In this document: positions 1 through 43,247 of the stretch, piece by piece | Numbering within the stretch: position 1 is the stretch's first letter | How the letters are laid out: the number at the start of each line of letters is the position of its first letter | DNA from: a virus | Lineage: Duplodnaviria; Heunggongvirae; Uroviricota; Caudoviricetes | IMG/VR virus record: IMGVR_UViG_2540341091_000003 | Location: 1 to 43,247 of that record | Direction: 5' to 3' (one strand) | Length of the DNA: 43,247 nucleotides | Made by a program: the position numbers and the translations under genes | Notes under the pieces: model-generated | Told to the model about the DNA's origin: nothing | Database searches by the model: none | What the model saw: only the letters and a program-made list of their open reading frames with translations

Positions 1-1254
1 ATGCTGGAACAAATGGGCATTGCCGCGAAGCAAGCCTCGTATAAATTAGCGCAACTCTCCAGCCGCGAAAAAAATCGCGTGCTGGAAAAAATCGCCGATG
101 AACTGGAAGCACAAAGCGAAATCATCCTCAACGCTAACGCCCAGGATGTTGCTGACGCGCGTGCCAATGGCCTTGGCGAAGCGATGCTTGACCGTCTGGC
201 ACTGACGCCCGCACGGCTGAAAGGCATTGCCGATGATGTGCGCCAGGTGTGTAACCTCGCCGATCCGGTGGGGCAGGTAATCGATGGCAGCGTACTGGAC
301 AGCGGCCTGCGTCTTGAGCGTCGTCGCGTACCGCTGGGGGTTATTGGCGTGATTTATGAAGCGCGCCCGAACGTGACGGTTGATGTCGCTTCGCTGTGCC
401 TGAAAACCGGTAACGCAGTGATTCTGCGTGGCGGTAAAGAAACCTGTCGCACTAACGCGGCAACGGTGGCGGTGATTCAGGACGCCCTGAAATCCTGTGG
501 CTTACCGGTGGGTGCCGTGCAGGCGATTGATAATCCTGACCGTGCGCTGGTCAGTGAAATGCTGCGTATGGATAAATACATCGACATGCTGATCCCGCGT
601 GGTGGCGCTGGTTTGCATAAACTGTGCCGCGAACAGTCGACGATCCCGGTGATCACAGGTGGTATAGGCGTATGCCATATTTATGTTGATGAAAGTGTAG
701 AGATTGCTGAAGCATTAAAAGTGATCGTCAACGCGAAAACTCAGCGTCCGAGCACATGTAATACGGTAGAAACGTTGCTGGTGAATAAAAACATCGCCGA
801 TAGCTTCCTGCCCGCATTAAGCAAACAAATGGAGGAAAGCGGCGTGGCATTACACGCAGATGCAGCTGCGCTGGCGCAGTTGCAGACAGGCCCCGCGAAG
901 GTGGTGGCTGTTAAAGCGGAAGAGTATGACGATGAGTTTCTGTCATTAGATTTGAACGTCAAAATCGTCAGTGATCTTGACGATGCCATCGCCCATATTC
1001 GTGAACACGGCACACAACACTCCGATGCGATCCTGACCCGCGATATGCGCAACGCCCAGCGTTTTGTTAACGAAGTGGATTCGTCCGCTGTTTACGTTAA
1101 CGCCTCTACGCGTTTTACCGACGGCGGCCAGTTTGGACTAGGTGCGGAAGTGGCGGTAAGCACACAAAAACTCCACGCGCGTGGCCCAATGGGGCTGGAA
1201 GCACTGACCACTTACAAGTGGATCGGTATTGGTGATTACACCATTCGTGCGTAA
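1..1254 (+). CDS. proA: gamma-glutamyl phosphate reductase (glutamate-5-semialdehyde dehydrogenase)
   Basis: 417-aa ORF whose whole sequence ([38 protein letters not shown]... ending ...GIGDYTIRA) I recognise as enterobacterial ProA; chromosomal GC-rich codon usage; followed by thrW as in E. coli. Confidence 0.97.
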
Positions 1255-1368
1255 ATAAAACCGGGTGATGCAAAAGTAGCCATTTGATTCACAAGGCCAT
1301 TGACGCATCGCCCGGTTAGTTTTAACCTTGTCCACCGTGATTCACGTTCGTGAACATGTCCTTTCAGG

Positions 1369-1444
1369 GCCGATATAGCTCAGTTGGTAGAGCAGCGCAT
1401 TCGTAATGCGAAGGTCGTAGGTTCGACTCCTATTATCGGCACCA
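1369..1444 (+). tRNA. thrW: tRNA-Thr (anticodon CGU)
   Basis: 76-nt sequence GCCGATATAGCTCAGTTGGTAGAGCAGCGCATTCGTAATGCGAAGGTCGTAGGTTCGACTCCTATTATCGGCACCA with canonical D and T arms, a CGT anticodon in the anticodon loop and a 3' CCA; sits downstream of proA as thrW does in E. coli. Confidence 0.93.
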
Positions 1445-1458
1445 TTTAAATCAATAAG

Positions 1459-2622
1459 TTACACATCATTAGTACCTTCCTTATTTTTTGACTGGGACAA
1501 ATTTGGGACCGATGGGTTCAGAATCGAGTCTATTTGCCGTGCGTGTTCGGTAAGGTGATTAGGCGCGAGGTGAGCATATCGACGAACCATTTCGATAGAC
1601 TCCCAGCCACCCATTTCCTGTAACACTGACAACGGGACTCCGGCTTGAACCAGCCAACTTGCCCAGGTGTGTCTCAAGTCGTGAAATCTGAAATCATCAA
1701 TACCAGCTCGTCTCAGCGCCGCTTTCCAGGCTGTGTTTGCGTCATACCGCATCTTCCTTACTGTTGGCGCTTTCGTTCCGTCTGGTTTGGTACAGCTTTC
1801 CTTGTACACAAATACCCAACGGTGATGATTCCCGATTTGTTTTTTCAAAACGCGACATGCAGTATCATTCAGCGCAACGCCGATTGCGCGGTTTGATTTA
1901 CTCTCTTCCGGGTTTATCCATGCCACCCGGCGCTGCATATCTATTTGTTGCCATTCAAGGTTGATGATGTTCGAGCGTCTTAAACCTGTTGCCAGTGCAA
2001 ATTCAACAACAGACTTTAATGGCTCCGGACATTCATCAATCAGCCTTTGTGCTTCATGGGGCTCCAGCCAGCGGATCCGTTTATTCTTTGGTTGAGGCAC
2101 TTTAATAATTGGTGCCTTATCCAGCATTTTCCATTCACGCTCTGCGGCTCTTAGTAGGGCCTTTATAAATGAAAGATGCGTAGCCTTCGTTGCAACGGAC
2201 GCTGGTTTTGGCGTGTATTCTGGAACAGGTTTCCCTTTTTTTCTGCATGCTTCTGCCCTGAGTTTCCAGTTTTCCTCATGACGCCGGTTCGTCATTTTCT
2301 GCATTGCTGAATAAATTTTTGATTCAGTAATGTCTCTTAGTTGCATTCCTGCGAAATGTTGAAGCCAGAATCCGATCCGGCTTTTGTCATCGTCCAGTGA
2401 TTTTTTATGTGCTTTCTCTTCAAGCCACCTGACACACGCTTCCTCGAACGTTATATCAGGTATTTCACCAAGTTTGCTGACCCGCCATGCTTCAGCCTTT
2501 AGCTTGTCATGGAGTTCTGTCGCCTGCCTTTTGTCCTTTGTTCCAAGAGACTGTTTAAATCTTTTACCGTTCGGCAATGTGAAACTGGCGTACCATATTT
2601 CACCTCTGCGGAAGAGTGACAT
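1459..2622 (-). CDS. Tyrosine-type site-specific integrase
   Basis: 387-aa ORF adjacent to the tRNA; C-terminal catalytic region ...[41 protein letters not shown]... (R, H-x-x-R and Y of tyrosine recombinases). Confidence 0.93.
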
Positions 2623-2849
2623 TTTCTTTCCTCTGTTATGCCATCACCCGCGCTCACCTGGACAGTATGCAGCGGAGACTGAAGAGCCGCAATGCAGGCT
2701 TGTCGTGTTGTGAGGTAAGGAGATTTATTCTTAGTGGGATCTTTGCGTGTTGCCTGAAGACGCCCTGTGCGTATCCAGTTAATGGCAGTCGGTCTGGATA
2801 TCTTGAGAAAATGACAGGCCTCATCGAGTGTGAGGCTGTATGGCTCCAT
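2499..2849 (-). CDS. Excisionase/AlpA-like small DNA-binding protein (start assumed at the internal Met of the 2499..2933 ORF)
   Basis: [37 protein letters not shown]... looks like a helix-turn-helix of the Xis/AlpA type directly upstream of int; the 3' part overlaps int by ~124 bp in another frame, so the C-terminal extent is uncertain. Confidence 0.5.
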
Positions 2850-3154
2850 TATTTCACCTCTTGCTGTGACATTGTTGAAAAATGGATACCAGCTCGTTGC
2901 TGCCAGACGATCCAACCGAGAGTCATATCCCATGCCATGTATTCGTTATCGCCGTTTTTTGCTCTCCGACGATCTACTAAGTCACCGAAACGCTTTTCCA
3001 TGAATAATTCATAAGCTTCGCGTTCATCTGGTTCTACTTCCAGAGATAGGAGTGCGATTTCATAAGCACGGCGCTCAATATCGTCTCGCACGTCAAGGCT
3101 GCTGATACGCTCTTTAATTTCTTTAATCAGTTCTTTGTCGGTAAAAGTGGTCAT
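2849..3154 (-). CDS. Phage early protein, hypothetical (101 aa; YfdT-like by position and size)
   Basis: ORF with ATGA-type overlaps to both neighbours in a co-directional early-left operon; acidic, no motif recognised. Confidence 0.6.
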   Translation of the reverse strand: MTTFTDKELIKEIKERISSLDVRDDIERRAYEIALLSLEVEPDEREAYELFMEKRFGDLVDRRRAKNGDNEYMAWDMTLGWIVWQQRAGIHFSTMSQQEVK

Positions 3155-3516
3155 TATGCTCCAGCCTCCGGTGCTTTTGGCATTACTGCCCAGTGAGTGA
3201 TATTGACGTTTTCAAGGTCCCCGACCTGAAATGTCCACTGCCATTCTCCGGTTTCTTTTTGTCCCCAGGTGTACCAGAGAGAACGCCAGCCAATTAGCCA
3301 GCCTTCTCCTTTAGCATCGAATAACAAAACACTTTCATTTGCTGGTGGCAGTTCAGTTGACACTGGTATTACTTTGTTTTCCTGTGCTGCACATTTAGCT
3401 TCAAGCGCATCGAATTTACGCACCAGGTATTCAGCATCTGTTTCATTTACTTTCAGATCTCGCGGTACACATCTCCCACGAAGAAACCCTTCCATTTCGA
3501 AAACATTCATGCGCAT
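3154..3516 (-). CDS. Phage early protein, hypothetical (120 aa; YfdS-like)
   Basis: ORF translationally coupled to flanking genes; Trp-rich C-terminal half reminiscent of small lambdoid early proteins. Confidence 0.6.
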   Translation of the reverse strand: MRMNVFEMEGFLRGRCVPRDLKVNETDAEYLVRKFDALEAKCAAQENKVIPVSTELPPANESVLLFDAKGEGWLIGWRSLWYTWGQKETGEWQWTFQVGDLENVNITHWAVMPKAPEAGA

Positions 3517-4070
3517 TTGCGTAACTCCGATAACTCGTTAAAGCGTTCCATAAACATCCCGTAGGCATGGCCCGGTGCCAGTGGAATCACGTTGAACATC
3601 TCTGTTGCCGGGATACCTTCCAGTACAGGCCAGAAAGAGCCATCATCAAGCCCGAGATCGCGCTGTTCGGTTGCCAGCATGATGAGATCGGCATATTTCA
3701 CGGGCGTACTCATAACTGGGGGTAACCCGTATTTCTCACGGATTACGGCGTCTATTTTTTCTTCCATTTGTTTATAGTCAGGAAGAAGGCGTTTCAGTGG
3801 TGCGGGAATGTCCTGGCAATACGCTTCTGTTGCATCATGCATTAACGCTTCAAAAGCAAATTCCTGCGGCACCAGCTGGCTGCAAAGAACCGCATGTTGG
3901 GCGACGCTGTAGAAGTGCGAAAGATGACCGGCAAAGCGACAGATATTTGAAAGGGAAACCGCGATATCGTTAATATCGATGTCGTCTTTATTTATCCTGT
4001 CATAATAAAAATGCTTCCCGGAAAAAGTTTTAATAAATGACATTTTGTTCTCCACGTATATGCGCTGCAC
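3507..4070 (-). CDS. HD-domain phosphohydrolase (YfdR-like)
   Basis: Motifs ...GHLSHFYSVAQHAVLCS... and ...LMHDATEAYCQDIP... match the H...HD...D metal-binding pattern of HD hydrolases. Confidence 0.7.
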   Translation of the reverse strand: MQRIYVENKMSFIKTFSGKHFYYDRINKDDIDINDIAVSLSNICRFAGHLSHFYSVAQHAVLCSQLVPQEFAFEALMHDATEAYCQDIPAPLKRLLPDYKQMEEKIDAVIREKYGLPPVMSTPVKYADLIMLATEQRDLGLDDGSFWPVLEGIPATEMFNVIPLAPGHAYGMFMERFNELSELRKCA

Positions 4071-4170
4071 CGCGCTGAATTCTGGTAAAAAGAATCCCTC
4101 ACCATCCTGCGATTATTGAGTAAATTACGTTTCCATAAATGCCCCCGCAGGGGCATTTGCAGTAATGAAA

Positions 4171-4995
4171 TCAGGCGGTGAAAGTACCAATAAAGGTTTC
4201 TACTTTGCTGTCCTTGAATTTCTCAACAAGCAGATCACGAAATTCGTTAGCCATTTCTTCCTGCACCGCCTCCAGCTGAATAATGCGCAGAACCAGTACA
4301 GGACGATCGCCAGTGATAATACTGAGGCGTAATTTAAACGGACGTTCTTTCAGACCTTCAAACGGAACGCATTTAAATTCAAATGCCACTGGCATAATGT
4401 CTTTGGTCTTCGCTTCGACAGACTCCATCAGGGAGCGTTTGCCGCTGAAGTCATTATCTTCAAAATCAGCGGTCTGGTTTGCTTCAATCGTGATTTTACG
4501 GACAGCCGCAGCCGCTTTTGTTGCCTGAATGGCGTCACCATTAGCATCAAAGCCCACAAGGTAGTCGGCCCAGTCTTCAATCCATTCTGCCAGTGACTTC
4601 TGGGAGTTACGCTCGCCGTTAACAGACAACAGAGCAGAGAACGGTGCTGTCTTTTTCAGTTTGAGAGTGGCGGTGTTATCTGCGTGACCTGGTTCATCAA
4701 TAGTACCCAGGTTAAGCACACTGACGGCACGCATATTATCGGCATCGATAAAGCAGCGGGTGCCTTCATCTGCAAGAACTTTAGAATAACGGGTAAAGTC
4801 ATCGATGCTGGCAGTGGAAAGCGCACCACGGAAACGGAAGCGATTTAAATTAAATTTTTCCAGATCATGAATGCGGAAATTCTCAGGCAATGCCACAGCA
4901 TCGGCACCAATCTTACTGATAATTTCATTAACACCCTGAGCAGAAATAAGGGCATGGATTTGATTAATTGCGGTTGCGTCTAAGTTCTGAGACAT
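4171..4995 (-). CDS. DUF2303-family phage protein (YfdQ-like, 274 aa)
   Basis: Size and position match YfdQ of the CPS-53 early region; the family call is from memory and unverified. Confidence 0.65.
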
Positions 4996-5059
4996 AATAA
5001 GTCCTCACTATATAAAGATATTCAGTGATGAGATAAATAATCAGTTTATTAGAACGATA

Positions 5060-5422
5060 TTAACGACCTGCTGCGCGGAGTTTTCCGTCAGGTTCACCGG
5101 CAAGAGTCAGTAATTGTCCCTGGTCTTCCTGCAGAATAGTCAGGCGACCACCGCGATTGACATACATCGGCGTTTCGGTGGTGTCTTCTTCGGAAATTTT
5201 CCCGCGGTTAGTCGGGCGAACATATGAGAGTTTGTGTTTGATTTTCACTCGGTTCTCATCAAACGGTTCGATTTCCAGGTTGAGCGAGACCTTACCTTTG
5301 GTTTTCGTGTTCATCACACCGGAAGCGACTTCACTGAGAACTGCGCCGATTTTGGTTTCAAATACGCCGCCGTCCAGCTCCCCGATAAATGCCTGCACAT
5401 CAGTACTGCGTTCGCTAGCCAT
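5060..5422 (-). CDS. Small phage early protein (YfdP-like, 120 aa; start at internal ATG 5420-5422 preceded by GAGGAG)
   Basis: The 226-aa ORF in the track has a Pro/Arg-rich, non-protein-like N-terminal extension; the Met at 5422 has a strong RBS and gives a 120-aa product MASERSTDVQAFIGELDGG.... Confidence 0.6.
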   Translation of the reverse strand: MASERSTDVQAFIGELDGGVFETKIGAVLSEVASGVMNTKTKGKVSLNLEIEPFDENRVKIKHKLSYVRPTNRGKISEEDTTETPMYVNRGGRLTILQEDQGQLLTLAGEPDGKLRAAGR

Positions 5423-5890
5423 TTTGCTGCTCCTCATCATATCGACCCTGCAAGGTCGGTTAGTTTCTCCACAAAACAGAGAAGAACACCTGCGGTGACT
5501 GCCGCCCGGATGGATTGGGTTATGAGCCCGTCGTCCGGTGATGCTCTTCTCTGTTTTGTAAAAAGGACGGTACCAGCCGGAAGCAAGGGTACAAGCTGGT
5601 ACCGCCAAGACTACACACAGCATAAAGTTGTGGTGCCGGGTGCCTCCCGGTGCCTGGCGAAGGTTGCACACCAGGCGGGTGGGTATCCACAGAAGGTCGA
5701 CTGTCAGCCTCAACCTTAACCCGCGTGCGCTGAGCCGCATTCACCACAACGCTAAGGATTCTCTCTGGTTGAAAATACTTAGCTGTTATGTGCCTGCTTT
5801 TAGCCACATCAGGCGAGGTGGACCTAGTTATTCCCCAACAACAAGGATTCGGTTAATCTGGTTATCCCCAACAACGCAAAAGGAAAAGAA

Positions 5891-6325
5891 ATGTCCGGTA
5901 ATATCTATACGCTGTACAAATCCCACTGTGAAAATGTTGGAAAGTATCGGGGCATTGAAATCAGTGGGGTAGTGTCATCAGTCGAAATAAGCAAAGTTGA
6001 ATCAAGGGCAACATTACTTACTCTTTTGGACCTTGTCTTACATGAGCACCGGAAGAAATTCGGCACTCCCTATAATCAGTTGAATGGGAAAAAGGCTCTG
6101 GTTCACCTTATTCTGATGAAGCATCACTGGATGCCAAAACAGATTAATGAGATGAAATTTGATGAACTTCTTCTTTCAATTCAGGATGAACTCACACTTG
6201 ATAAAATAAGCGTAACCGCCCAGAAATTTTTAGATTATCGAGACTGGAGATCACAAATTCATCACTTTGATGATTTTGACGAAAATGAATGGGATCCTAA
6301 TTTGTCTGCACAATATCTAAAGTAA
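5891..6325 (+). CDS. Hypothetical protein, 144 aa, AT-rich orphan gene antisense to the early-left operon
   Basis: ORF with AAGGA RBS 6-8 nt upstream; markedly AT-rich compared with neighbours; no motif recognised. Confidence 0.55.
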   Translation: MSGNIYTLYKSHCENVGKYRGIEISGVVSSVEISKVESRATLLTLLDLVLHEHRKKFGTPYNQLNGKKALVHLILMKHHWMPKQINEMKFDELLLSIQDELTLDKISVTAQKFLDYRDWRSQIHHFDDFDENEWDPNLSAQYLK

Positions 6326-6518
6326 CATCCTGTGATAAAACCGTGATTTCCTGATCCAGTTTTTTTAAGGAGTCTATTGTTTCCTGTCGATAAGACAGCA
6401 CTTCACGAAGCTGGTTTATAGCTGCCAGCTTCTTTGTCATCCACTCATAAATTTCCTCATCTGTGTAGCCAGGCGCGACGATTTTGGGTTCTGTTTTGTG
6501 CATTTCACACCTCCTCAA
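6297..6518 (-). CDS. Hypothetical small protein (73 aa), first gene downstream of the putative pL
   Basis: ORF with GAGGAGG RBS (6531-6537 on the minus strand); occupies the position of N in lambda but has no arginine-rich motif. Confidence 0.45.
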   Translation of the reverse strand: MRRCEMHKTEPKIVAPGYTDEEIYEWMTKKLAAINQLREVLSYRQETIDSLKKLDQEITVLSQDVTLDIVQTN

Positions 6519-6659
6519 GTTATCAGTTACTTGTTGATGGGGACCAGATTGTTAAAGAGCTAAGCGTCCTGTAGGGCGCTTTTTTGTTGCTAACGAATCA
6601 CCCTAGACTTTATATGCCCCAGGCGGCTACTTCGTGGGCGTCCTGCCTGTTCGTTATCT

Positions 6660-6740
6660 TTGATATAAAATCTAACTTAACTTAGTTATTATGGCAAGAG
6701 AAAACACCAAACTTTTCTTAGTTCGGTGCCTTAGTTAGAG
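6660..6740. promoter_or_regulatory. Putative left operator/promoter (OL/pL) region
   Basis: Repeated CTTAG-containing half-sites (CTAACTTAACTTAG at 6672-6685; CTTAGTT at 6718-6724 and 6730-6736) matching the palindromes found between cI and cro. Confidence 0.45.
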
Positions 6741-6750
6741 AAGAGAGGTC

Positions 6751-7377
6751 TTAGAGTTCGTATTGAACTCCTTTGACTACACCAATGATAAGGCAATTAC
6801 CATTGATAGGGATGTTGGGATACCGAGGATTTAAAGGCACTAAAAACTTTTGAGGGCCATCGATGACTAATTTTTTTACTGTAGCTTCGTTTGTTCCATC
6901 AAGTCGAGCGATGACTATTTTTCCATGACGAGGTTCTGCATCTGGATCTACAATCACTGTTGCGCCTTCTGGTATTGTTGGGAGGCCATTAGGGTTAGTC
7001 ATGGAGTCACCTTTAACCTCTAATGCAAATGAGTTATCACCAATCTTTAATGATGTATCTACCCACTTGTCCACTTCACTAAACACTTCTGCTGCCCTGC
7101 ACTCAGTAAACTGCCCAGCCTGAACCCACGATATTACAGGAACTCTGCGCATGTTTGTGACGAGTTTGCCTTCAAACTCAGCACCATAAAGAATGTAATC
7201 TATTGACGTATTGAAGAACTTCGCTAATTTCGAAAGTGCCTCCCCACCAGGGGTATTGATGTCTTTCTCCCAGTACCCCACAGCAACGTCGCTTACTCCA
7301 CAAAATTTACCCAATTCTTTCTGGGACGTTCCGGTAACTCTTCTCAGAGCTTTTATACGCTGACCAACCGTTTCCAT
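6751..7377 (-). CDS. CI-like repressor (HTH + S24 LexA-type autopeptidase domain)
   Basis: N-terminal HTH (QKELGKFCGVSDVAVGYWEKDINTPG), C-terminal ...ALEVKGDSMTNPNG... Ser-protease motif and downstream Lys; divergent from cro. Confidence 0.9.
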   Translation of the reverse strand: METVGQRIKALRRVTGTSQKELGKFCGVSDVAVGYWEKDINTPGGEALSKLAKFFNTSIDYILYGAEFEGKLVTNMRRVPVISWVQAGQFTECRAAEVFSEVDKWVDTSLKIGDNSFALEVKGDSMTNPNGLPTIPEGATVIVDPDAEPRHGKIVIARLDGTNEATVKKLVIDGPQKFLVPLNPRYPNIPINGNCLIIGVVKGVQYEL

Positions 7378-7394
7378 AGGAGCACCATTTCTTG

Positions 7395-7470
7395 AATTGC
7401 TAAGTAATCTTAGTTTTTATTGACCAAAGATAGATTTGTAATTAGCATCTAATAAAACTTAGTTTGGAGG
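7395..7470. promoter_or_regulatory. Right operator/promoter region (OR, pRM/pR) between cI and cro
   Basis: Palindromes CTAAGTAATCTTAG (7400-7413), ATTAGCATCTAAT (7441-7453) and AAACTTAGTTT (7455-7465) in the 97-bp divergent intergenic region; TTGACC at 7420-7425. Confidence 0.6.
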
Positions 7471-7474
7471 GCGT

Positions 7475-7675
7475 ATGACAACTGACGATATCGAAAGCTA
7501 CTTCGGCAGTATTGAGAAAGTTGCTGCTTTTTTCGGCATAACAACTGAAGCCGTTTATCAGTGGCGAAACCGTCCGGGCCAGTTAATTCCAAAAGGACGT
7601 GCAGCAGAAGCTGCATATAGAACTTGCGGACGGTTGCCATTTAAACCTGAGCTTTATGAAAAATCTAATGGATAA
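7475..7675 (+). CDS. Cro-like HTH regulator
   Basis: 66-aa ORF divergent from cI; ...FGITTEAVYQWRNRPGQLIP... HTH. Confidence 0.8.
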   Translation: MTTDDIESYFGSIEKVAAFFGITTEAVYQWRNRPGQLIPKGRAAEAAYRTCGRLPFKPELYEKSNG

Positions 7676-8264
7676 ATCGATTAACAGAAACCACAGAACG
7701 ATGAGGCTAACCGTGGGTAAGCATCACTGGAAAGTAGAAAAACAGCCTGAGTGGTACGTGAAAGCTGTCAGAAAAACTATCGCAGCGTTGCCGGGTGGTT
7801 ACGCTGAAGCAGCTGACTGGCTGGATGTAACAGAAAACGCATTATTTAACCGCCTTCGTGCCGATGGCGATCAGATTTTCCCGCTGGGATGGGCAATGAT
7901 TTTGCAACGTGCTGGTGGAACTCACTTCATTGCTGACGCTGTGGCGCAGTCTGCAAATGGCGTCTTTGTGTCTCTTCCTGACGTCGAGGATGTGGACAAC
8001 GCCGATATTAACCAGCGCCTGCTGGAAGTCATTGAACAGATTGGCAGTTATTCCAGACAGATTCGTTCGGCAATCGAAGACGGTGTGGTGGAACCGCATG
8101 AGAAGACAGCAATTAACGACGAGCTGTATCTCTCAATTTCGAAGCTGCAGGAGCATGCAGCACTGGTCTACAAAATCTTTTGCATTTCAGAAAGTAATGA
8201 CGCCCGCGAGTGTGCAGCTCCGGGCGCCGTGGCGTGTCGTGACTGTGGAGAAACTAACGCATGA
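7656..8264 (+). CDS. CII-like / early regulatory protein (start uncertain: 7656 or 7668)
   Basis: ORF directly after cro in the cII position; overlaps the cro stop; no motif assigned with certainty. Confidence 0.5.
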
Positions 8265-8619
8265 ACAGTTTAACAACACACTACCGTCGCTCGCAACTGA
8301 TTGCGCTTCCTGTACCGGGTGGAAAAGCGAAGGTGGAGTATTGCTATGCAGTTAATGTACCAGGTGACAGGGAAATTGTAACCCACAGCTTTGCTGAGTG
8401 GGCTGTGGGTGATTTCAACCGGCAGAAGGAGACAGTCCTTTGCGACAAGTTAACCGCTGGTTCAAAGATCACTACGGAGTGCCCGTCAGAGTCATTCGTT
8501 GGGAGCCGGAAACACAACGAGTTATCTACCTCCGCGAAGGCTATGAGCATGAGTGCTTCAGCCCGCTCGAACAGTTTCGTCGTAAATTCAGGGAAATAGA
8601 GGTCGGTCATGAGCACTAA
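8261..8619 (+). pseudogene. Hypothetical early gene apparently interrupted by a frameshift (N-terminal part in the 8261 frame, C-terminal part in the frame ending 8617-8619)
   Basis: The frame starting at 8261 degenerates into low-complexity sequence after ~aa 65, while a second frame open from 8413 to 8619 reads protein-like (...[54 protein letters not shown]) and ends exactly where the next gene starts. Confidence 0.4.
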
Positions 8620-9550
8620 ATTAACCGGCTATGTATGGGATGGTTGCGCTGCATCAGGCATGAAATTATCCAGCGTGGCAATTATGGCCCGCCTGGCTGA
8701 TTTCAGTAATGACGAAGGTGTGTGCTGGCCATCAATTGAAACCATTGCCCGCCAGATTGGCGCGGGGATGAGTACCGTCAGAACGGCTATCGCACGGCTG
8801 GAAGCAGAAGGCTGGTTAACGCGTAAGGCGCGTCGCCAGGGTAACCGCAATGCGTCGAATGTTTATCAGCTTAACGTTGCGAAGCTTCAGGCAGCGGCAT
8901 TTTCTCAACTGTCAGATTCTGACCCGTCAAAATCTGACGCATCAAAATCTGACCCGTCAAAATTTGATGCGTCGAAATCTGGCAAAAAAGCGGGTTTTCA
9001 CCCGTCAGAATCTGGCGGGGATCCGTCAGTAAAATCAAAACATGATCCGTCAGATAAAAAACCTTCTCGTCCGGATGCTTCGCAACCGGACACGCAGACG
9101 GCTGAACAGTATTTTTTAACTCGCCATCCTGATGCGGTTGTATTCAGCCCTAAAAAGCGCCAGTGGGGGACGCAGGATGATTTGACCTGCGCACAGTGGC
9201 TCTGGAAAAAAATCATCGCCCTGTACGAGCAGGCCGCCGAATGTGACGGCGAGGTGGTTCGTCCCAAAGAACCGAACTGGACAGCCTGGGCAAACGAAAT
9301 TCGCCTGATGTGTGTGCAGGATGGTCGTACTCACAAACAAATCTGCGAGATGTACAGCCGCGTCAGCCGCGATCCGTTCTGGTGCCGTAACGTGCTCAGC
9401 CCGTCGAAGCTGCGGGAAAAATGGGATGAGCTTTCCCTGCGCTTATCGCCGTCCATCAGCACATACACAGAAAAACGCGAAGACCCGTATTTCAAATCCA
9501 GTTACGACAACGTGGACTACAGCCAGATCCCGGCAGGATTCAGGGGGTGA
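8609..9550 (+). CDS. Replication initiation protein (lambda O-like, N-terminal winged-helix) carrying the origin iterons
   Basis: N-terminal ...WPSIETIARQIGAGMSTVRTAIARLEAEGWL... HTH; internal low-complexity linker SDSDPSKSDASKSDPSKFDASKSGKK is encoded by tandem DNA repeats, as in lambda O/ori. Confidence 0.75.
   Translation: MSTKLTGYVWDGCAASGMKLSSVAIMARLADFSNDEGVCWPSIETIARQIGAGMSTVRTAIARLEAEGWLTRKARRQGNRNASNVYQLNVAKLQAAAFSQLSDSDPSKSDASKSDPSKFDASKSGKKAGFHPSESGGDPSVKSKHDPSDKKPSRPDASQPDTQTAEQYFLTRHPDAVVFSPKKRQWGTQDDLTCAQWLWKKIIALYEQAAECDGEVVRPKEPNWTAWANEIRLMCVQDGRTHKQICEMYSRVSRDPFWCRNVLSPSKLREKWDELSLRLSPSISTYTEKREDPYFKSSYDNVDYSQIPAGFRG
8911..9070 (+). repeat. Iteron array (putative phage replication origin) inside the initiator gene
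   Basis: Direct repeats of ~15 bp (ATCTGACCCGTCAAAA at 8916-8933 and 8946-8963, then degenerate copies containing CCGTCAG) followed by an A-rich stretch. Confidence 0.6.
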
Positions 9551-10041
9551 GCATGAGTCTTTTGAATGAAGTTCAGAAATTCATTGAAGCCCATCCGGGC
9601 TGTACTTCCGGAGACATTGCGGATGCTTTTGCAGGTTACTCACGGCAGCGCGTTCTGCAGTCAGCAAGCAAGTTACGTCAGAGTGGGCGTGTGGCTCACC
9701 GTTGTGAAGGGGATACACGCAGACATTTCCCGCGCCTGACTGAGAGAGCGCAGGAGCCGGAACCACAACCAGTTCGTGAAACCAGACCTGTGCGCAATTT
9801 CTATGTCGGCACTAACGATCCACGGGTGATTTTGTGCCTGACCCGCCAGGCTGAAGAACTGGAGTCCAGGGGCCTATACCGTCGTGCTGCAACGGTGTGG
9901 ATGGCGGCATTCCGTGAAAGCCACTCCCAGCCAGAACGAAACAATTTTCTGGCGCGTCGTGAGCAGTGCTTACAGAAAAGCAGCAAGCGCGCTGCATCGG
10001 GTGAAGAGTGGTATCTGTCAGGGAATTACGTGGGGGCTTAA
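9547..10041 (+). CDS. PerC-family-like transcriptional regulator
   Basis: C-terminal half ...LTRQAEELESRGLYRRAATVWMAAFRESHSQPERNNFLARREQCLQ... resembles the PerC/Pch motif as I remember it; unverified. Confidence 0.45.
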   Translation: MSMSLLNEVQKFIEAHPGCTSGDIADAFAGYSRQRVLQSASKLRQSGRVAHRCEGDTRRHFPRLTERAQEPEPQPVRETRPVRNFYVGTNDPRVILCLTRQAEELESRGLYRRAATVWMAAFRESHSQPERNNFLARREQCLQKSSKRAASGEEWYLSGNYVGA

Positions 10042-10694
10042 TGAGTAATAAATATTGCCAGGCGCTGGTGGAACTGCGGAACAAACCAGCCCATGAACTG
10101 AAGGAAGTGGGCGATCAGTGGCGCACGCCGGACAACATTTTCTGGGGAATTAACACCCTGTTTGGCCCGTTTGTTCTGGATCTGTTCACTGACGGTGATA
10201 ACGCCAAATGTGCTGCGTATTACACGGCGGAAGACAACGCGCTGGCGCATGACTGGTCAGAACGTCTTGCGGAGCTAAAAGGTGCTGCCTTTGGTAATCC
10301 CCCATACAGCCGCGCCAGTCAGCATGAGGGGCAATACATCACCGGCATGCGTTACATCATGAAACATGCCAGTGCCATGCGTGATAAGGGCGGGCGCTAT
10401 GTTTTCCTGATCAAAGCTGCCACCAGCGAAGTGTGGTGGCCGGAAGATGCAGATCATATTGCTTTTATTCGCGGGCGTATTGGTTTTGAACTGCCTGCCT
10501 GGTTTATCCCGAAGGATGAGAAGCAGGTGCCGACAGGCGCTTTCTTCGCTGGTGCTATTGCTGTTTTCGACAAGACCTGGAAGGGACCGGCAATCAGCTA
10601 CATCGGGCGCGATGAACTTGAGGCATGTGGTGAGGCGTTTCTGGAGCAGGTTCGTCAGCAGGCGGAAAAACTGGTCAGGGAGATGGCGGCATGA
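10041..10694 (+). CDS. Phage N6-adenine DNA methyltransferase (Dam-like, orphan)
   Basis: ...AAFGNPPYSRA... (NPPY motif IV) in a ~217-aa protein; start ATG 10041 overlaps the upstream stop (TAATG). The track ORF begins at an upstream alternative start (10008). Confidence 0.8.
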   Translation: MSNKYCQALVELRNKPAHELKEVGDQWRTPDNIFWGINTLFGPFVLDLFTDGDNAKCAAYYTAEDNALAHDWSERLAELKGAAFGNPPYSRASQHEGQYITGMRYIMKHASAMRDKGGRYVFLIKAATSEVWWPEDADHIAFIRGRIGFELPAWFIPKDEKQVPTGAFFAGAIAVFDKTWKGPAISYIGRDELEACGEAFLEQVRQQAEKLVREMAA

Positions 10695-11017
10695 CGACGT
10701 TAACTCAATGCCAGCAGCAGGTGCTGGATATGCTGATTTCTTATCAGAAAGAACGTGGTTTCCCGCCAACCAATCAGGAGGTGGCAACCATGCTGGGATA
10801 CCGTTCGGTGAATGCAGCGGTGGAGCATCTTCGTGCGCTGGAGAAAAAAGGCGTCATCACGATAAAGCGTGGCGTGGCCCGGGGGATAACGCTTCATACC
10901 GCGGTGAAGGACGACGACAGCGAGGCGGTCGGGATTATCCGCTCACTGCTTGCCGGTGAGGAAAACGCCAGGCTGCGTGCAGCCCACTGGTTACATGAGA
11001 GGGGCCTGAAAGTATGA
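10691..11017 (+). CDS. Small DNA-binding protein with LexA-type N-terminal winged-helix
   Basis: ...LTQCQQQVLDMLISYQKERGFPPTNQEVATMLGYRSVNAAVEHLRALEKKGVI... resembles the LexA N-terminal DNA-binding domain; no peptidase domain. Confidence 0.5.
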   Translation: MTTLTQCQQQVLDMLISYQKERGFPPTNQEVATMLGYRSVNAAVEHLRALEKKGVITIKRGVARGITLHTAVKDDDSEAVGIIRSLLAGEENARLRAAHWLHERGLKV

Positions 11018-11403
11018 AGCTGATTCTGCCTTTTCCGCCCAGCGTGAACACGTACTGGCGACACCCCAACAAAGGGGCGTTTGCTGGTAAGAGCCTGATA
11101 AGCGCGGCGGGGCGAAAATTCCAGAGTGCGGCGTGCGCAGCAATAGTTGAGCAGTTACGTCGTCTGCCGAAACCAACGTCGGCACCTGCTTCAGTGGAGA
11201 TCGTGTTGTTTCCTCCGGATAACCGGATCCGCGATCTGGACAACTATAACAAGGCGCTGTTTGACGCCCTGACCCACGCGGGGGTGTGGGAAGACGACAG
11301 TCAGGTGAAAAGAATGCTGGTGGAGTGGGGACCGGTTATCCCGGAAGGGAAGGTCGAGATCACTATCAGTAAGTACGAGAAAACGGCGGGTGCAGCCGCC
11401 TGA
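11014..11403 (+). CDS. RusA-type Holliday junction resolvase
   Basis: MKLILPFPPSVNTYWRH... N-terminus and ...DLDNYNKALFDALTHAGVWEDDSQV... acidic catalytic region typical of RusA. Confidence 0.85.
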   Translation: MKLILPFPPSVNTYWRHPNKGAFAGKSLISAAGRKFQSAACAAIVEQLRRLPKPTSAPASVEIVLFPPDNRIRDLDNYNKALFDALTHAGVWEDDSQVKRMLVEWGPVIPEGKVEITISKYEKTAGAAA

Positions 11404-11422
11404 GCAAAAGGAGAAACGAAGT

Positions 11423-12232
11423 ATGAATAATCTGATGGTCATTGATGGTATTGAAGTTCGTCGTGATGCTTATGGGCGTTACAGCCTGAACGATCTGCAT
11501 CGCGCAGCAGTAGCATCTGGTGCAAATGCCAGAACCAAGGAGCCAGGAAAGTTTCTTTCCAGCCAACAAACTGTTGAACTTGTTCATGAATTGACCAACA
11601 CCCAGAATTTGGGTGTTGACCCGGTGAGTGTGATTCATGGGGGAAATGAACGGGGAACTTATGTCTGCAAGGAACTGGTGTATGCCTATGCAATGTGGAT
11701 CAGCCCGTCATTCCATCTGAAGGTGATCCGTACTTTCGATATGGTAACCAGCGCACCGGAAAAATTATCCGGGCAGGCTGCTGACAAGATGCAGGCTGGA
11801 GTGATTCTGCTGGACTTTATGCGCAGGGAGTTAAACCTGTCTAACTCTTCAGTGCTTGGGGCCTGTCAGAAACTCCAGGAGGCTGTTGGCTTACCGAATC
11901 TGGCACCGCGCTATGCCATTGATGCTCCTGCTGACGCGCCTGATGGCTCAAGCCGCCCCACGCTGTCACTGAGTGCATTGCTGAAGCAGTATGGTATCCG
12001 CCTGACAGCTAATCAGGCATATCACCAGATGGTGAAGCTGGGGATCGTCGAGCAGCGCGAACGATACAGCCGTACCGCGATTAACAACATCAAAAAATTC
12101 TGGTCACTGACAGCGAAAGGCTGCATGTTCGGCAAGAACATCACCAGTCCCGCAAATCCGCGCGAGACGCAGCCGCATTTCTTCGAATCCCGATTCCCTG
12201 AGCTGTTAAAGCTGCTCGATACCGTACATTGA
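11423..12232 (+). CDS. KilA-N domain protein (antirepressor-like)
   Basis: MNNLMVIDGIEVRRDAYGRYSLNDLHRAA... matches the KilA-N DNA-binding domain; start set at the ATG with AAGGAGA RBS (11408-11414). Confidence 0.7.
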   Translation: MNNLMVIDGIEVRRDAYGRYSLNDLHRAAVASGANARTKEPGKFLSSQQTVELVHELTNTQNLGVDPVSVIHGGNERGTYVCKELVYAYAMWISPSFHLKVIRTFDMVTSAPEKLSGQAADKMQAGVILLDFMRRELNLSNSSVLGACQKLQEAVGLPNLAPRYAIDAPADAPDGSSRPTLSLSALLKQYGIRLTANQAYHQMVKLGIVEQRERYSRTAINNIKKFWSLTAKGCMFGKNITSPANPRETQPHFFESRFPELLKLLDTVH

Positions 12233-12233
12233 G

Positions 12234-13229
12234 GTGACCGTGAGAGCACTACTGACCCCTGAAATTGCCCCGCGTATGGGGATCGTATTGTTCAGACCTG
12301 GTTCAGAGCTGATGCCCCTGTTTATGCAGGGGCGTGTCCTGCTGGAGCCTGAGCCGGAACGTTATTCATCTTTTGCCAGTGGTGCCGTTCCGGCGGCATC
12401 ACAACCGCTGGCGGATGATCCTGTCGTTCGGGCCGTGTTCCGCAATGAGGCAGTGATCCGTCGTGCTGGTGGCGTGGAATGTCTTGAAAGCTGGTTACTT
12501 CGTGAAAAAGGCTGCCAGTGGCCTCATTCCGACTGGCACAGCGAGAACATGACAACAATGCGACACGCGCCGGGCGCAATCCGTCTGTGCTGGCACTGCG
12601 ATAACCAGCTGCGCGATCAGTTCACGGAACGGCTGGAATCAATGGCAACGGATAACTGTGCCCGCTGGGTGTTGTCTGTTGTGCGTCGGGATCTCGGTTT
12701 TGATGACAGTCACGTTGTGACAATGCCGGAACTGTGCTGGTGGCTGATTCGTAATGACCTGGCGGATGCCTTACCGGAAAGTGCAGCCCGTAAGGCACTG
12801 AGATTACCGAAGCCTGTTGTGCCGTCTGTCACCCGGGAAAGTGACCTTGTGCCTTCGGTTCCTGCCACCAGCATCATCCAGGATAAGGCGAAAAAGGTGC
12901 TGGCGCTGAAAGTGGATCCGGAGTCGCCGGAGTCTTTTATGTTACGCCCAAAACGTCGCCGCTGGGTTAATGAAAAGTACACGCGCTGGGTTAAGACACA
13001 GCCGTGTGCATGTTGTGGAAAGCCCGCTGATGATCCCCACCACCTGATAGGTTACGGTCAGGGTGGAATGGGAACAAAAGCGCATGACCTTTTTGTGTTG
13101 CCTTTGTGCAGAAAGCATCACGACGAGCTGCATGCGGATACCGTGGTATTTGAAGAAAAGTATGGCTCTCAGTTGGAGCTGATATTTCGTTTTATCGATC
13201 GTGCGCTGGCAATTGGCGTGCTGGCCTGA
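12234..13229 (+). CDS. Phage protein with C-terminal Cys/His-rich (HNH/DUF968-like) domain
   Basis: ...CACCGKPADDPHHLIGYGQGGMGTKAHDLFVLPLCRKHHDELH... metal-binding motif; GTG start. Confidence 0.5.
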   Translation: MTVRALLTPEIAPRMGIVLFRPGSELMPLFMQGRVLLEPEPERYSSFASGAVPAASQPLADDPVVRAVFRNEAVIRRAGGVECLESWLLREKGCQWPHSDWHSENMTTMRHAPGAIRLCWHCDNQLRDQFTERLESMATDNCARWVLSVVRRDLGFDDSHVVTMPELCWWLIRNDLADALPESAARKALRLPKPVVPSVTRESDLVPSVPATSIIQDKAKKVLALKVDPESPESFMLRPKRRRWVNEKYTRWVKTQPCACCGKPADDPHHLIGYGQGGMGTKAHDLFVLPLCRKHHDELHADTVVFEEKYGSQLELIFRFIDRALAIGVLA

Positions 13230-13231
13230 TT

Positions 13232-13612
13232 TTGTGGAGAAAGTTGATGCGTGATATTCAAATGGTTCTGGATCGTTGGGGAGCATGGGCGGCGAGTGAT
13301 AGTTCAGGAGTAGACTATTCTCCTATAGCTGCTGGGTTTAAAGGGCTTCTTCCCTACACAAGCAAAACACGTCAGGCTTGTTCAGATAGTGATGCATTAA
13401 TTATTGAAGGTTGTCTTGCTCGTCTAAAGCAAAAAAAGCCAGATGAGCACTCGCTGCTTGTGGCACATTATTTATACAGAATATCCAAGCGTAAGATTGC
13501 AAAGGTGCGTGGAAAGGATGAAAAATTGGTACGCATAGAAATACAACTAGCCGAAGGATTTATTGATGGTTGCCTTTCAATGTTGGATGTTAACCTTGAA
13601 ATGGACGCTTAG
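13232..13612 (+). CDS. Late-gene antiterminator Q-like protein
   Basis: 126-aa protein at the end of the early-right operon, immediately upstream of the lysis/late region; family call by position and general resemblance only. Confidence 0.5.
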   Translation: MWRKLMRDIQMVLDRWGAWAASDSSGVDYSPIAAGFKGLLPYTSKTRQACSDSDALIIEGCLARLKQKKPDEHSLLVAHYLYRISKRKIAKVRGKDEKLVRIEIQLAEGFIDGCLSMLDVNLEMDA

Positions 13613-13647
13613 GGTTGCACAGGTTGGCCCCATATGAGGCCAACCTG

Positions 13648-14109
13648 TCACAAGTGGGGGAAGATTTTTCGTAACACTAACCAACACCTTCCGAAGGTAT
13701 ATAGCGAAATTATAAGGGAGGATAAGCCTAACAGTATGAATAGGAAATCAATAGGTTTGCCCGCAACAATAACATCATCTGGTAGAAACATCGCTATCAA
13801 TGGAAATATACATGCGACGATGAGAGTTAACCCTGTTGAAAGTAATCGATTTACCAGAGTTGGTAACACGTTGTTTTGCTTAAGGGCATTAATTGCTCCT
13901 TCCTTATCGCTGTTTGCACTACTAAATATAGATATTGCAGCCAGAACAAAACCAAACAGGATGCCTGATATAGTCGAGAGCACCCCCGCTGTTGTGAGTA
14001 CGTCAGCATGCTTCATCGGTTTAAACAGTTTTGTCGCTGCATAGGTCAACAGAATCCAGAGGACGCATTTCCAGAGAAAAGTGGCTAATTCTCTCATTGT
14101 GTCCTCCAT
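13648..14109 (-). CDS. Small integral membrane protein, four predicted TM helices (likely start at internal ATG 14095-14097 preceded by GGAGGA)
   Basis: Four hydrophobic segments (LWKCVLWILLTYAATKLF; VLTTAGVLSTISGILFGFVLAAISIF; LSTGLTLIVACIFPLIAMFL; IDFLFILLGLSSLIISLYTF); 9-bp gap to the upstream gene; AT-rich. Confidence 0.7.
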   Translation of the reverse strand: MEDTMRELATFLWKCVLWILLTYAATKLFKPMKHADVLTTAGVLSTISGILFGFVLAAISIFSSANSDKEGAINALKQNNVLPTLVNRLLSTGLTLIVACIFPLIAMFLPDDVIVAGKPIDFLFILLGLSSLIISLYTFGRCWLVLRKIFPHL

Positions 14110-14118
14110 GCTTGGTTA

Positions 14119-15060
14119 TTAGTCTCTGCTAGCGAGCTCATACTGTGCAAGATAGTTCGCGTTATCAATTTTAGCAGATATCATCGCCGTTCTGATATCA
14201 GAATCGGATGGATAACCGCTTTTGACAATGATTGTCTTTGTACTGACCAATACTTGGTCAAGTAGACTTTTGGGCGTTCTATTGGATGGCTCGGTTACAT
14301 CAATTTTTTTAATTTTTAGACCTCCAGAACCTTTTGGAAAAAGTTCAAGTAGTTCCTTAATAGCATCGGTGACAGAAGTTTTTAGATAGTTAAAACCTTG
14401 TTTTTTCGGGCGAATCCGACCTCGCATATTTAATCTTAGATGCGACCCGCCCATACCAACAACCATGTCAATAATTTCATTAGCTAAAGGGTTTTTAATC
14501 TTATAATTAGCTTTGTTAAAGTTTCTTGGAGCAGCAACTATAAGATCGAAACTACGTAGGATATTTCCGTCCTCAAGCAGTTCCTTCATGCTCTCTTGTT
14601 TCCAAATGGCTTCAAAAGTCACGCTTTTTAAATCAGTTTTGTTATACAAAATGAATGCCAGATCATTTACTTTGGGCCCTATATGGTTGAGGGTCATAGC
14701 TAATAAATCCGTTTCGTAGTAATAGATAAAATATGTTCTTTCAACTACAGAATCTTTATCATTTAAAGGAATTGTTCTCTCACTACCTGTAGCATCCTCG
14801 ATGAACGGTAGTAGGCATTCCCTTCTCCACGATACGTAACCAAAGTAACATTGCAGTGTGGTATCTTTTTGAAGAATAACTAACTTTAACCCTCGATTTG
14901 GGGTGTCTGTTGTGTAAGTTATTGGAAAAGTTACAGTATCTGCTGTGGTCATTTGCTCAAAGGCTAGTTTTGCAGCAGATGTGCCATCTTTTTTGCTTCC
15001 ATTACCAGTGAAAAAACCAACTCTCACTCGCCTAGTTTTATTCTTATTTTCTGTACTCAT
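14119..15060 (-). CDS. Hypothetical soluble protein, 313 aa, no recognisable family
   Basis: Long uninterrupted ORF on the strand opposite to all flanking phage genes; low GC; basic C-terminal half; no Walker A or nuclease motif found by eye. Confidence 0.75.
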   Translation of the reverse strand: MSTENKNKTRRVRVGFFTGNGSKKDGTSAAKLAFEQMTTADTVTFPITYTTDTPNRGLKLVILQKDTTLQCYFGYVSWRRECLLPFIEDATGSERTIPLNDKDSVVERTYFIYYYETDLLAMTLNHIGPKVNDLAFILYNKTDLKSVTFEAIWKQESMKELLEDGNILRSFDLIVAAPRNFNKANYKIKNPLANEIIDMVVGMGGSHLRLNMRGRIRPKKQGFNYLKTSVTDAIKELLELFPKGSGGLKIKKIDVTEPSNRTPKSLLDQVLVSTKTIIVKSGYPSDSDIRTAMISAKIDNANYLAQYELASRD

Positions 15061-15327
15061 TATCGATCCGAAATAATTTTAGCAACCGTGTGAAAAATAC
15101 AACAAAAAAAGAGGAAATCATTAGCGCGGTCCGCAAAAAACATTGTAATCTGTTAAGAGTGGTTACTTCGCCACACAACTTAAACCCGCCGCTGAGCGGT
15201 TTTTTTGTACCTGTAAACCTGGTGCAGTACAGTAAACACGCTGGTGGTCGTGAATACTGGCTTTTTATCTTGCTGGCTTTTTAGACAAGAGTTATTGGTA
15301 TGTCATGTTAACCAGAAGGGAAAAAAC

Positions 15328-15531
15328 ATGCTAAAACAGCAAGATATGACAGAAACCGCCGCCGCAGTCCTTCATTTCTTACCTGCTGACAAGTGGGTAA
15401 CGCCACGCATGATGACGAGAACTACCGGAGTAAGCGAAGCCCGGTGCCAGTTAATACTGACTCAGTTAGTTCTGGCGGGTCTGGCGAAGGATAACGGCGG
15501 GTACGGGAATAAATTCAGACGCTGCCAGTAA
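15328..15531 (+). CDS. Small putative DNA-binding protein (67 aa) upstream of the methyltransferase
   Basis: ORF with AAGGG RBS; MLKQQDMTETAAAVLHFLPADKWVTPRMMTRTTGVSEARCQLILTQLVLAGLAKDNGGYG resembles a winged-helix fold; the track ORF starts further upstream at 15244. Confidence 0.45.
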   Translation: MLKQQDMTETAAAVLHFLPADKWVTPRMMTRTTGVSEARCQLILTQLVLAGLAKDNGGYGNKFRRCQ

Positions 15532-15681
15532 TGGCGGTTTCCTGCTGTGAAAATGGGCGGCTGGTGGGTGTTGGTAGCACCTGCCAGCCATTCGCTCATG
15601 CCTACTGGTCACAAGCGAACCACGGCCCACTGCTTTAGCGCAAAAGCAGAGTGAGCCTACCAGAGTTACGCTTACTGATCC

Positions 15682-16734
15682 ATGAAAAATACTGTAAAAA
15701 TAAACAGTGTTGATTTAATCAACGCTGATTGCCTGCATTTTATTCAGTCCCTGCCTGATGATTCCATTGACCTGATTGTTACCGATCCGCCTTACTTCAA
15801 AGTGAAACCTAACGGTTGGGACAATCAGTGGAAAGGGGACGAAGATTACCTTAAGTGGCTGGACCACTGTCTGGCCCAGTTCTGGCGGGTGTTAAAACCT
15901 GCCGGAAGCCTTTACCTGTTCTGTGGGCATCGCCTGGCATCTGATATTGAGATCATGATGCGTGAACGTTTCAACGTGCTTAACCATATCATCTGGGCGA
16001 AGCCGTCCGGACGTTGGAATGGGTGTAATAAAGAAAGTCTGCGCGCATATTTTCCTGCCACAGAGCGCGTTCTGTTTGCTGAACATTACCAGGGGCCATA
16101 TCGCGGCAAAAGTGACGACTATGCGGCAAAAGAAAGGGAACTCAAACAGCACATAATGGCACCGCTGATATCGTATTTCAGGGATGCTCGTGCCGAACTG
16201 GGTATAACGGCAAAACAAATTGCCGAAGCCACAGGTAAGAAAAATATGGTTTCCCACTGGTTTGGTGCCAGTCAGTGGCAGTTGCCGAATGAGGCTGACT
16301 ATCGGAAGTTACAGGCACTGTTTTCCCGTATAGCGGCAGAGAAGTTTCAGGAACAACAACTGGAACAACCACACCACCAGCTGGTGGCATCTTATGATTC
16401 ACTGAATCGCAAATATTCTGAATTGCTGGATGAGTTTAAATCTCTCCGGCGCTATTTCTCCGTATCAGTCTCCGTGCCTTATACCGATGTCTGGACGCAT
16501 AAGCCCGTTCAGTTCTACCCGGGTAAACATCCGTGCGAGAAACCGGCGGATATGCTCCGGCAAATAATCAATGCCAGTAGTCGACCTGGTGATCTGGTTG
16601 CTGATTTCTTTATGGGATCCGGTTCCACAATAAAAGCAGCAATGGCGCTGGGGCGTCGGGCGTTAGGTGTTGAACTTGAGTCAGAGCGGTTTAATCAGAC
16701 GGTGAAAGAGGTAAGTGAACTGGTGGGGAAATAA
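15682..16734 (+). CDS. DNA methyltransferase, beta-class N6A/N4C (DPPY motif), orphan
   Basis: ...DLIVTDPPYFKV... (motif IV) near the N-terminus and ...DLVADFFMGSGSTIKAA... (SAM-binding motif I) near the C-terminus; no adjacent restriction endonuclease gene recognised. Confidence 0.85.
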   Translation: MKNTVKINSVDLINADCLHFIQSLPDDSIDLIVTDPPYFKVKPNGWDNQWKGDEDYLKWLDHCLAQFWRVLKPAGSLYLFCGHRLASDIEIMMRERFNVLNHIIWAKPSGRWNGCNKESLRAYFPATERVLFAEHYQGPYRGKSDDYAAKERELKQHIMAPLISYFRDARAELGITAKQIAEATGKKNMVSHWFGASQWQLPNEADYRKLQALFSRIAAEKFQEQQLEQPHHQLVASYDSLNRKYSELLDEFKSLRRYFSVSVSVPYTDVWTHKPVQFYPGKHPCEKPADMLRQIINASSRPGDLVADFFMGSGSTIKAAMALGRRALGVELESERFNQTVKEVSELVGK

Positions 16735-16810
16735 TTCTGGTGGCCACGTTGCGTGGCCTTTTTATTTCCAACACAGCACCCGCAAATATCGCGAGGTGAG
16801 AGATGACGAA

Positions 16811-17137
16811 ATGCCTCATAACCCAAATACCTGGCTGGACTTGGTCCAGAGCTGGTGGCGTGGAGACACACCGCTGGGTGCAGTGATTATGTCGATTGTT
16901 ATGGCTGGTTTACGTATCGCCTATTTTGGCGGTGGTGGCGGCTGGAAGCGAAAAACACTCGAAATTCTACTCTGTGGCGCTCTGACGCTGACTTTTGCAT
17001 CCGCTCTTGAGTATGTCGGATGGCCTAAATCACTATCTGTTGCCATTGGTGGTGGGGTGGGGCTGATCGGTGTCGATGCTATTCGTGGGGCTGCAATGCG
17101 AGTAATCGGTAACAAATTTGGTGGCTCTAAGGAGTAA
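16811..17137 (+). CDS. Holin (lambda S-like, class I)
   Basis: Start set at internal ATG 16811; 108-aa product with hydrophobic segments and a charged C-terminus, immediately upstream of the endolysin. Confidence 0.65.
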   Translation: MPHNPNTWLDLVQSWWRGDTPLGAVIMSIVMAGLRIAYFGGGGGWKRKTLEILLCGALTLTFASALEYVGWPKSLSVAIGGGVGLIGVDAIRGAAMRVIGNKFGGSKE

Positions 17138-17140
17138 TTT

Positions 17141-17617
17141 ATGCAGGTACTAAATTCCCAGCGTAAAGCTTTCCTTGATATGGTGGCTTGGTCAGAAGGA
17201 ACGGATAACGGACGACAACCGACACGTAACCACGGTTATGACGTTATTGTCGGTGGTGAACTCTTCACTGATTACTCCGATCACCCTCGCAAACTTGTCA
17301 CGCTAAACCCGAAACTCAAGTCAACAGCCGCCGGACGTTACCAGCTTCTTTCACGCTGGTGGGATGCTTACCGTAAACAGCTTGGCCTGAAAGATTTTTC
17401 TCCAGAAAGCCAGGACGCTGTAGCTCTGCAGCAGATTAAAGAGCGTGGCGCTTTACCGATGATTGACCGTGGCAATATTCGTCAGGCAATCGACCGTTGC
17501 AGCAATATCTGGGCGTCATTACCTGGTGCAGGTTACGGTCAGTATGAACATAAAATCGGTGACCTGATTGCACGGTTTGAAGAGGCTGGTGGGGTGATAA
17601 ATGAAGTTGAGCTATAA
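17141..17617 (+). CDS. Endolysin, lambda R-type lytic transglycosylase
   Basis: ...NSQRKAFLDMVAWSEGTDNGRQPTRNHGYDVIVGGELFTDYSDHPRKLVTLNPKLKSTAAGRYQLLSRWWDAYRKQLGLKDF... is near-identical to lambda R as I recall it. Confidence 0.9.
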   Translation: MQVLNSQRKAFLDMVAWSEGTDNGRQPTRNHGYDVIVGGELFTDYSDHPRKLVTLNPKLKSTAAGRYQLLSRWWDAYRKQLGLKDFSPESQDAVALQQIKERGALPMIDRGNIRQAIDRCSNIWASLPGAGYGQYEHKIGDLIARFEEAGGVINEVEL

Positions 17618-17981
17618 GCTGGTTATCGCTGCTTTCTTCGTTACTGTCATTGGTTCTTTCATCTGGTCAGCCAACCACTACTACAGCAAATATCAGTACG
17701 AAAAGAAACGTGCTGATGAGGCTGAACGAAATGCTGGATCAGCAACAGCCATTACCAATAACGTCCTGCAATCACTGCAAATCGTCAATACAGTACTGGA
17801 GGCTAACCAGCATGCAAAACAGCAGATCGCACTGGAGTCACAGAGAACCCAGGAAGATATCAAAATGGCTGTTGCGGATGATGATTGTGCTTCACGTGCT
17901 GTGCCTGCTGCCGCTGCTGACCGGTTGCGGAAGTACGCGGACAGTTTACGTGAGCACTCCGGTTACACCACTACCAACTAG
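17601..17981 (+). CDS. Rz-like inner-membrane spanin
   Basis: N-terminal TM (LVIAAFFVTVIGSFIW) followed by a coiled-coil-like region; directly after the endolysin. Confidence 0.7.
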   Translation: MKLSYKLVIAAFFVTVIGSFIWSANHYYSKYQYEKKRADEAERNAGSATAITNNVLQSLQIVNTVLEANQHAKQQIALESQRTQEDIKMAVADDDCASRAVPAAAADRLRKYADSLREHSGYTTTN

Positions 17982-18132
17982 TCTGACTTCTGAATCACCT
18001 GTGCCGCTCATACCAGAGCCCCTGACGTATGGTGCCAGCCTAGAGTTGAATGTTAATCTGTTGTCAGCGTTAGGGCAATGTAATCGGGATAAAGTCGACA
18101 TTCGCCGAATTGAGAAGCAGAGGATGAAATGA
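17878..18132 (+). CDS. Rz1-like outer-membrane lipoprotein spanin (overlapping Rz in the +1 frame and extending past it)
   Basis: MMIVLHVLCLLPLLTGCGS... signal peptide with lipobox LLTGC, then a proline-rich segment. Confidence 0.55.
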   Translation: MMIVLHVLCLLPLLTGCGSTRTVYVSTPVTPLPTSLTSESPVPLIPEPLTYGASLELNVNLLSALGQCNRDKVDIRRIEKQRMK

Positions 18133-18244
18133 GGCTATTATATTCGCTGATTAAATGCAGTATTAGTTAGAAAGTGAATACAGGGAAAATAGAATAACGT
18201 CAGATAAATAATAGCGTTTGGCATATACCAAACGCCAATTCACA

Positions 18245-18427
18245 TTAATACTGTTCGTCTCGATATTCTTTTAAAGAGGCTCCGCTGAAGTATGTTCGCT
18301 CAACGTTTTCTTTATTAAACCATTCACAGAGGTACTGTTCTCGTTCATCATCAAAATGACTAACAGTCATAAGAGGGCTGCCAGATTTAAGTTGAACAAC
18401 AGTTCCGTCAGAAAAACGTACAGACAT
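18245..18427 (-). CDS. Small conserved hypothetical protein (60 aa)
   Basis: MSVRFSDGTVVQLKSGSPLMTVSHFDDEREQYLCEWFN...; followed on its strand by a hairpin (GCGTTTGG-N6-CCAAACGC at ~18213-18234). Confidence 0.5.
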   Translation of the reverse strand: MSVRFSDGTVVQLKSGSPLMTVSHFDDEREQYLCEWFNKENVERTYFSGASLKEYRDEQY

Positions 18428-18706
18428 GTATATATCTCATCTAAAAAGTAAGGGAAAAGGCATTCATCAACCAGCGAGAGATGCTTGGCGAGAATGCTAC
18501 TTTGGTATCAATACCATGTAAGCGGTTGTTTAAGAGAAGCATAAAATCAATATTACTAACCGCACAATTTTTGAGATGTTTTCCAAAAAATGATGTCCAA
18601 TCAAAGGTCGCTTAATCTTAAGTGCAATGCAATAACCTAATTATTGCATATGTGATCTTCATCATGAATTGTTGATGAAATGTTGCATTAGTTTGAGAGA
18701 TAAATA

Positions 18707-19057
18707 ATGCCCCTACGAACCCCAAAAGCCTGCCGTGTTCGCGGCTGCCGCCATACCACAACTGACCCGTCAGGCTATTGCGAAAGCCACAAAAGCGAGG
18801 GCTGGAAGCAATACAAGCCAGGACAATCCCGTCATCAGCGCGGTTATGGTTCGAAATGGGATGCTATCCGTGAACGTGTGCTGAAGCGTGACAAAGGCCT
18901 GTGTCAGTTATGTCTGCGTGCTGGTGTGGTGCGTGAGGCGAAAACCGTTGACCACATCATCCCTAAAGCGCATGGCGGCACAGATGCCGACAGTAATCTG
19001 CAGAGCCTGTGCTGGCCGTGTCATAAGGCGAAGACGGCCCGTGAACGGCTGAGGTGA
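18707..19057 (+). CDS. HNH endonuclease (terminase-associated)
   Basis: ...CQLCLRAGVVREAKTVDHIIPKAHGGTDADSNLQSLCWPCHKAKT... HNH motif; located just upstream of the small terminase. Confidence 0.85.
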   Translation: MPLRTPKACRVRGCRHTTTDPSGYCESHKSEGWKQYKPGQSRHQRGYGSKWDAIRERVLKRDKGLCQLCLRAGVVREAKTVDHIIPKAHGGTDADSNLQSLCWPCHKAKTARERLR

Positions 19058-19173
19058 GAACCAGTTCCCACTGCCAGAGGGGAGGGGCGGGTCAAATCCC
19101 TGTGACCTGACGTCTTCCGGACTGCCCGCCCCATCGTTTTTTTATACCCGCGAAAAATGAAATTTAACCAGGA

Positions 19174-19677
19174 GTGCCGCATATGGCTGGAACGGCGGGG
19201 CGTTCCGGGCGTCGCCCCAAGCCAACGGCGCGCAAGGCGCTGGCCGGAAACCCCGGCAAGCGAGCCCTGAACAAAGATGAACCTGTTTTTACGCCCATCA
19301 AAGGTGTTGAGCCACCGGAGTGGTTCGCAGAAGAAGATCTCCCTCTCGCCACGATCATGTGGCAACTGACAACCAAAGAACTCTGCGGTCAGGGCCTGCT
19401 GTGCGTGACTGACCTGGCGGTACTTGAGCGGTGGTGCGTGGCCTATGAGTTCTGGCGACGTGCCGTGAAAAATATTGCCAGCCAGGGCAACACCATCACC
19501 GGCGCAATGGGCGGCAGGGTCAAAAACCCGGAGCTGACCGCCAAGAAAGAACAGGAGTCCGAGATGAGCAGCACGGGGGCAATGCTCGGACTCGACCCCA
19601 GCAGCCGCCAGCGTCTGATAGGCCTGGCGGGGCAGAAGAAAGCCACTAACCCGTTTCTGAAAATCATCGAATCATGA
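19174..19677 (+). CDS. Terminase small subunit (P27-like)
   Basis: Basic N-terminus ([29 protein letters not shown]), ~165 aa, immediately upstream of and overlapping the large terminase. Confidence 0.75.
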
Positions 19678-21407
19678 GCCGGAAATCTTACCCCAACGTA
19701 AATGCTGCCAATCAGTATGCCCGTGATGTCGTGCGGGGAAAGATTGTGGCCTGCCAGTTTGTGATTCAGGCCTGCCAGCGCCATCTTGATGACCTGATGG
19801 CGGAAAAAAGTAAGTCGTTTCGTTACCGCTTCGACAAGGACCTGGCTGAACGGGCCGCCAAATTTATTCAGCTGTTGCCGCACACCAAGGGTGAGTGGGC
19901 ATTTAAGAGGATGCCCATCACGCTGGAGCCGTGGCAGCTCTTTGTGATCTGCTGCGCGTTTGGCTGGGTCAATAAAGGCTCCCGGCTGCGCCGCTTCCGT
20001 GAGGTGTATACCGAAATCCCCCGTAAGAACGGCAAATCGGCAATCTCTGCCGGTGTCGCCCTGTATTGTTTTGCCTGTGATAACGAGTTTGGCGCGGAAG
20101 TGTATTCCGGTGCCACGACAGAGAAACAGGCGTGGGAAGTCTTTCGCCCGGCGCGACTGATGTGTAAACGCACACCCATGCTGACGGAAGCGTTCGGGAT
20201 TGAGGTTAACGCCTCAAACATGAACCGTCCGGAGGATGGCGCGCGGTTTGAACCGCTGATCGGTAACCCCGGTGATGGATCATCACCCCACTGTGCGGTG
20301 GTGGATGAATATCACGAGCACGCCACCGATGCGCTTTACACCACGATGCTTACCGGGATGGGGGCGCGACGTCAGCCACTGATGTGGGCCATTACTACTG
20401 CCGGGTACAACATTGAGGGGCCGTGCTACGACAAACGGCGGGAAGTCATCGAGATGCTCAACGGCTCGGTGCCTAACGATGAACTGTTCGGGATCATCTA
20501 TACCGTTGATGAAGGTGACGACTGGACCGACCCGCAGGTGCTGGAAAAAGCCAATCCAAATATTGGCGTGTCGGTTTATCGCGAATTTTTGTTAAGTCAG
20601 CAGCAGCGTGCGAAAAATAACGCCCGTCTGGCAAACGTCTTTAAAACAAAACACCTCAATATCTGGGTGTCGGCACGTTCGGCGTATTTCAACCTGGTGA
20701 GCTGGCAGAGCTGCGAGGATAAATCACTGACCCTTGAGCAGTTCGAGGGGCAGCCGTGCATTCTGGCCTTTGACCTGGCGCGTAAGCTGGATATGAACAG
20801 CATGGCGCGACTTTATACCCGCGAGATTGACGGTAAAACGCATTACTACAGTGTAGCCCCGCGTTTCTGGGTACCGTATGACACGGTGTACAGCGTCGAG
20901 AAAAATGAAGATCGCCGGACAGCCGAACGCTTTCAGAAATGGGTGGAAATGGGCGTTCTGACTGTTACCGCTGGTGCGGAGGTGGATTATCGCTACATCC
21001 TCGAGGAGGCCAAAGCGGCGAACAAAATCAGCCCGGTCAGTGAGTCACCCATCGACCCCTTCGGGGCGACCGGGTTGTCACATGACCTTGCTGATGAAGA
21101 CCTGAACCCCATCACTATCATTCAGAACTACACCAACATGTCCGACCCGATGAAAGAGCTGGAAGCGGCAATTGAATCGGGGCGCTTTCATCATGATGGC
21201 AATCCCATCATGACCTGGTGTATCGGCAACGTGGTCGGCAAAACCATTCCGGGTAACGATGATGTGGTGAAGCCCGTCAAAGAGCAGGCGGAAAACAAAA
21301 TCGATGGTGCAGTTGCGCTGATTATGGCGGTTGGCAGAGCCATGCTGTACGAGAAAGAAGACACGCTGTCTGACCACATTGAGTCCTATGGGATCCGCTC
21401 GCTTTAA
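19674..21407 (+). CDS. Terminase large subunit
   Basis: 577 aa in the packaging position; ...PRKNGKS... P-loop-like motif and an acidic ...[10 protein letters not shown]... Walker-B-like segment. Confidence 0.92.
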
Positions 21408-21418
21408 CTGAGGTAATT

Positions 21419-21601
21419 ATGATCATGCTGATTCTCGCGCCTCTGGTGGGCGTGCTGGGGGCGCTTTTGCTGGCGTATGGTGCCTGGCTGATTTATCCCC
21501 CGGCGGGGTTTGTTGTTGCCGGGGCGTTGTGTCTGTTCTGGTCGTGGCTGGTGGCGCGATATCTCGACCGTACACAGTCGTCTGTCGGCGGAGGTAAATA
21601 G
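21419..21601 (+). CDS. Small hydrophobic protein (60 aa)
   Basis: Two hydrophobic segments; between terminase and portal. Confidence 0.4.
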
Positions 21602-22842
21602 TGTTCTTTTCGGGATTATTTCAACGAAAAAGTGACGCACCGGTGACCACGCCAGCAGAGCTGGCGGATGCTATCGGGCTGTCATACGACACCTATACCG
21701 GAAAGCAGATCAGCAGCCAGAGGGCCATGCGACTGACGGCGGTTTTTTCCTGCGTCAGGGTGCTGGCGGAGTCGGTCGGGATGTTGCCCTGCAACCTGTA
21801 TCACCTGAACGGCAGCCTGAAGCAGAGAGCCACTGGCGAACGTCTGCATAAGCTGATCTCCACGCATCCCAATGGCTATATGACGCCGCAGGAGTTCTGG
21901 GAGCTGGTGGTCACCTGTCTGTGCCTGCGGGGAAACTTTTACGCCTACAAAGTGAAAGCATTTGGCGAAGTGGCTGAACTGCTGCCCGTCGATCCCGGCT
22001 GTGTGGTACCGAAGCTTAACAGTAGCTGGGAGCCGGTCTATCAGGTCACATTCCCGGATGGCTCCACGGATGTACTGAGCCAGGAGGATATCTGGCATGT
22101 GCGCACGCTAACGCTGGACGGACTGGTGGGGCTGAATCCCATCGCCTATGCCCGCGAGGCAATATCGCTGGCGGCAGCGACCGAAGAGCACGGGGCCAGA
22201 CTGTTCAGCAATGGCGCGGTGACGTCGGGTGTGTTGCGTACAGAGCAGACGCTGTCAGATCAGGCTTATGAGCGCCTGAAGAAAGATTTTGAGGAGCGTC
22301 ACACCGGGCTTGGCAATGCTCACCGCCCGATGATCCTTGAGATGGGGCTGGACTGGAAGTCGATGGCGCTGAACGCCGAGGACAGCCAGTTCCTGGAAAC
22401 CCGCAAGTTTCAGCTTGAAGAAATCTGTCGTCTGTTCCGGGTACCGTTGCACATGGTGCAGAACACCGATCGCGCCACCTTCAACAATATCGAAGAACTG
22501 GGGCTCGGATTTATCAACTATTCACTGGTGCCGTATCTGACCCGCATCGAACAGCGGATCAACACCGGACTGGTACGAAAAAGTAAGCAGGGCGTTTATT
22601 ACGCCAAATTTAACGCCGGGGCGTTACTGCGCGGGGATATGAAGTCCCGTTTTGAAGCCTACGCCACCGGGATTAACTGGGGAATTTACTCTCCCAATGA
22701 CTGCCGCGACCTGGAAGATATGAATCCGCGTCCCGGTGGTGATGTCTATCTCACACCGATGAACATGACCACGAAACCCTCCGATGGCAGTAAGGCCGGT
22801 AAGCAGAAGGATAACGCCAATGCAGACGAAACAACGTCTTGA
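21601..22842 (+). CDS. Portal protein (HK97 family)
   Basis: 413 aa following the terminase; GTG start per the ORF track. Confidence 0.88.
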   Translation: MFFSGLFQRKSDAPVTTPAELADAIGLSYDTYTGKQISSQRAMRLTAVFSCVRVLAESVGMLPCNLYHLNGSLKQRATGERLHKLISTHPNGYMTPQEFWELVVTCLCLRGNFYAYKVKAFGEVAELLPVDPGCVVPKLNSSWEPVYQVTFPDGSTDVLSQEDIWHVRTLTLDGLVGLNPIAYAREAISLAAATEEHGARLFSNGAVTSGVLRTEQTLSDQAYERLKKDFEERHTGLGNAHRPMILEMGLDWKSMALNAEDSQFLETRKFQLEEICRLFRVPLHMVQNTDRATFNNIEELGLGFINYSLVPYLTRIEQRINTGLVRKSKQGVYYAKFNAGALLRGDMKSRFEAYATGINWGIYSPNDCRDLEDMNPRPGGDVYLTPMNMTTKPSDGSKAGKQKDNANADETTS

Positions 22843-23470
22843 TGTACCGCTGAGTCTGAAATCTGTCAGTGACTCCGGTGAGTTTGAAGGGTATGGCTCC
22901 GTCTTTGGTGTAAAGGACAGCCACGATGATGTGGTGATGTCCGGGGCATTTGCTGCTTCCCTGCGGGCGTGGAGTGACAGAAAAGCGTTACCTGCGCTGC
23001 TCTGGCAGCACCGCATGGATGAACCCATCGGTGTTTACACCGAAATGAAGGAAGACGATGTCGGGCTTTACGTCAGGGGACGGTTGCTTATTGATGATGA
23101 TCCCCTGGCAAAACGCGCACATGCACACATGAAGGCCGGTTCGTTAACCGGCCTTTCTATTGGGTACGTCCTGAAAGACTGGGAATACGACCGGACGAAA
23201 GAAGCCTTTTTGCTGAAAGAAATCGACCTCTGGGAAGTCAGTCTGGTGACGTTTCCGTCTAACGACGAGGCGCGGATCAGCGACGTCAAGAACGCGCTGG
23301 CCCGCGGGGAAATCCCTGAACAGAAAAAAATCGAAAGAGTCCTGCGTGATGTCGGACTCTCCCGTACCCAGGCCAAAGCATTCATGGCCGGGGGCTATGG
23401 CGCACTGTCCCTGCGCGACGCTGAGGATGTGGGCTCTGCACTGAATGCACTGAAAAATCTGAACTTCTAA
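22820..23470 (+). CDS. Prohead serine protease (HK97 family)
   Basis: ~216 aa between portal and major capsid; ...GYGSVFGVKDSHDDVVMSGAF... start set at internal ATG 22820. Confidence 0.8.
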   Translation: MQTKQRLDVPLSLKSVSDSGEFEGYGSVFGVKDSHDDVVMSGAFAASLRAWSDRKALPALLWQHRMDEPIGVYTEMKEDDVGLYVRGRLLIDDDPLAKRAHAHMKAGSLTGLSIGYVLKDWEYDRTKEAFLLKEIDLWEVSLVTFPSNDEARISDVKNALARGEIPEQKKIERVLRDVGLSRTQAKAFMAGGYGALSLRDAEDVGSALNALKNLNF

Positions 23471-23484
23471 TCAGGAGAAATACG

Positions 23485-24690
23485 ATGGCGGTTGATATTA
23501 AAGATGTGGAACAGGTCGCGCAGGAGCTGCAGCAGAAGTTTGACGACTTCAAGGCAAAGAACGACAAGCGCGTGGATGCGATTGAGCAGGAAAAAGGCAA
23601 ACTTGCCGGGCAGGTGGAAACCCTGAACGGGAAACTCAGCGAGCTGGAAAATCTCAAAAGCGACCTTGAAAAAGAGCTGCTTGAGCTGAAACGTCCGGCA
23701 GGTGGTGTGCAAAATAAACTGGCCACTGAGCATAAAGAAGCGTTTGTGGGCTTTCTGCGTAAAGGCCGTGAAGACGGTCTGCGCGATCTGGAGCGCAAGG
23801 CATTACAGGTGGGCACCGATGAAGACGGTGGCTATGCCGTGCCGGAAGCACTGGATCGCAACATTCTCACCCTGCTGAAAGATGAAGTGGTGATGCGCCA
23901 GGAAGCCACGGTGATCACTGTTGGCGGTTCCGACTACAAAAAACTGGTGAATCTGGGCGGCACGGCTTCCGGATGGGTGGGCGAGACTGACGCGCGCTCC
24001 CAGACTGCCACCTCAAAACTGGGGCTGATTGAACCTTTCATGGGGGAAATCTACGGTAACCCGCAGGCCACTCAGAAAATGCTGGATGATGCCTTCTTCA
24101 ACGTGGAGGCCTGGATCAACAGCGAGCTGGCGACCGAATTTGCTGAACAGGAAGAAATTGCCTTTACCACCGGTGATGGCACCAAGAAGCCAAAAGGGTT
24201 CCTGGCGTATGAATCCACCGATGAAACCGATAAGGTTCGTGCGTTCGGTAAACTTCAGCATATTGTATCCGGTGAAGCGACGACGGTGACCGCAGACGCC
24301 ATTATCAAACTGATTTACACGCTGCGTAAGGCACACCGCACTGGCGCGAAGTTCATGATGAACAACAACAGCCTGTTTGCCATCCGTCTGTTGAAAGACA
24401 CCGAGGGTAACTATCTGTGGCGTCCGGGGCTGGAGCTGGGGCAACCGTCCTCTCTGGCGGGTTACGGTATCGCTGAAAACGAACAGATGCCGGATATCGC
24501 CGCTGATGCGAAAGCTATTGCATTTGGTAACTTCAAGCGGGGTTACACCATCGTTGACCGTATCGGTACCCGCATTCTGCGTGATCCGTACACCAATAAA
24601 CCATTTGTCGGTTTTTATACCACCAAGCGCACCGGCGGCATGCTGGTCGATTCGCAGGCCATCAAACTGCTGAAGATTGCAGCGGCGTAA
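23485..24690 (+). CDS. Major capsid protein (HK97 fold)
   Basis: 401 aa with an N-terminal coiled-coil delta-like domain (LQQKFDDFKAKNDKRVDAIEQEKGKLAGQVETLNGKLSELENLKSDLEKELLELKRP), after the protease. Confidence 0.9.
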   Translation: MAVDIKDVEQVAQELQQKFDDFKAKNDKRVDAIEQEKGKLAGQVETLNGKLSELENLKSDLEKELLELKRPAGGVQNKLATEHKEAFVGFLRKGREDGLRDLERKALQVGTDEDGGYAVPEALDRNILTLLKDEVVMRQEATVITVGGSDYKKLVNLGGTASGWVGETDARSQTATSKLGLIEPFMGEIYGNPQATQKMLDDAFFNVEAWINSELATEFAEQEEIAFTTGDGTKKPKGFLAYESTDETDKVRAFGKLQHIVSGEATTVTADAIIKLIYTLRKAHRTGAKFMMNNNSLFAIRLLKDTEGNYLWRPGLELGQPSSLAGYGIAENEQMPDIAADAKAIAFGNFKRGYTIVDRIGTRILRDPYTNKPFVGFYTTKRTGGMLVDSQAIKLLKIAAA

Positions 24691-24739
24691 TCATTCATGG
24701 GCGCGGAACCGCGCCCCCTGTTCTGACGGGTGAAGAATC

Positions 24740-24940
24740 ATGATCCTGAAACAAGATCTGAAATGGTCACCGGACGGTATGCGTGTTGAGGTCATTCGGG
24801 CCGGTGAGTATGACGACGGGGCGCTTCCTGCCCGTGTGCAGGAGATTGCACTTCAGGCCGGGTTAGCAGAGCGCGGAATCAGTGCAAAAAGCAGTAAAGC
24901 GGCAAAAGAGAAAAAAGCCACGACCAGTAAAGAGGGCTGA
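24740..24940 (+). CDS. Small hypothetical head-module protein (66 aa)
   Basis: ORF between capsid and connector genes; lysine-rich C-terminus. Confidence 0.4.
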   Translation: MILKQDLKWSPDGMRVEVIRAGEYDDGALPARVQEIALQAGLAERGISAKSSKAAKEKKATTSKEG

Positions 24941-24942
24941 GC

Positions 24943-25266
24943 ATGCTTCTGACAATGGAAGAGATTAAAGCCCAACTCCGGCTGGATGAGGATTTCGATA
25001 CTGATGACCGCCATCTGCAACTGCTGGCCTGTGCGGCACAAAAGCGGACGGAAACGTATCTGAACCGGAAGCTCTATGCACCGCATGAAACCATTCCGGA
25101 CAGCGATCCGGACGGGCTGCACCTGCCGGATGATATTCGTCTGGGGATGCTGATGCTTATCAGCCATTTTTACGAAAACCGCTCGTCGGTTACGGAAGTG
25201 GAGAAACTCGACATGCCGCAGAGTTTTGGCTGGCTTGTCGGCCCGTACAGGTACTTTCCGCAATGA
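24943..25266 (+). CDS. Head-tail connector protein (gp6-like)
   Basis: MLLTMEEIKAQLRLDEDFDTDDRHLQLL... typical N-terminus of this family. Confidence 0.7.
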   Translation: MLLTMEEIKAQLRLDEDFDTDDRHLQLLACAAQKRTETYLNRKLYAPHETIPDSDPDGLHLPDDIRLGMLMLISHFYENRSSVTEVEKLDMPQSFGWLVGPYRYFPQ

Positions 25267-25673
25267 AAATTCGTCAGGCGCAGACCAGCGCAACCTACAT
25301 TCTGCCGGACCCCGGTGAACTGAATAAACGCGTCCTGATCCGCCAGCGGGTGGATATGCCCGCGGATAACTTTGGCGTGGAGTCTCAATACCCGGTTACG
25401 TTCCGGACATGGGCGAAGGTTATCCAGACCAGTGCCACCACCTGGCAGGAAACCGCGCAGACCGGGGACGCCATCACCCATTACATCACCATTCGCTACC
25501 GCCGGGGGATCACCGCTGATTATGAGGTGGTCTGCGGTGACAGTGTGTACCGGGTGAAACGTCAGCGCGATCTGAACGGGGCGCGGCGCTTTCTGCTGCT
25601 GGAGTGTACGGAACTGGGCGAATTTACGCAGAGTCACGGAGGCAGCAATGGCGACTTCCTTTTTTCACGTTGA
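25263..25673 (+). CDS. Head closure / head-tail adaptor protein
   Basis: 136-aa ORF translationally coupled in the head-tail joining block. Confidence 0.6.
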   Translation: MKIRQAQTSATYILPDPGELNKRVLIRQRVDMPADNFGVESQYPVTFRTWAKVIQTSATTWQETAQTGDAITHYITIRYRRGITADYEVVCGDSVYRVKRQRDLNGARRFLLLECTELGEFTQSHGGSNGDFLFSR

Positions 25674-26154
25674 TTTTCAGCAGCCCGCCGAGATGCGCTT
25701 TAACCGCGCCCGTGTCCGGCGGGCGTTTGTCACGATTGGGCAGCGTCATATGCGTGATGCCCGTCGGCTGGTGATGCGCCGTGCGCGGTCGGCACCAGGT
25801 GAAAACCCCGGTTATCAGACCGGACGCCTGGCTCGTTCGATTGGTTACATGGTGCCGAGAGCCAGTAAAAAGCGAGCCGGTTTTATGACACGCATTGCCC
25901 CTAACCAGCGCAACGGGAGGGGGAACCGGATGATCTCTGGTGACTTCTATCCGGCGTTTCTGTTTTTTGGTGTCCGGGGAGGAGCAAAACGTCGTCGCAG
26001 TCATCATCGTGGTGCATCCGGTGGCAGCGGCTGGCGACTGGCTCCACGTAATAACTTCATGGTGGAAACTCTTGAAAAGAACCGCAGCTGGACACGCTAT
26101 TTTCTGGCGCGGGAATTGCGTAAATCACTGAAGCCGGAGCGACGACACAGATGA
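25648..26154 (+). CDS. Neck/tail component (HK97 gp10-like), basic
   Basis: Arg-rich 168-aa ORF in the conserved position. Confidence 0.5.
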   Translation: MATSFFHVDFQQPAEMRFNRARVRRAFVTIGQRHMRDARRLVMRRARSAPGENPGYQTGRLARSIGYMVPRASKKRAGFMTRIAPNQRNGRGNRMISGDFYPAFLFFGVRGGAKRRRSHHRGASGGSGWRLAPRNNFMVETLEKNRSWTRYFLARELRKSLKPERRHR

Positions 26155-26711
26155 AACTGACGCCTGTTATTGCTGCGCTGCGTGCCCGCTGCCCGTATTT
26201 TGAAAACCGGGTGGCAGGCGCGGCACAGTTCAAAAATCTGCCGGAGGTCGGAAAGCTGAGACTCCCGGCGGCGTATGTGGTACCGGGGGATGATTCTCCG
26301 GGAGAAAACAAAAGCCAGACCGACTACTGGCAGGAGCTGAAAGAGGGCTTCTCCGTGGTTGTCATACTGAGTAACGGGCGTGATGAGCGCGGTCAGTTTG
26401 CTTCGTATGATGTGGTGGACGATGTCCGGCAGATGCTCTTTAAGGCCCTGCTGGGCTGGAACCCGGAAGAGTGCGGTAACCCGATTAACTATGACGGCGG
26501 CACGCTGCTGGATCTGAATCGTCATGAGCTGATTTATCAGTTCGATTTTTCGATCATCAGCGAGCTGACTGAAGACGATACCCGCCAGCAGGATGACCTG
26601 AACAGTCTGGATGAACTGCGAACGCTGGCGATTGATGTTGATTATCTCGATCCCGGTAACGGGCCTGACGGCGATATCGAACATCACACCGAAATAACCC
26701 TTCCTTCCTGA
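26151..26711 (+). CDS. Tail completion / sheath-stabiliser-like protein
   Basis: 186-aa ORF immediately upstream of the sheath gene. Confidence 0.5.
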   Translation: MKLTPVIAALRARCPYFENRVAGAAQFKNLPEVGKLRLPAAYVVPGDDSPGENKSQTDYWQELKEGFSVVVILSNGRDERGQFASYDVVDDVRQMLFKALLGWNPEECGNPINYDGGTLLDLNRHELIYQFDFSIISELTEDDTRQQDDLNSLDELRTLAIDVDYLDPGNGPDGDIEHHTEITLPS

Positions 26712-26719
26712 GAATCTTC

Positions 26720-26890
26720 ATGTTTGTGAAACCTGTTAAAGGGCGGTCAGTGCCTGACCCTGCCCGCGGTGACCTTTTGCCCGCCGAAGGGCGAAATGTT
26801 GACGAGAACAACTACTGGCTGCGCCGTGAAGCTGCGGGTGATATCCGGCGCGTGAATAAAAAGGTGAACACCGATGACGATAAGCTTTAA
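26720..26890 (+). CDS. Small protein (56 aa) upstream of the tail sheath; not in the supplied ORF track
   Basis: ATG 26720 to TAA 26888-26890 gives MFVKPVKGRSVPDPARGDLLPAEGRNVDENNYWLRREAAGDIRRVNKKVNTDDDKL; overlaps the sheath start. Confidence 0.4.
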   Translation: MFVKPVKGRSVPDPARGDLLPAEGRNVDENNYWLRREAAGDIRRVNKKVNTDDDKL

Positions 26891-28370
26891 CACCATTCCG
26901 TCGAATACGCTGGTTCCGCTGTTTTATGCGGAAATGGATAACCAGGCGGCGAATACTGCACAGGACAGCGGAGCATCGCTGCTGATTGGTCATGCCAATA
27001 ACGGTGCAGAGATTGTTGCCAACAGTCTGGTGCTGATGCCGTCGGCAGACTATGCACGCCAGATTTGTGGTGCGGGAAGTCAGTTGGCGCGTATGGTCGA
27101 GGCTTATCGCCAGACCGACCCGTTTGGTGAGCTGTATGTGATTGCCGTTCCGGAAGCCACAGGCGCGGCGGCAACGGTTACGCTGACGGTGACCGGGGAA
27201 GCAACCGAAAGCGGCACGGTGAATGTCTATGTGGGACGTACTCGCGTGCAGGCTCCGGTGACCAACGGCGATAACGTCACGACGATTGCCAGCAGTATCC
27301 AGGATGCCATCAATGCCGTTCCGACTCTGCCGTTTACAGCTTCATCTTCGGCTGGTGTTGTCACGCTGACCGCGCGTCATAAGGGGCTTTGCGGGAATGA
27401 AATTCCTGTCAGCCTCAATTACTACGGCTTTGGTGGGGGCGAAGTGCTGCCTGCGGGCGTACAGATTGCCGTGGCGACGGGGACCGCCGGAACGGGCTCT
27501 CCTGTTCTCACCGGCGCGGTGGCTGCAATGGCGGATGAGCCGTTTGATTATATCGGCCTGCCGTTCAACGACACGGCCTCCGTTAACACACTGGTGACCG
27601 AGATGAACGATACCAGCGGTCGCTGGAGCTATGCGCGTCAGCTGTATGGTCATGTGTATACGGCAAAGATCGGCACGCTGTCAGAACTGGTGACCGCAGG
27701 TGACCAGTTTAACCAGCAGCACATTACCCTGGCGGGGTACGAAAAAGAGACACAGACGCCTGCCGACGAGCTGGCGGCAAGCCGTACCGCCCGCGCAGCG
27801 GTGTTTATCCGCAACGATCCGGCACGTCCCACGCAGACCGGTGAGCTGGTGGGTATGCTGCCTGCGCCGAAGGGGAAACGGTTCACGATGACCGAGCAGC
27901 AGACCCTGCTGTCTCATGGCGTGGCAACGGCGTATGTCGAAAGCGGGGTGCTGCGCATTCAGCGTGATGTCACCACGTACAGGAAAAACGCTTACGGGGT
28001 TGCGGATAACAGCTACCTCGACAGCGAGACGCTGCATACCAGTGCGTATGTACTGCGCAAACTGAAATCCGTCATTACCAGTAAGTACGGGCGTCACAAG
28101 CTTGCCAGCGACGGTACCCGCTTTGGTCCCGGTCAGGCGATTGTCACCCCGGCGGTGATCAAAGGGGAACTGCTGGCAACCTACCGTCAGCTCGAGCGTG
28201 CGGGGATCGTGGAAAACTACGAACTGTTCAAGCAGTACCTGGTTGTGGAGCGTGATGCCAGCGATCCAAATCGCCTGAACACGCTGTTCCCGCCTGACTA
28301 TGTTAACCAGCTGCGTGTCTTTGCCGTGGTTAACCAGTTCCGTCTTCAGTATTCAGAGGAGTCCGCATAA
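26874..28370 (+). CDS. Contractile tail sheath protein (Mu gpL-like)
   Basis: 498 aa followed directly by tube, chaperone and tape-measure genes. Confidence 0.8.
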   Translation: MTISFNTIPSNTLVPLFYAEMDNQAANTAQDSGASLLIGHANNGAEIVANSLVLMPSADYARQICGAGSQLARMVEAYRQTDPFGELYVIAVPEATGAAATVTLTVTGEATESGTVNVYVGRTRVQAPVTNGDNVTTIASSIQDAINAVPTLPFTASSSAGVVTLTARHKGLCGNEIPVSLNYYGFGGGEVLPAGVQIAVATGTAGTGSPVLTGAVAAMADEPFDYIGLPFNDTASVNTLVTEMNDTSGRWSYARQLYGHVYTAKIGTLSELVTAGDQFNQQHITLAGYEKETQTPADELAASRTARAAVFIRNDPARPTQTGELVGMLPAPKGKRFTMTEQQTLLSHGVATAYVESGVLRIQRDVTTYRKNAYGVADNSYLDSETLHTSAYVLRKLKSVITSKYGRHKLASDGTRFGPGQAIVTPAVIKGELLATYRQLERAGIVENYELFKQYLVVERDASDPNRLNTLFPPDYVNQLRVFAVVNQFRLQYSEESA

Positions 28371-28726
28371 TGGCCCGTATCGGGGGAACCTGTTATTTCA
28401 AAATTGACGGTCAGCAGCTATCGCTGACCGGCGGCATTGAGGTGCCCATGAACAGGACGGTCAATGATGACATCATCGGCCTGGACGGTTCAGTGGACCG
28501 CAAGGAAACTCACCGTGCGCCTTATGTCAAAGGGACCTTCAAGGTGCCGAAGAATTTTCCGGTGAGCAAAATCACCTCGTCTGATGAGATGACCATCACT
28601 GCCGAGCTGGCGAACGGTCAGGTCTATGTATTGTCGTCAGCCTGGCTGCACGGTGAAGCGAACCATAATGCCGAAGAAGGCACGGTCGATATTGAATTTC
28701 ACGGTGAAGAAGGGGATTACCAGTAA
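28370..28726 (+). CDS. Tail tube protein (Mu gpM-like)
   Basis: 118-aa ORF immediately after the sheath with an ATGA overlap. Confidence 0.7.
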   Translation: MARIGGTCYFKIDGQQLSLTGGIEVPMNRTVNDDIIGLDGSVDRKETHRAPYVKGTFKVPKNFPVSKITSSDEMTITAELANGQVYVLSSAWLHGEANHNAEEGTVDIEFHGEEGDYQ

Positions 28727-29144
28727 TGAAAGAGCTTGAGTTAAAGAAACCGATTATCGCTCATGGTGAGACACTCTCCGTACTGGAGTTTGATGAACCC
28801 ACCGGGAAGGATGTCCGCGAGCTGGGGTATCCCTACCAGATGAATCAGGATGAGTCCGTCAGACTTCTGGCGCATGTGGTGTCGAAATACATTGTGCGGC
28901 TGGCGAAAGTGCCGCAAAGCTCTGTCGACCAGATGTCTCCGGCAGACCTGAATGCAGCGGCGTGGCTTGTGGCTGGTTTTTTCCTCCAGGCCTGACGGCT
29001 GAATACCTCACTGATCGCTTCTTTGACTGCGCCAGCTACTGGCGCATTAATCCCTTCGAATTGCTGAATATGCCGATCAGTGAAATTCCCTTGCTGGTCA
29101 GTCAGGCAAACAGGATAGAGCAGGAGAAACGCACACATGGCTGA
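28726..29144 (+). CDS. Tail assembly chaperone pair produced by a -1 programmed frameshift (short form 28726..28995; fusion continues to 29144)
   Basis: Two overlapping ORFs upstream of the tape measure; slippery heptamer T_TTT_TTC at 28977-28983 in the zero frame; the -1 frame continues FFPPGLTAEY... to 29144. Confidence 0.6.
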
Positions 29145-30972
29145 ATTTGAGCTTAAGGCGTTGATCACCGGTGTCGACAGGCTTTCTCCCGCGCTGTCGA
29201 AAATGCAAAAGAAAATCCGGGGATTTAAACGCCAGGCGGAAGAAGCGTCACAGGGTGGGCTGGCGCTTGGTGGCGGACTGGCTGCGGGTCTGACGCTTTC
29301 CCTGAAATCTTATGCCGATCAGGAAAACGCCGCCACCGGGCTGAAAGTTGCCATGATGGATGCGAACGGTGAGGTCGGAAAGAGCTTTCAGGACATCAAT
29401 AAACTGGCTATTGGCCTGGGTAACCAGCTACCCGGTACAACGGCTGATTTCCAGAACATGATGCAGATGCTGGTGCGTCAGGGGATCCCGGCAGAAAACA
29501 TTCTGGGTGGTGTGGGTAAAGCGACAGCTTATCTTGCGGTACAACTGAAAAAAACACCGGAAGCGGCTGCCGAGTTTGCCGCAAAGATGCAGGATGCTAC
29601 CGGAACGGCCTCAGAAGACATGATGGGGCTGTTCGACACAATTCAGAAGGCGTTTTATCTGGGCGTTGACGACACCAACATGCTGTCATTCTTCACTAAA
29701 ACCAGCTCTGTTCTGAAGATGGTGAATAAGGACGGTCTTCAGGCTGCACAGAGTCTTGCCCCCATCAGTGTCATGATGGATCAGATGGGGATGAACGGGG
29801 AGTCGGCAGGTAATGCCCTGCGAAAAGTTATCCAGTCCGGATTAAGCGTTAAGAAAATCAGGGACGTCAATAAAATCATGGCCCGCCAGAAACTCGGGGT
29901 ACAGCTCGATTTTACTGATGGCAAAGGGAGTTTTGGCGGTCTTGATAACATGTTCAGGCAACTGGCAAAGCTGCGAAAACTGACCGACGTTAAGCGAACC
30001 GGTGTACTTAAGGCAATATTTGGTGATGATGCCGAAACCCTTCAGGTGGTCAATGCTCTGATCGATAAAGGAAAGGATGGTTACGATCAGATCCAGCAGA
30101 AGATGCATAAACAGGCCAGCCTGAATAAACGTGTTCAGGCACAGCTTGGTACGCTGTCCAACCTGTGGGAGGCAATGACGGGGACCGCAACTAACGGTCT
30201 TGCAGCTATTGGCGGCGCATTTTCTGGTGACGCTAAAAATATCACGCAATGGCTGGGGGAGTTGGGGGAAAAATTCACGAAGTTTGCGGATGAAAATCCC
30301 CGGGTTATTCGCGGCGTCGTCGGGCTTGCTGCCGGTCTTGCGATTCTGAAACTGGGATTGATGGGCGTGGGCAGTGCCATCAGCATTGTCAGCAGGATCA
30401 TGTCGATGACGCCGATTGGCATGATTGCGACGGCGATAGCCCTGGCTGCGGGATTAATTATCACTAACTGGGATGTTGTCGGACCTTATTTCAAGAAGCT
30501 CTGGGAAACCATTGGTCCTTATTTTGAGGCTGGCTGGGAACTCCTTAAGAAAGTTTTTGCCTGGTCGCCGCTGGGGATGGTGATCAATAACTGGGGGCCG
30601 GTTGTTAAGTGGTTTCAGGATATGTGGGACAAGCTGAAGCCAATTATTGAGTGGTTTACCGACAGTTCCGGAGACACGGTCGATGCCATTAACTCTGCGC
30701 AGTGGGGCGCGGGTGCTTATGATGCTTATGGGACGGGAATACCGGCACGGGGATACACACCTTATCCGGCAGTAGATCTGGCTCAGTCAAACAACGCCTC
30801 CGATGCCACAGGCCCGAATCCCTTCATGATTAATAAAGCTACTGCGCCAAAAGTTGATGGTGAGATCAAGGTCTCTTTTGTGAATTCGCCTCCGGGTATG
30901 CGGGTTATGGAAACGCGATCCAGCGGTTTTGATGTCAGCCATGATGTTGGCTATACGCGCTTTGGCAGGTAA
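29137..30972 (+). CDS. Tail tape measure protein
   Basis: 611 aa, Ala/Gly-rich and helical, with a C-terminal hydrophobic/Trp-rich segment; conserved position. Confidence 0.85.
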   Translation: MAEFELKALITGVDRLSPALSKMQKKIRGFKRQAEEASQGGLALGGGLAAGLTLSLKSYADQENAATGLKVAMMDANGEVGKSFQDINKLAIGLGNQLPGTTADFQNMMQMLVRQGIPAENILGGVGKATAYLAVQLKKTPEAAAEFAAKMQDATGTASEDMMGLFDTIQKAFYLGVDDTNMLSFFTKTSSVLKMVNKDGLQAAQSLAPISVMMDQMGMNGESAGNALRKVIQSGLSVKKIRDVNKIMARQKLGVQLDFTDGKGSFGGLDNMFRQLAKLRKLTDVKRTGVLKAIFGDDAETLQVVNALIDKGKDGYDQIQQKMHKQASLNKRVQAQLGTLSNLWEAMTGTATNGLAAIGGAFSGDAKNITQWLGELGEKFTKFADENPRVIRGVVGLAAGLAILKLGLMGVGSAISIVSRIMSMTPIGMIATAIALAAGLIITNWDVVGPYFKKLWETIGPYFEAGWELLKKVFAWSPLGMVINNWGPVVKWFQDMWDKLKPIIEWFTDSSGDTVDAINSAQWGAGAYDAYGTGIPARGYTPYPAVDLAQSNNASDATGPNPFMINKATAPKVDGEIKVSFVNSPPGMRVMETRSSGFDVSHDVGYTRFGR

Positions 30973-31032
30973 TGAAAAATTAATCTGTTAATGAGTCCCA
31001 CTCCGGTGGGATTTTTTATGTACGGAGTTTAT

Positions 31033-32361
31033 ATGACGTGGAAAGACAGACTTCAGGACGCGTCATTTCGCGGTGTGCCGTTTAAGGTTGAAGAAGAAAG
31101 TGCGGGAACCGGTCGTCGTGTGGAAACGCACGAATACCCGAACCGCGACAAACCCTATACTGAAGACCTGGGGAAAATCACTTTCCGCCCGTCCATCACG
31201 GCTTATGTAGTGGGAGATGACTGCTTTGACCAGCGCGATCGCCTGATTGACGCGCTGAATAAACCCGGTCCCGGCACGCTTGTCCATCCGACTTACGGTG
31301 AGCTGAAAGTCTGTGTTGACGGAGAGGTTCGGGTCAGCACATCGAAGAGTGAAGGGCGTATTGTCCGCTTTGACCTGAAGTTTGTCGAAGCGGGAGAACT
31401 CTCTTACCCCACATCAGGTGCGGCGACGGCGCAGACGCTGATGTCATCCTGTTCTGCACTGGATGACTGCATCAGTGACAGCTTCAGCGGTTTCAGTATC
31501 GATGGCGTGGCGGATTTTGTGCAGAACGACGTCGTCGGTAATGCCAGCACAATGCTTGGGTATGTTTCTGATGCGATGAAAGTGGTGGATTCTGCCGTAT
31601 CGGATGCTGCCAGGCTGTTGCAGGGGGATATCTCGGTACTTCTGCCGCCACCATCGTCAGGCAAAAATTTCGTTGAGCAGGTGCAGAAAATGTGGCGTAC
31701 CGGGAAACGCCTTTATGGTAACGCCAGCGACCTGGTCACCATGATCAAAACGCTTTCCGGTGTCAGCCTCGGCAGCGATCTGCAACCGCGCGGCGTCTGG
31801 AAAACGGACAGTAAAACCACCGCCACGGCGACGCATCAGCGTAACGAGGTTGCCAGTACCCTTCGTACGACCGCAATCAGCGAAGCGGCGTATGCCGTCA
31901 CCCGATTGCCTGCGCCAACAACTTCCGCGGTGATGCAGAATGCCGCAGTGGGGCAGTCAACAACACCTGCGCAGAGCACTGGCTGGCCTTCCGTCACGCA
32001 TCCGGCACTGAACAATGCACCGGCGGTGAAAAACACGGTTGACCTGCCAACGTGGGAAGAACTGACTGACATTCGCGACACACTGAATACGGCAATTGAT
32101 AAGGAGTTGTCCCGTACAACCAGTGATGCGCTGTTTCTGGCACTGCGCCGGGTGAAAGCAGATCTGAATGCGGATATCAACACGCGCCTTGAACAGTCTG
32201 CACGGATCATTCAGCGCACACCGGATGAGGTTTTACCCGCGCTGGTGCTGGCGGCGACCTGGTTTGATAACGCGGCGCGTGATGCGGACATTATCCGGCG
32301 TAATACCATTACGCATCCCGGCTTTGTGCCGGTGATCCCTCTGAAGGTGCCAGTGCAATGA
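31033..32361 (+). CDS. DNA circularisation protein (Mu N/gp43-like)
   Basis: N-terminus MTWKDRLQDASFRGVPFKVEEESAGTGRRVETHEYPNRDKPYTEDLGK matches the Mu N-type motif as I recall it. Confidence 0.7.
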   Translation: MTWKDRLQDASFRGVPFKVEEESAGTGRRVETHEYPNRDKPYTEDLGKITFRPSITAYVVGDDCFDQRDRLIDALNKPGPGTLVHPTYGELKVCVDGEVRVSTSKSEGRIVRFDLKFVEAGELSYPTSGAATAQTLMSSCSALDDCISDSFSGFSIDGVADFVQNDVVGNASTMLGYVSDAMKVVDSAVSDAARLLQGDISVLLPPPSSGKNFVEQVQKMWRTGKRLYGNASDLVTMIKTLSGVSLGSDLQPRGVWKTDSKTTATATHQRNEVASTLRTTAISEAAYAVTRLPAPTTSAVMQNAAVGQSTTPAQSTGWPSVTHPALNNAPAVKNTVDLPTWEELTDIRDTLNTAIDKELSRTTSDALFLALRRVKADLNADINTRLEQSARIIQRTPDEVLPALVLAATWFDNAARDADIIRRNTITHPGFVPVIPLKVPVQ

Positions 32362-33437
32362 ACGACAATGTCACGCTACGGGTAAATGGCCGGGAGTGGA
32401 ATGGCTGGACATCGGTGCGCATCGGTGCCGGTGTTGAACGACTGGCGCGGGATTTCAGTGTGGAGATCACCCGCCAGTGGCCGGGTGATGAGGGTATCAC
32501 CACGCTTCAGCCGCGCATTAAAAACGGTTCAAAAGTGGAGGTGCTGATTGGTGATGAGCTGGTGATCACCGGCTGGGTGGAGGCGACGCCCGTTCGTTAC
32601 GATGCCCGTTCGGTCAGCACCGGTATTGCCGGACGCAGTCTGACCGCTGACCTGATTGATTGTGCAGCTGAACCGACACAGTTTAACGGACGATCACTGG
32701 TACAGATTGCGCAGGCGCTTGCTGCGCCCTTCGGCATTGAGGTGGTGAACAGCGGTGCGCCGTCGGGTGTTATTCCTGATGTCCAGCCTGATCACGGTGA
32801 AACGGTGATCGAGGTGATTAACAAAATACTCGGTCAGCAGCAGGCGCTGGCTTATGACGACCCGCACGGCAGGCTGGTGATTGGCGGTATTGGCTCAACG
32901 CGGGCACATACCGCGCTGGTACTCGGGGAAAACATCCTTTCCTGCGATACGGAGAAGAGTATCCGGGAGCGGTTTTCTGTTTACCAGGTGGCGGGGCAGC
33001 GTGCCGGAAACGACGATGATTTCGGTGAGGCCACCACAACTGCGCTGCGGGCCCGCACAGAGGACGCATTTATTGCCCGTTACCGTCCGATGTATATCAG
33101 GCAGACAGGGCAGGCTACGGGGGCAGGCTGTATTGCGCGTGCTGACTTTGAAGCCCGACAACGGGCGGCGCGGACGGATGAAACCACCTATGTGGTGCAG
33201 GGCTGGCGACAGGGTAACGGTACGCTGTGGCAGCCCAACCAGCGGGTGATTGTCTTCGATCCGGTCTGTGGTTTCGACAATACCGAACTGCTTGTCTCGG
33301 AAGTCACGTTTACTCAGGACCAGAATGGCACCCTGACGGAAATCCGTGTCGGCCCACCTGATGCTTATCTGCCTGAACCCGAAGCCCCCGGCGCGCGGAA
33401 AAAGAAAAAAGCCAGAGTACAGGAGGACCCGTTCTGA
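32358..33437 (+). CDS. Baseplate hub protein (Mu P/gp44-like)
   Basis: 359 aa in conserved Mu-type order. Confidence 0.7.
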   Translation: MNDNVTLRVNGREWNGWTSVRIGAGVERLARDFSVEITRQWPGDEGITTLQPRIKNGSKVEVLIGDELVITGWVEATPVRYDARSVSTGIAGRSLTADLIDCAAEPTQFNGRSLVQIAQALAAPFGIEVVNSGAPSGVIPDVQPDHGETVIEVINKILGQQQALAYDDPHGRLVIGGIGSTRAHTALVLGENILSCDTEKSIRERFSVYQVAGQRAGNDDDFGEATTTALRARTEDAFIARYRPMYIRQTGQATGAGCIARADFEARQRAARTDETTYVVQGWRQGNGTLWQPNQRVIVFDPVCGFDNTELLVSEVTFTQDQNGTLTEIRVGPPDAYLPEPEAPGARKKKKARVQEDPF

Positions 33438-33985
33438 TGAAGGCGATTGAAGCCATGCAGCGACAACTCCTCGGCCTGATTGGGCGGGCGGTGGTGAAAA
33501 GCATCAGTGCCGCCACGAAATGTCAGACCGTGGATGTGTCCCTGATTGCCGGTGAACCCAAAGCCGGGGTTGAACATCTTGAACCCTACGGTTTTACCGC
33601 AAGGGCAAACAGCGGTGCGGAAGCGGTGGTGTTGTTTCCGGATGGTGACCGTTCTCATGCGGTGGTTGTTACGGTGTCGGACCGGCGCTACCGCCTGAAA
33701 GGGCTGCAGACGGGTGAGGTGGCTGTCTATGACGATCAGGGGCAGTCCGTGACGCTGACCCGGGAGGGGATCGTGGTGGACGGTGCAGGTAAAACGATCA
33801 CGTTTCGCAATTCACCTAAAGCACGTTTTGAAATGGACCTGGAAGTGACAGGACAGGTGAAAGACCTGTGCGACTCCAGCGGCACCACCATGTCAGCGAT
33901 GCGGCTTGCCTATAACGGGCATCGTCACAGAGAGAACGGTCAGGGCAGTAACACCGACAAACCTGATAAATCGATGGAGGCATGA
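33437..33985 (+). CDS. Baseplate spike / assembly protein V (Mu gp45-like)
   Basis: 182 aa with ATGA coupling in the conserved position. Confidence 0.7.
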   Translation: MKAIEAMQRQLLGLIGRAVVKSISAATKCQTVDVSLIAGEPKAGVEHLEPYGFTARANSGAEAVVLFPDGDRSHAVVVTVSDRRYRLKGLQTGEVAVYDDQGQSVTLTREGIVVDGAGKTITFRNSPKARFEMDLEVTGQVKDLCDSSGTTMSAMRLAYNGHRHRENGQGSNTDKPDKSMEA

Positions 33986-34410
33986 TGGAACTGTGGCTGA
34001 CGGTGAACGGTAAACGCACCTGCGCCAGCGCACCGCTGGATCCGCTGACCCGCGCCGTGGTGATTTCCCTGTTTACCTGGCGGCGGGCGGAGCCTGATGA
34101 CAACGCCGACGTCCCGATGGGATGGTGGGGGGATACCTGGCCTGCGGTACAGAATGACCGTTACGGCTCCCGACTGTGGCTGCTTCAGCGCAGCAAACTG
34201 ACCAATCAGCTGGTGCTGACGGTAAGGGGGTATATCCGCGAATGCCTGCAATGGATGATTGATGACGGCGTGGTGTCCCGTATTGATCTGGATATCCACC
34301 GCACCGGGATTAATGAACTGGGTAACAGTATCACTCTCTGGCGTCGTGACGGACCGGTAATGATTTCTTTTGATGATCTGTGGAGTGCGATAACGCATGG
34401 CGGACAGTGA
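33982..34410 (+). CDS. Baseplate protein (GP46 family)
   Basis: 142 aa; position and size. Confidence 0.65.
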   Translation: MMELWLTVNGKRTCASAPLDPLTRAVVISLFTWRRAEPDDNADVPMGWWGDTWPAVQNDRYGSRLWLLQRSKLTNQLVLTVRGYIRECLQWMIDDGVVSRIDLDIHRTGINELGNSITLWRRDGPVMISFDDLWSAITHGGQ

Positions 34411-35455
34411 ATTTCAGCGCCCGACGCTGGCAGAAAATATCAGTATGCTCCGTAACGATTTATTCGCCAGGCTGGACGTCAGCGACACGCTCCGGCGCAT
34501 GGATGAAGACGTGCGGGCAAAGGTGTATGCGGCGGCGCTGCATACGGTTTACGGGTACATCGATTATCTGGCAATGAACATGCTGCCTGACCTGTGCGAT
34601 GAGTCCTGGCTGGCGCGACATGCTGCGATGAAACGGTGTCCGCGCAAGGGGGCCACGGCTGCCAGCGGGTATATGCGCTGGGAAGGTGTCAGCGATGGCC
34701 TGAAGGTGACCGCCGGGAGTGTTATTCAGCGCGATGACCTGGTTCAGTACACGGCAACTGCCGATGCAACCAGCTCCGGTGGTGTCCTGCGCGTGCCGAT
34801 CGCCTGCTCAAGTGCAGGCGCGGTCGGTAACGCTGACGACGGTACGTCATTAATCCTGGTCACGCCGGTTAATGGTCTGCCGTCTTCCGGCGTGGCAGAT
34901 ACCCTGACAGGTGGATTTGATACTGAAGAGCTGGAAACGTGGCGTGCCCGCGTCATTGAGCGGTATTACTGGACGCCTCAGGGCGGGGCTGACGGGGACT
35001 ATGTCGTCTGGGCTAAAGAAGTGCCCGGCATTACCCGCGCATGGACATACCGTCACTGGATGGGAACGGGAACTGTCGGTGTGATGATTGCCAGCAGTGA
35101 CCTGATTAATCCCATTCCGGAAGAATCAACGGAAACGGCAGCAAGACAACATATCGGGCCACTGGCCCCGGTGGCAGGCTCTGATTTGTATGTATTCAGG
35201 CCGGTGGCACATACGGTGGATTTTCATATCCGCGTGACGCCGGACACACCGGAAATACGGGCTGCCATTACCGCGGAGTTGCGTTCGTTCCTGCTGCGTG
35301 ATGGTTATCCGCAGGGAGAACTGAAGGTATCGCGTATCAGTGAGGCGATTTCCGGTGCGAACGGGGAATACAGCCATCAGTTGCTTGCACCGGTGGACAA
35401 TATCTCCATTGCGAAAAACGAACTGGCGGTACTGGGGACGATTTCATGGACGTGA
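34397..35455 (+). CDS. Baseplate J-like wedge protein (Mu gp47-like)
   Basis: 352 aa; conserved order. Confidence 0.8.
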
Positions 35456-36030
35456 CAAACGATGATTACATCCGCCTGTTATCGGCACTGTTGCCGCCCG
35501 GTCCGGCGTGGTCAGCCAGCGATCCGGCGATTGCCGGTGCGGCACCGTCATTAACCCGTGTTCATCAGCGTGCGGATGCCCTGATGCGGGAGCTGGATCC
35601 GCGCACCACCACTGAACTGATAAACCGCTGGGAGCGTCTGTGCGGTCTGCCGGATGAATGTATTCCGGCGGGAACGCAGACCCTTCGCCAGCGTCAGCAA
35701 CGGCTGGATGCGAAGGTTAACCTGGCGGGCGGCATCAACGAGGATTTTTATCTTGCACAGCTTGCTGCCCTGGGCAGACCAGATGCCACCATCACGCGAT
35801 ACGACAAAAGCACGTTCACCTGCTCATCGGCCTGTACTGACGCGGTGAATGCGCCGGAATGGCGGTATTACTGGCAGGTCAACATGCCAACCACCACCAA
35901 CACCACCTGGATGACATGTGGCGATCCCTGTGATTCCGCACTGCGTATCTGGGGTGACACCGTTGTCGAGTGTGTGCTTAACAAACTCTGCCCGTCGCAT
36001 ACCTACGTAATTTTTAAATATCCGGAGTAA
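35446..36030 (+). CDS. Baseplate/tail protein (Mu gp48-like)
   Basis: 194 aa upstream of the tail fibre gene. Confidence 0.65.
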
Positions 36031-36033
36031 TCC

Positions 36034-36795
36034 ATGCATCGTATAGACACGAAAACCGCGCAGAAGGATAAGTTCGGCGCGGGTAAGAACGGTTTTACCC
36101 GTGGTAACCCCCAGACTGGCACGCCTGCCACCGATCTGGATGATGACTACTTTGATATGTTGCAGGAAGAACTCTGCAGCGTGGTGGAGGCATCCGGTGC
36201 CAGCCTGGAGAAGGCGCGGCACGACCAGTTGCTTACCGCGCTTCGTGCGCTGCTGTTAAGCCGCAAGAATCCGTTTGGCGATATCAAATCGGATGGCACG
36301 GTGAAAACAGCTCTCGAAAACCTTGGTTTGGGAGAAGGCTCTGCATTACCGGTTGGTGTGCCTGTTCCGTGGCCTTCAGCCACTCCGCCAACGGGGTGGC
36401 TAAAATGTAACGGAGCAGTATTTTCTTCTGAAAAGTACCCAAATCTGGCAAAGGCTTACCCAACATTAAAATTACCAGATTTACGCGGGGAATTTATTCG
36501 TGGCTGGGATGATGGGCGCGGGATTGACTCTGGTCGTAACTTATTATCTGCACAGAATGATGCAATTCAGAATATTGTTGGTTCTTTTGGGCGTACCCAG
36601 CTTTTTAGAGACGTACTTAGTTCAGGGCCATTTAGTCAACATGGGAAAGTATTATCTACAGGTCTAAAGGAAGCCGAAATTATTGATGGTTATGGCGCTT
36701 ATAACTGGACATTCGACGCATCTCGCTCAGTTCGCACAGCATCTGAAACCCGCTCCCGTAACATCGCCTTTAATTATATTGTGAGGGCTGCATGA
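36034..36795 (+). CDS. Tail fibre protein: constant N-terminus (to ~36322) fused to a variable C-terminal cassette inside the invertible segment
   Basis: The gene crosses the left recombination site (36311-36336); the C-terminal 155 aa are duplicated, inverted, at 37961..38433. Confidence 0.8.
36311..36336. promoter_or_regulatory. Left crossover site of the invertible segment (gix/hix/pix-like 26-bp site)
   Basis: CTCTCGAAAACCTTGGTTTGGGAGAA; the inner half-site TTCTCCCAAACC (read on the minus strand) is shared with the right site, centre dinucleotide TT versus AA. Confidence 0.65.
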
Positions 36796-37279
36796 TAAGT
36801 AAAGCTGTATTAAATAATGAACTCATCGCCACAAAGGCCGGAGACATTACCGTTTATAATTATGATGGTGAAACACGGGAATATATTTCCACATCAACTG
36901 AATATCTTGCTGTGGGTGTCGGTATCCCGGCATATTCCTGTTTAGATGCCCCAGGCGCATACAAAGCTGGTTATGCAATCTGCCGATCTGCAGATTTTAA
37001 CTCATGGGAATATGTGCCAGACCATCGCGGTGAAATCGTCTTTAGCACCGAAACAGGAGAATCAAAAGAAATCACAGTTCCGGGTGATTACCCTGATAAT
37101 ACAACCACTATCGCCCCGTTAACGCCATACGATAAATGGGATGGTGAGAAATGGGTGACGGATACCGAGGCACAGCATAGCGCCGCAGTAGACGCGGCAG
37201 AAGCACAACGTCAGTCACTGATTGATACTGCAATGGCTTCCATTAGTCTGATTCAACTGAAATTGCAGGCCGGACGGAA
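36323..37279 (+). repeat. Left arm of a 957-bp perfect inverted repeat
   Basis: Every region I spot-checked by reverse-complementing 37477..38433 (both ends and two internal stretches) is identical to the corresponding part of 36323..37279. Confidence 0.85.
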
Positions 37280-37397
37280 ACTGACGCAGGCAGAAACAAC
37301 CCGACTTAACGCCGTGCTGGATTACATTGACGCGGTGACGGTAACAGATACCAGCACCGCGCCGGATATCATCTGGCCTGAACTGCCGGAGGCGTAG
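36792..37397 (+). CDS. Tail fibre assembly chaperone (Tfa)
   Basis: 201-aa ORF immediately after the fibre gene; N-terminal 163 aa are duplicated, inverted, at 37477..37964. Confidence 0.8.
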
Positions 37398-37476
37398 GCC
37401 ATTCAATATCTGGCGCACTGGAAGTATCGACCAGCTCCAGTGCGTCCAGATAATCCAGCCACAAATTATATTGAAC

Positions 37477-37964
37477 TTCCGTCCGGCCTGCAATTTCAGT
37501 TGAATCAGACTAATGGAAGCCATTGCAGTATCAATCAGTGACTGACGTTGTGCTTCTGCCGCGTCTACTGCGGCGCTATGCTGTGCCTCGGTATCCGTCA
37601 CCCATTTCTCACCATCCCATTTATCGTATGGCGTTAACGGGGCGATAGTGGTTGTATTATCAGGGTAATCACCCGGAACTGTGATTTCTTTTGATTCTCC
37701 TGTTTCGGTGCTAAAGACGATTTCACCGCGATGGTCTGGCACATATTCCCATGAGTTAAAATCTGCAGATCGGCAGATTGCATAACCAGCTTTGTATGCG
37801 CCTGGGGCATCTAAACAGGAATATGCCGGGATACCGACACCCACAGCAAGATATTCAGTTGATGTGGAAATATATTCCCGTGTTTCACCATCATAATTAT
37901 AAACGGTAATGTCTCCGGCCTTTGTGGCGATGAGTTCATTATTTAATACAGCTTTACTTATCAT
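37477..37964 (-). pseudogene. Inverted second copy of the tfa 5' region (163 codons), which then reads antisense into the 3' end of the plus-strand tfa
   Basis: The track ORF 37215..37964 is identical to Tfa for 163 aa and then becomes W/C-rich nonsense that is the reverse complement of the genuine Tfa C-terminus. Confidence 0.6.
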
Positions 37965-38433
37965 GCAGCCCTCACAATATAATTAAAGGCGATGTTACGG
38001 GAGCGGGTTTCAGATGCTGTGCGAACTGAGCGAGATGCGTCGAATGTCCAGTTATAAGCGCCATAACCATCAATAATTTCGGCTTCCTTTAGACCTGTAG
38101 ATAATACTTTCCCATGTTGACTAAATGGCCCTGAACTAAGTACGTCTCTAAAAAGCTGGGTACGCCCAAAAGAACCAACAATATTCTGAATTGCATCATT
38201 CTGTGCAGATAATAAGTTACGACCAGAGTCAATCCCGCGCCCATCATCCCAGCCACGAATAAATTCCCCGCGTAAATCTGGTAATTTTAATGTTGGGTAA
38301 GCCTTTGCCAGATTTGGGTACTTTTCAGAAGAAAATACTGCTCCGTTACATTTTAGCCACCCCGTTGGCGGAGTGGCTGAAGGCCACGGAACAGGCACAC
38401 CAACCGGTAATGCAGAGCCTTCTCCCAAACCAA
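37961..38433 (-). other. Silent inverted tail-fibre C-terminal cassette (identical to the expressed one)
   Basis: 155 codons identical to the C-terminus of the 36034..36795 fibre; no independent start; the upstream part of the track ORF crosses the crossover site. Confidence 0.7.
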
Positions 38434-38445
38434 CGTTTATGAAAA
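38420..38445. promoter_or_regulatory. Right crossover site of the invertible segment
   Basis: TTCTCCCAAACCAACGTTTATGAAAA, ~55 bp upstream of the invertase start. Confidence 0.65.
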
Positions 38446-38499
38446 TGCAGAAATAACGAGCAAATGGCATCATTCCTGCTTTTGTCAGGGGGATCTACC

Positions 38500-39054
38500 A
38501 TGCTTATTGGCTATGTACGCGTATCAACAAATGACCAGAACACAGATCTACAACGTAATGCGCTGAACTGTGCAGGATGCGAGCTGATTTTTGAAGACAA
38601 GGTAAGCGGTACAAAGTCCGAAAGGCCGGGACTGAAAAAACTGCTCAGGACATTATCGGCAGGTGACACTCTGGTTGTCTGGAAGCTGGATCGGCTGGGA
38701 CGTAGTATGCGGCATCTGGTCATTCTGGTTGAGGAGTTGCGCGAACGTGGCGTTAATTTTCGCAGCCTGACGGATGCTATTGATACCAGCACACCGATGG
38801 GGCGTTTTTTCTTTCATGTGATGGGTGCCCTGGCTGAAATGGAACGAGAACTGATTGTTGAACGAACAAAAGCTGGACTGGAAGCTGCTCGCGCACAGGG
38901 ACGAATTGGTGGACGTCGTCCCAAACTTACACCAGAACAATGGGCGCAGGCCGGGCGATTAATTGCATCAGGCGTTCCTCGCCAGAAGGTGGCTATTATC
39001 TATGATGTTGGTGTGTCAACTTTGTATAAGAGGTTTCCAGCCAGGGTTATATAA
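38500..39054 (+). CDS. Serine DNA invertase (Pin/Gin/Hin family)
   Basis: MLIGYVRVSTNDQNTDLQRNAL... with catalytic Ser in VRVST, plus a C-terminal HTH; adjacent to the invertible tail-fibre segment. Confidence 0.92.
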   Translation: MLIGYVRVSTNDQNTDLQRNALNCAGCELIFEDKVSGTKSERPGLKKLLRTLSAGDTLVVWKLDRLGRSMRHLVILVEELRERGVNFRSLTDAIDTSTPMGRFFFHVMGALAEMERELIVERTKAGLEAARAQGRIGGRRPKLTPEQWAQAGRLIASGVPRQKVAIIYDVGVSTLYKRFPARVI

Positions 39055-39396
39055 AACCGCAGACATGTCGTATGCAGGAGGTGTCGCGGTTGGCTGGTGA
39101 ACTTTTGATAGTGCGAGTATTGAATGATTTCCAGCCGTTACTGATTTTACGCATTTTTGTATGAGAGGGTTTGCACCTCCTTCCACCGATTCTCCATGAC
39201 TTTACGCCACTGTCTCTAGAACTGCTATGTGCCAACAGCAGACATTCATAGCACACAGTTTTGTTAACAACTAGAAATAAGTTTAGGAATAGTCGCGATA
39301 TATCTATTAAAGATACAATCATTCAAATAAATGAGACATTTTCGGCATGCTGGGAAAAGTAATTAAAAATGGTGAAAGCCAATTGTTTTTTATTAA

Positions 39397-39903
39397 TCAA
39401 CTTTTAAACCATAAGTCATCTCGATAGAGTAGACTAATTTTCGTTGCATCTTTTGATGCTAGAGTCGTACACTCTCCTTTATCAAACTCATCTAGACTCA
39501 CAAATGTAAATTCGTCACCATTTTTTTCTTTCGGAAACACCATAAAGACTACTTCGAAAGTACAATCACTATACACATTTTTTAAGAATTGCTGAAGTGC
39601 TCTATACTTTCCTATTTCACAATCAGTAAGTGTAAAGGAGGTACACCCATCTGTTGAGTGATACTTCGCATCTAAAAGAATATAAGAGGATTCGTCAGCG
39701 TCAATAATGAAATCGGGGCGTTTCCCCCCATATGATTTCAAGTTTGCAGATAAGGTATTTATTCCTTGCTCAACATGTTCAAATTTCCACTTGGATTTTT
39801 CCAGCCATCTACTAGCATATTTCTCACCATCTTGACCAGCCGTTATAGAGTATTGTTTTCTTAATGCGCTGCACATTTCGTCTAAATTTAACATAAATTC
39901 CAT
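39397..39903 (-). CDS. Small AT-rich protein with a PD-(D/E)xK-like nuclease motif (start 39903 or 39894)
   Basis: ...GGKRPDFIIDADESSYILLDAKYH... fits the D...(D/E)xK pattern of restriction-endonuclease-fold nucleases; AAGGA RBS; low GC. Confidence 0.55.
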   Translation of the reverse strand: MEFMLNLDEMCSALRKQYSITAGQDGEKYASRWLEKSKWKFEHVEQGINTLSANLKSYGGKRPDFIIDADESSYILLDAKYHSTDGCTSFTLTDCEIGKYRALQQFLKNVYSDCTFEVVFMVFPKEKNGDEFTFVSLDEFDKGECTTLASKDATKISLLYRDDLWFKS

Positions 39904-40149
39904 GTTCCTTTTTTTTAGTATAATTATTAACATCGGCAGTATTTAATAATTCTTTAAAAATAAATTTTCAGGCTCATACCAATTATATCTTCAAGCATTA
40001 TTATCAAGCATATTCGAGACCTCTGCAATTCGCTCACAGCGGATCTCGCCTAGCGAGCAGGTCTGCTCAGTGCCATAATTAGTCTCATCAGCAGACTATA
40101 GTTGTGCTCAATCGGAGACATGTGGCAAACATGAGGAACATTATGTCCG

Positions 40150-40386
40150 TCAAAGAGTTTTCGTAGCTTAGGCATTTCGATGCTGGCAACGGGTCAGTGT
40201 AACGCTTACTATATCGGTCCACTTTAGTCTTAAGGGTTCAATATGGCGTTGCACCTATTGTCCGCTGACCAAGAATCTTCGGGTGATTCAACTTCTGTTG
40301 GGTCATAAGAAACTGGAAAGCACATTCCGTTATCTGGGCATTGAAGTCGATGATGCGTTAGAGATCTCTGAATCGATTGAAGTCTA
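40150..40386 (+). pseudogene. Remnant of a tyrosine recombinase gene (C-terminal catalytic region only, with frame disruptions)
   Basis: The frame ending at TAA 40384-40386 reads ...LTKNLRVIQLLLGHKKLESTFRYLGIEVDDALEISESIEV, i.e. the LGH...RY region carrying the catalytic Tyr; the upstream reading frame is broken. Confidence 0.5.
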
Positions 40387-40493
40387 AGGTTGTCAGGGCT
40401 GCAACAGCAGCCCTGTGCCAGGAGCAGACGTTAACGACCAAGCATTGGCGGCAATTGAGCTCAGCGCAATTGCCGTTCAAGTGCAACTCCGTT

Positions 40494-43247
40494 CTATTTG
40501 ATTGCTGCATTGATTCGTTTATATCTTTGGGTAAAGGCCTCTTTGCCACCTTCCATCACTCGGCATATCTCATCGCGTATGGAAGGTTCTTGAAGACCCC
40601 CTTGCGCCACAATTCTGGTTTGACCAGACCGAATATCAAGGGCAATGACGTTTTCCGCGTCACCATTCACGACGATGTTAGCGTTGTGCGTGACTACTAA
40701 AACCTGCCGTTTTTGTTTGATCTCACGCAATTGCGTCACGATAAGATCATAGATTAAGTGGTTATCAAGATCATCCTCAGGCTGATCAAGTATAAGAGGC
40801 TCATTGCCATATGAAAGGATAAATGCAAGGAGAGCCGCCGTTTTTTGCCCCGGAGATCCTTGCTCTACGGGTTTGAAACTCTCGCCGTTCTTGAGGCTAT
40901 ATCTGATATCCAGAGAATCGCCTGGAAACCAGCACTGAATTCGATCTATCTGTTCCGGAGTTAGCCCCTGAATGAGGGATACAAAACGTCGATCTTTGCA
41001 GGATTCCACCGCCATAGTATCGTTTTCATGGATTGCAAGTAGCGATGATTTTATTTTCTCAATTTTATCATCCATAGTATTGGATTGGTCTTGCGTTAAA
41101 TAAGCCAGCAAGCCCTCATCCCCGTCAACAACTCCAATGTCGCGGTCAAATCCGCCACCACTGCGGCCGATCAGGTTACGGAATTCTTCCTCAACCGTAA
41201 TCTTGTTTCCAAACGGAATGACATTGATCTGTACATATGAATTGCCGACGAGAGTATCCTTGAGAAAGTCCTCACGAAGTTTGGTTATCAATGCTCGATG
41301 CTCATGGAGTTTGACCAAGTATTCTTCCGCGCTCTTCTGATGCTGCGCAAGAGTTTCTCTCTTTTTGTCGAATCCCTTGAGCTTATCTTCGAAATCTTGT
41401 CGCTGCTTAACCAGAACACCATATGCAGATGGATCACCTGCGTCTGCTGCGCTGAGTTGACCGAGGAGGGCGTTGTATTCATGGCTCGCCGCTGTAATTC
41501 TTTTCGATATTCCCAAGTCTGATCGAGTTTGATTCCATGAGTTCTTCACATCATCAATCCGCTGCGCGATCGAGTTCATCTCTGTCTGAAGCTTCTCAAA
41601 CGTCGCACGGATGTCCTTGATGGTATCGAAGAGTTCTTTGTCATCCGCATTCCCAATGTCGAAATATTGTAAATCCAATTCTGCTGGCAGTAGGCTTCCA
41701 GAAATATCTCGGACCTGTTCGGCGGAATCCTCCCAAGTCGTTACCCAGGAGTCCATAGCCTTACTCTGGTTCTGTCTGAGTTGGTAAGCCTTAAGGACAT
41801 CCGCGTGGCCCGCCTTTTCAAAAACATCGAGTTTGCGTTTGACGTCTTCAAGCTGACCTTTGGTTACCGATTCTTCCTGAAGCCCAGCCTGAACTTCACG
41901 CTCTTGGGCGCGAAGCGAGAGATATTTGGAAACCAGTTCATCCCACTTAAGCTGCCAATCACGATGATTGACCTCCGGGGCATCATCGACAACCTGCAAG
42001 AGTGCTTGGGGATGCTTTGCCAATTCGAATATCTGTTTCTGGCTGTAAATCCTGACAGGAAATCGTTGTGCTATGTCTCCCTCGGAATCACACCAGACTC
42101 CGGGAGCGGTCTCTTCCTCGATGCTGTATATGTCGTCGGTATTAGACCAGGTGATTCGGAAACGGCCACCGTCTTTTCGAAAGCCTACAGTTATTTTCGT
42201 GGAATCTTTTAACAGCCCTTCATCTTGGCGGTCTTTCGAAGTTTGACTGTATTTGGTAAATTCCTTTTCAAGGCTCTTGGGGATTTCTCCCTTTCGTTTA
42301 AGAGCAATCCGCAGGAATTCCAACGAAGTCGATTTCCCAGTGCCTCGTCCACCAATGATAGTGTTGAGCCAGGGGTTCAGTTGACAAGTTAAAGATTGCC
42401 CTCGTCCTAAGTACTTCGCATCATCAACCACGATACTTTCGATGGCAAGTTGTCCATGGATATTTGGGTCACCAGTGAAGTTGTCCGACCGCTTCAGTGA
42501 AAGAGCACCATCAACGAGCGCCAGCCGTAATCCGTCATAAGATGGCTCCGACATTTTTACCCAAGTGAAATGGCTACCCGGGTAGCGTTGATTTCCGGTA
42601 CCGGACGGATGATGGGAATCGGTTCCAAGAATCTCTGCCCAATTCAAATTCTTGCCAATATAGAGCTGCGGTTTTGCTTTAGCAAGGTCCGTTACCTCCA
42701 TAGCAAAAACACATTTGTTGTCAAGCACCTGCTCTAGTGTGTTGCCCGTACAGACCGTAAAAAGTCCGCTAGCCTGATCTACATGAGCAGGTATTGCAAG
42801 TCCTCCTGACCTAGCAATTTCGTCGATCACCTCAACTGCTGAGCATTCAGAGCAGCCGTCGCTCTTTCCTTTGGTGCCGCGATACCTGACCGCACCAAGC
42901 AGTGAGTCGATATCAGAGGTTGTCTTGTCTTCGCCGAAAATGGCCAGAATATGGATATTCCCCTGAACAGTAAGCTCAACACCTGGGAATAAGTAGAGTG
43001 GTCGATAATCTTCATGACTCTCAGATGCCAGTTCCTTGAGTGCCTGCTTGAGCGGATCAATCCAAGCGCCTGAATTATGGTCCGTGACAGCGACACAATC
43101 GATGCCTTGTCGCATGTAGTTGAGCAGCCAATCTTTATGAGTGATCTGCATATACTGGGCCTGATTAGGGCCTTTTCCATAATCGTCCGATGCCGGAGTG
43201 TGATTATGGAAGTCGAATTTCCACCACCGAGAACCAATCCAGTTCAT
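40494..43247 (-). CDS. PHP-domain phosphoesterase fused to an SMC/RecN-like ABC ATPase (917 aa); architecture resembles Ppl-type single-gene antiphage proteins
   Basis: N-terminal PHP motifs (WWKFDFHNHTPAS; VAVTDHN; GVELTV...IHILAIF; AIPAHVD; LGTDSHHP), Walker A GGRGTGKST (~aa 299-307), long coiled-coil-like insert, signature-like QGSPGQKTAALLAFIL, Walker B LILDQPEDDLD and VVTHN H-loop. The window ends exactly at its start codon. Confidence 0.8.
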   Translation of the reverse strand: MNWIGSRWWKFDFHNHTPASDDYGKGPNQAQYMQITHKDWLLNYMRQGIDCVAVTDHNSGAWIDPLKQALKELASESHEDYRPLYLFPGVELTVQGNIHILAIFGEDKTTSDIDSLLGAVRYRGTKGKSDGCSECSAVEVIDEIARSGGLAIPAHVDQASGLFTVCTGNTLEQVLDNKCVFAMEVTDLAKAKPQLYIGKNLNWAEILGTDSHHPSGTGNQRYPGSHFTWVKMSEPSYDGLRLALVDGALSLKRSDNFTGDPNIHGQLAIESIVVDDAKYLGRGQSLTCQLNPWLNTIIGGRGTGKSTSLEFLRIALKRKGEIPKSLEKEFTKYSQTSKDRQDEGLLKDSTKITVGFRKDGGRFRITWSNTDDIYSIEEETAPGVWCDSEGDIAQRFPVRIYSQKQIFELAKHPQALLQVVDDAPEVNHRDWQLKWDELVSKYLSLRAQEREVQAGLQEESVTKGQLEDVKRKLDVFEKAGHADVLKAYQLRQNQSKAMDSWVTTWEDSAEQVRDISGSLLPAELDLQYFDIGNADDKELFDTIKDIRATFEKLQTEMNSIAQRIDDVKNSWNQTRSDLGISKRITAASHEYNALLGQLSAADAGDPSAYGVLVKQRQDFEDKLKGFDKKRETLAQHQKSAEEYLVKLHEHRALITKLREDFLKDTLVGNSYVQINVIPFGNKITVEEEFRNLIGRSGGGFDRDIGVVDGDEGLLAYLTQDQSNTMDDKIEKIKSSLLAIHENDTMAVESCKDRRFVSLIQGLTPEQIDRIQCWFPGDSLDIRYSLKNGESFKPVEQGSPGQKTAALLAFILSYGNEPLILDQPEDDLDNHLIYDLIVTQLREIKQKRQVLVVTHNANIVVNGDAENVIALDIRSGQTRIVAQGGLQEPSIRDEICRVMEGGKEAFTQRYKRINAAIK

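What the first reader, a model, noticed from the sequence alone, without database searches (positions are those of the whole stretch)
39934..40493. Decayed tyrosine-recombinase fragment between the two right-end cargo genes
Seen in sequence: the plus strand ending at 40386 encodes the C-terminal catalytic end of a tyrosine recombinase (...LLLGHKKLESTFRYLGIEVDDALEISESIEV), while upstream reading frames are broken. Inference: a scar of an earlier integration or recombination event, suggesting the PHP-ATPase/nuclease locus arrived as a separate mobile cassette, or that thrW carries tandem elements.
Basis: partly seen in the sequence, partly recalled or inferred. Interest (0 to 1): 0.4.

Follow-up and report, generated by a model that had tools for sequence, protein, structure and literature searches.

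The report
Recombinase remnant inside a gene-cassette array
The finding is the dead last fifth of a small recombinase gene, and it marks a junction in a row of swappable cargo genes bounded by two kinds of short palindromic sites; the same sites flank phage lambda's ea31-ea59 genes, and I could not find them described anywhere.

Summary
The fragment is real. Window 40268-40387 encodes the last 39 codons (38/39 identical) of a widespread 200-aa tyrosine recombinase. Nothing upstream resembles the rest of the gene in any frame, so it is a clean 5' truncation, not frame decay.

It is not a scar of integration at thrW. The prophage has one attL/attR pair, and its excised circular form carries the cargo.

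The remnant sits in an array of cassettes bounded by two related 24-bp palindromic sites:
- T1: GTCCGCT-NN-GTGCCA-NN-AGCGGAC
- T2: GTCCGCT-NN-TCGCTCA-N-AGCGGAC

The window reads T1, 178-aa nuclease-like gene, T2+T1, 175-bp remnant, arm fused to the dead recombinase gene, T1, TrlF/Ppl defence gene. The closing T2 lies just past the window.

In other replicons the intact recombinase gene always lies between a T2 and a T1. Identical cargo occurs in unrelated contexts, and the variable bases either side of the 6-bp cores go with their own flank, which places crossovers inside the cores. Lambda has the same bay around ea31-ea59.

My reading is a decayed cassette-exchange array, integron-like or pdif-like, served by this recombinase. 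That the enzyme acts on these sites is inferred, not shown. Ten literature searches found no description.

The parts
1400..1463 (+). attL of the prophage: the 3' part of tRNA-Thr(CGT) thrW plus 19 bp. It is repeated once as attR about 365 bp beyond the window's right end.
   Evidence: The att core occurs exactly twice in the extended locus L004 (1916-1940 and 43631-43655), and no internal copy exists.
39100..39246 (.). Left flank of the cargo bay, homologous to phage lambda 24206-24352 (b region). The homology ends at site T1a.
   Evidence: 81-85% identity. In about 2900 E. coli genomes the match to this flank ends at window 39245-39249.
39220..39243 (+). T1a site: AACTGCT AT GTGCCA AC AGCAGAC. 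The core is intact and the left arm is degenerate. It is the left boundary of the array.
39397..39933 (-). Cassette 1 cargo: a 165/178-aa protein with a PD...(D/E)xK-like motif (RPDF...LLDAKY). It belongs to phrog_28481 (function unknown).
   Evidence: No Pfam, NCBIfam or PADLOC hit. Found only in this prophage lineage.
40021..40044 (+). T2a site: CTCTGCA AT TCGCTCA C AGCGGAT. It forms the right end of cassette 1.
   Evidence: Together with the linker and T1b it aligns at 90% to a junction in a Buttiauxella metagenome-assembled genome (MAG), L018 11439-11488.
40045..40060 (+). 16-bp linker of the T2+T1 composite junction (CTCGCCTAGCGAGCAG).
   Evidence: (linkers are 15-18 bp in 18 composites).
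40061..40084 (+). T1b site: GTCTGCT CA GTGCCA TA, followed by a disrupted right arm. 12 extra bases precede an AGCAGAC at 40090-40096.
40085..40259 (.). Cassette 2: about 175 bp with no credible ORF. It matches nothing outside this locus and is probably a gutted cassette.
40260..40266 (+). GTCCGCT, the left arm of the T2-type site that precedes every intact copy of the recombinase gene. Here it is joined, one base later, to codon 162.
   Evidence: This 7-mer occurs only 4 times on the + strand of the 43-kb window, and this copy abuts the breakpoint.
40268..40387 (+). Recombinase remnant: codons 162-200 plus the stop codon. It keeps His174 and Tyr183 and lacks Arg51, Lys79, His148 and Arg151. 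It carries V181F in a column that is invariant in all intact relatives.
40394..40415 (+). Hairpin CAGGGCTGC-AACA-GCAGCCCTG, native to the 3' flank of the recombinase gene. Its sequence covaries across the family. It occupies the position of the T1 left arm.
40406..40429 (+). T1c site: (hairpin arm) CT GTGCCA GG AGCAGAC. The recombinase-module homology ends here and the TrlF-cassette homology begins here. The shared 17-mer GTGCCAGGAGCAGACGT spans 40415-40431.
40494..43247 (-). Cassette 3 cargo: TrlF-family / Ppl-like PHP-ATPase, a single-gene anti-phage protein. Its closing T2 site (GTCCGCT GT TCG-TCA T AGCAGAC, with a 1-bp deletion in the core) lies 91-113 bp beyond the window end.
   Evidence: NF045780, 651 bits against a cut-off of 350; PADLOC Ppl, E 2e-157.

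Best explanation
**What it is.** The fragment is the non-functional 3' remnant of a 200-aa, catalytic-domain-only tyrosine recombinase gene. In intact copies this gene always sits inside a cassette junction. A T2-type site lies about 45 bp upstream of its ATG. Downstream of its stop codon come a hairpin and then the core and right arm of a T1 site.

**The sites and cassettes.** T1 and T2 are 24-bp dyad-symmetric sites with the same arms (GTCCGCT / AGCGGAC) but different asymmetric 6-bp cores (GTGCCA and TCGCTC). T2 is roughly the reverse complement of T1 apart from two core positions. A cassette runs from the right half of a T1, through the cargo, to the left half of a T2.

**Proposed mechanism (inferred).** The recombinase binds the arms and exchanges strands within the cores. 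T1xT1 and T2xT2 events would then insert, excise or swap cargo between any replicons that carry such a bay, including lambdoid phages, plasmids and ICEs.

**This window.** The bay between the tail-fibre/pin region and attR holds three cassettes: a PD-(D/E)xK-like gene, a gutted 175-bp cassette, and TrlF/Ppl. The recombinase junction lies between the second and third. A deletion running from one base after the T2 left arm to codon 161 killed the gene. Other decay fits a fossilised array: V181F in the remnant, a disrupted T1b arm and a 1-bp deletion in the terminal T2 core.

**Shown versus inferred.** Shown: the truncation, the sites, their order and orientation, their coincidence with homology breakpoints, and the mapping of crossovers to the cores. 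Inferred: that this recombinase is the enzyme acting on T1 and T2, and that the deletion arose at the arm.
For: **The remnant.** It is 38/39 identical to residues 162-200, with nothing upstream in any frame. V181 is invariant in 10 relatives at 61-89% identity and is F here.

**The sites are not chance.**
- An arm-based scan found 63 sites in 302 kb of recombinase-centred Enterobacterales loci, against 0-3 in shuffles.
- Orientation relative to the recombinase gene is T1 26:2 and T2 27:1.
- The window has four co-oriented sites within 39220-40429, against 0.75 hits per 43 kb in shuffles.

**Independent set.** 80 IMG/VR contigs were fetched on an exact T1 match alone. 58 also carry T2, almost always downstream and co-oriented. 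32 read exactly T1..T2, others alternate with a 42-bp T2-to-T1 spacing, and bays are 0.5-4.2 kb.

**The recombinase gene sits inside a junction.** Upstream homology among copies starts at the T2 left arm/core. Downstream homology stops at the T1 right arm. L098 shows T2@9321, gene 9384-9983, T1@10005.

**Cargo moves with these boundaries.**
- TrlF occurs in the prophage and on two plasmids, with homology bounded by T1 and T2.
- A 984-bp cassette is 99-100% identical between an IncFIB plasmid and prophage contigs, while the flanks are at random-level identity.
- The same Qin-like bay holds three different cargos.
- Lambda and this phage are homologous to the left of T1 and to the right of T2, but carry ea31-ea59 versus this array in between.

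**Crossover mapping.**
- T1 pairs with the same left flank and a different right flank (244 pairs): left dinucleotide identical in 90%, right dinucleotide in 13%.
- T2 pairs with a different left flank and the same right flank (111 pairs): left identical in 16%, right in 99%.

**Sites track the recombinase lineage.** Pseudomonas and other lineages have the same layout with lineage-specific arms and cores, such as GGCCGCT..CGGCCA..AGCGGCC.
Against: - No experiment links this recombinase to T1/T2.
- 78 of 80 phage bays lack the gene in cis, so it would have to act in trans, or many bays are fossils.
- The site definitions were derived from the same kind of data they are then counted in. Only the IMG/VR T2 result and the flank-partition test are semi-independent.
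- The pairs counted are not phylogenetically independent.
- The window's own sites each have one degenerate arm (3-4 mismatches).
- Calling 40260-40266 'the T2 left arm' rests on a 7-mer next to the breakpoint.
- A 10-bp gap between the conserved 7-bp arms is long for a tyrosine-recombinase site unless the arms are really 9 bp with two free positions.
- The literature check covered open-access text only, so the system may be described elsewhere.
Confidence: 0.72

Rival explanations
1. One reading: the fragment is the scar of an integrase-mediated insertion of a separate island, or of tandem elements at thrW, with its own att sites.
For: It is a recombinase remnant lying between cargo genes near the prophage end.
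Against: The thrW att core occurs only twice, at the outer ends, and there are no other long direct repeats in 38400-43800. The excised circular phage CP085522.1 contains the cargo and one att copy. The parent protein is 200 aa with no arm-binding or core-binding N-terminal domain.
Confidence: 0.04
2. T1 and T2 are conserved 'boundary' or linker sequences at which general homologous recombination (RecA or phage Red) shuffles modules. On this view the small recombinase is just another cargo gene.
For: Most bays have no recombinase in cis. About 24 bp of identity could support rare homologous exchange between co-resident phages and plasmids.
Against: - The sites are dyad-symmetric with an asymmetric 6-bp core, which is the anatomy of a tyrosine-recombinase site.
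- Crossovers map between the two variable dinucleotides that flank the core, not across the whole identity.
- The recombinase gene is always embedded between a T2 and a T1, with a fixed orientation relative to arrays.
- Arms and cores change with the recombinase lineage.
Confidence: 0.13
3. The mobile unit is the junction, not the cargo. The recombinase gene with its inverted T2...T1 ends would be an IS-like element, the 66-bp T2-linker-T1 composites would be its miniature derivatives, and they insert between genes.
For: The recombinase module is bounded by inverted half-sites, like terminal inverted repeats. Near-identical junction modules occur between unrelated cargos.
Against: Many bays, including lambda's, have a lone T1 on the left and a lone T2 on the right of the cargo, the opposite order to that within a junction. 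No outer partner sites are present. Identical cargo with T1/T2 boundaries recurs in unrelated backbones.
Confidence: 0.08
4. The recombinase is a Fim-like invertase that flips the segment between T1 and T2 as a phase switch.
For: Its size is about 200 aa, like FimB/FimE. T2 is approximately an inverted T1.
Against: The tyrosine-type DNA invertase models score 24 and 17 bits against cut-offs of 222 and 221. The T1 and T2 cores differ at two of six positions. TrlF and the 984-bp cassette have the same orientation relative to T1 and T2 in every context seen.
Confidence: 0.03

Closest known systems
Integrons (IntI, attI, attC/59-base elements, gene cassettes)
   Same: - A tyrosine recombinase next to arrays of mostly one- or two-gene cassettes.
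- Cassettes are separated by a roughly 66-bp imperfect inverted repeat made of two 'simple sites' (here T2 and T1), each a pair of inverted arms around a spacer.
- The composite can fold as a long imperfect hairpin (z = -5 for one of the three tried, not significant for the other two, including the window's own).
- The right end reads ...GAC-RTT-R, reminiscent of the GTTRRRY core.
- Many arrays lack the recombinase, like CALINs.
- Cargo includes defence genes.
   Different: - The recombinase is 200 aa, with no N-terminal domain and no IntI-specific insertion. It scores far below the integron/XerA model cut-off.
- There is no attI and no Pc promoter arrangement.
- The gene lies inside a junction, not at the head of the array.
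- Cargo lies on either strand.
- Crossovers map to both T1 and T2 cores in what looks like double-stranded-site logic, so a cassette is bounded by two half-sites rather than carrying one attC.
pdif modules (XerC/XerD-dependent modules on Acinetobacter plasmids)
   Same: Discrete cargo modules bounded by short dyad-symmetric recombination sites in opposite orientation. The same module is found in different plasmid backbones. This comparison rests on my own knowledge.
   Different: The site sequence is unrelated to dif (arms GTCCGCT, 6-bp cores GTGCCA and TCGCTC). A dedicated small recombinase gene is embedded in junctions. The system is found in phages, including lambda, as well as on plasmids and ICEs.
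Engineered recombinase-mediated cassette exchange (heterospecific lox or FRT pairs)
   Same: Two sites share arms but have incompatible spacers, one at each end of the cargo. Double crossover then swaps cargo between replicons without leaving a cointegrate. This is the logic I propose, drawn from my own knowledge.
   Different: That system is man-made. Here the arrangement is natural, and the exchange itself has not been demonstrated.
Xer-type tyrosine recombinases (XerD, XerC, XerA, XerH)
   Same: They are the closest solved structures by profile search, matching the catalytic domain at E 1e-6 to 1e-4. The R-K-H-R-H-Y residues align.
   Different: NCBIfam Xer models score 29-54 bits against cut-offs of 220-335. 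This protein has no N-terminal core-binding domain. Its sites are not dif-like.
R64 shufflon (Rci and sfx sites)
   Same: From memory only, not tested: the sfx spacer GTGCCAA resembles the T1 core GTGCCA, and sfx sites have one conserved arm.
   Different: Rci is about 384 aa and inverts segments. The arm sequences differ. I ran no comparison.

Membership tests
Tyrosine recombinase superfamily (Pfam PF00589) | Sequence homology to the catalytic domain | tested here: met
   The intact parent (L002 5518-6117) hits PF00589 at E 7e-18, 65 bits against a cut-off of 27. The window fragment is 38/39 identical to its residues 162-200. On its own the 34-aa ORF gives no Pfam hit.
Tyrosine recombinase superfamily (Pfam PF00589) | Complete catalytic set (Arg-I, Lys, His, Arg-II, His/Trp, Tyr) in one polypeptide | tested here: not met
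   Alignment A5 shows that the parent has R51, K79, H148, R151, H174 and Y183. The window keeps only H174 and Y183 and has V181F. It is a pseudogene fragment, not a functional member.
Phage/island integrase with tRNA att sites (lambda-Int type) | A protein of about 350-400 aa with N-terminal arm-binding and core-binding domains | tested here: not met
   The parent is 200 aa and the Pfam match covers residues 35-184. The prophage's own 387-aa integrase is a different gene, at 1459-2622.
Phage/island integrase with tRNA att sites (lambda-Int type) | Direct att repeats enclosing the element that the integrase moved | tested here: not met
   The thrW att core occurs only at the two outer ends. There are no other long direct repeats around the cargo.
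Integron | IntI-type integrase | tested here: not met
   The NCBIfam model 'site-specific tyrosine recombinase/integron integrase' scores 53.9 bits against a cut-off of 220. The protein is about 120 aa shorter than IntI.
Integron | attC sites between cassettes: imperfect inverted repeats built from two simple sites | tested here: inconclusive
   The architecture matches: T2, a 15-18-bp linker, then T1. One composite folds as a hairpin with z = -5; two others, including the window's own, do not stand out (z -1.2 and -1.55). The consensus is unrelated to RYYYAAC/GTTRRRY apart from a trailing RTT. Single-strand recombination cannot be tested here.
Integron | One attI/Pc platform with co-oriented, promoterless cassettes | tested here: not met
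   Cargo lies on either strand. The recombinase gene sits inside a junction. Bays exist with no recombinase.
pdif / Xer-dependent modules | 28-bp XerC-6-XerD (dif-like) sites | tested here: not met
   The T1 and T2 consensus from 104 and 75 distinct sites has arms GTCCGCT/AGCGGAC. It does not resemble dif as I recall that sequence (own knowledge).
pdif / Xer-dependent modules | Modules bounded by oppositely oriented sites and found in different backbones | tested here: met
Fim-type tyrosine invertases | Family model match, and an invertible segment seen in both orientations | tested here: not met
   The models score 24.4 and 16.7 bits against cut-offs of 222 and 221. The same cargo always has the same orientation relative to T1 and T2.
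TrlF / Ppl anti-phage ATPase (the cargo to the right) | Full-length match above the curated cut-off | tested here: met
   NF045780 scores 651 bits against a cut-off of 350. The Ppl model NF042955 scores 631 bits, below its cut-off of 1000. PADLOC Ppl gives E 2e-157. Defence activity was not tested.

The most novel reading that the evidence does not exclude
T1 and T2 sites, together with the 200-aa recombinase, form a natural recombinase-mediated cassette-exchange system. It would be a second, integron-independent way in which Proteobacteria trade one- and two-gene cargo, much of it anti-phage defence, among lambdoid phages, plasmids and ICEs. The two sites have incompatible cores and define docking bays, one of which is lambda's own b region around ea31-ea59. 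On this reading the system has not been described.
Probability: 0.4. Interest if true: 0.85.

Novelty: new variant of a known kind. Interest (0 to 1): 0.7.

Why it matters
How cargo and defence genes are swapped so precisely at phage and plasmid 'hotspots' is an open mechanistic question. It is usually attributed loosely to homologous or illegitimate recombination.

If the T1/T2 reading is right, there is a concrete, testable mechanism with defined 24-bp sites and a candidate enzyme of only 200 aa.
- It operates across thousands of E. coli genomes.
- It reaches into phage lambda's b region.
- It has relatives throughout Gamma- and Betaproteobacteria.

It would also give two practical things: a simple sequence signature for finding new cargo genes, since 73 distinct cargos turned up in 95 bays, and a compact natural cassette-exchange tool.

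The fragment itself is only a dead gene. Its value is as the pointer to the array.

Tried and rejected
- **Frame-decayed whole gene.** tblastn of the intact protein against 39000-40700 at E up to 1000 found only residues 162-200. Rejected.
- **A 12-nt match (40238-40249) to codons 42-46.** It has no flanking similarity and is expected about 0.01-0.02 times by chance. Left unresolved and not used.
- **Internal att sites or tandem islands at thrW.** None found.
- **An exact empty site for the L002 element** (flanks joined through one T1). No contiguous match in 5426 genomes, but both halves break at the T1.
- **Rfam scan of 38400-43247 at E up to 1.** Nothing.
- **PDB search by single sequence.** Nothing. 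The profile search gave only distant Xer hits.
- **Homologues of the 178-aa protein in phages and plasmids.** None outside this prophage.
- **Terminator scan.** The post-gene hairpin has no T-run and is not called.
- **Literature.** Ten full-text searches used site sequences, protein motifs and descriptive terms. Three papers were read in part. No description of these sites or of this recombinase's role was found. 'TrlF' traces to a Photorhabdus temperature-restriction locus, which is unrelated.
- **Pin/Hin serine invertase next door as the enzyme.** Considered and set aside. It is associated with the inverted tail-fibre segment, and T1/T2 occur widely without it.

Full report
**1. Where the window comes from**

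The window is E. coli proA-thrW followed by a prophage of about 42 kb. tRNA-Thr(CGT) lies at 1369-1444. The last 45 bases of thrW plus 19 more (1400-1463) recur once, about 365 bp beyond the window's right end. This is seen in the extended locus from strain ACN002 (L004 43611-43672). The att core occurs exactly twice there.

The finding lies near the right end. The order is tail-fibre genes, pinE invertase (38464-39054), a 178-aa ORF on the minus strand (39397-39933), the 560-bp gap that was flagged, and then a 917-aa TrlF-family ATPase on the minus strand (40494-43247). Twelve of 5426 complete E. coli genomes carry this exact gap at 99.5% identity or better.

**2. The observation**

Translation of 40268-40384 gives TKNLRVIQLLLGHKKLESTFRYLGIEVDDALEISESIEV. 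This is 38/39 identical to residues 162-200 of a 200-aa 'site-specific integrase' such as WP_024178309.1 (L002 5518-6120). That protein matches Pfam Phage_integrase at E 7e-18.

DNA homology to intact genes runs from 40268 to 40431, covering 120 bp of gene plus 44 bp of its native 3' flank. It starts and stops abruptly. No frame upstream resembles residues 1-161, even at E = 1000. Region 39934-40267 matches nothing else in E. coli, even with an 11-base word size. So this is a clean 5' truncation, not a frame-broken gene.

The family alignment has the usual R51, K79, H148, R151, H174 and Y183. The fragment keeps only the last two. It has Phe in place of Val181, a residue invariant across relatives down to 61% identity. 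PGAP annotates a 34-aa ORF here, which cannot be a working recombinase.

**3. Not a thrW integration scar**

There is one attL/attR pair and no internal att copy. The 41,492-bp circular record CP085522.1, deposited as a plasmid, is this phage excised. The TrlF side is joined to the integrase side through a single att copy. The cargo genes and the fragment are therefore inside the phage genome.

The parent protein is also the wrong kind. It is 200 aa, catalytic domain only, and nearest to XerD/XerC/XerA/XerH by profile search (E 1e-6 to 1e-4). It scores far below every NCBIfam Xer, integron or invertase cut-off.

**4. What the boundaries revealed**

The recombinase homology ends at GTGCCAGGAGCAGACGT (40415-40431). 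The TrlF gene on two unrelated plasmids (L008, L009) begins its homology with the window at the same 17-mer. At the other end of TrlF, homology among the three contexts ends at CCAACGTCCGCT-GTTCGCTCAT-AGCGGAC.

Both boundaries are palindromic sites with the same arms.
- T1 consensus, from 104 distinct copies: GTCCGCT yt GTGCCA rr AGCGGAC rTt.
- T2 consensus, from 75 distinct copies: aAy GTCCGCT yy TCGCTCA n AGCGGAC.

T2 is close to the reverse complement of T1, apart from two core positions.

**5. The sites are real and ordered**

- In 302 kb around 20-odd enterobacterial copies of the recombinase gene, an arm-based scan finds 63 sites against 0-3 in shuffles. All but three point the same way as the gene.
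- T2 is often followed after a 15-18-bp linker by T1. These composites separate single-gene cassettes.
- I fetched 80 IMG/VR phage contigs using an exact T1 pattern only. Of these, 58 also have T2, almost always downstream and co-oriented. 32 read exactly T1..T2, and the others alternate T1, T2, T1, T2.
- 95 bays hold 73 distinct cargo ORFs, on either strand.
- Of seven cargo proteins sampled, two are PADLOC candidate defence proteins. Lambda Ea59/Ea31 score as PtuA-like / PDC-M01, and TrlF scores as Ppl.

**6. The recombinase gene lives inside a junction**

Among copies with unrelated surroundings, upstream homology begins at a T2 left arm and core about 45 bp before the ATG...GTCCGCT TT TCGCTCAT AAGGGACAACCA.... 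Downstream homology ends after a hairpin plus CT GTGCCA GG AGCGGAC. The hairpin sequence covaries across the family.

The same layout recurs in Pseudomonas, Alteromonadales and Betaproteobacteria, with lineage-specific arms and cores. The family is very large, with at least 8000 clusters at 90% identity, all carrying generic names.

**7. Cargo moves, and crossovers map to the cores**

- A 984-bp cassette is 99-100% identical between an IncFIB plasmid, where it sits next to the recombinase gene, and Qin-like prophage contigs. The 300-bp flanks are at random-level identity.
- One Qin-like bay holds three different cargos.
- A two-gene cassette is shared by a Qin-like prophage and an ICE.
- Lambda and this phage are homologous up to T1 (lambda 24206-24352) and again from T2 onward (lambda about 27336-27480, roughly 90%). 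Between these they carry ea31-ea59 versus this array.

The two variable bases on each side of the 6-bp core follow their own flank.
- T1, same left flank and different right flank (244 pairs): the left pair is identical in 90% and the right pair in 13%.
- T2, different left flank and same right flank (111 pairs): the left pair is identical in 16% and the right pair in 99%.

This places exchange within or immediately beside GTGCCA and TCGCTC, as expected for a tyrosine recombinase with a 6-bp overlap region. The pairs are not phylogenetically independent.

**8. Reading the window**

The array reads as follows.

| Position | Feature |
|---|---|
| 39220-39243 | T1a |
| 39397-39933 | cassette 1, a PD-(D/E)xK-like gene (phrog_28481) |
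| 40021-40044 | T2a |
| 40045-40060 | 16-bp linker |
| 40061-40084 | T1b, right arm disrupted |
| 40085-40259 | cassette 2, no ORF |
| 40260-40266 | GTCCGCT arm |
| 40268-40387 | recombinase remnant |
| 40394-40415 | hairpin |
| 40406-40429 | T1c |
| 40494-43247 | cassette 3, TrlF/Ppl |
| 91-113 bp past the window | T2c, with a 1-bp deletion in the core |

After T2c come about 250 bp shared with lambda, and then attR. The T2a-linker-T1b junction is 90% identical to one in a Buttiauxella MAG that has unrelated cargo on both sides.

The simplest history of the fragment is an internal deletion of about 590 bp within a recombinase junction, running from one base after its T2 left arm to codon 161. 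That the breakpoint abuts an arm suggests an aberrant recombinase event, but this is inference.

**9. Mechanism, and how sure**

The truncated pseudogene is near-certain. The T1/T2-bounded cassette architecture is well supported. That the 200-aa protein is the enzyme acting on T1/T2 is inferred from four things: its embedding in junctions, its fixed orientation, the site anatomy, and the way sites track the recombinase lineage. I put that at about two in three.

Two sites with shared arms and incompatible cores, one at each end of the cargo, would let T1xT1 plus T2xT2 events swap cargo between replicons. Single events between neighbouring junctions would excise or insert cassette circles and so build arrays.

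Most bays lack the gene in cis. Its 3' end is present in 14% of complete E. coli genomes and in 238 plasmids, so action in trans is plausible.

**10. Comparison and novelty**

The system works like an integron or a pdif module set, but it fails the membership tests for both (see the table). It also fails for Fim-type invertases.

Ten full-text searches and three partial readings found no description. The library is open-access only, so I treat novelty as probable rather than established.

The fragment alone is ordinary. What it points to is not.

Noticed in passing
L011 (phage lambda J02459) 3328-3350 and 6323-6346, equal to lambda about 24328-24350 and 27322-27345: Lambda's b region has a T1 site (with a 1-bp deletion in the core) and a T2 site that bracket ea31-ea59. 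These two proteins score as PDC-M01B and PtuA-like/PDC-M01A in PADLOC. The flanks outside the two sites are homologous to this prophage, and the cargo between them is not.
   Followed up: yes
L002 5487-5517, and the equivalent positions upstream of every intact recombinase gene (not present in the window): A conserved stem-loop pairs the Shine-Dalgarno GGAG just before the ATG (CTCAAATyTCC...GGAGATTTGAG). In Pseudomonas it reads GTCCTCC...GGAGGAC, so the stem covaries. This may be translational control of the recombinase.
   Followed up: partly
L005 (CP085522.1) 13505-13552: The record deposited as the 41.5-kb plasmid p4D31-5 is this prophage in circular, excised form. It has a single att copy.
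   Followed up: yes
window 36318-37473: The tail-fibre segment next to pinE is in the opposite orientation to that in strain ACN002 (L004 38439-37260). This is as expected for a Pin-invertible host-range segment.
   Followed up: partly
L010 (E. coli O103:H2 PV16-126) 3735-8510: Two IS3-family copies have removed pin, the 178-aa gene, the recombinase remnant and the 3' end of TrlF from the same thrW prophage.
   Followed up: no
window 40238-40249: GTTCAATATGGC is a 12/12 match to codons 42-46 (FNMAL) of the intact recombinase, 17 nt upstream of the breakpoint. It could be chance (expected about 0.01-0.02 times) or a second tiny remnant.
   Followed up: partly
L161 2086-2181 and L098 9384-9983 (IMG/VR contigs): Another array carries only the first 32 codons of the recombinase gene, and another carries an intact copy between a T2 and a T1. 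Decay of the junction gene therefore recurs.
   Followed up: partly
L008 (pKPC2_Vir plasmid) 5361-5957: On this plasmid a small serine recombinase gene ends 18 bp before the T1 site that bounds the TrlF cassette. A type II restriction-modification pair follows the T2 site. The region looks like a defence island built around the same bay.
   Followed up: no
window 14119-15060 (minus-strand ORF): A second block of minus-strand cargo-like genes lies between the antiterminator Q and the lysis genes. In strain ACN002 (L004 14991-16718) it includes a TIGR04255-family protein. My scan found no T1 or T2 sites there.
   Followed up: no

What the first reader, a model, noticed from the sequence alone, without database searches (positions are those of the whole stretch)
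40494..43247. 917-aa PHP-nuclease/SMC-like ABC ATPase fusion at the right end of the prophage
Seen in sequence: one ORF combines a complete N-terminal PHP-type phosphoesterase motif set with a Rad50/RecN/SMC-style ABC ATPase (Walker A at ~aa 299-307, ~500-aa helical insert, signature-like motif, Walker B and H-loop at the C-terminus). Established knowledge: this is an SbcCD-like logic with PHP replacing the Mre11 phosphoesterase, and a single-gene PHP + ATPase antiphage system (Ppl) was reported among systems found in defence-island screens in 2020. Inference: this is a Ppl-like or related DNA-sensing nuclease-ATPase carried as prophage cargo just past the tail-fibre invertase, the position where related phages carry other cargo such as serotype-conversion or restriction genes.
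Basis: partly seen in the sequence, partly recalled or inferred. Interest (0 to 1): 0.7.

Follow-up and report, generated by a model that had tools for sequence, protein, structure and literature searches.

The report
Ppl-like antiphage nuclease-ATPase in prophage
The last gene of this E. coli prophage encodes a one-protein nuclease fused to an ATP-binding module, a distant relative of the known antiphage protein Ppl, so it is a real but fairly ordinary piece of defence cargo.

Summary
The ORF is real. It lies on the minus strand at 40494-43247, is 917 aa long and is under purifying selection. It combines an N-terminal PHP phosphoesterase with a Rad50/SMC-type ABC head that is split by a coiled coil.

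It matches the PADLOC Ppl model end to end (E 2e-157). It passes NCBIfam's TrlF-family cutoff. It is only 30% identical to Ppl proper and falls below NCBIfam's Ppl equivalog cutoff. All PHP metal ligands and ABC motifs are invariant across 130 diverse relatives.

The window is E. coli APEC O78: proA, thrW, then an SfV/SfII-like myovirus prophage. The gene lies inside the att-bounded element, because attR is 363 bp beyond the window end. Relatives carry gtr/oac genes or a DUF4365 protein in the same slot, and another carries McrA just past its tail-fibre gene.

The gene travels as a 2.95-kb single-gene cassette that recurs in plasmids, other prophages and defence islands. Homologues 83-85% identical sit inside type I R-M and BREX-like operons in other phyla.

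This is a new, untested subfamily member of a known kind, and interest is modest.

The parts
40494..43247 (-). 917-aa ORF (plus stop codon) encoding a Ppl/TrlF-family PHP nuclease fused to an ABC ATPase. RefSeq WP_015364433.1, annotated 'TrlF family AAA-like ATPase'.
42468..43235 (-). PHP phosphoesterase domain, about aa 5-260. Invariant ligands are D12, H14, H16, D56, H57, E91, H99, H155, D210 and H212.
41973..42449 (-). ABC head N-lobe, about aa 267-425. Contains Walker A 299-GGRGTGKST-307 and Q-loop Q403.
41253..41966 (-). Antiparallel coiled-coil arm, aa 428-665, with its apex near aa 519-533. It contains no cysteine, so there is no CxxC zinc hook.
40935..41234 (-). Roughly 100-aa strand-plus-helix domain (aa 672-771) between the coiled coil and the C-lobe.
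40500..40916 (-). ABC head C-lobe, aa 778-916. Contains signature S798-P-G-Q801, Walker B LILD821 followed by invariant Q822-P-E824, D-loop DDLD828 and H-loop H854.
40414..40493 (-). 80-bp 3' trailer that always travels with the ORF and contains a GGCAATTG...CAATTGCC hairpin. This is the left end of the 2.95-kb cassette. The cassette's 112-bp 5' leader lies just outside the window, at about +1 to +113 beyond base 43247.
40283..40387 (+). Remnant of the C-terminus of a tyrosine recombinase ('...IQLLLGHKKLESTFRYLGIEV...'), with degenerate upstream frames. It marks the left edge of the exchangeable slot.
39397..39894 (-). 165-aa cargo ORF in AT-rich DNA (GC 0.40) with a PD-(D/E)xK-like motif (RPDF...LLDAKY). 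Matches phrog_28481, function unknown.
38500..39054 (+). pinE-type serine DNA invertase of the tail-fibre switch.
1399..1462 (+). attL: a 64-bp exact direct repeat that overlaps the 3' end of tRNA-Thr (thrW, 1369-1444). Its only other copy, attR, lies 363-426 bp beyond the window end.
1459..2622 (-). Prophage tyrosine integrase next to attL.

Best explanation
The gene encodes a stand-alone, single-protein antiphage nuclease of the Ppl/TrlF family. An SfV/SfII-like temperate myovirus integrated at thrW carries it as a moron.

Shown here: the protein has a complete PHP metal-dependent phosphoesterase active site. That domain is fused to an SMC/Rad50-type ABC nucleotide-binding head whose two lobes are joined by a coiled-coil arm. 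The gene moves between replicons as a 2.95-kb one-gene cassette with its own leader and trailer. In other hosts it sits in defence loci.

Inferred by homology to E. coli Ppl, as summarised in PMC12904381 and in the title of Xu et al. 2026: the PHP domain acts as a 3'-to-5' exonuclease on single-stranded or 3'-overhang DNA. At normal cellular NTP levels, bound nucleotide keeps the enzyme off. When an infecting phage drains the NTP pool and creates free 3'-OH DNA ends (for T7, through its gp5.3 HNH endonuclease), the nuclease is released and phage DNA replication is aborted.

My own inference: the position after the Walker B aspartate normally holds the catalytic glutamate. In this family it is an invariant glutamine (D821-Q822). 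That would favour long-lived nucleotide binding, a sensor or switch, over rapid hydrolysis.
For: Family assignment:
- PADLOC Ppl gives E 2.3e-157 over the full length.
- NCBIfam TrlF_fam_ATP gives 651 bits against a cutoff of 350.
- BLASTP to annotated Ppl gives 30% identity over residues 4-912, E 9e-125.

Active sites are intact and invariant in 130 relatives.

Selection: dN/dS is 0.11-0.23 against five homologues.

Stand-alone mobility: the same cassette ends (L001 6162 to about 9107) occur in five unrelated contexts.

Defence neighbourhoods of proteins at least 83% identical:
- inside a type I R-M operon;
- inside BREX-like operons;
- directly after BREX-1 brxL;
- in a Citrobacter island beside a TerB protein, a BrxC/BrxD-like ATPase, a DEAD helicase and a 1232-aa reverse transcriptase;
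- next to a type II R-M on a plasmid;
- at prophage ends or in moron positions in Proteus and Klebsiella.

Slot and distribution: the slot is a variable cargo site. Only 17 of 5426 complete E. coli genomes carry the gene.

Literature on Ppl phenotype and mechanism.
Against: - No experiment exists for this subfamily.
- It shares only 30% identity with the characterised Ppl and fails NCBIfam's strict Ppl equivalog cutoff (631 of 1000 bits).
- The mechanistic details come from secondary descriptions, because the primary papers (Gao 2020, Xu 2026) were not readable here.
- No convincing sigma-70 promoter was found in the conserved leader by the simple scan.
- Some near-identical homologues sit beside TrlG-like AlbA_2/HATPase_c_4 genes or inside multi-gene systems, so independence from partners is not proven.
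Confidence: 0.75

Rival explanations
1. The protein is one subunit of a multi-gene system: either a TrlR-TrlF-TrlG type operon, or an accessory nuclease of BREX or type I R-M. The solitary prophage copy would then be inert, or would depend on partners encoded elsewhere.
For: - PGAP names it TrlF family.
- TrlF was defined in a three-gene Photorhabdus operon with TrlG.
- Y. ruckeri TrlF is followed by an AlbA_2/HATPase_c_4 gene.
- The 83%-identical Sphaerochaeta protein is followed by a protein with the same domains, inside a BREX-like operon.
- In Dethiosulfovibrio the gene overlaps hsdM and hsdS at both ends.
Against: - There is no TrlG or TrlR homologue next to it in this window.
- The identical one-gene cassette recurs in five contexts with different neighbours.
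- It aligns end to end with single-gene Ppl (E 9e-125). Against the TrlG-linked Y. ruckeri TrlF it aligns only through the terminal domains.
- The solitary copies remain under purifying selection.
Confidence: 0.1
2. It is a DNA-repair or recombination enzyme analogous to SbcCD, serving the host or the prophage's own replication rather than immunity.
For: The head is Rad50/SMC/RecN-like with a coiled coil. PHROGs gives a weak hit to an SbcC-like family. PHP domains act as proofreading and repair nucleases in PolX enzymes (stated).
Against: - Distribution is sporadic (0.3% of E. coli genomes).
- It always sits on mobile elements or in defence loci.
- It lies in the variable cargo slot, oriented opposite to the late operon.
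- It lacks a zinc hook.
- Transfer across phyla at 81-83% nucleotide identity is typical of defence cargo.
Confidence: 0.06
3. It is a decaying or silent passenger gene with no current function in this strain.
For: One E. coli copy is interrupted by IS3 and another is annotated as split. No clear promoter was found. The flanking DNA holds an integrase remnant.
Against: The reading frame is intact. 14 of 17 E. coli copies are at least 99% identical. dN/dS is 0.11-0.23 and every catalytic residue is preserved. A conserved 112-bp leader with an AGGA ribosome-binding site travels with the gene.
Confidence: 0.04

Closest known systems
Ppl (PplA), the single-gene antiphage system of E. coli (Gao et al. 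2020; mechanism Xu et al., Mol Cell 2026). Example here: WP_000233113.1 on an IncF plasmid next to pifC.
   Same: One polypeptide with an N-terminal PHP domain and a C-terminal SMC-like ABC head with a coiled coil. The two proteins are collinear end to end (residues 4-912 against 2-889). All PHP ligands, Walker A, the signature motif, the unusual D-Q-P-E Walker B and the H-loop are shared. Both are stand-alone genes on mobile elements.
   Different: Only 30% identical. It scores 631 bits against the 1000-bit equivalog cutoff. All 150 best 50%-identity cluster representatives are at least 34% identical to the query, compared with 30% for Ppl. It is carried by a prophage rather than an F-type plasmid. 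Its phage spectrum and trigger are untested.
TrlF of the Photorhabdus/Yersinia ruckeri TRL operon (trlR-trlF-trlG), NCBIfam NF045780
   Same: It passes the family model (651 bits against a cutoff of 350). It has the same PHP plus ABC architecture.
   Different: It is 23% identical to Y. ruckeri TrlF, and only the terminal domains align. That TrlF lacks the second His of the D-x-H motif ('GCDAKQ') and is paired with a TrlG-like AlbA_2/HATPase_c_4 protein. No such partner is present here. In Photorhabdus the TRL phenotype, temperature restriction, mapped to trlG and not to trlF.
SbcCD / Mre11-Rad50
   Same: A Rad50-type ABC head with a coiled-coil insertion is coupled to a metal-dependent phosphoesterase that acts on DNA ends.
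   Different: The nuclease has the PHP fold, not the Mre11 calcineurin-like fold. It is fused into the same chain rather than being a separate subunit. The coiled coil is short (about 90-130 residues per strand) and has no CxxC zinc hook. The Walker B catalytic Glu is replaced by Gln.
Lamassu LmuB, Wadjet JetC, Gabija GajA, PARIS AriA and Septu PtuA (defence ABC/SMC-like ATPases)
   Same: All are defence-associated ABC-type ATPases. There is structural similarity to the JetC, PtuA, GajA and OLD heads.
   Different: Only weak partial HMM matches are found (LmuB 8e-8, AriA 3e-7, PtuA 4e-6, GajA 2e-5). The cognate partner genes are absent, and the nuclease domain is of a different type.

Membership tests
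Ppl (PplA) single-gene defence system | Single polypeptide with an N-terminal PHP phosphoesterase and a C-terminal ATPase | tested here: met
Ppl (PplA) single-gene defence system | Full-length match to the detection model used by defence finders (PADLOC PDLC02208) | tested here: met
   E 2.3e-157, 524 bits, protein 4-912, model 3-892 of 894
Ppl (PplA) single-gene defence system | NCBIfam equivalog NF042955 'anti-phage protein Ppl', cutoff 1000 bits | tested here: not met
   631.3 bits. It is 30% identical to a protein that passes the cutoff.
Ppl (PplA) single-gene defence system | Conserved PHP metal ligands and nucleotide-binding motifs | tested here: met
   Invariant in 130 sequences
Ppl (PplA) single-gene defence system | Functions without a partner gene | tested here: inconclusive
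   The one-gene cassette recurs with different neighbours, but some close homologues are embedded in multi-gene operons. Function was not assayed.
Ppl (PplA) single-gene defence system | Anti-phage phenotype, and NTP-inhibited 3'-5' exonuclease activity on 3'-OH ends | not testable with these tools
   Known for Ppl only through secondary descriptions
TrlF family (NCBIfam NF045780) | Score above the curated cutoff of 350 bits | tested here: met
   651.4 bits, model 2-943 of 944. This is the RefSeq annotation.
TRL operon (trlR-trlF-trlG) | Adjacent TrlG (AlbA_2 + HATPase_c_4) and small TrlR regulator genes | tested here: not met
   The neighbours are an integrase remnant, a 165-aa PD-(D/E)xK-like ORF and attR. 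TrlG domains were defined.
SbcCD / Mre11-Rad50 | Rad50-type ABC head with a coiled coil | tested here: met
SbcCD / Mre11-Rad50 | Mre11-type (calcineurin-like) nuclease subunit and a CxxC zinc hook at the coiled-coil apex | tested here: not met
   The nuclease has a PHP fold. There is no Cys in aa 428-665. No Mre11/SbcD gene is nearby.
Lamassu (LmuB + LmuA) | Strong LmuB match with an adjacent LmuA effector | tested here: not met
   LmuB E 8.3e-8, partial only. No LmuA-like neighbour.

The most novel reading that the evidence does not exclude
This subfamily might not be merely nested next to other defences. It might act as a plug-in nuclease effector for methylation-based systems that lack one. 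Proteins 83-85% identical to this one sit inside operons. In two phyla the gene lies between the PglX-type methylase and the SNF2 helicase of BREX-like loci, starting 3 bp after the methylase gene ends. In a type I R-M locus it lies between hsdM and hsdS, with overlapping stop and start codons. On this reading the prophage cassette would be the free-living form of such a module. Alternatively or additionally, it could sense the 3' cohesive-end overhangs made by HNH-terminase (HK97-type) packaging phages, a class that includes its own carrier prophage.
Probability: 0.1. Interest if true: 0.65.

Novelty: new member of a known kind. Interest (0 to 1): 0.3.

Why it matters
If the prediction holds, this prophage protects avian-pathogenic E. 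coli lysogens against other phages with a single 917-aa protein, which is relevant to phage therapy and phage typing of APEC.

The subfamily is a good comparator for the recently described Ppl mechanism. It has the same motifs at only 30% identity, including a natural Glu-to-Gln change at the ABC catalytic position.

Near-identical copies in Pseudomonadota, Synergistota and Spirochaetota, some embedded in BREX and type I R-M operons, make it a convenient case for studying how defence modules spread and combine.

None of this changes current understanding. It extends a known class.

Tried and rejected
- A first AlphaFold run used 24 close homologues (83-100% identity). It gave an unusable model (pLDDT 46). 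It was replaced by a 130-sequence alignment built from the representative search (pLDDT 92.6).
- A sequence search of the PDB found no Ppl or TrlF structure, only distant ABC heads. Foldseek confirmed this.
- The promoter scan found nothing in the conserved leader. Manual inspection gave only weak candidates (TTGGAC, 17 nt, TAATCT), so no promoter is claimed.
- No direct or inverted repeats flank the cassette, so no transposition mechanism can be proposed.
- The primary papers (Gao 2020; Xu 2026) are not in the library. Their content is cited only through papers that quote them.
- I considered that the gene might lie outside the prophage, in an older thrW island such as CP4-6. This was rejected because the only second copy of the 64-bp att repeat lies to the right of the gene, and SfII attP-arm homology (98%) resumes right after the cassette.
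- PADLOC, Pfam and NCBIfam gave nothing useful for the 165-aa neighbour or for the 13648-15060 gene pair.
Full report
**1. The observation**

The region 40494-43247 holds one uninterrupted 917-codon ORF on the minus strand. Its ATG is the last three bases of the window. The translation starts MNWIGSRWWKFDFHNHTPASDDYG.

- PHP HxH at H14/H16
- Walker A 299-GGRGTGKST-307
- a signature-like S798-P-G-Q
- Walker B LILD821
- H-loop H854

I aligned the protein with 129 relatives of 33-96% identity, taken from an all-against-library HMMER search and from the word-indexed search. Across these, the following are invariant: D12, H14, H16, D56, H57, E91, H99, H155, D210, H212 (the full PHP ligand set), G299, G302, K305, S306, Q403, S798, D821, Q822, P823, E824 and H854. 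Against five homologues, dN/dS is 0.11-0.23. The ORF is therefore a real, selected gene.

**2. Architecture**

An AlphaFold2 model built on the 130-sequence alignment is confident (mean pLDDT 92.6, pTM 0.80). A first attempt with only close homologues failed (pLDDT 46). The model shows:

| Residues | Element |
|---|---|
| about 5-260 | PHP barrel |
| about 267-425 | ABC N-lobe |
| 428-665 | two long antiparallel helical stretches, apex near 519-533 |
| 672-771 | mixed domain of about 100 residues |
| 778-916 | ABC C-lobe |

Foldseek ranks MukB, Smc, JetC, condensin, Rad50 and RecN heads first. A profile of six family members hits both Rad50 lobes by sequence (E 2e-8).

The coiled coil contains no cysteine, so there is no Rad50-type zinc hook.

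One family-wide oddity stands out. The residue after the Walker B aspartate is normally the catalytic glutamate. Here it is an invariant glutamine, in the context D821-Q822-P-E824.

**3. Family**

- PADLOC's Ppl model matches end to end (E 2.3e-157). LmuB, AriA, GajA and PtuA match only weakly.
- NCBIfam places the protein above the TrlF-family cutoff (651 bits against 350).
- It falls below the strict 'anti-phage protein Ppl' equivalog cutoff (631 bits against 1000).
- A PGAP-annotated Ppl on an IncF plasmid, next to pifC, is 30% identical over residues 4-912 (E 9e-125).
- A further E. coli plasmid clade is 40% identical.
- The Y. ruckeri TrlF is paired with an AlbA_2/HATPase_c_4 'TrlG-like' gene. 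It is 23% identical and aligns only through the terminal domains.
- The family is large: 7771 50%-identity clusters at E<=1e-3 and 1299 at E<=1e-30.
- No member has a solved structure in the PDB copy.

**4. Literature**

- 'TrlF' comes from the Photorhabdus temperature-restriction locus trlR-trlF-trlG. There the phenotype mapped to trlG and not to trlF (PMC7554251).
- Ppl is listed among the 2020 defence-island systems.
- Ppl was still called uncharacterised in 2024, when Bas63 gp130 was found to counter it and it was shown to impair T7 (PMC11482910).
- A 2026 review summarises the mechanism (PMC12904381). Ppl is a 3'-5' ssDNA exonuclease. NTPs bound to both the PHP and NTPase domains inhibit it. 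NTP depletion, together with 3'-OH ends made by phage homing endonucleases, activates it.
- The primary source is Xu et al., Mol Cell 2026, 86:180. [quoted passage not shown]'.
- I could not read Gao 2020 or Xu 2026 directly.

**5. Genomic setting**

The window is E. coli APEC O78, NC_020163.1. From left to right it contains:
- proA (1-1254)
- tRNA-Thr thrW (1369-1444)
- a tyrosine integrase (1459-2622, minus strand)
- lambdoid-type early genes
- an HK97-type head and Mu-type tail module, 97% identical to Shigella phages SfII, SfI, SfIV and SfV
- an invertible tail-fibre segment with pinE (38500-39054)
- AT-rich cargo (GC 0.40, against 0.51 for the prophage)

The cargo consists of a 165-aa ORF, a 34-codon integrase C-terminal remnant, and the Ppl-like gene.

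A 64-bp exact repeat of the thrW 3' end occurs only twice: at 1399-1462, and at 363-426 bp beyond the window end. Similarity to the SfII attP arm (98%) resumes 238 bp after the gene's start codon. To the right come a truncated LysR gene and paoD. The gene therefore lies inside the att-bounded prophage, at its right end.

**6. The slot is a variable cargo site**

- In SfII, an oac-like acyltransferase, an IS element and gtrII-gtrB-gtrA lie between the tail genes and attP.
- Phage vB_EcoM-689R6 has McrA plus an invertase just past its tail-fibre gene.
- E. coli GF3-3 has the same prophage type at thrW and the same integrase remnant, followed by a DUF4365 protein instead of the Ppl-like gene.

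**7. The mobile unit**

The same 2.95-kb segment occurs in several unrelated settings. It runs from L001 6162 to about 9107 and comprises an 80-bp trailer, the ORF and a 112-bp leader.

| Context | Nucleotide identity |
|---|---|
| Plasmid, next to a type II R-M | 98% |
| Another plasmid | 92% |
| Klebsiella lambdoid prophage at icd | 97% |
| Citrobacter island with a TerB protein, a BrxC/BrxD-like ATPase, a DEAD helicase and a 1232-aa reverse transcriptase | 93% |
| Proteus lambdoid prophage, just past gpJ | 83% |

No repeats flank the cassette.

Proteins 83-85% identical occur in Dethiosulfovibrio, Sphaerochaeta and Acidithiobacillus. There the gene is embedded in operons:
- hsdM-hsdM-[gene]-hsdS-hsdR, with overlapping stop and start codons
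- between a PglX-type methylase and an SNF2 helicase of BREX-like loci, starting 3 bp after the methylase gene ends
- directly after BREX-1 brxL in a metagenomic contig

The gene's GC content stays at 0.43-0.50 while host flanks range from 0.35 to 0.57. Nucleotide identity across phyla is 81-83%. This indicates recent, wide horizontal transfer.

In E. coli the gene is rare. It occurs in 17 of 5426 complete genomes. One copy is IS3-disrupted and one is split.

**8. Interpretation**

The evidence supports a stand-alone Ppl-family antiphage nuclease-NTPase carried as a prophage moron (confidence about 0.75).

The mechanism is inferred from Ppl and not shown here. It would be a PHP 3'-5' exonuclease held off by bound NTP and released by NTP depletion plus free 3'-OH ends. 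The invariant Gln at the catalytic position fits a nucleotide-sensing switch, but this is my inference.

The rivals are less well supported:
- It could be a subunit of a TrlFG-type or BREX/R-M-coupled system (about 0.1). Embedded homologues favour this reading. The recurring solitary cassette argues against it.
- It could be an SbcCD-like repair enzyme (about 0.06). The sporadic, mobile-element-bound distribution argues against it.
- It could be a silent passenger (about 0.04). Purifying selection and intact motifs argue against it.

**9. Novelty and score**

RefSeq already annotates the protein as TrlF family. A defence finder using the PADLOC Ppl model would be expected to call it Ppl, given the end-to-end match. 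The mechanism of the class was published in 2026. This is a new, experimentally untested subfamily member of a known kind, in a textbook location for prophage cargo.

Points of modest interest are the cross-phylum spread, the embedding in BREX and R-M operons, and the natural E-to-Q Walker B. Interest is 0.3.

Noticed in passing
window 39397-39894 (-): A 165-aa ORF in AT-rich cargo between pinE and the Ppl-like gene. It carries a PD-(D/E)xK-like motif (RPDF...LLDAKY) and has a weak RmuC hit (E 0.01). It belongs to phrog_28481, of unknown function, and has no PADLOC or NCBIfam match. It may be a second small nuclease-type cargo gene.
   Followed up: partly
window 40283-40387 (+); also L021 7455-7559: A 34-codon C-terminal remnant of a tyrosine recombinase sits at the left edge of the exchangeable slot. 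The same remnant is present in E. coli GF3-3, where a DUF4365 protein replaces the Ppl-like cassette. It may mark a recombination anchor for cargo exchange.
   Followed up: partly
window 39048-39151: A roughly 100-bp non-coding segment just after pinE is 84-92% identical to the region just downstream of the tail-fibre genes in many lambdoid phages (HK97, mEp460, phi80, Stx phages). In HK633 it is annotated as attP. It looks like a mosaic boundary element.
   Followed up: partly
window 40782-40784 (codon Q822); alignments A3 and A4: The whole Ppl/TrlF family has an invariant Gln where ABC ATPases carry the catalytic Glu after the Walker B Asp (D-Q-P-E). This is the natural equivalent of the E-to-Q mutants used to trap ATP-bound ABC dimers.
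   Followed up: partly
L010 8001-10772; L011 8001-10763; L020 4142-6904; L019 8001-10757: Proteins 83-85% identical to the E. coli one are embedded inside a type I R-M operon (Dethiosulfovibrio) and BREX-like operons (Sphaerochaeta, Acidithiobacillus), or lie directly after BREX-1 brxL. In the first three the neighbouring genes overlap or are 3-15 bp away; after brxL the gap is about 77 bp. In Sphaerochaeta the next gene is TrlG-like (AlbA_2 + HATPase_c_4 + Fic-like C).
   Followed up: partly
window 18707-19057 (+) and 12234-13229 (+): The prophage encodes two HNH endonucleases, one directly upstream of the small terminase as in HK97-type packaging. Ppl is reported to be triggered by 3'-OH ends made by a phage HNH endonuclease. 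This raises the question of how the prophage avoids its own cargo on induction.
   Followed up: no
window 13648-15060 (-): Two adjacent minus-strand ORFs (153 aa and 313 aa; phrog_8552 and phrog_7651, unknown function) lie between an HNH gene and a DNA methyltransferase gene (15682-16734), against the direction of the surrounding genes. They have no PADLOC or convincing Pfam match. This may be another moron.
   Followed up: partly
E. coli genomes NZ_AP038987.1 and NZ_CP058596.1: In an O103:H2 strain the gene is interrupted by an IS3-family element. In UPEC_U013 it is annotated as two pieces (TrlF family plus a PHP-domain protein). Both are occasional inactivations of the cassette.
   Followed up: no
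L001 9069-9085 (about 75-91 bp beyond the window end): A perfect palindrome, GTTGGA-AAG-TCCAAC, lies in the conserved 112-bp leader that travels with the gene. It could be an operator. No regulator gene is nearby.
   Followed up: no
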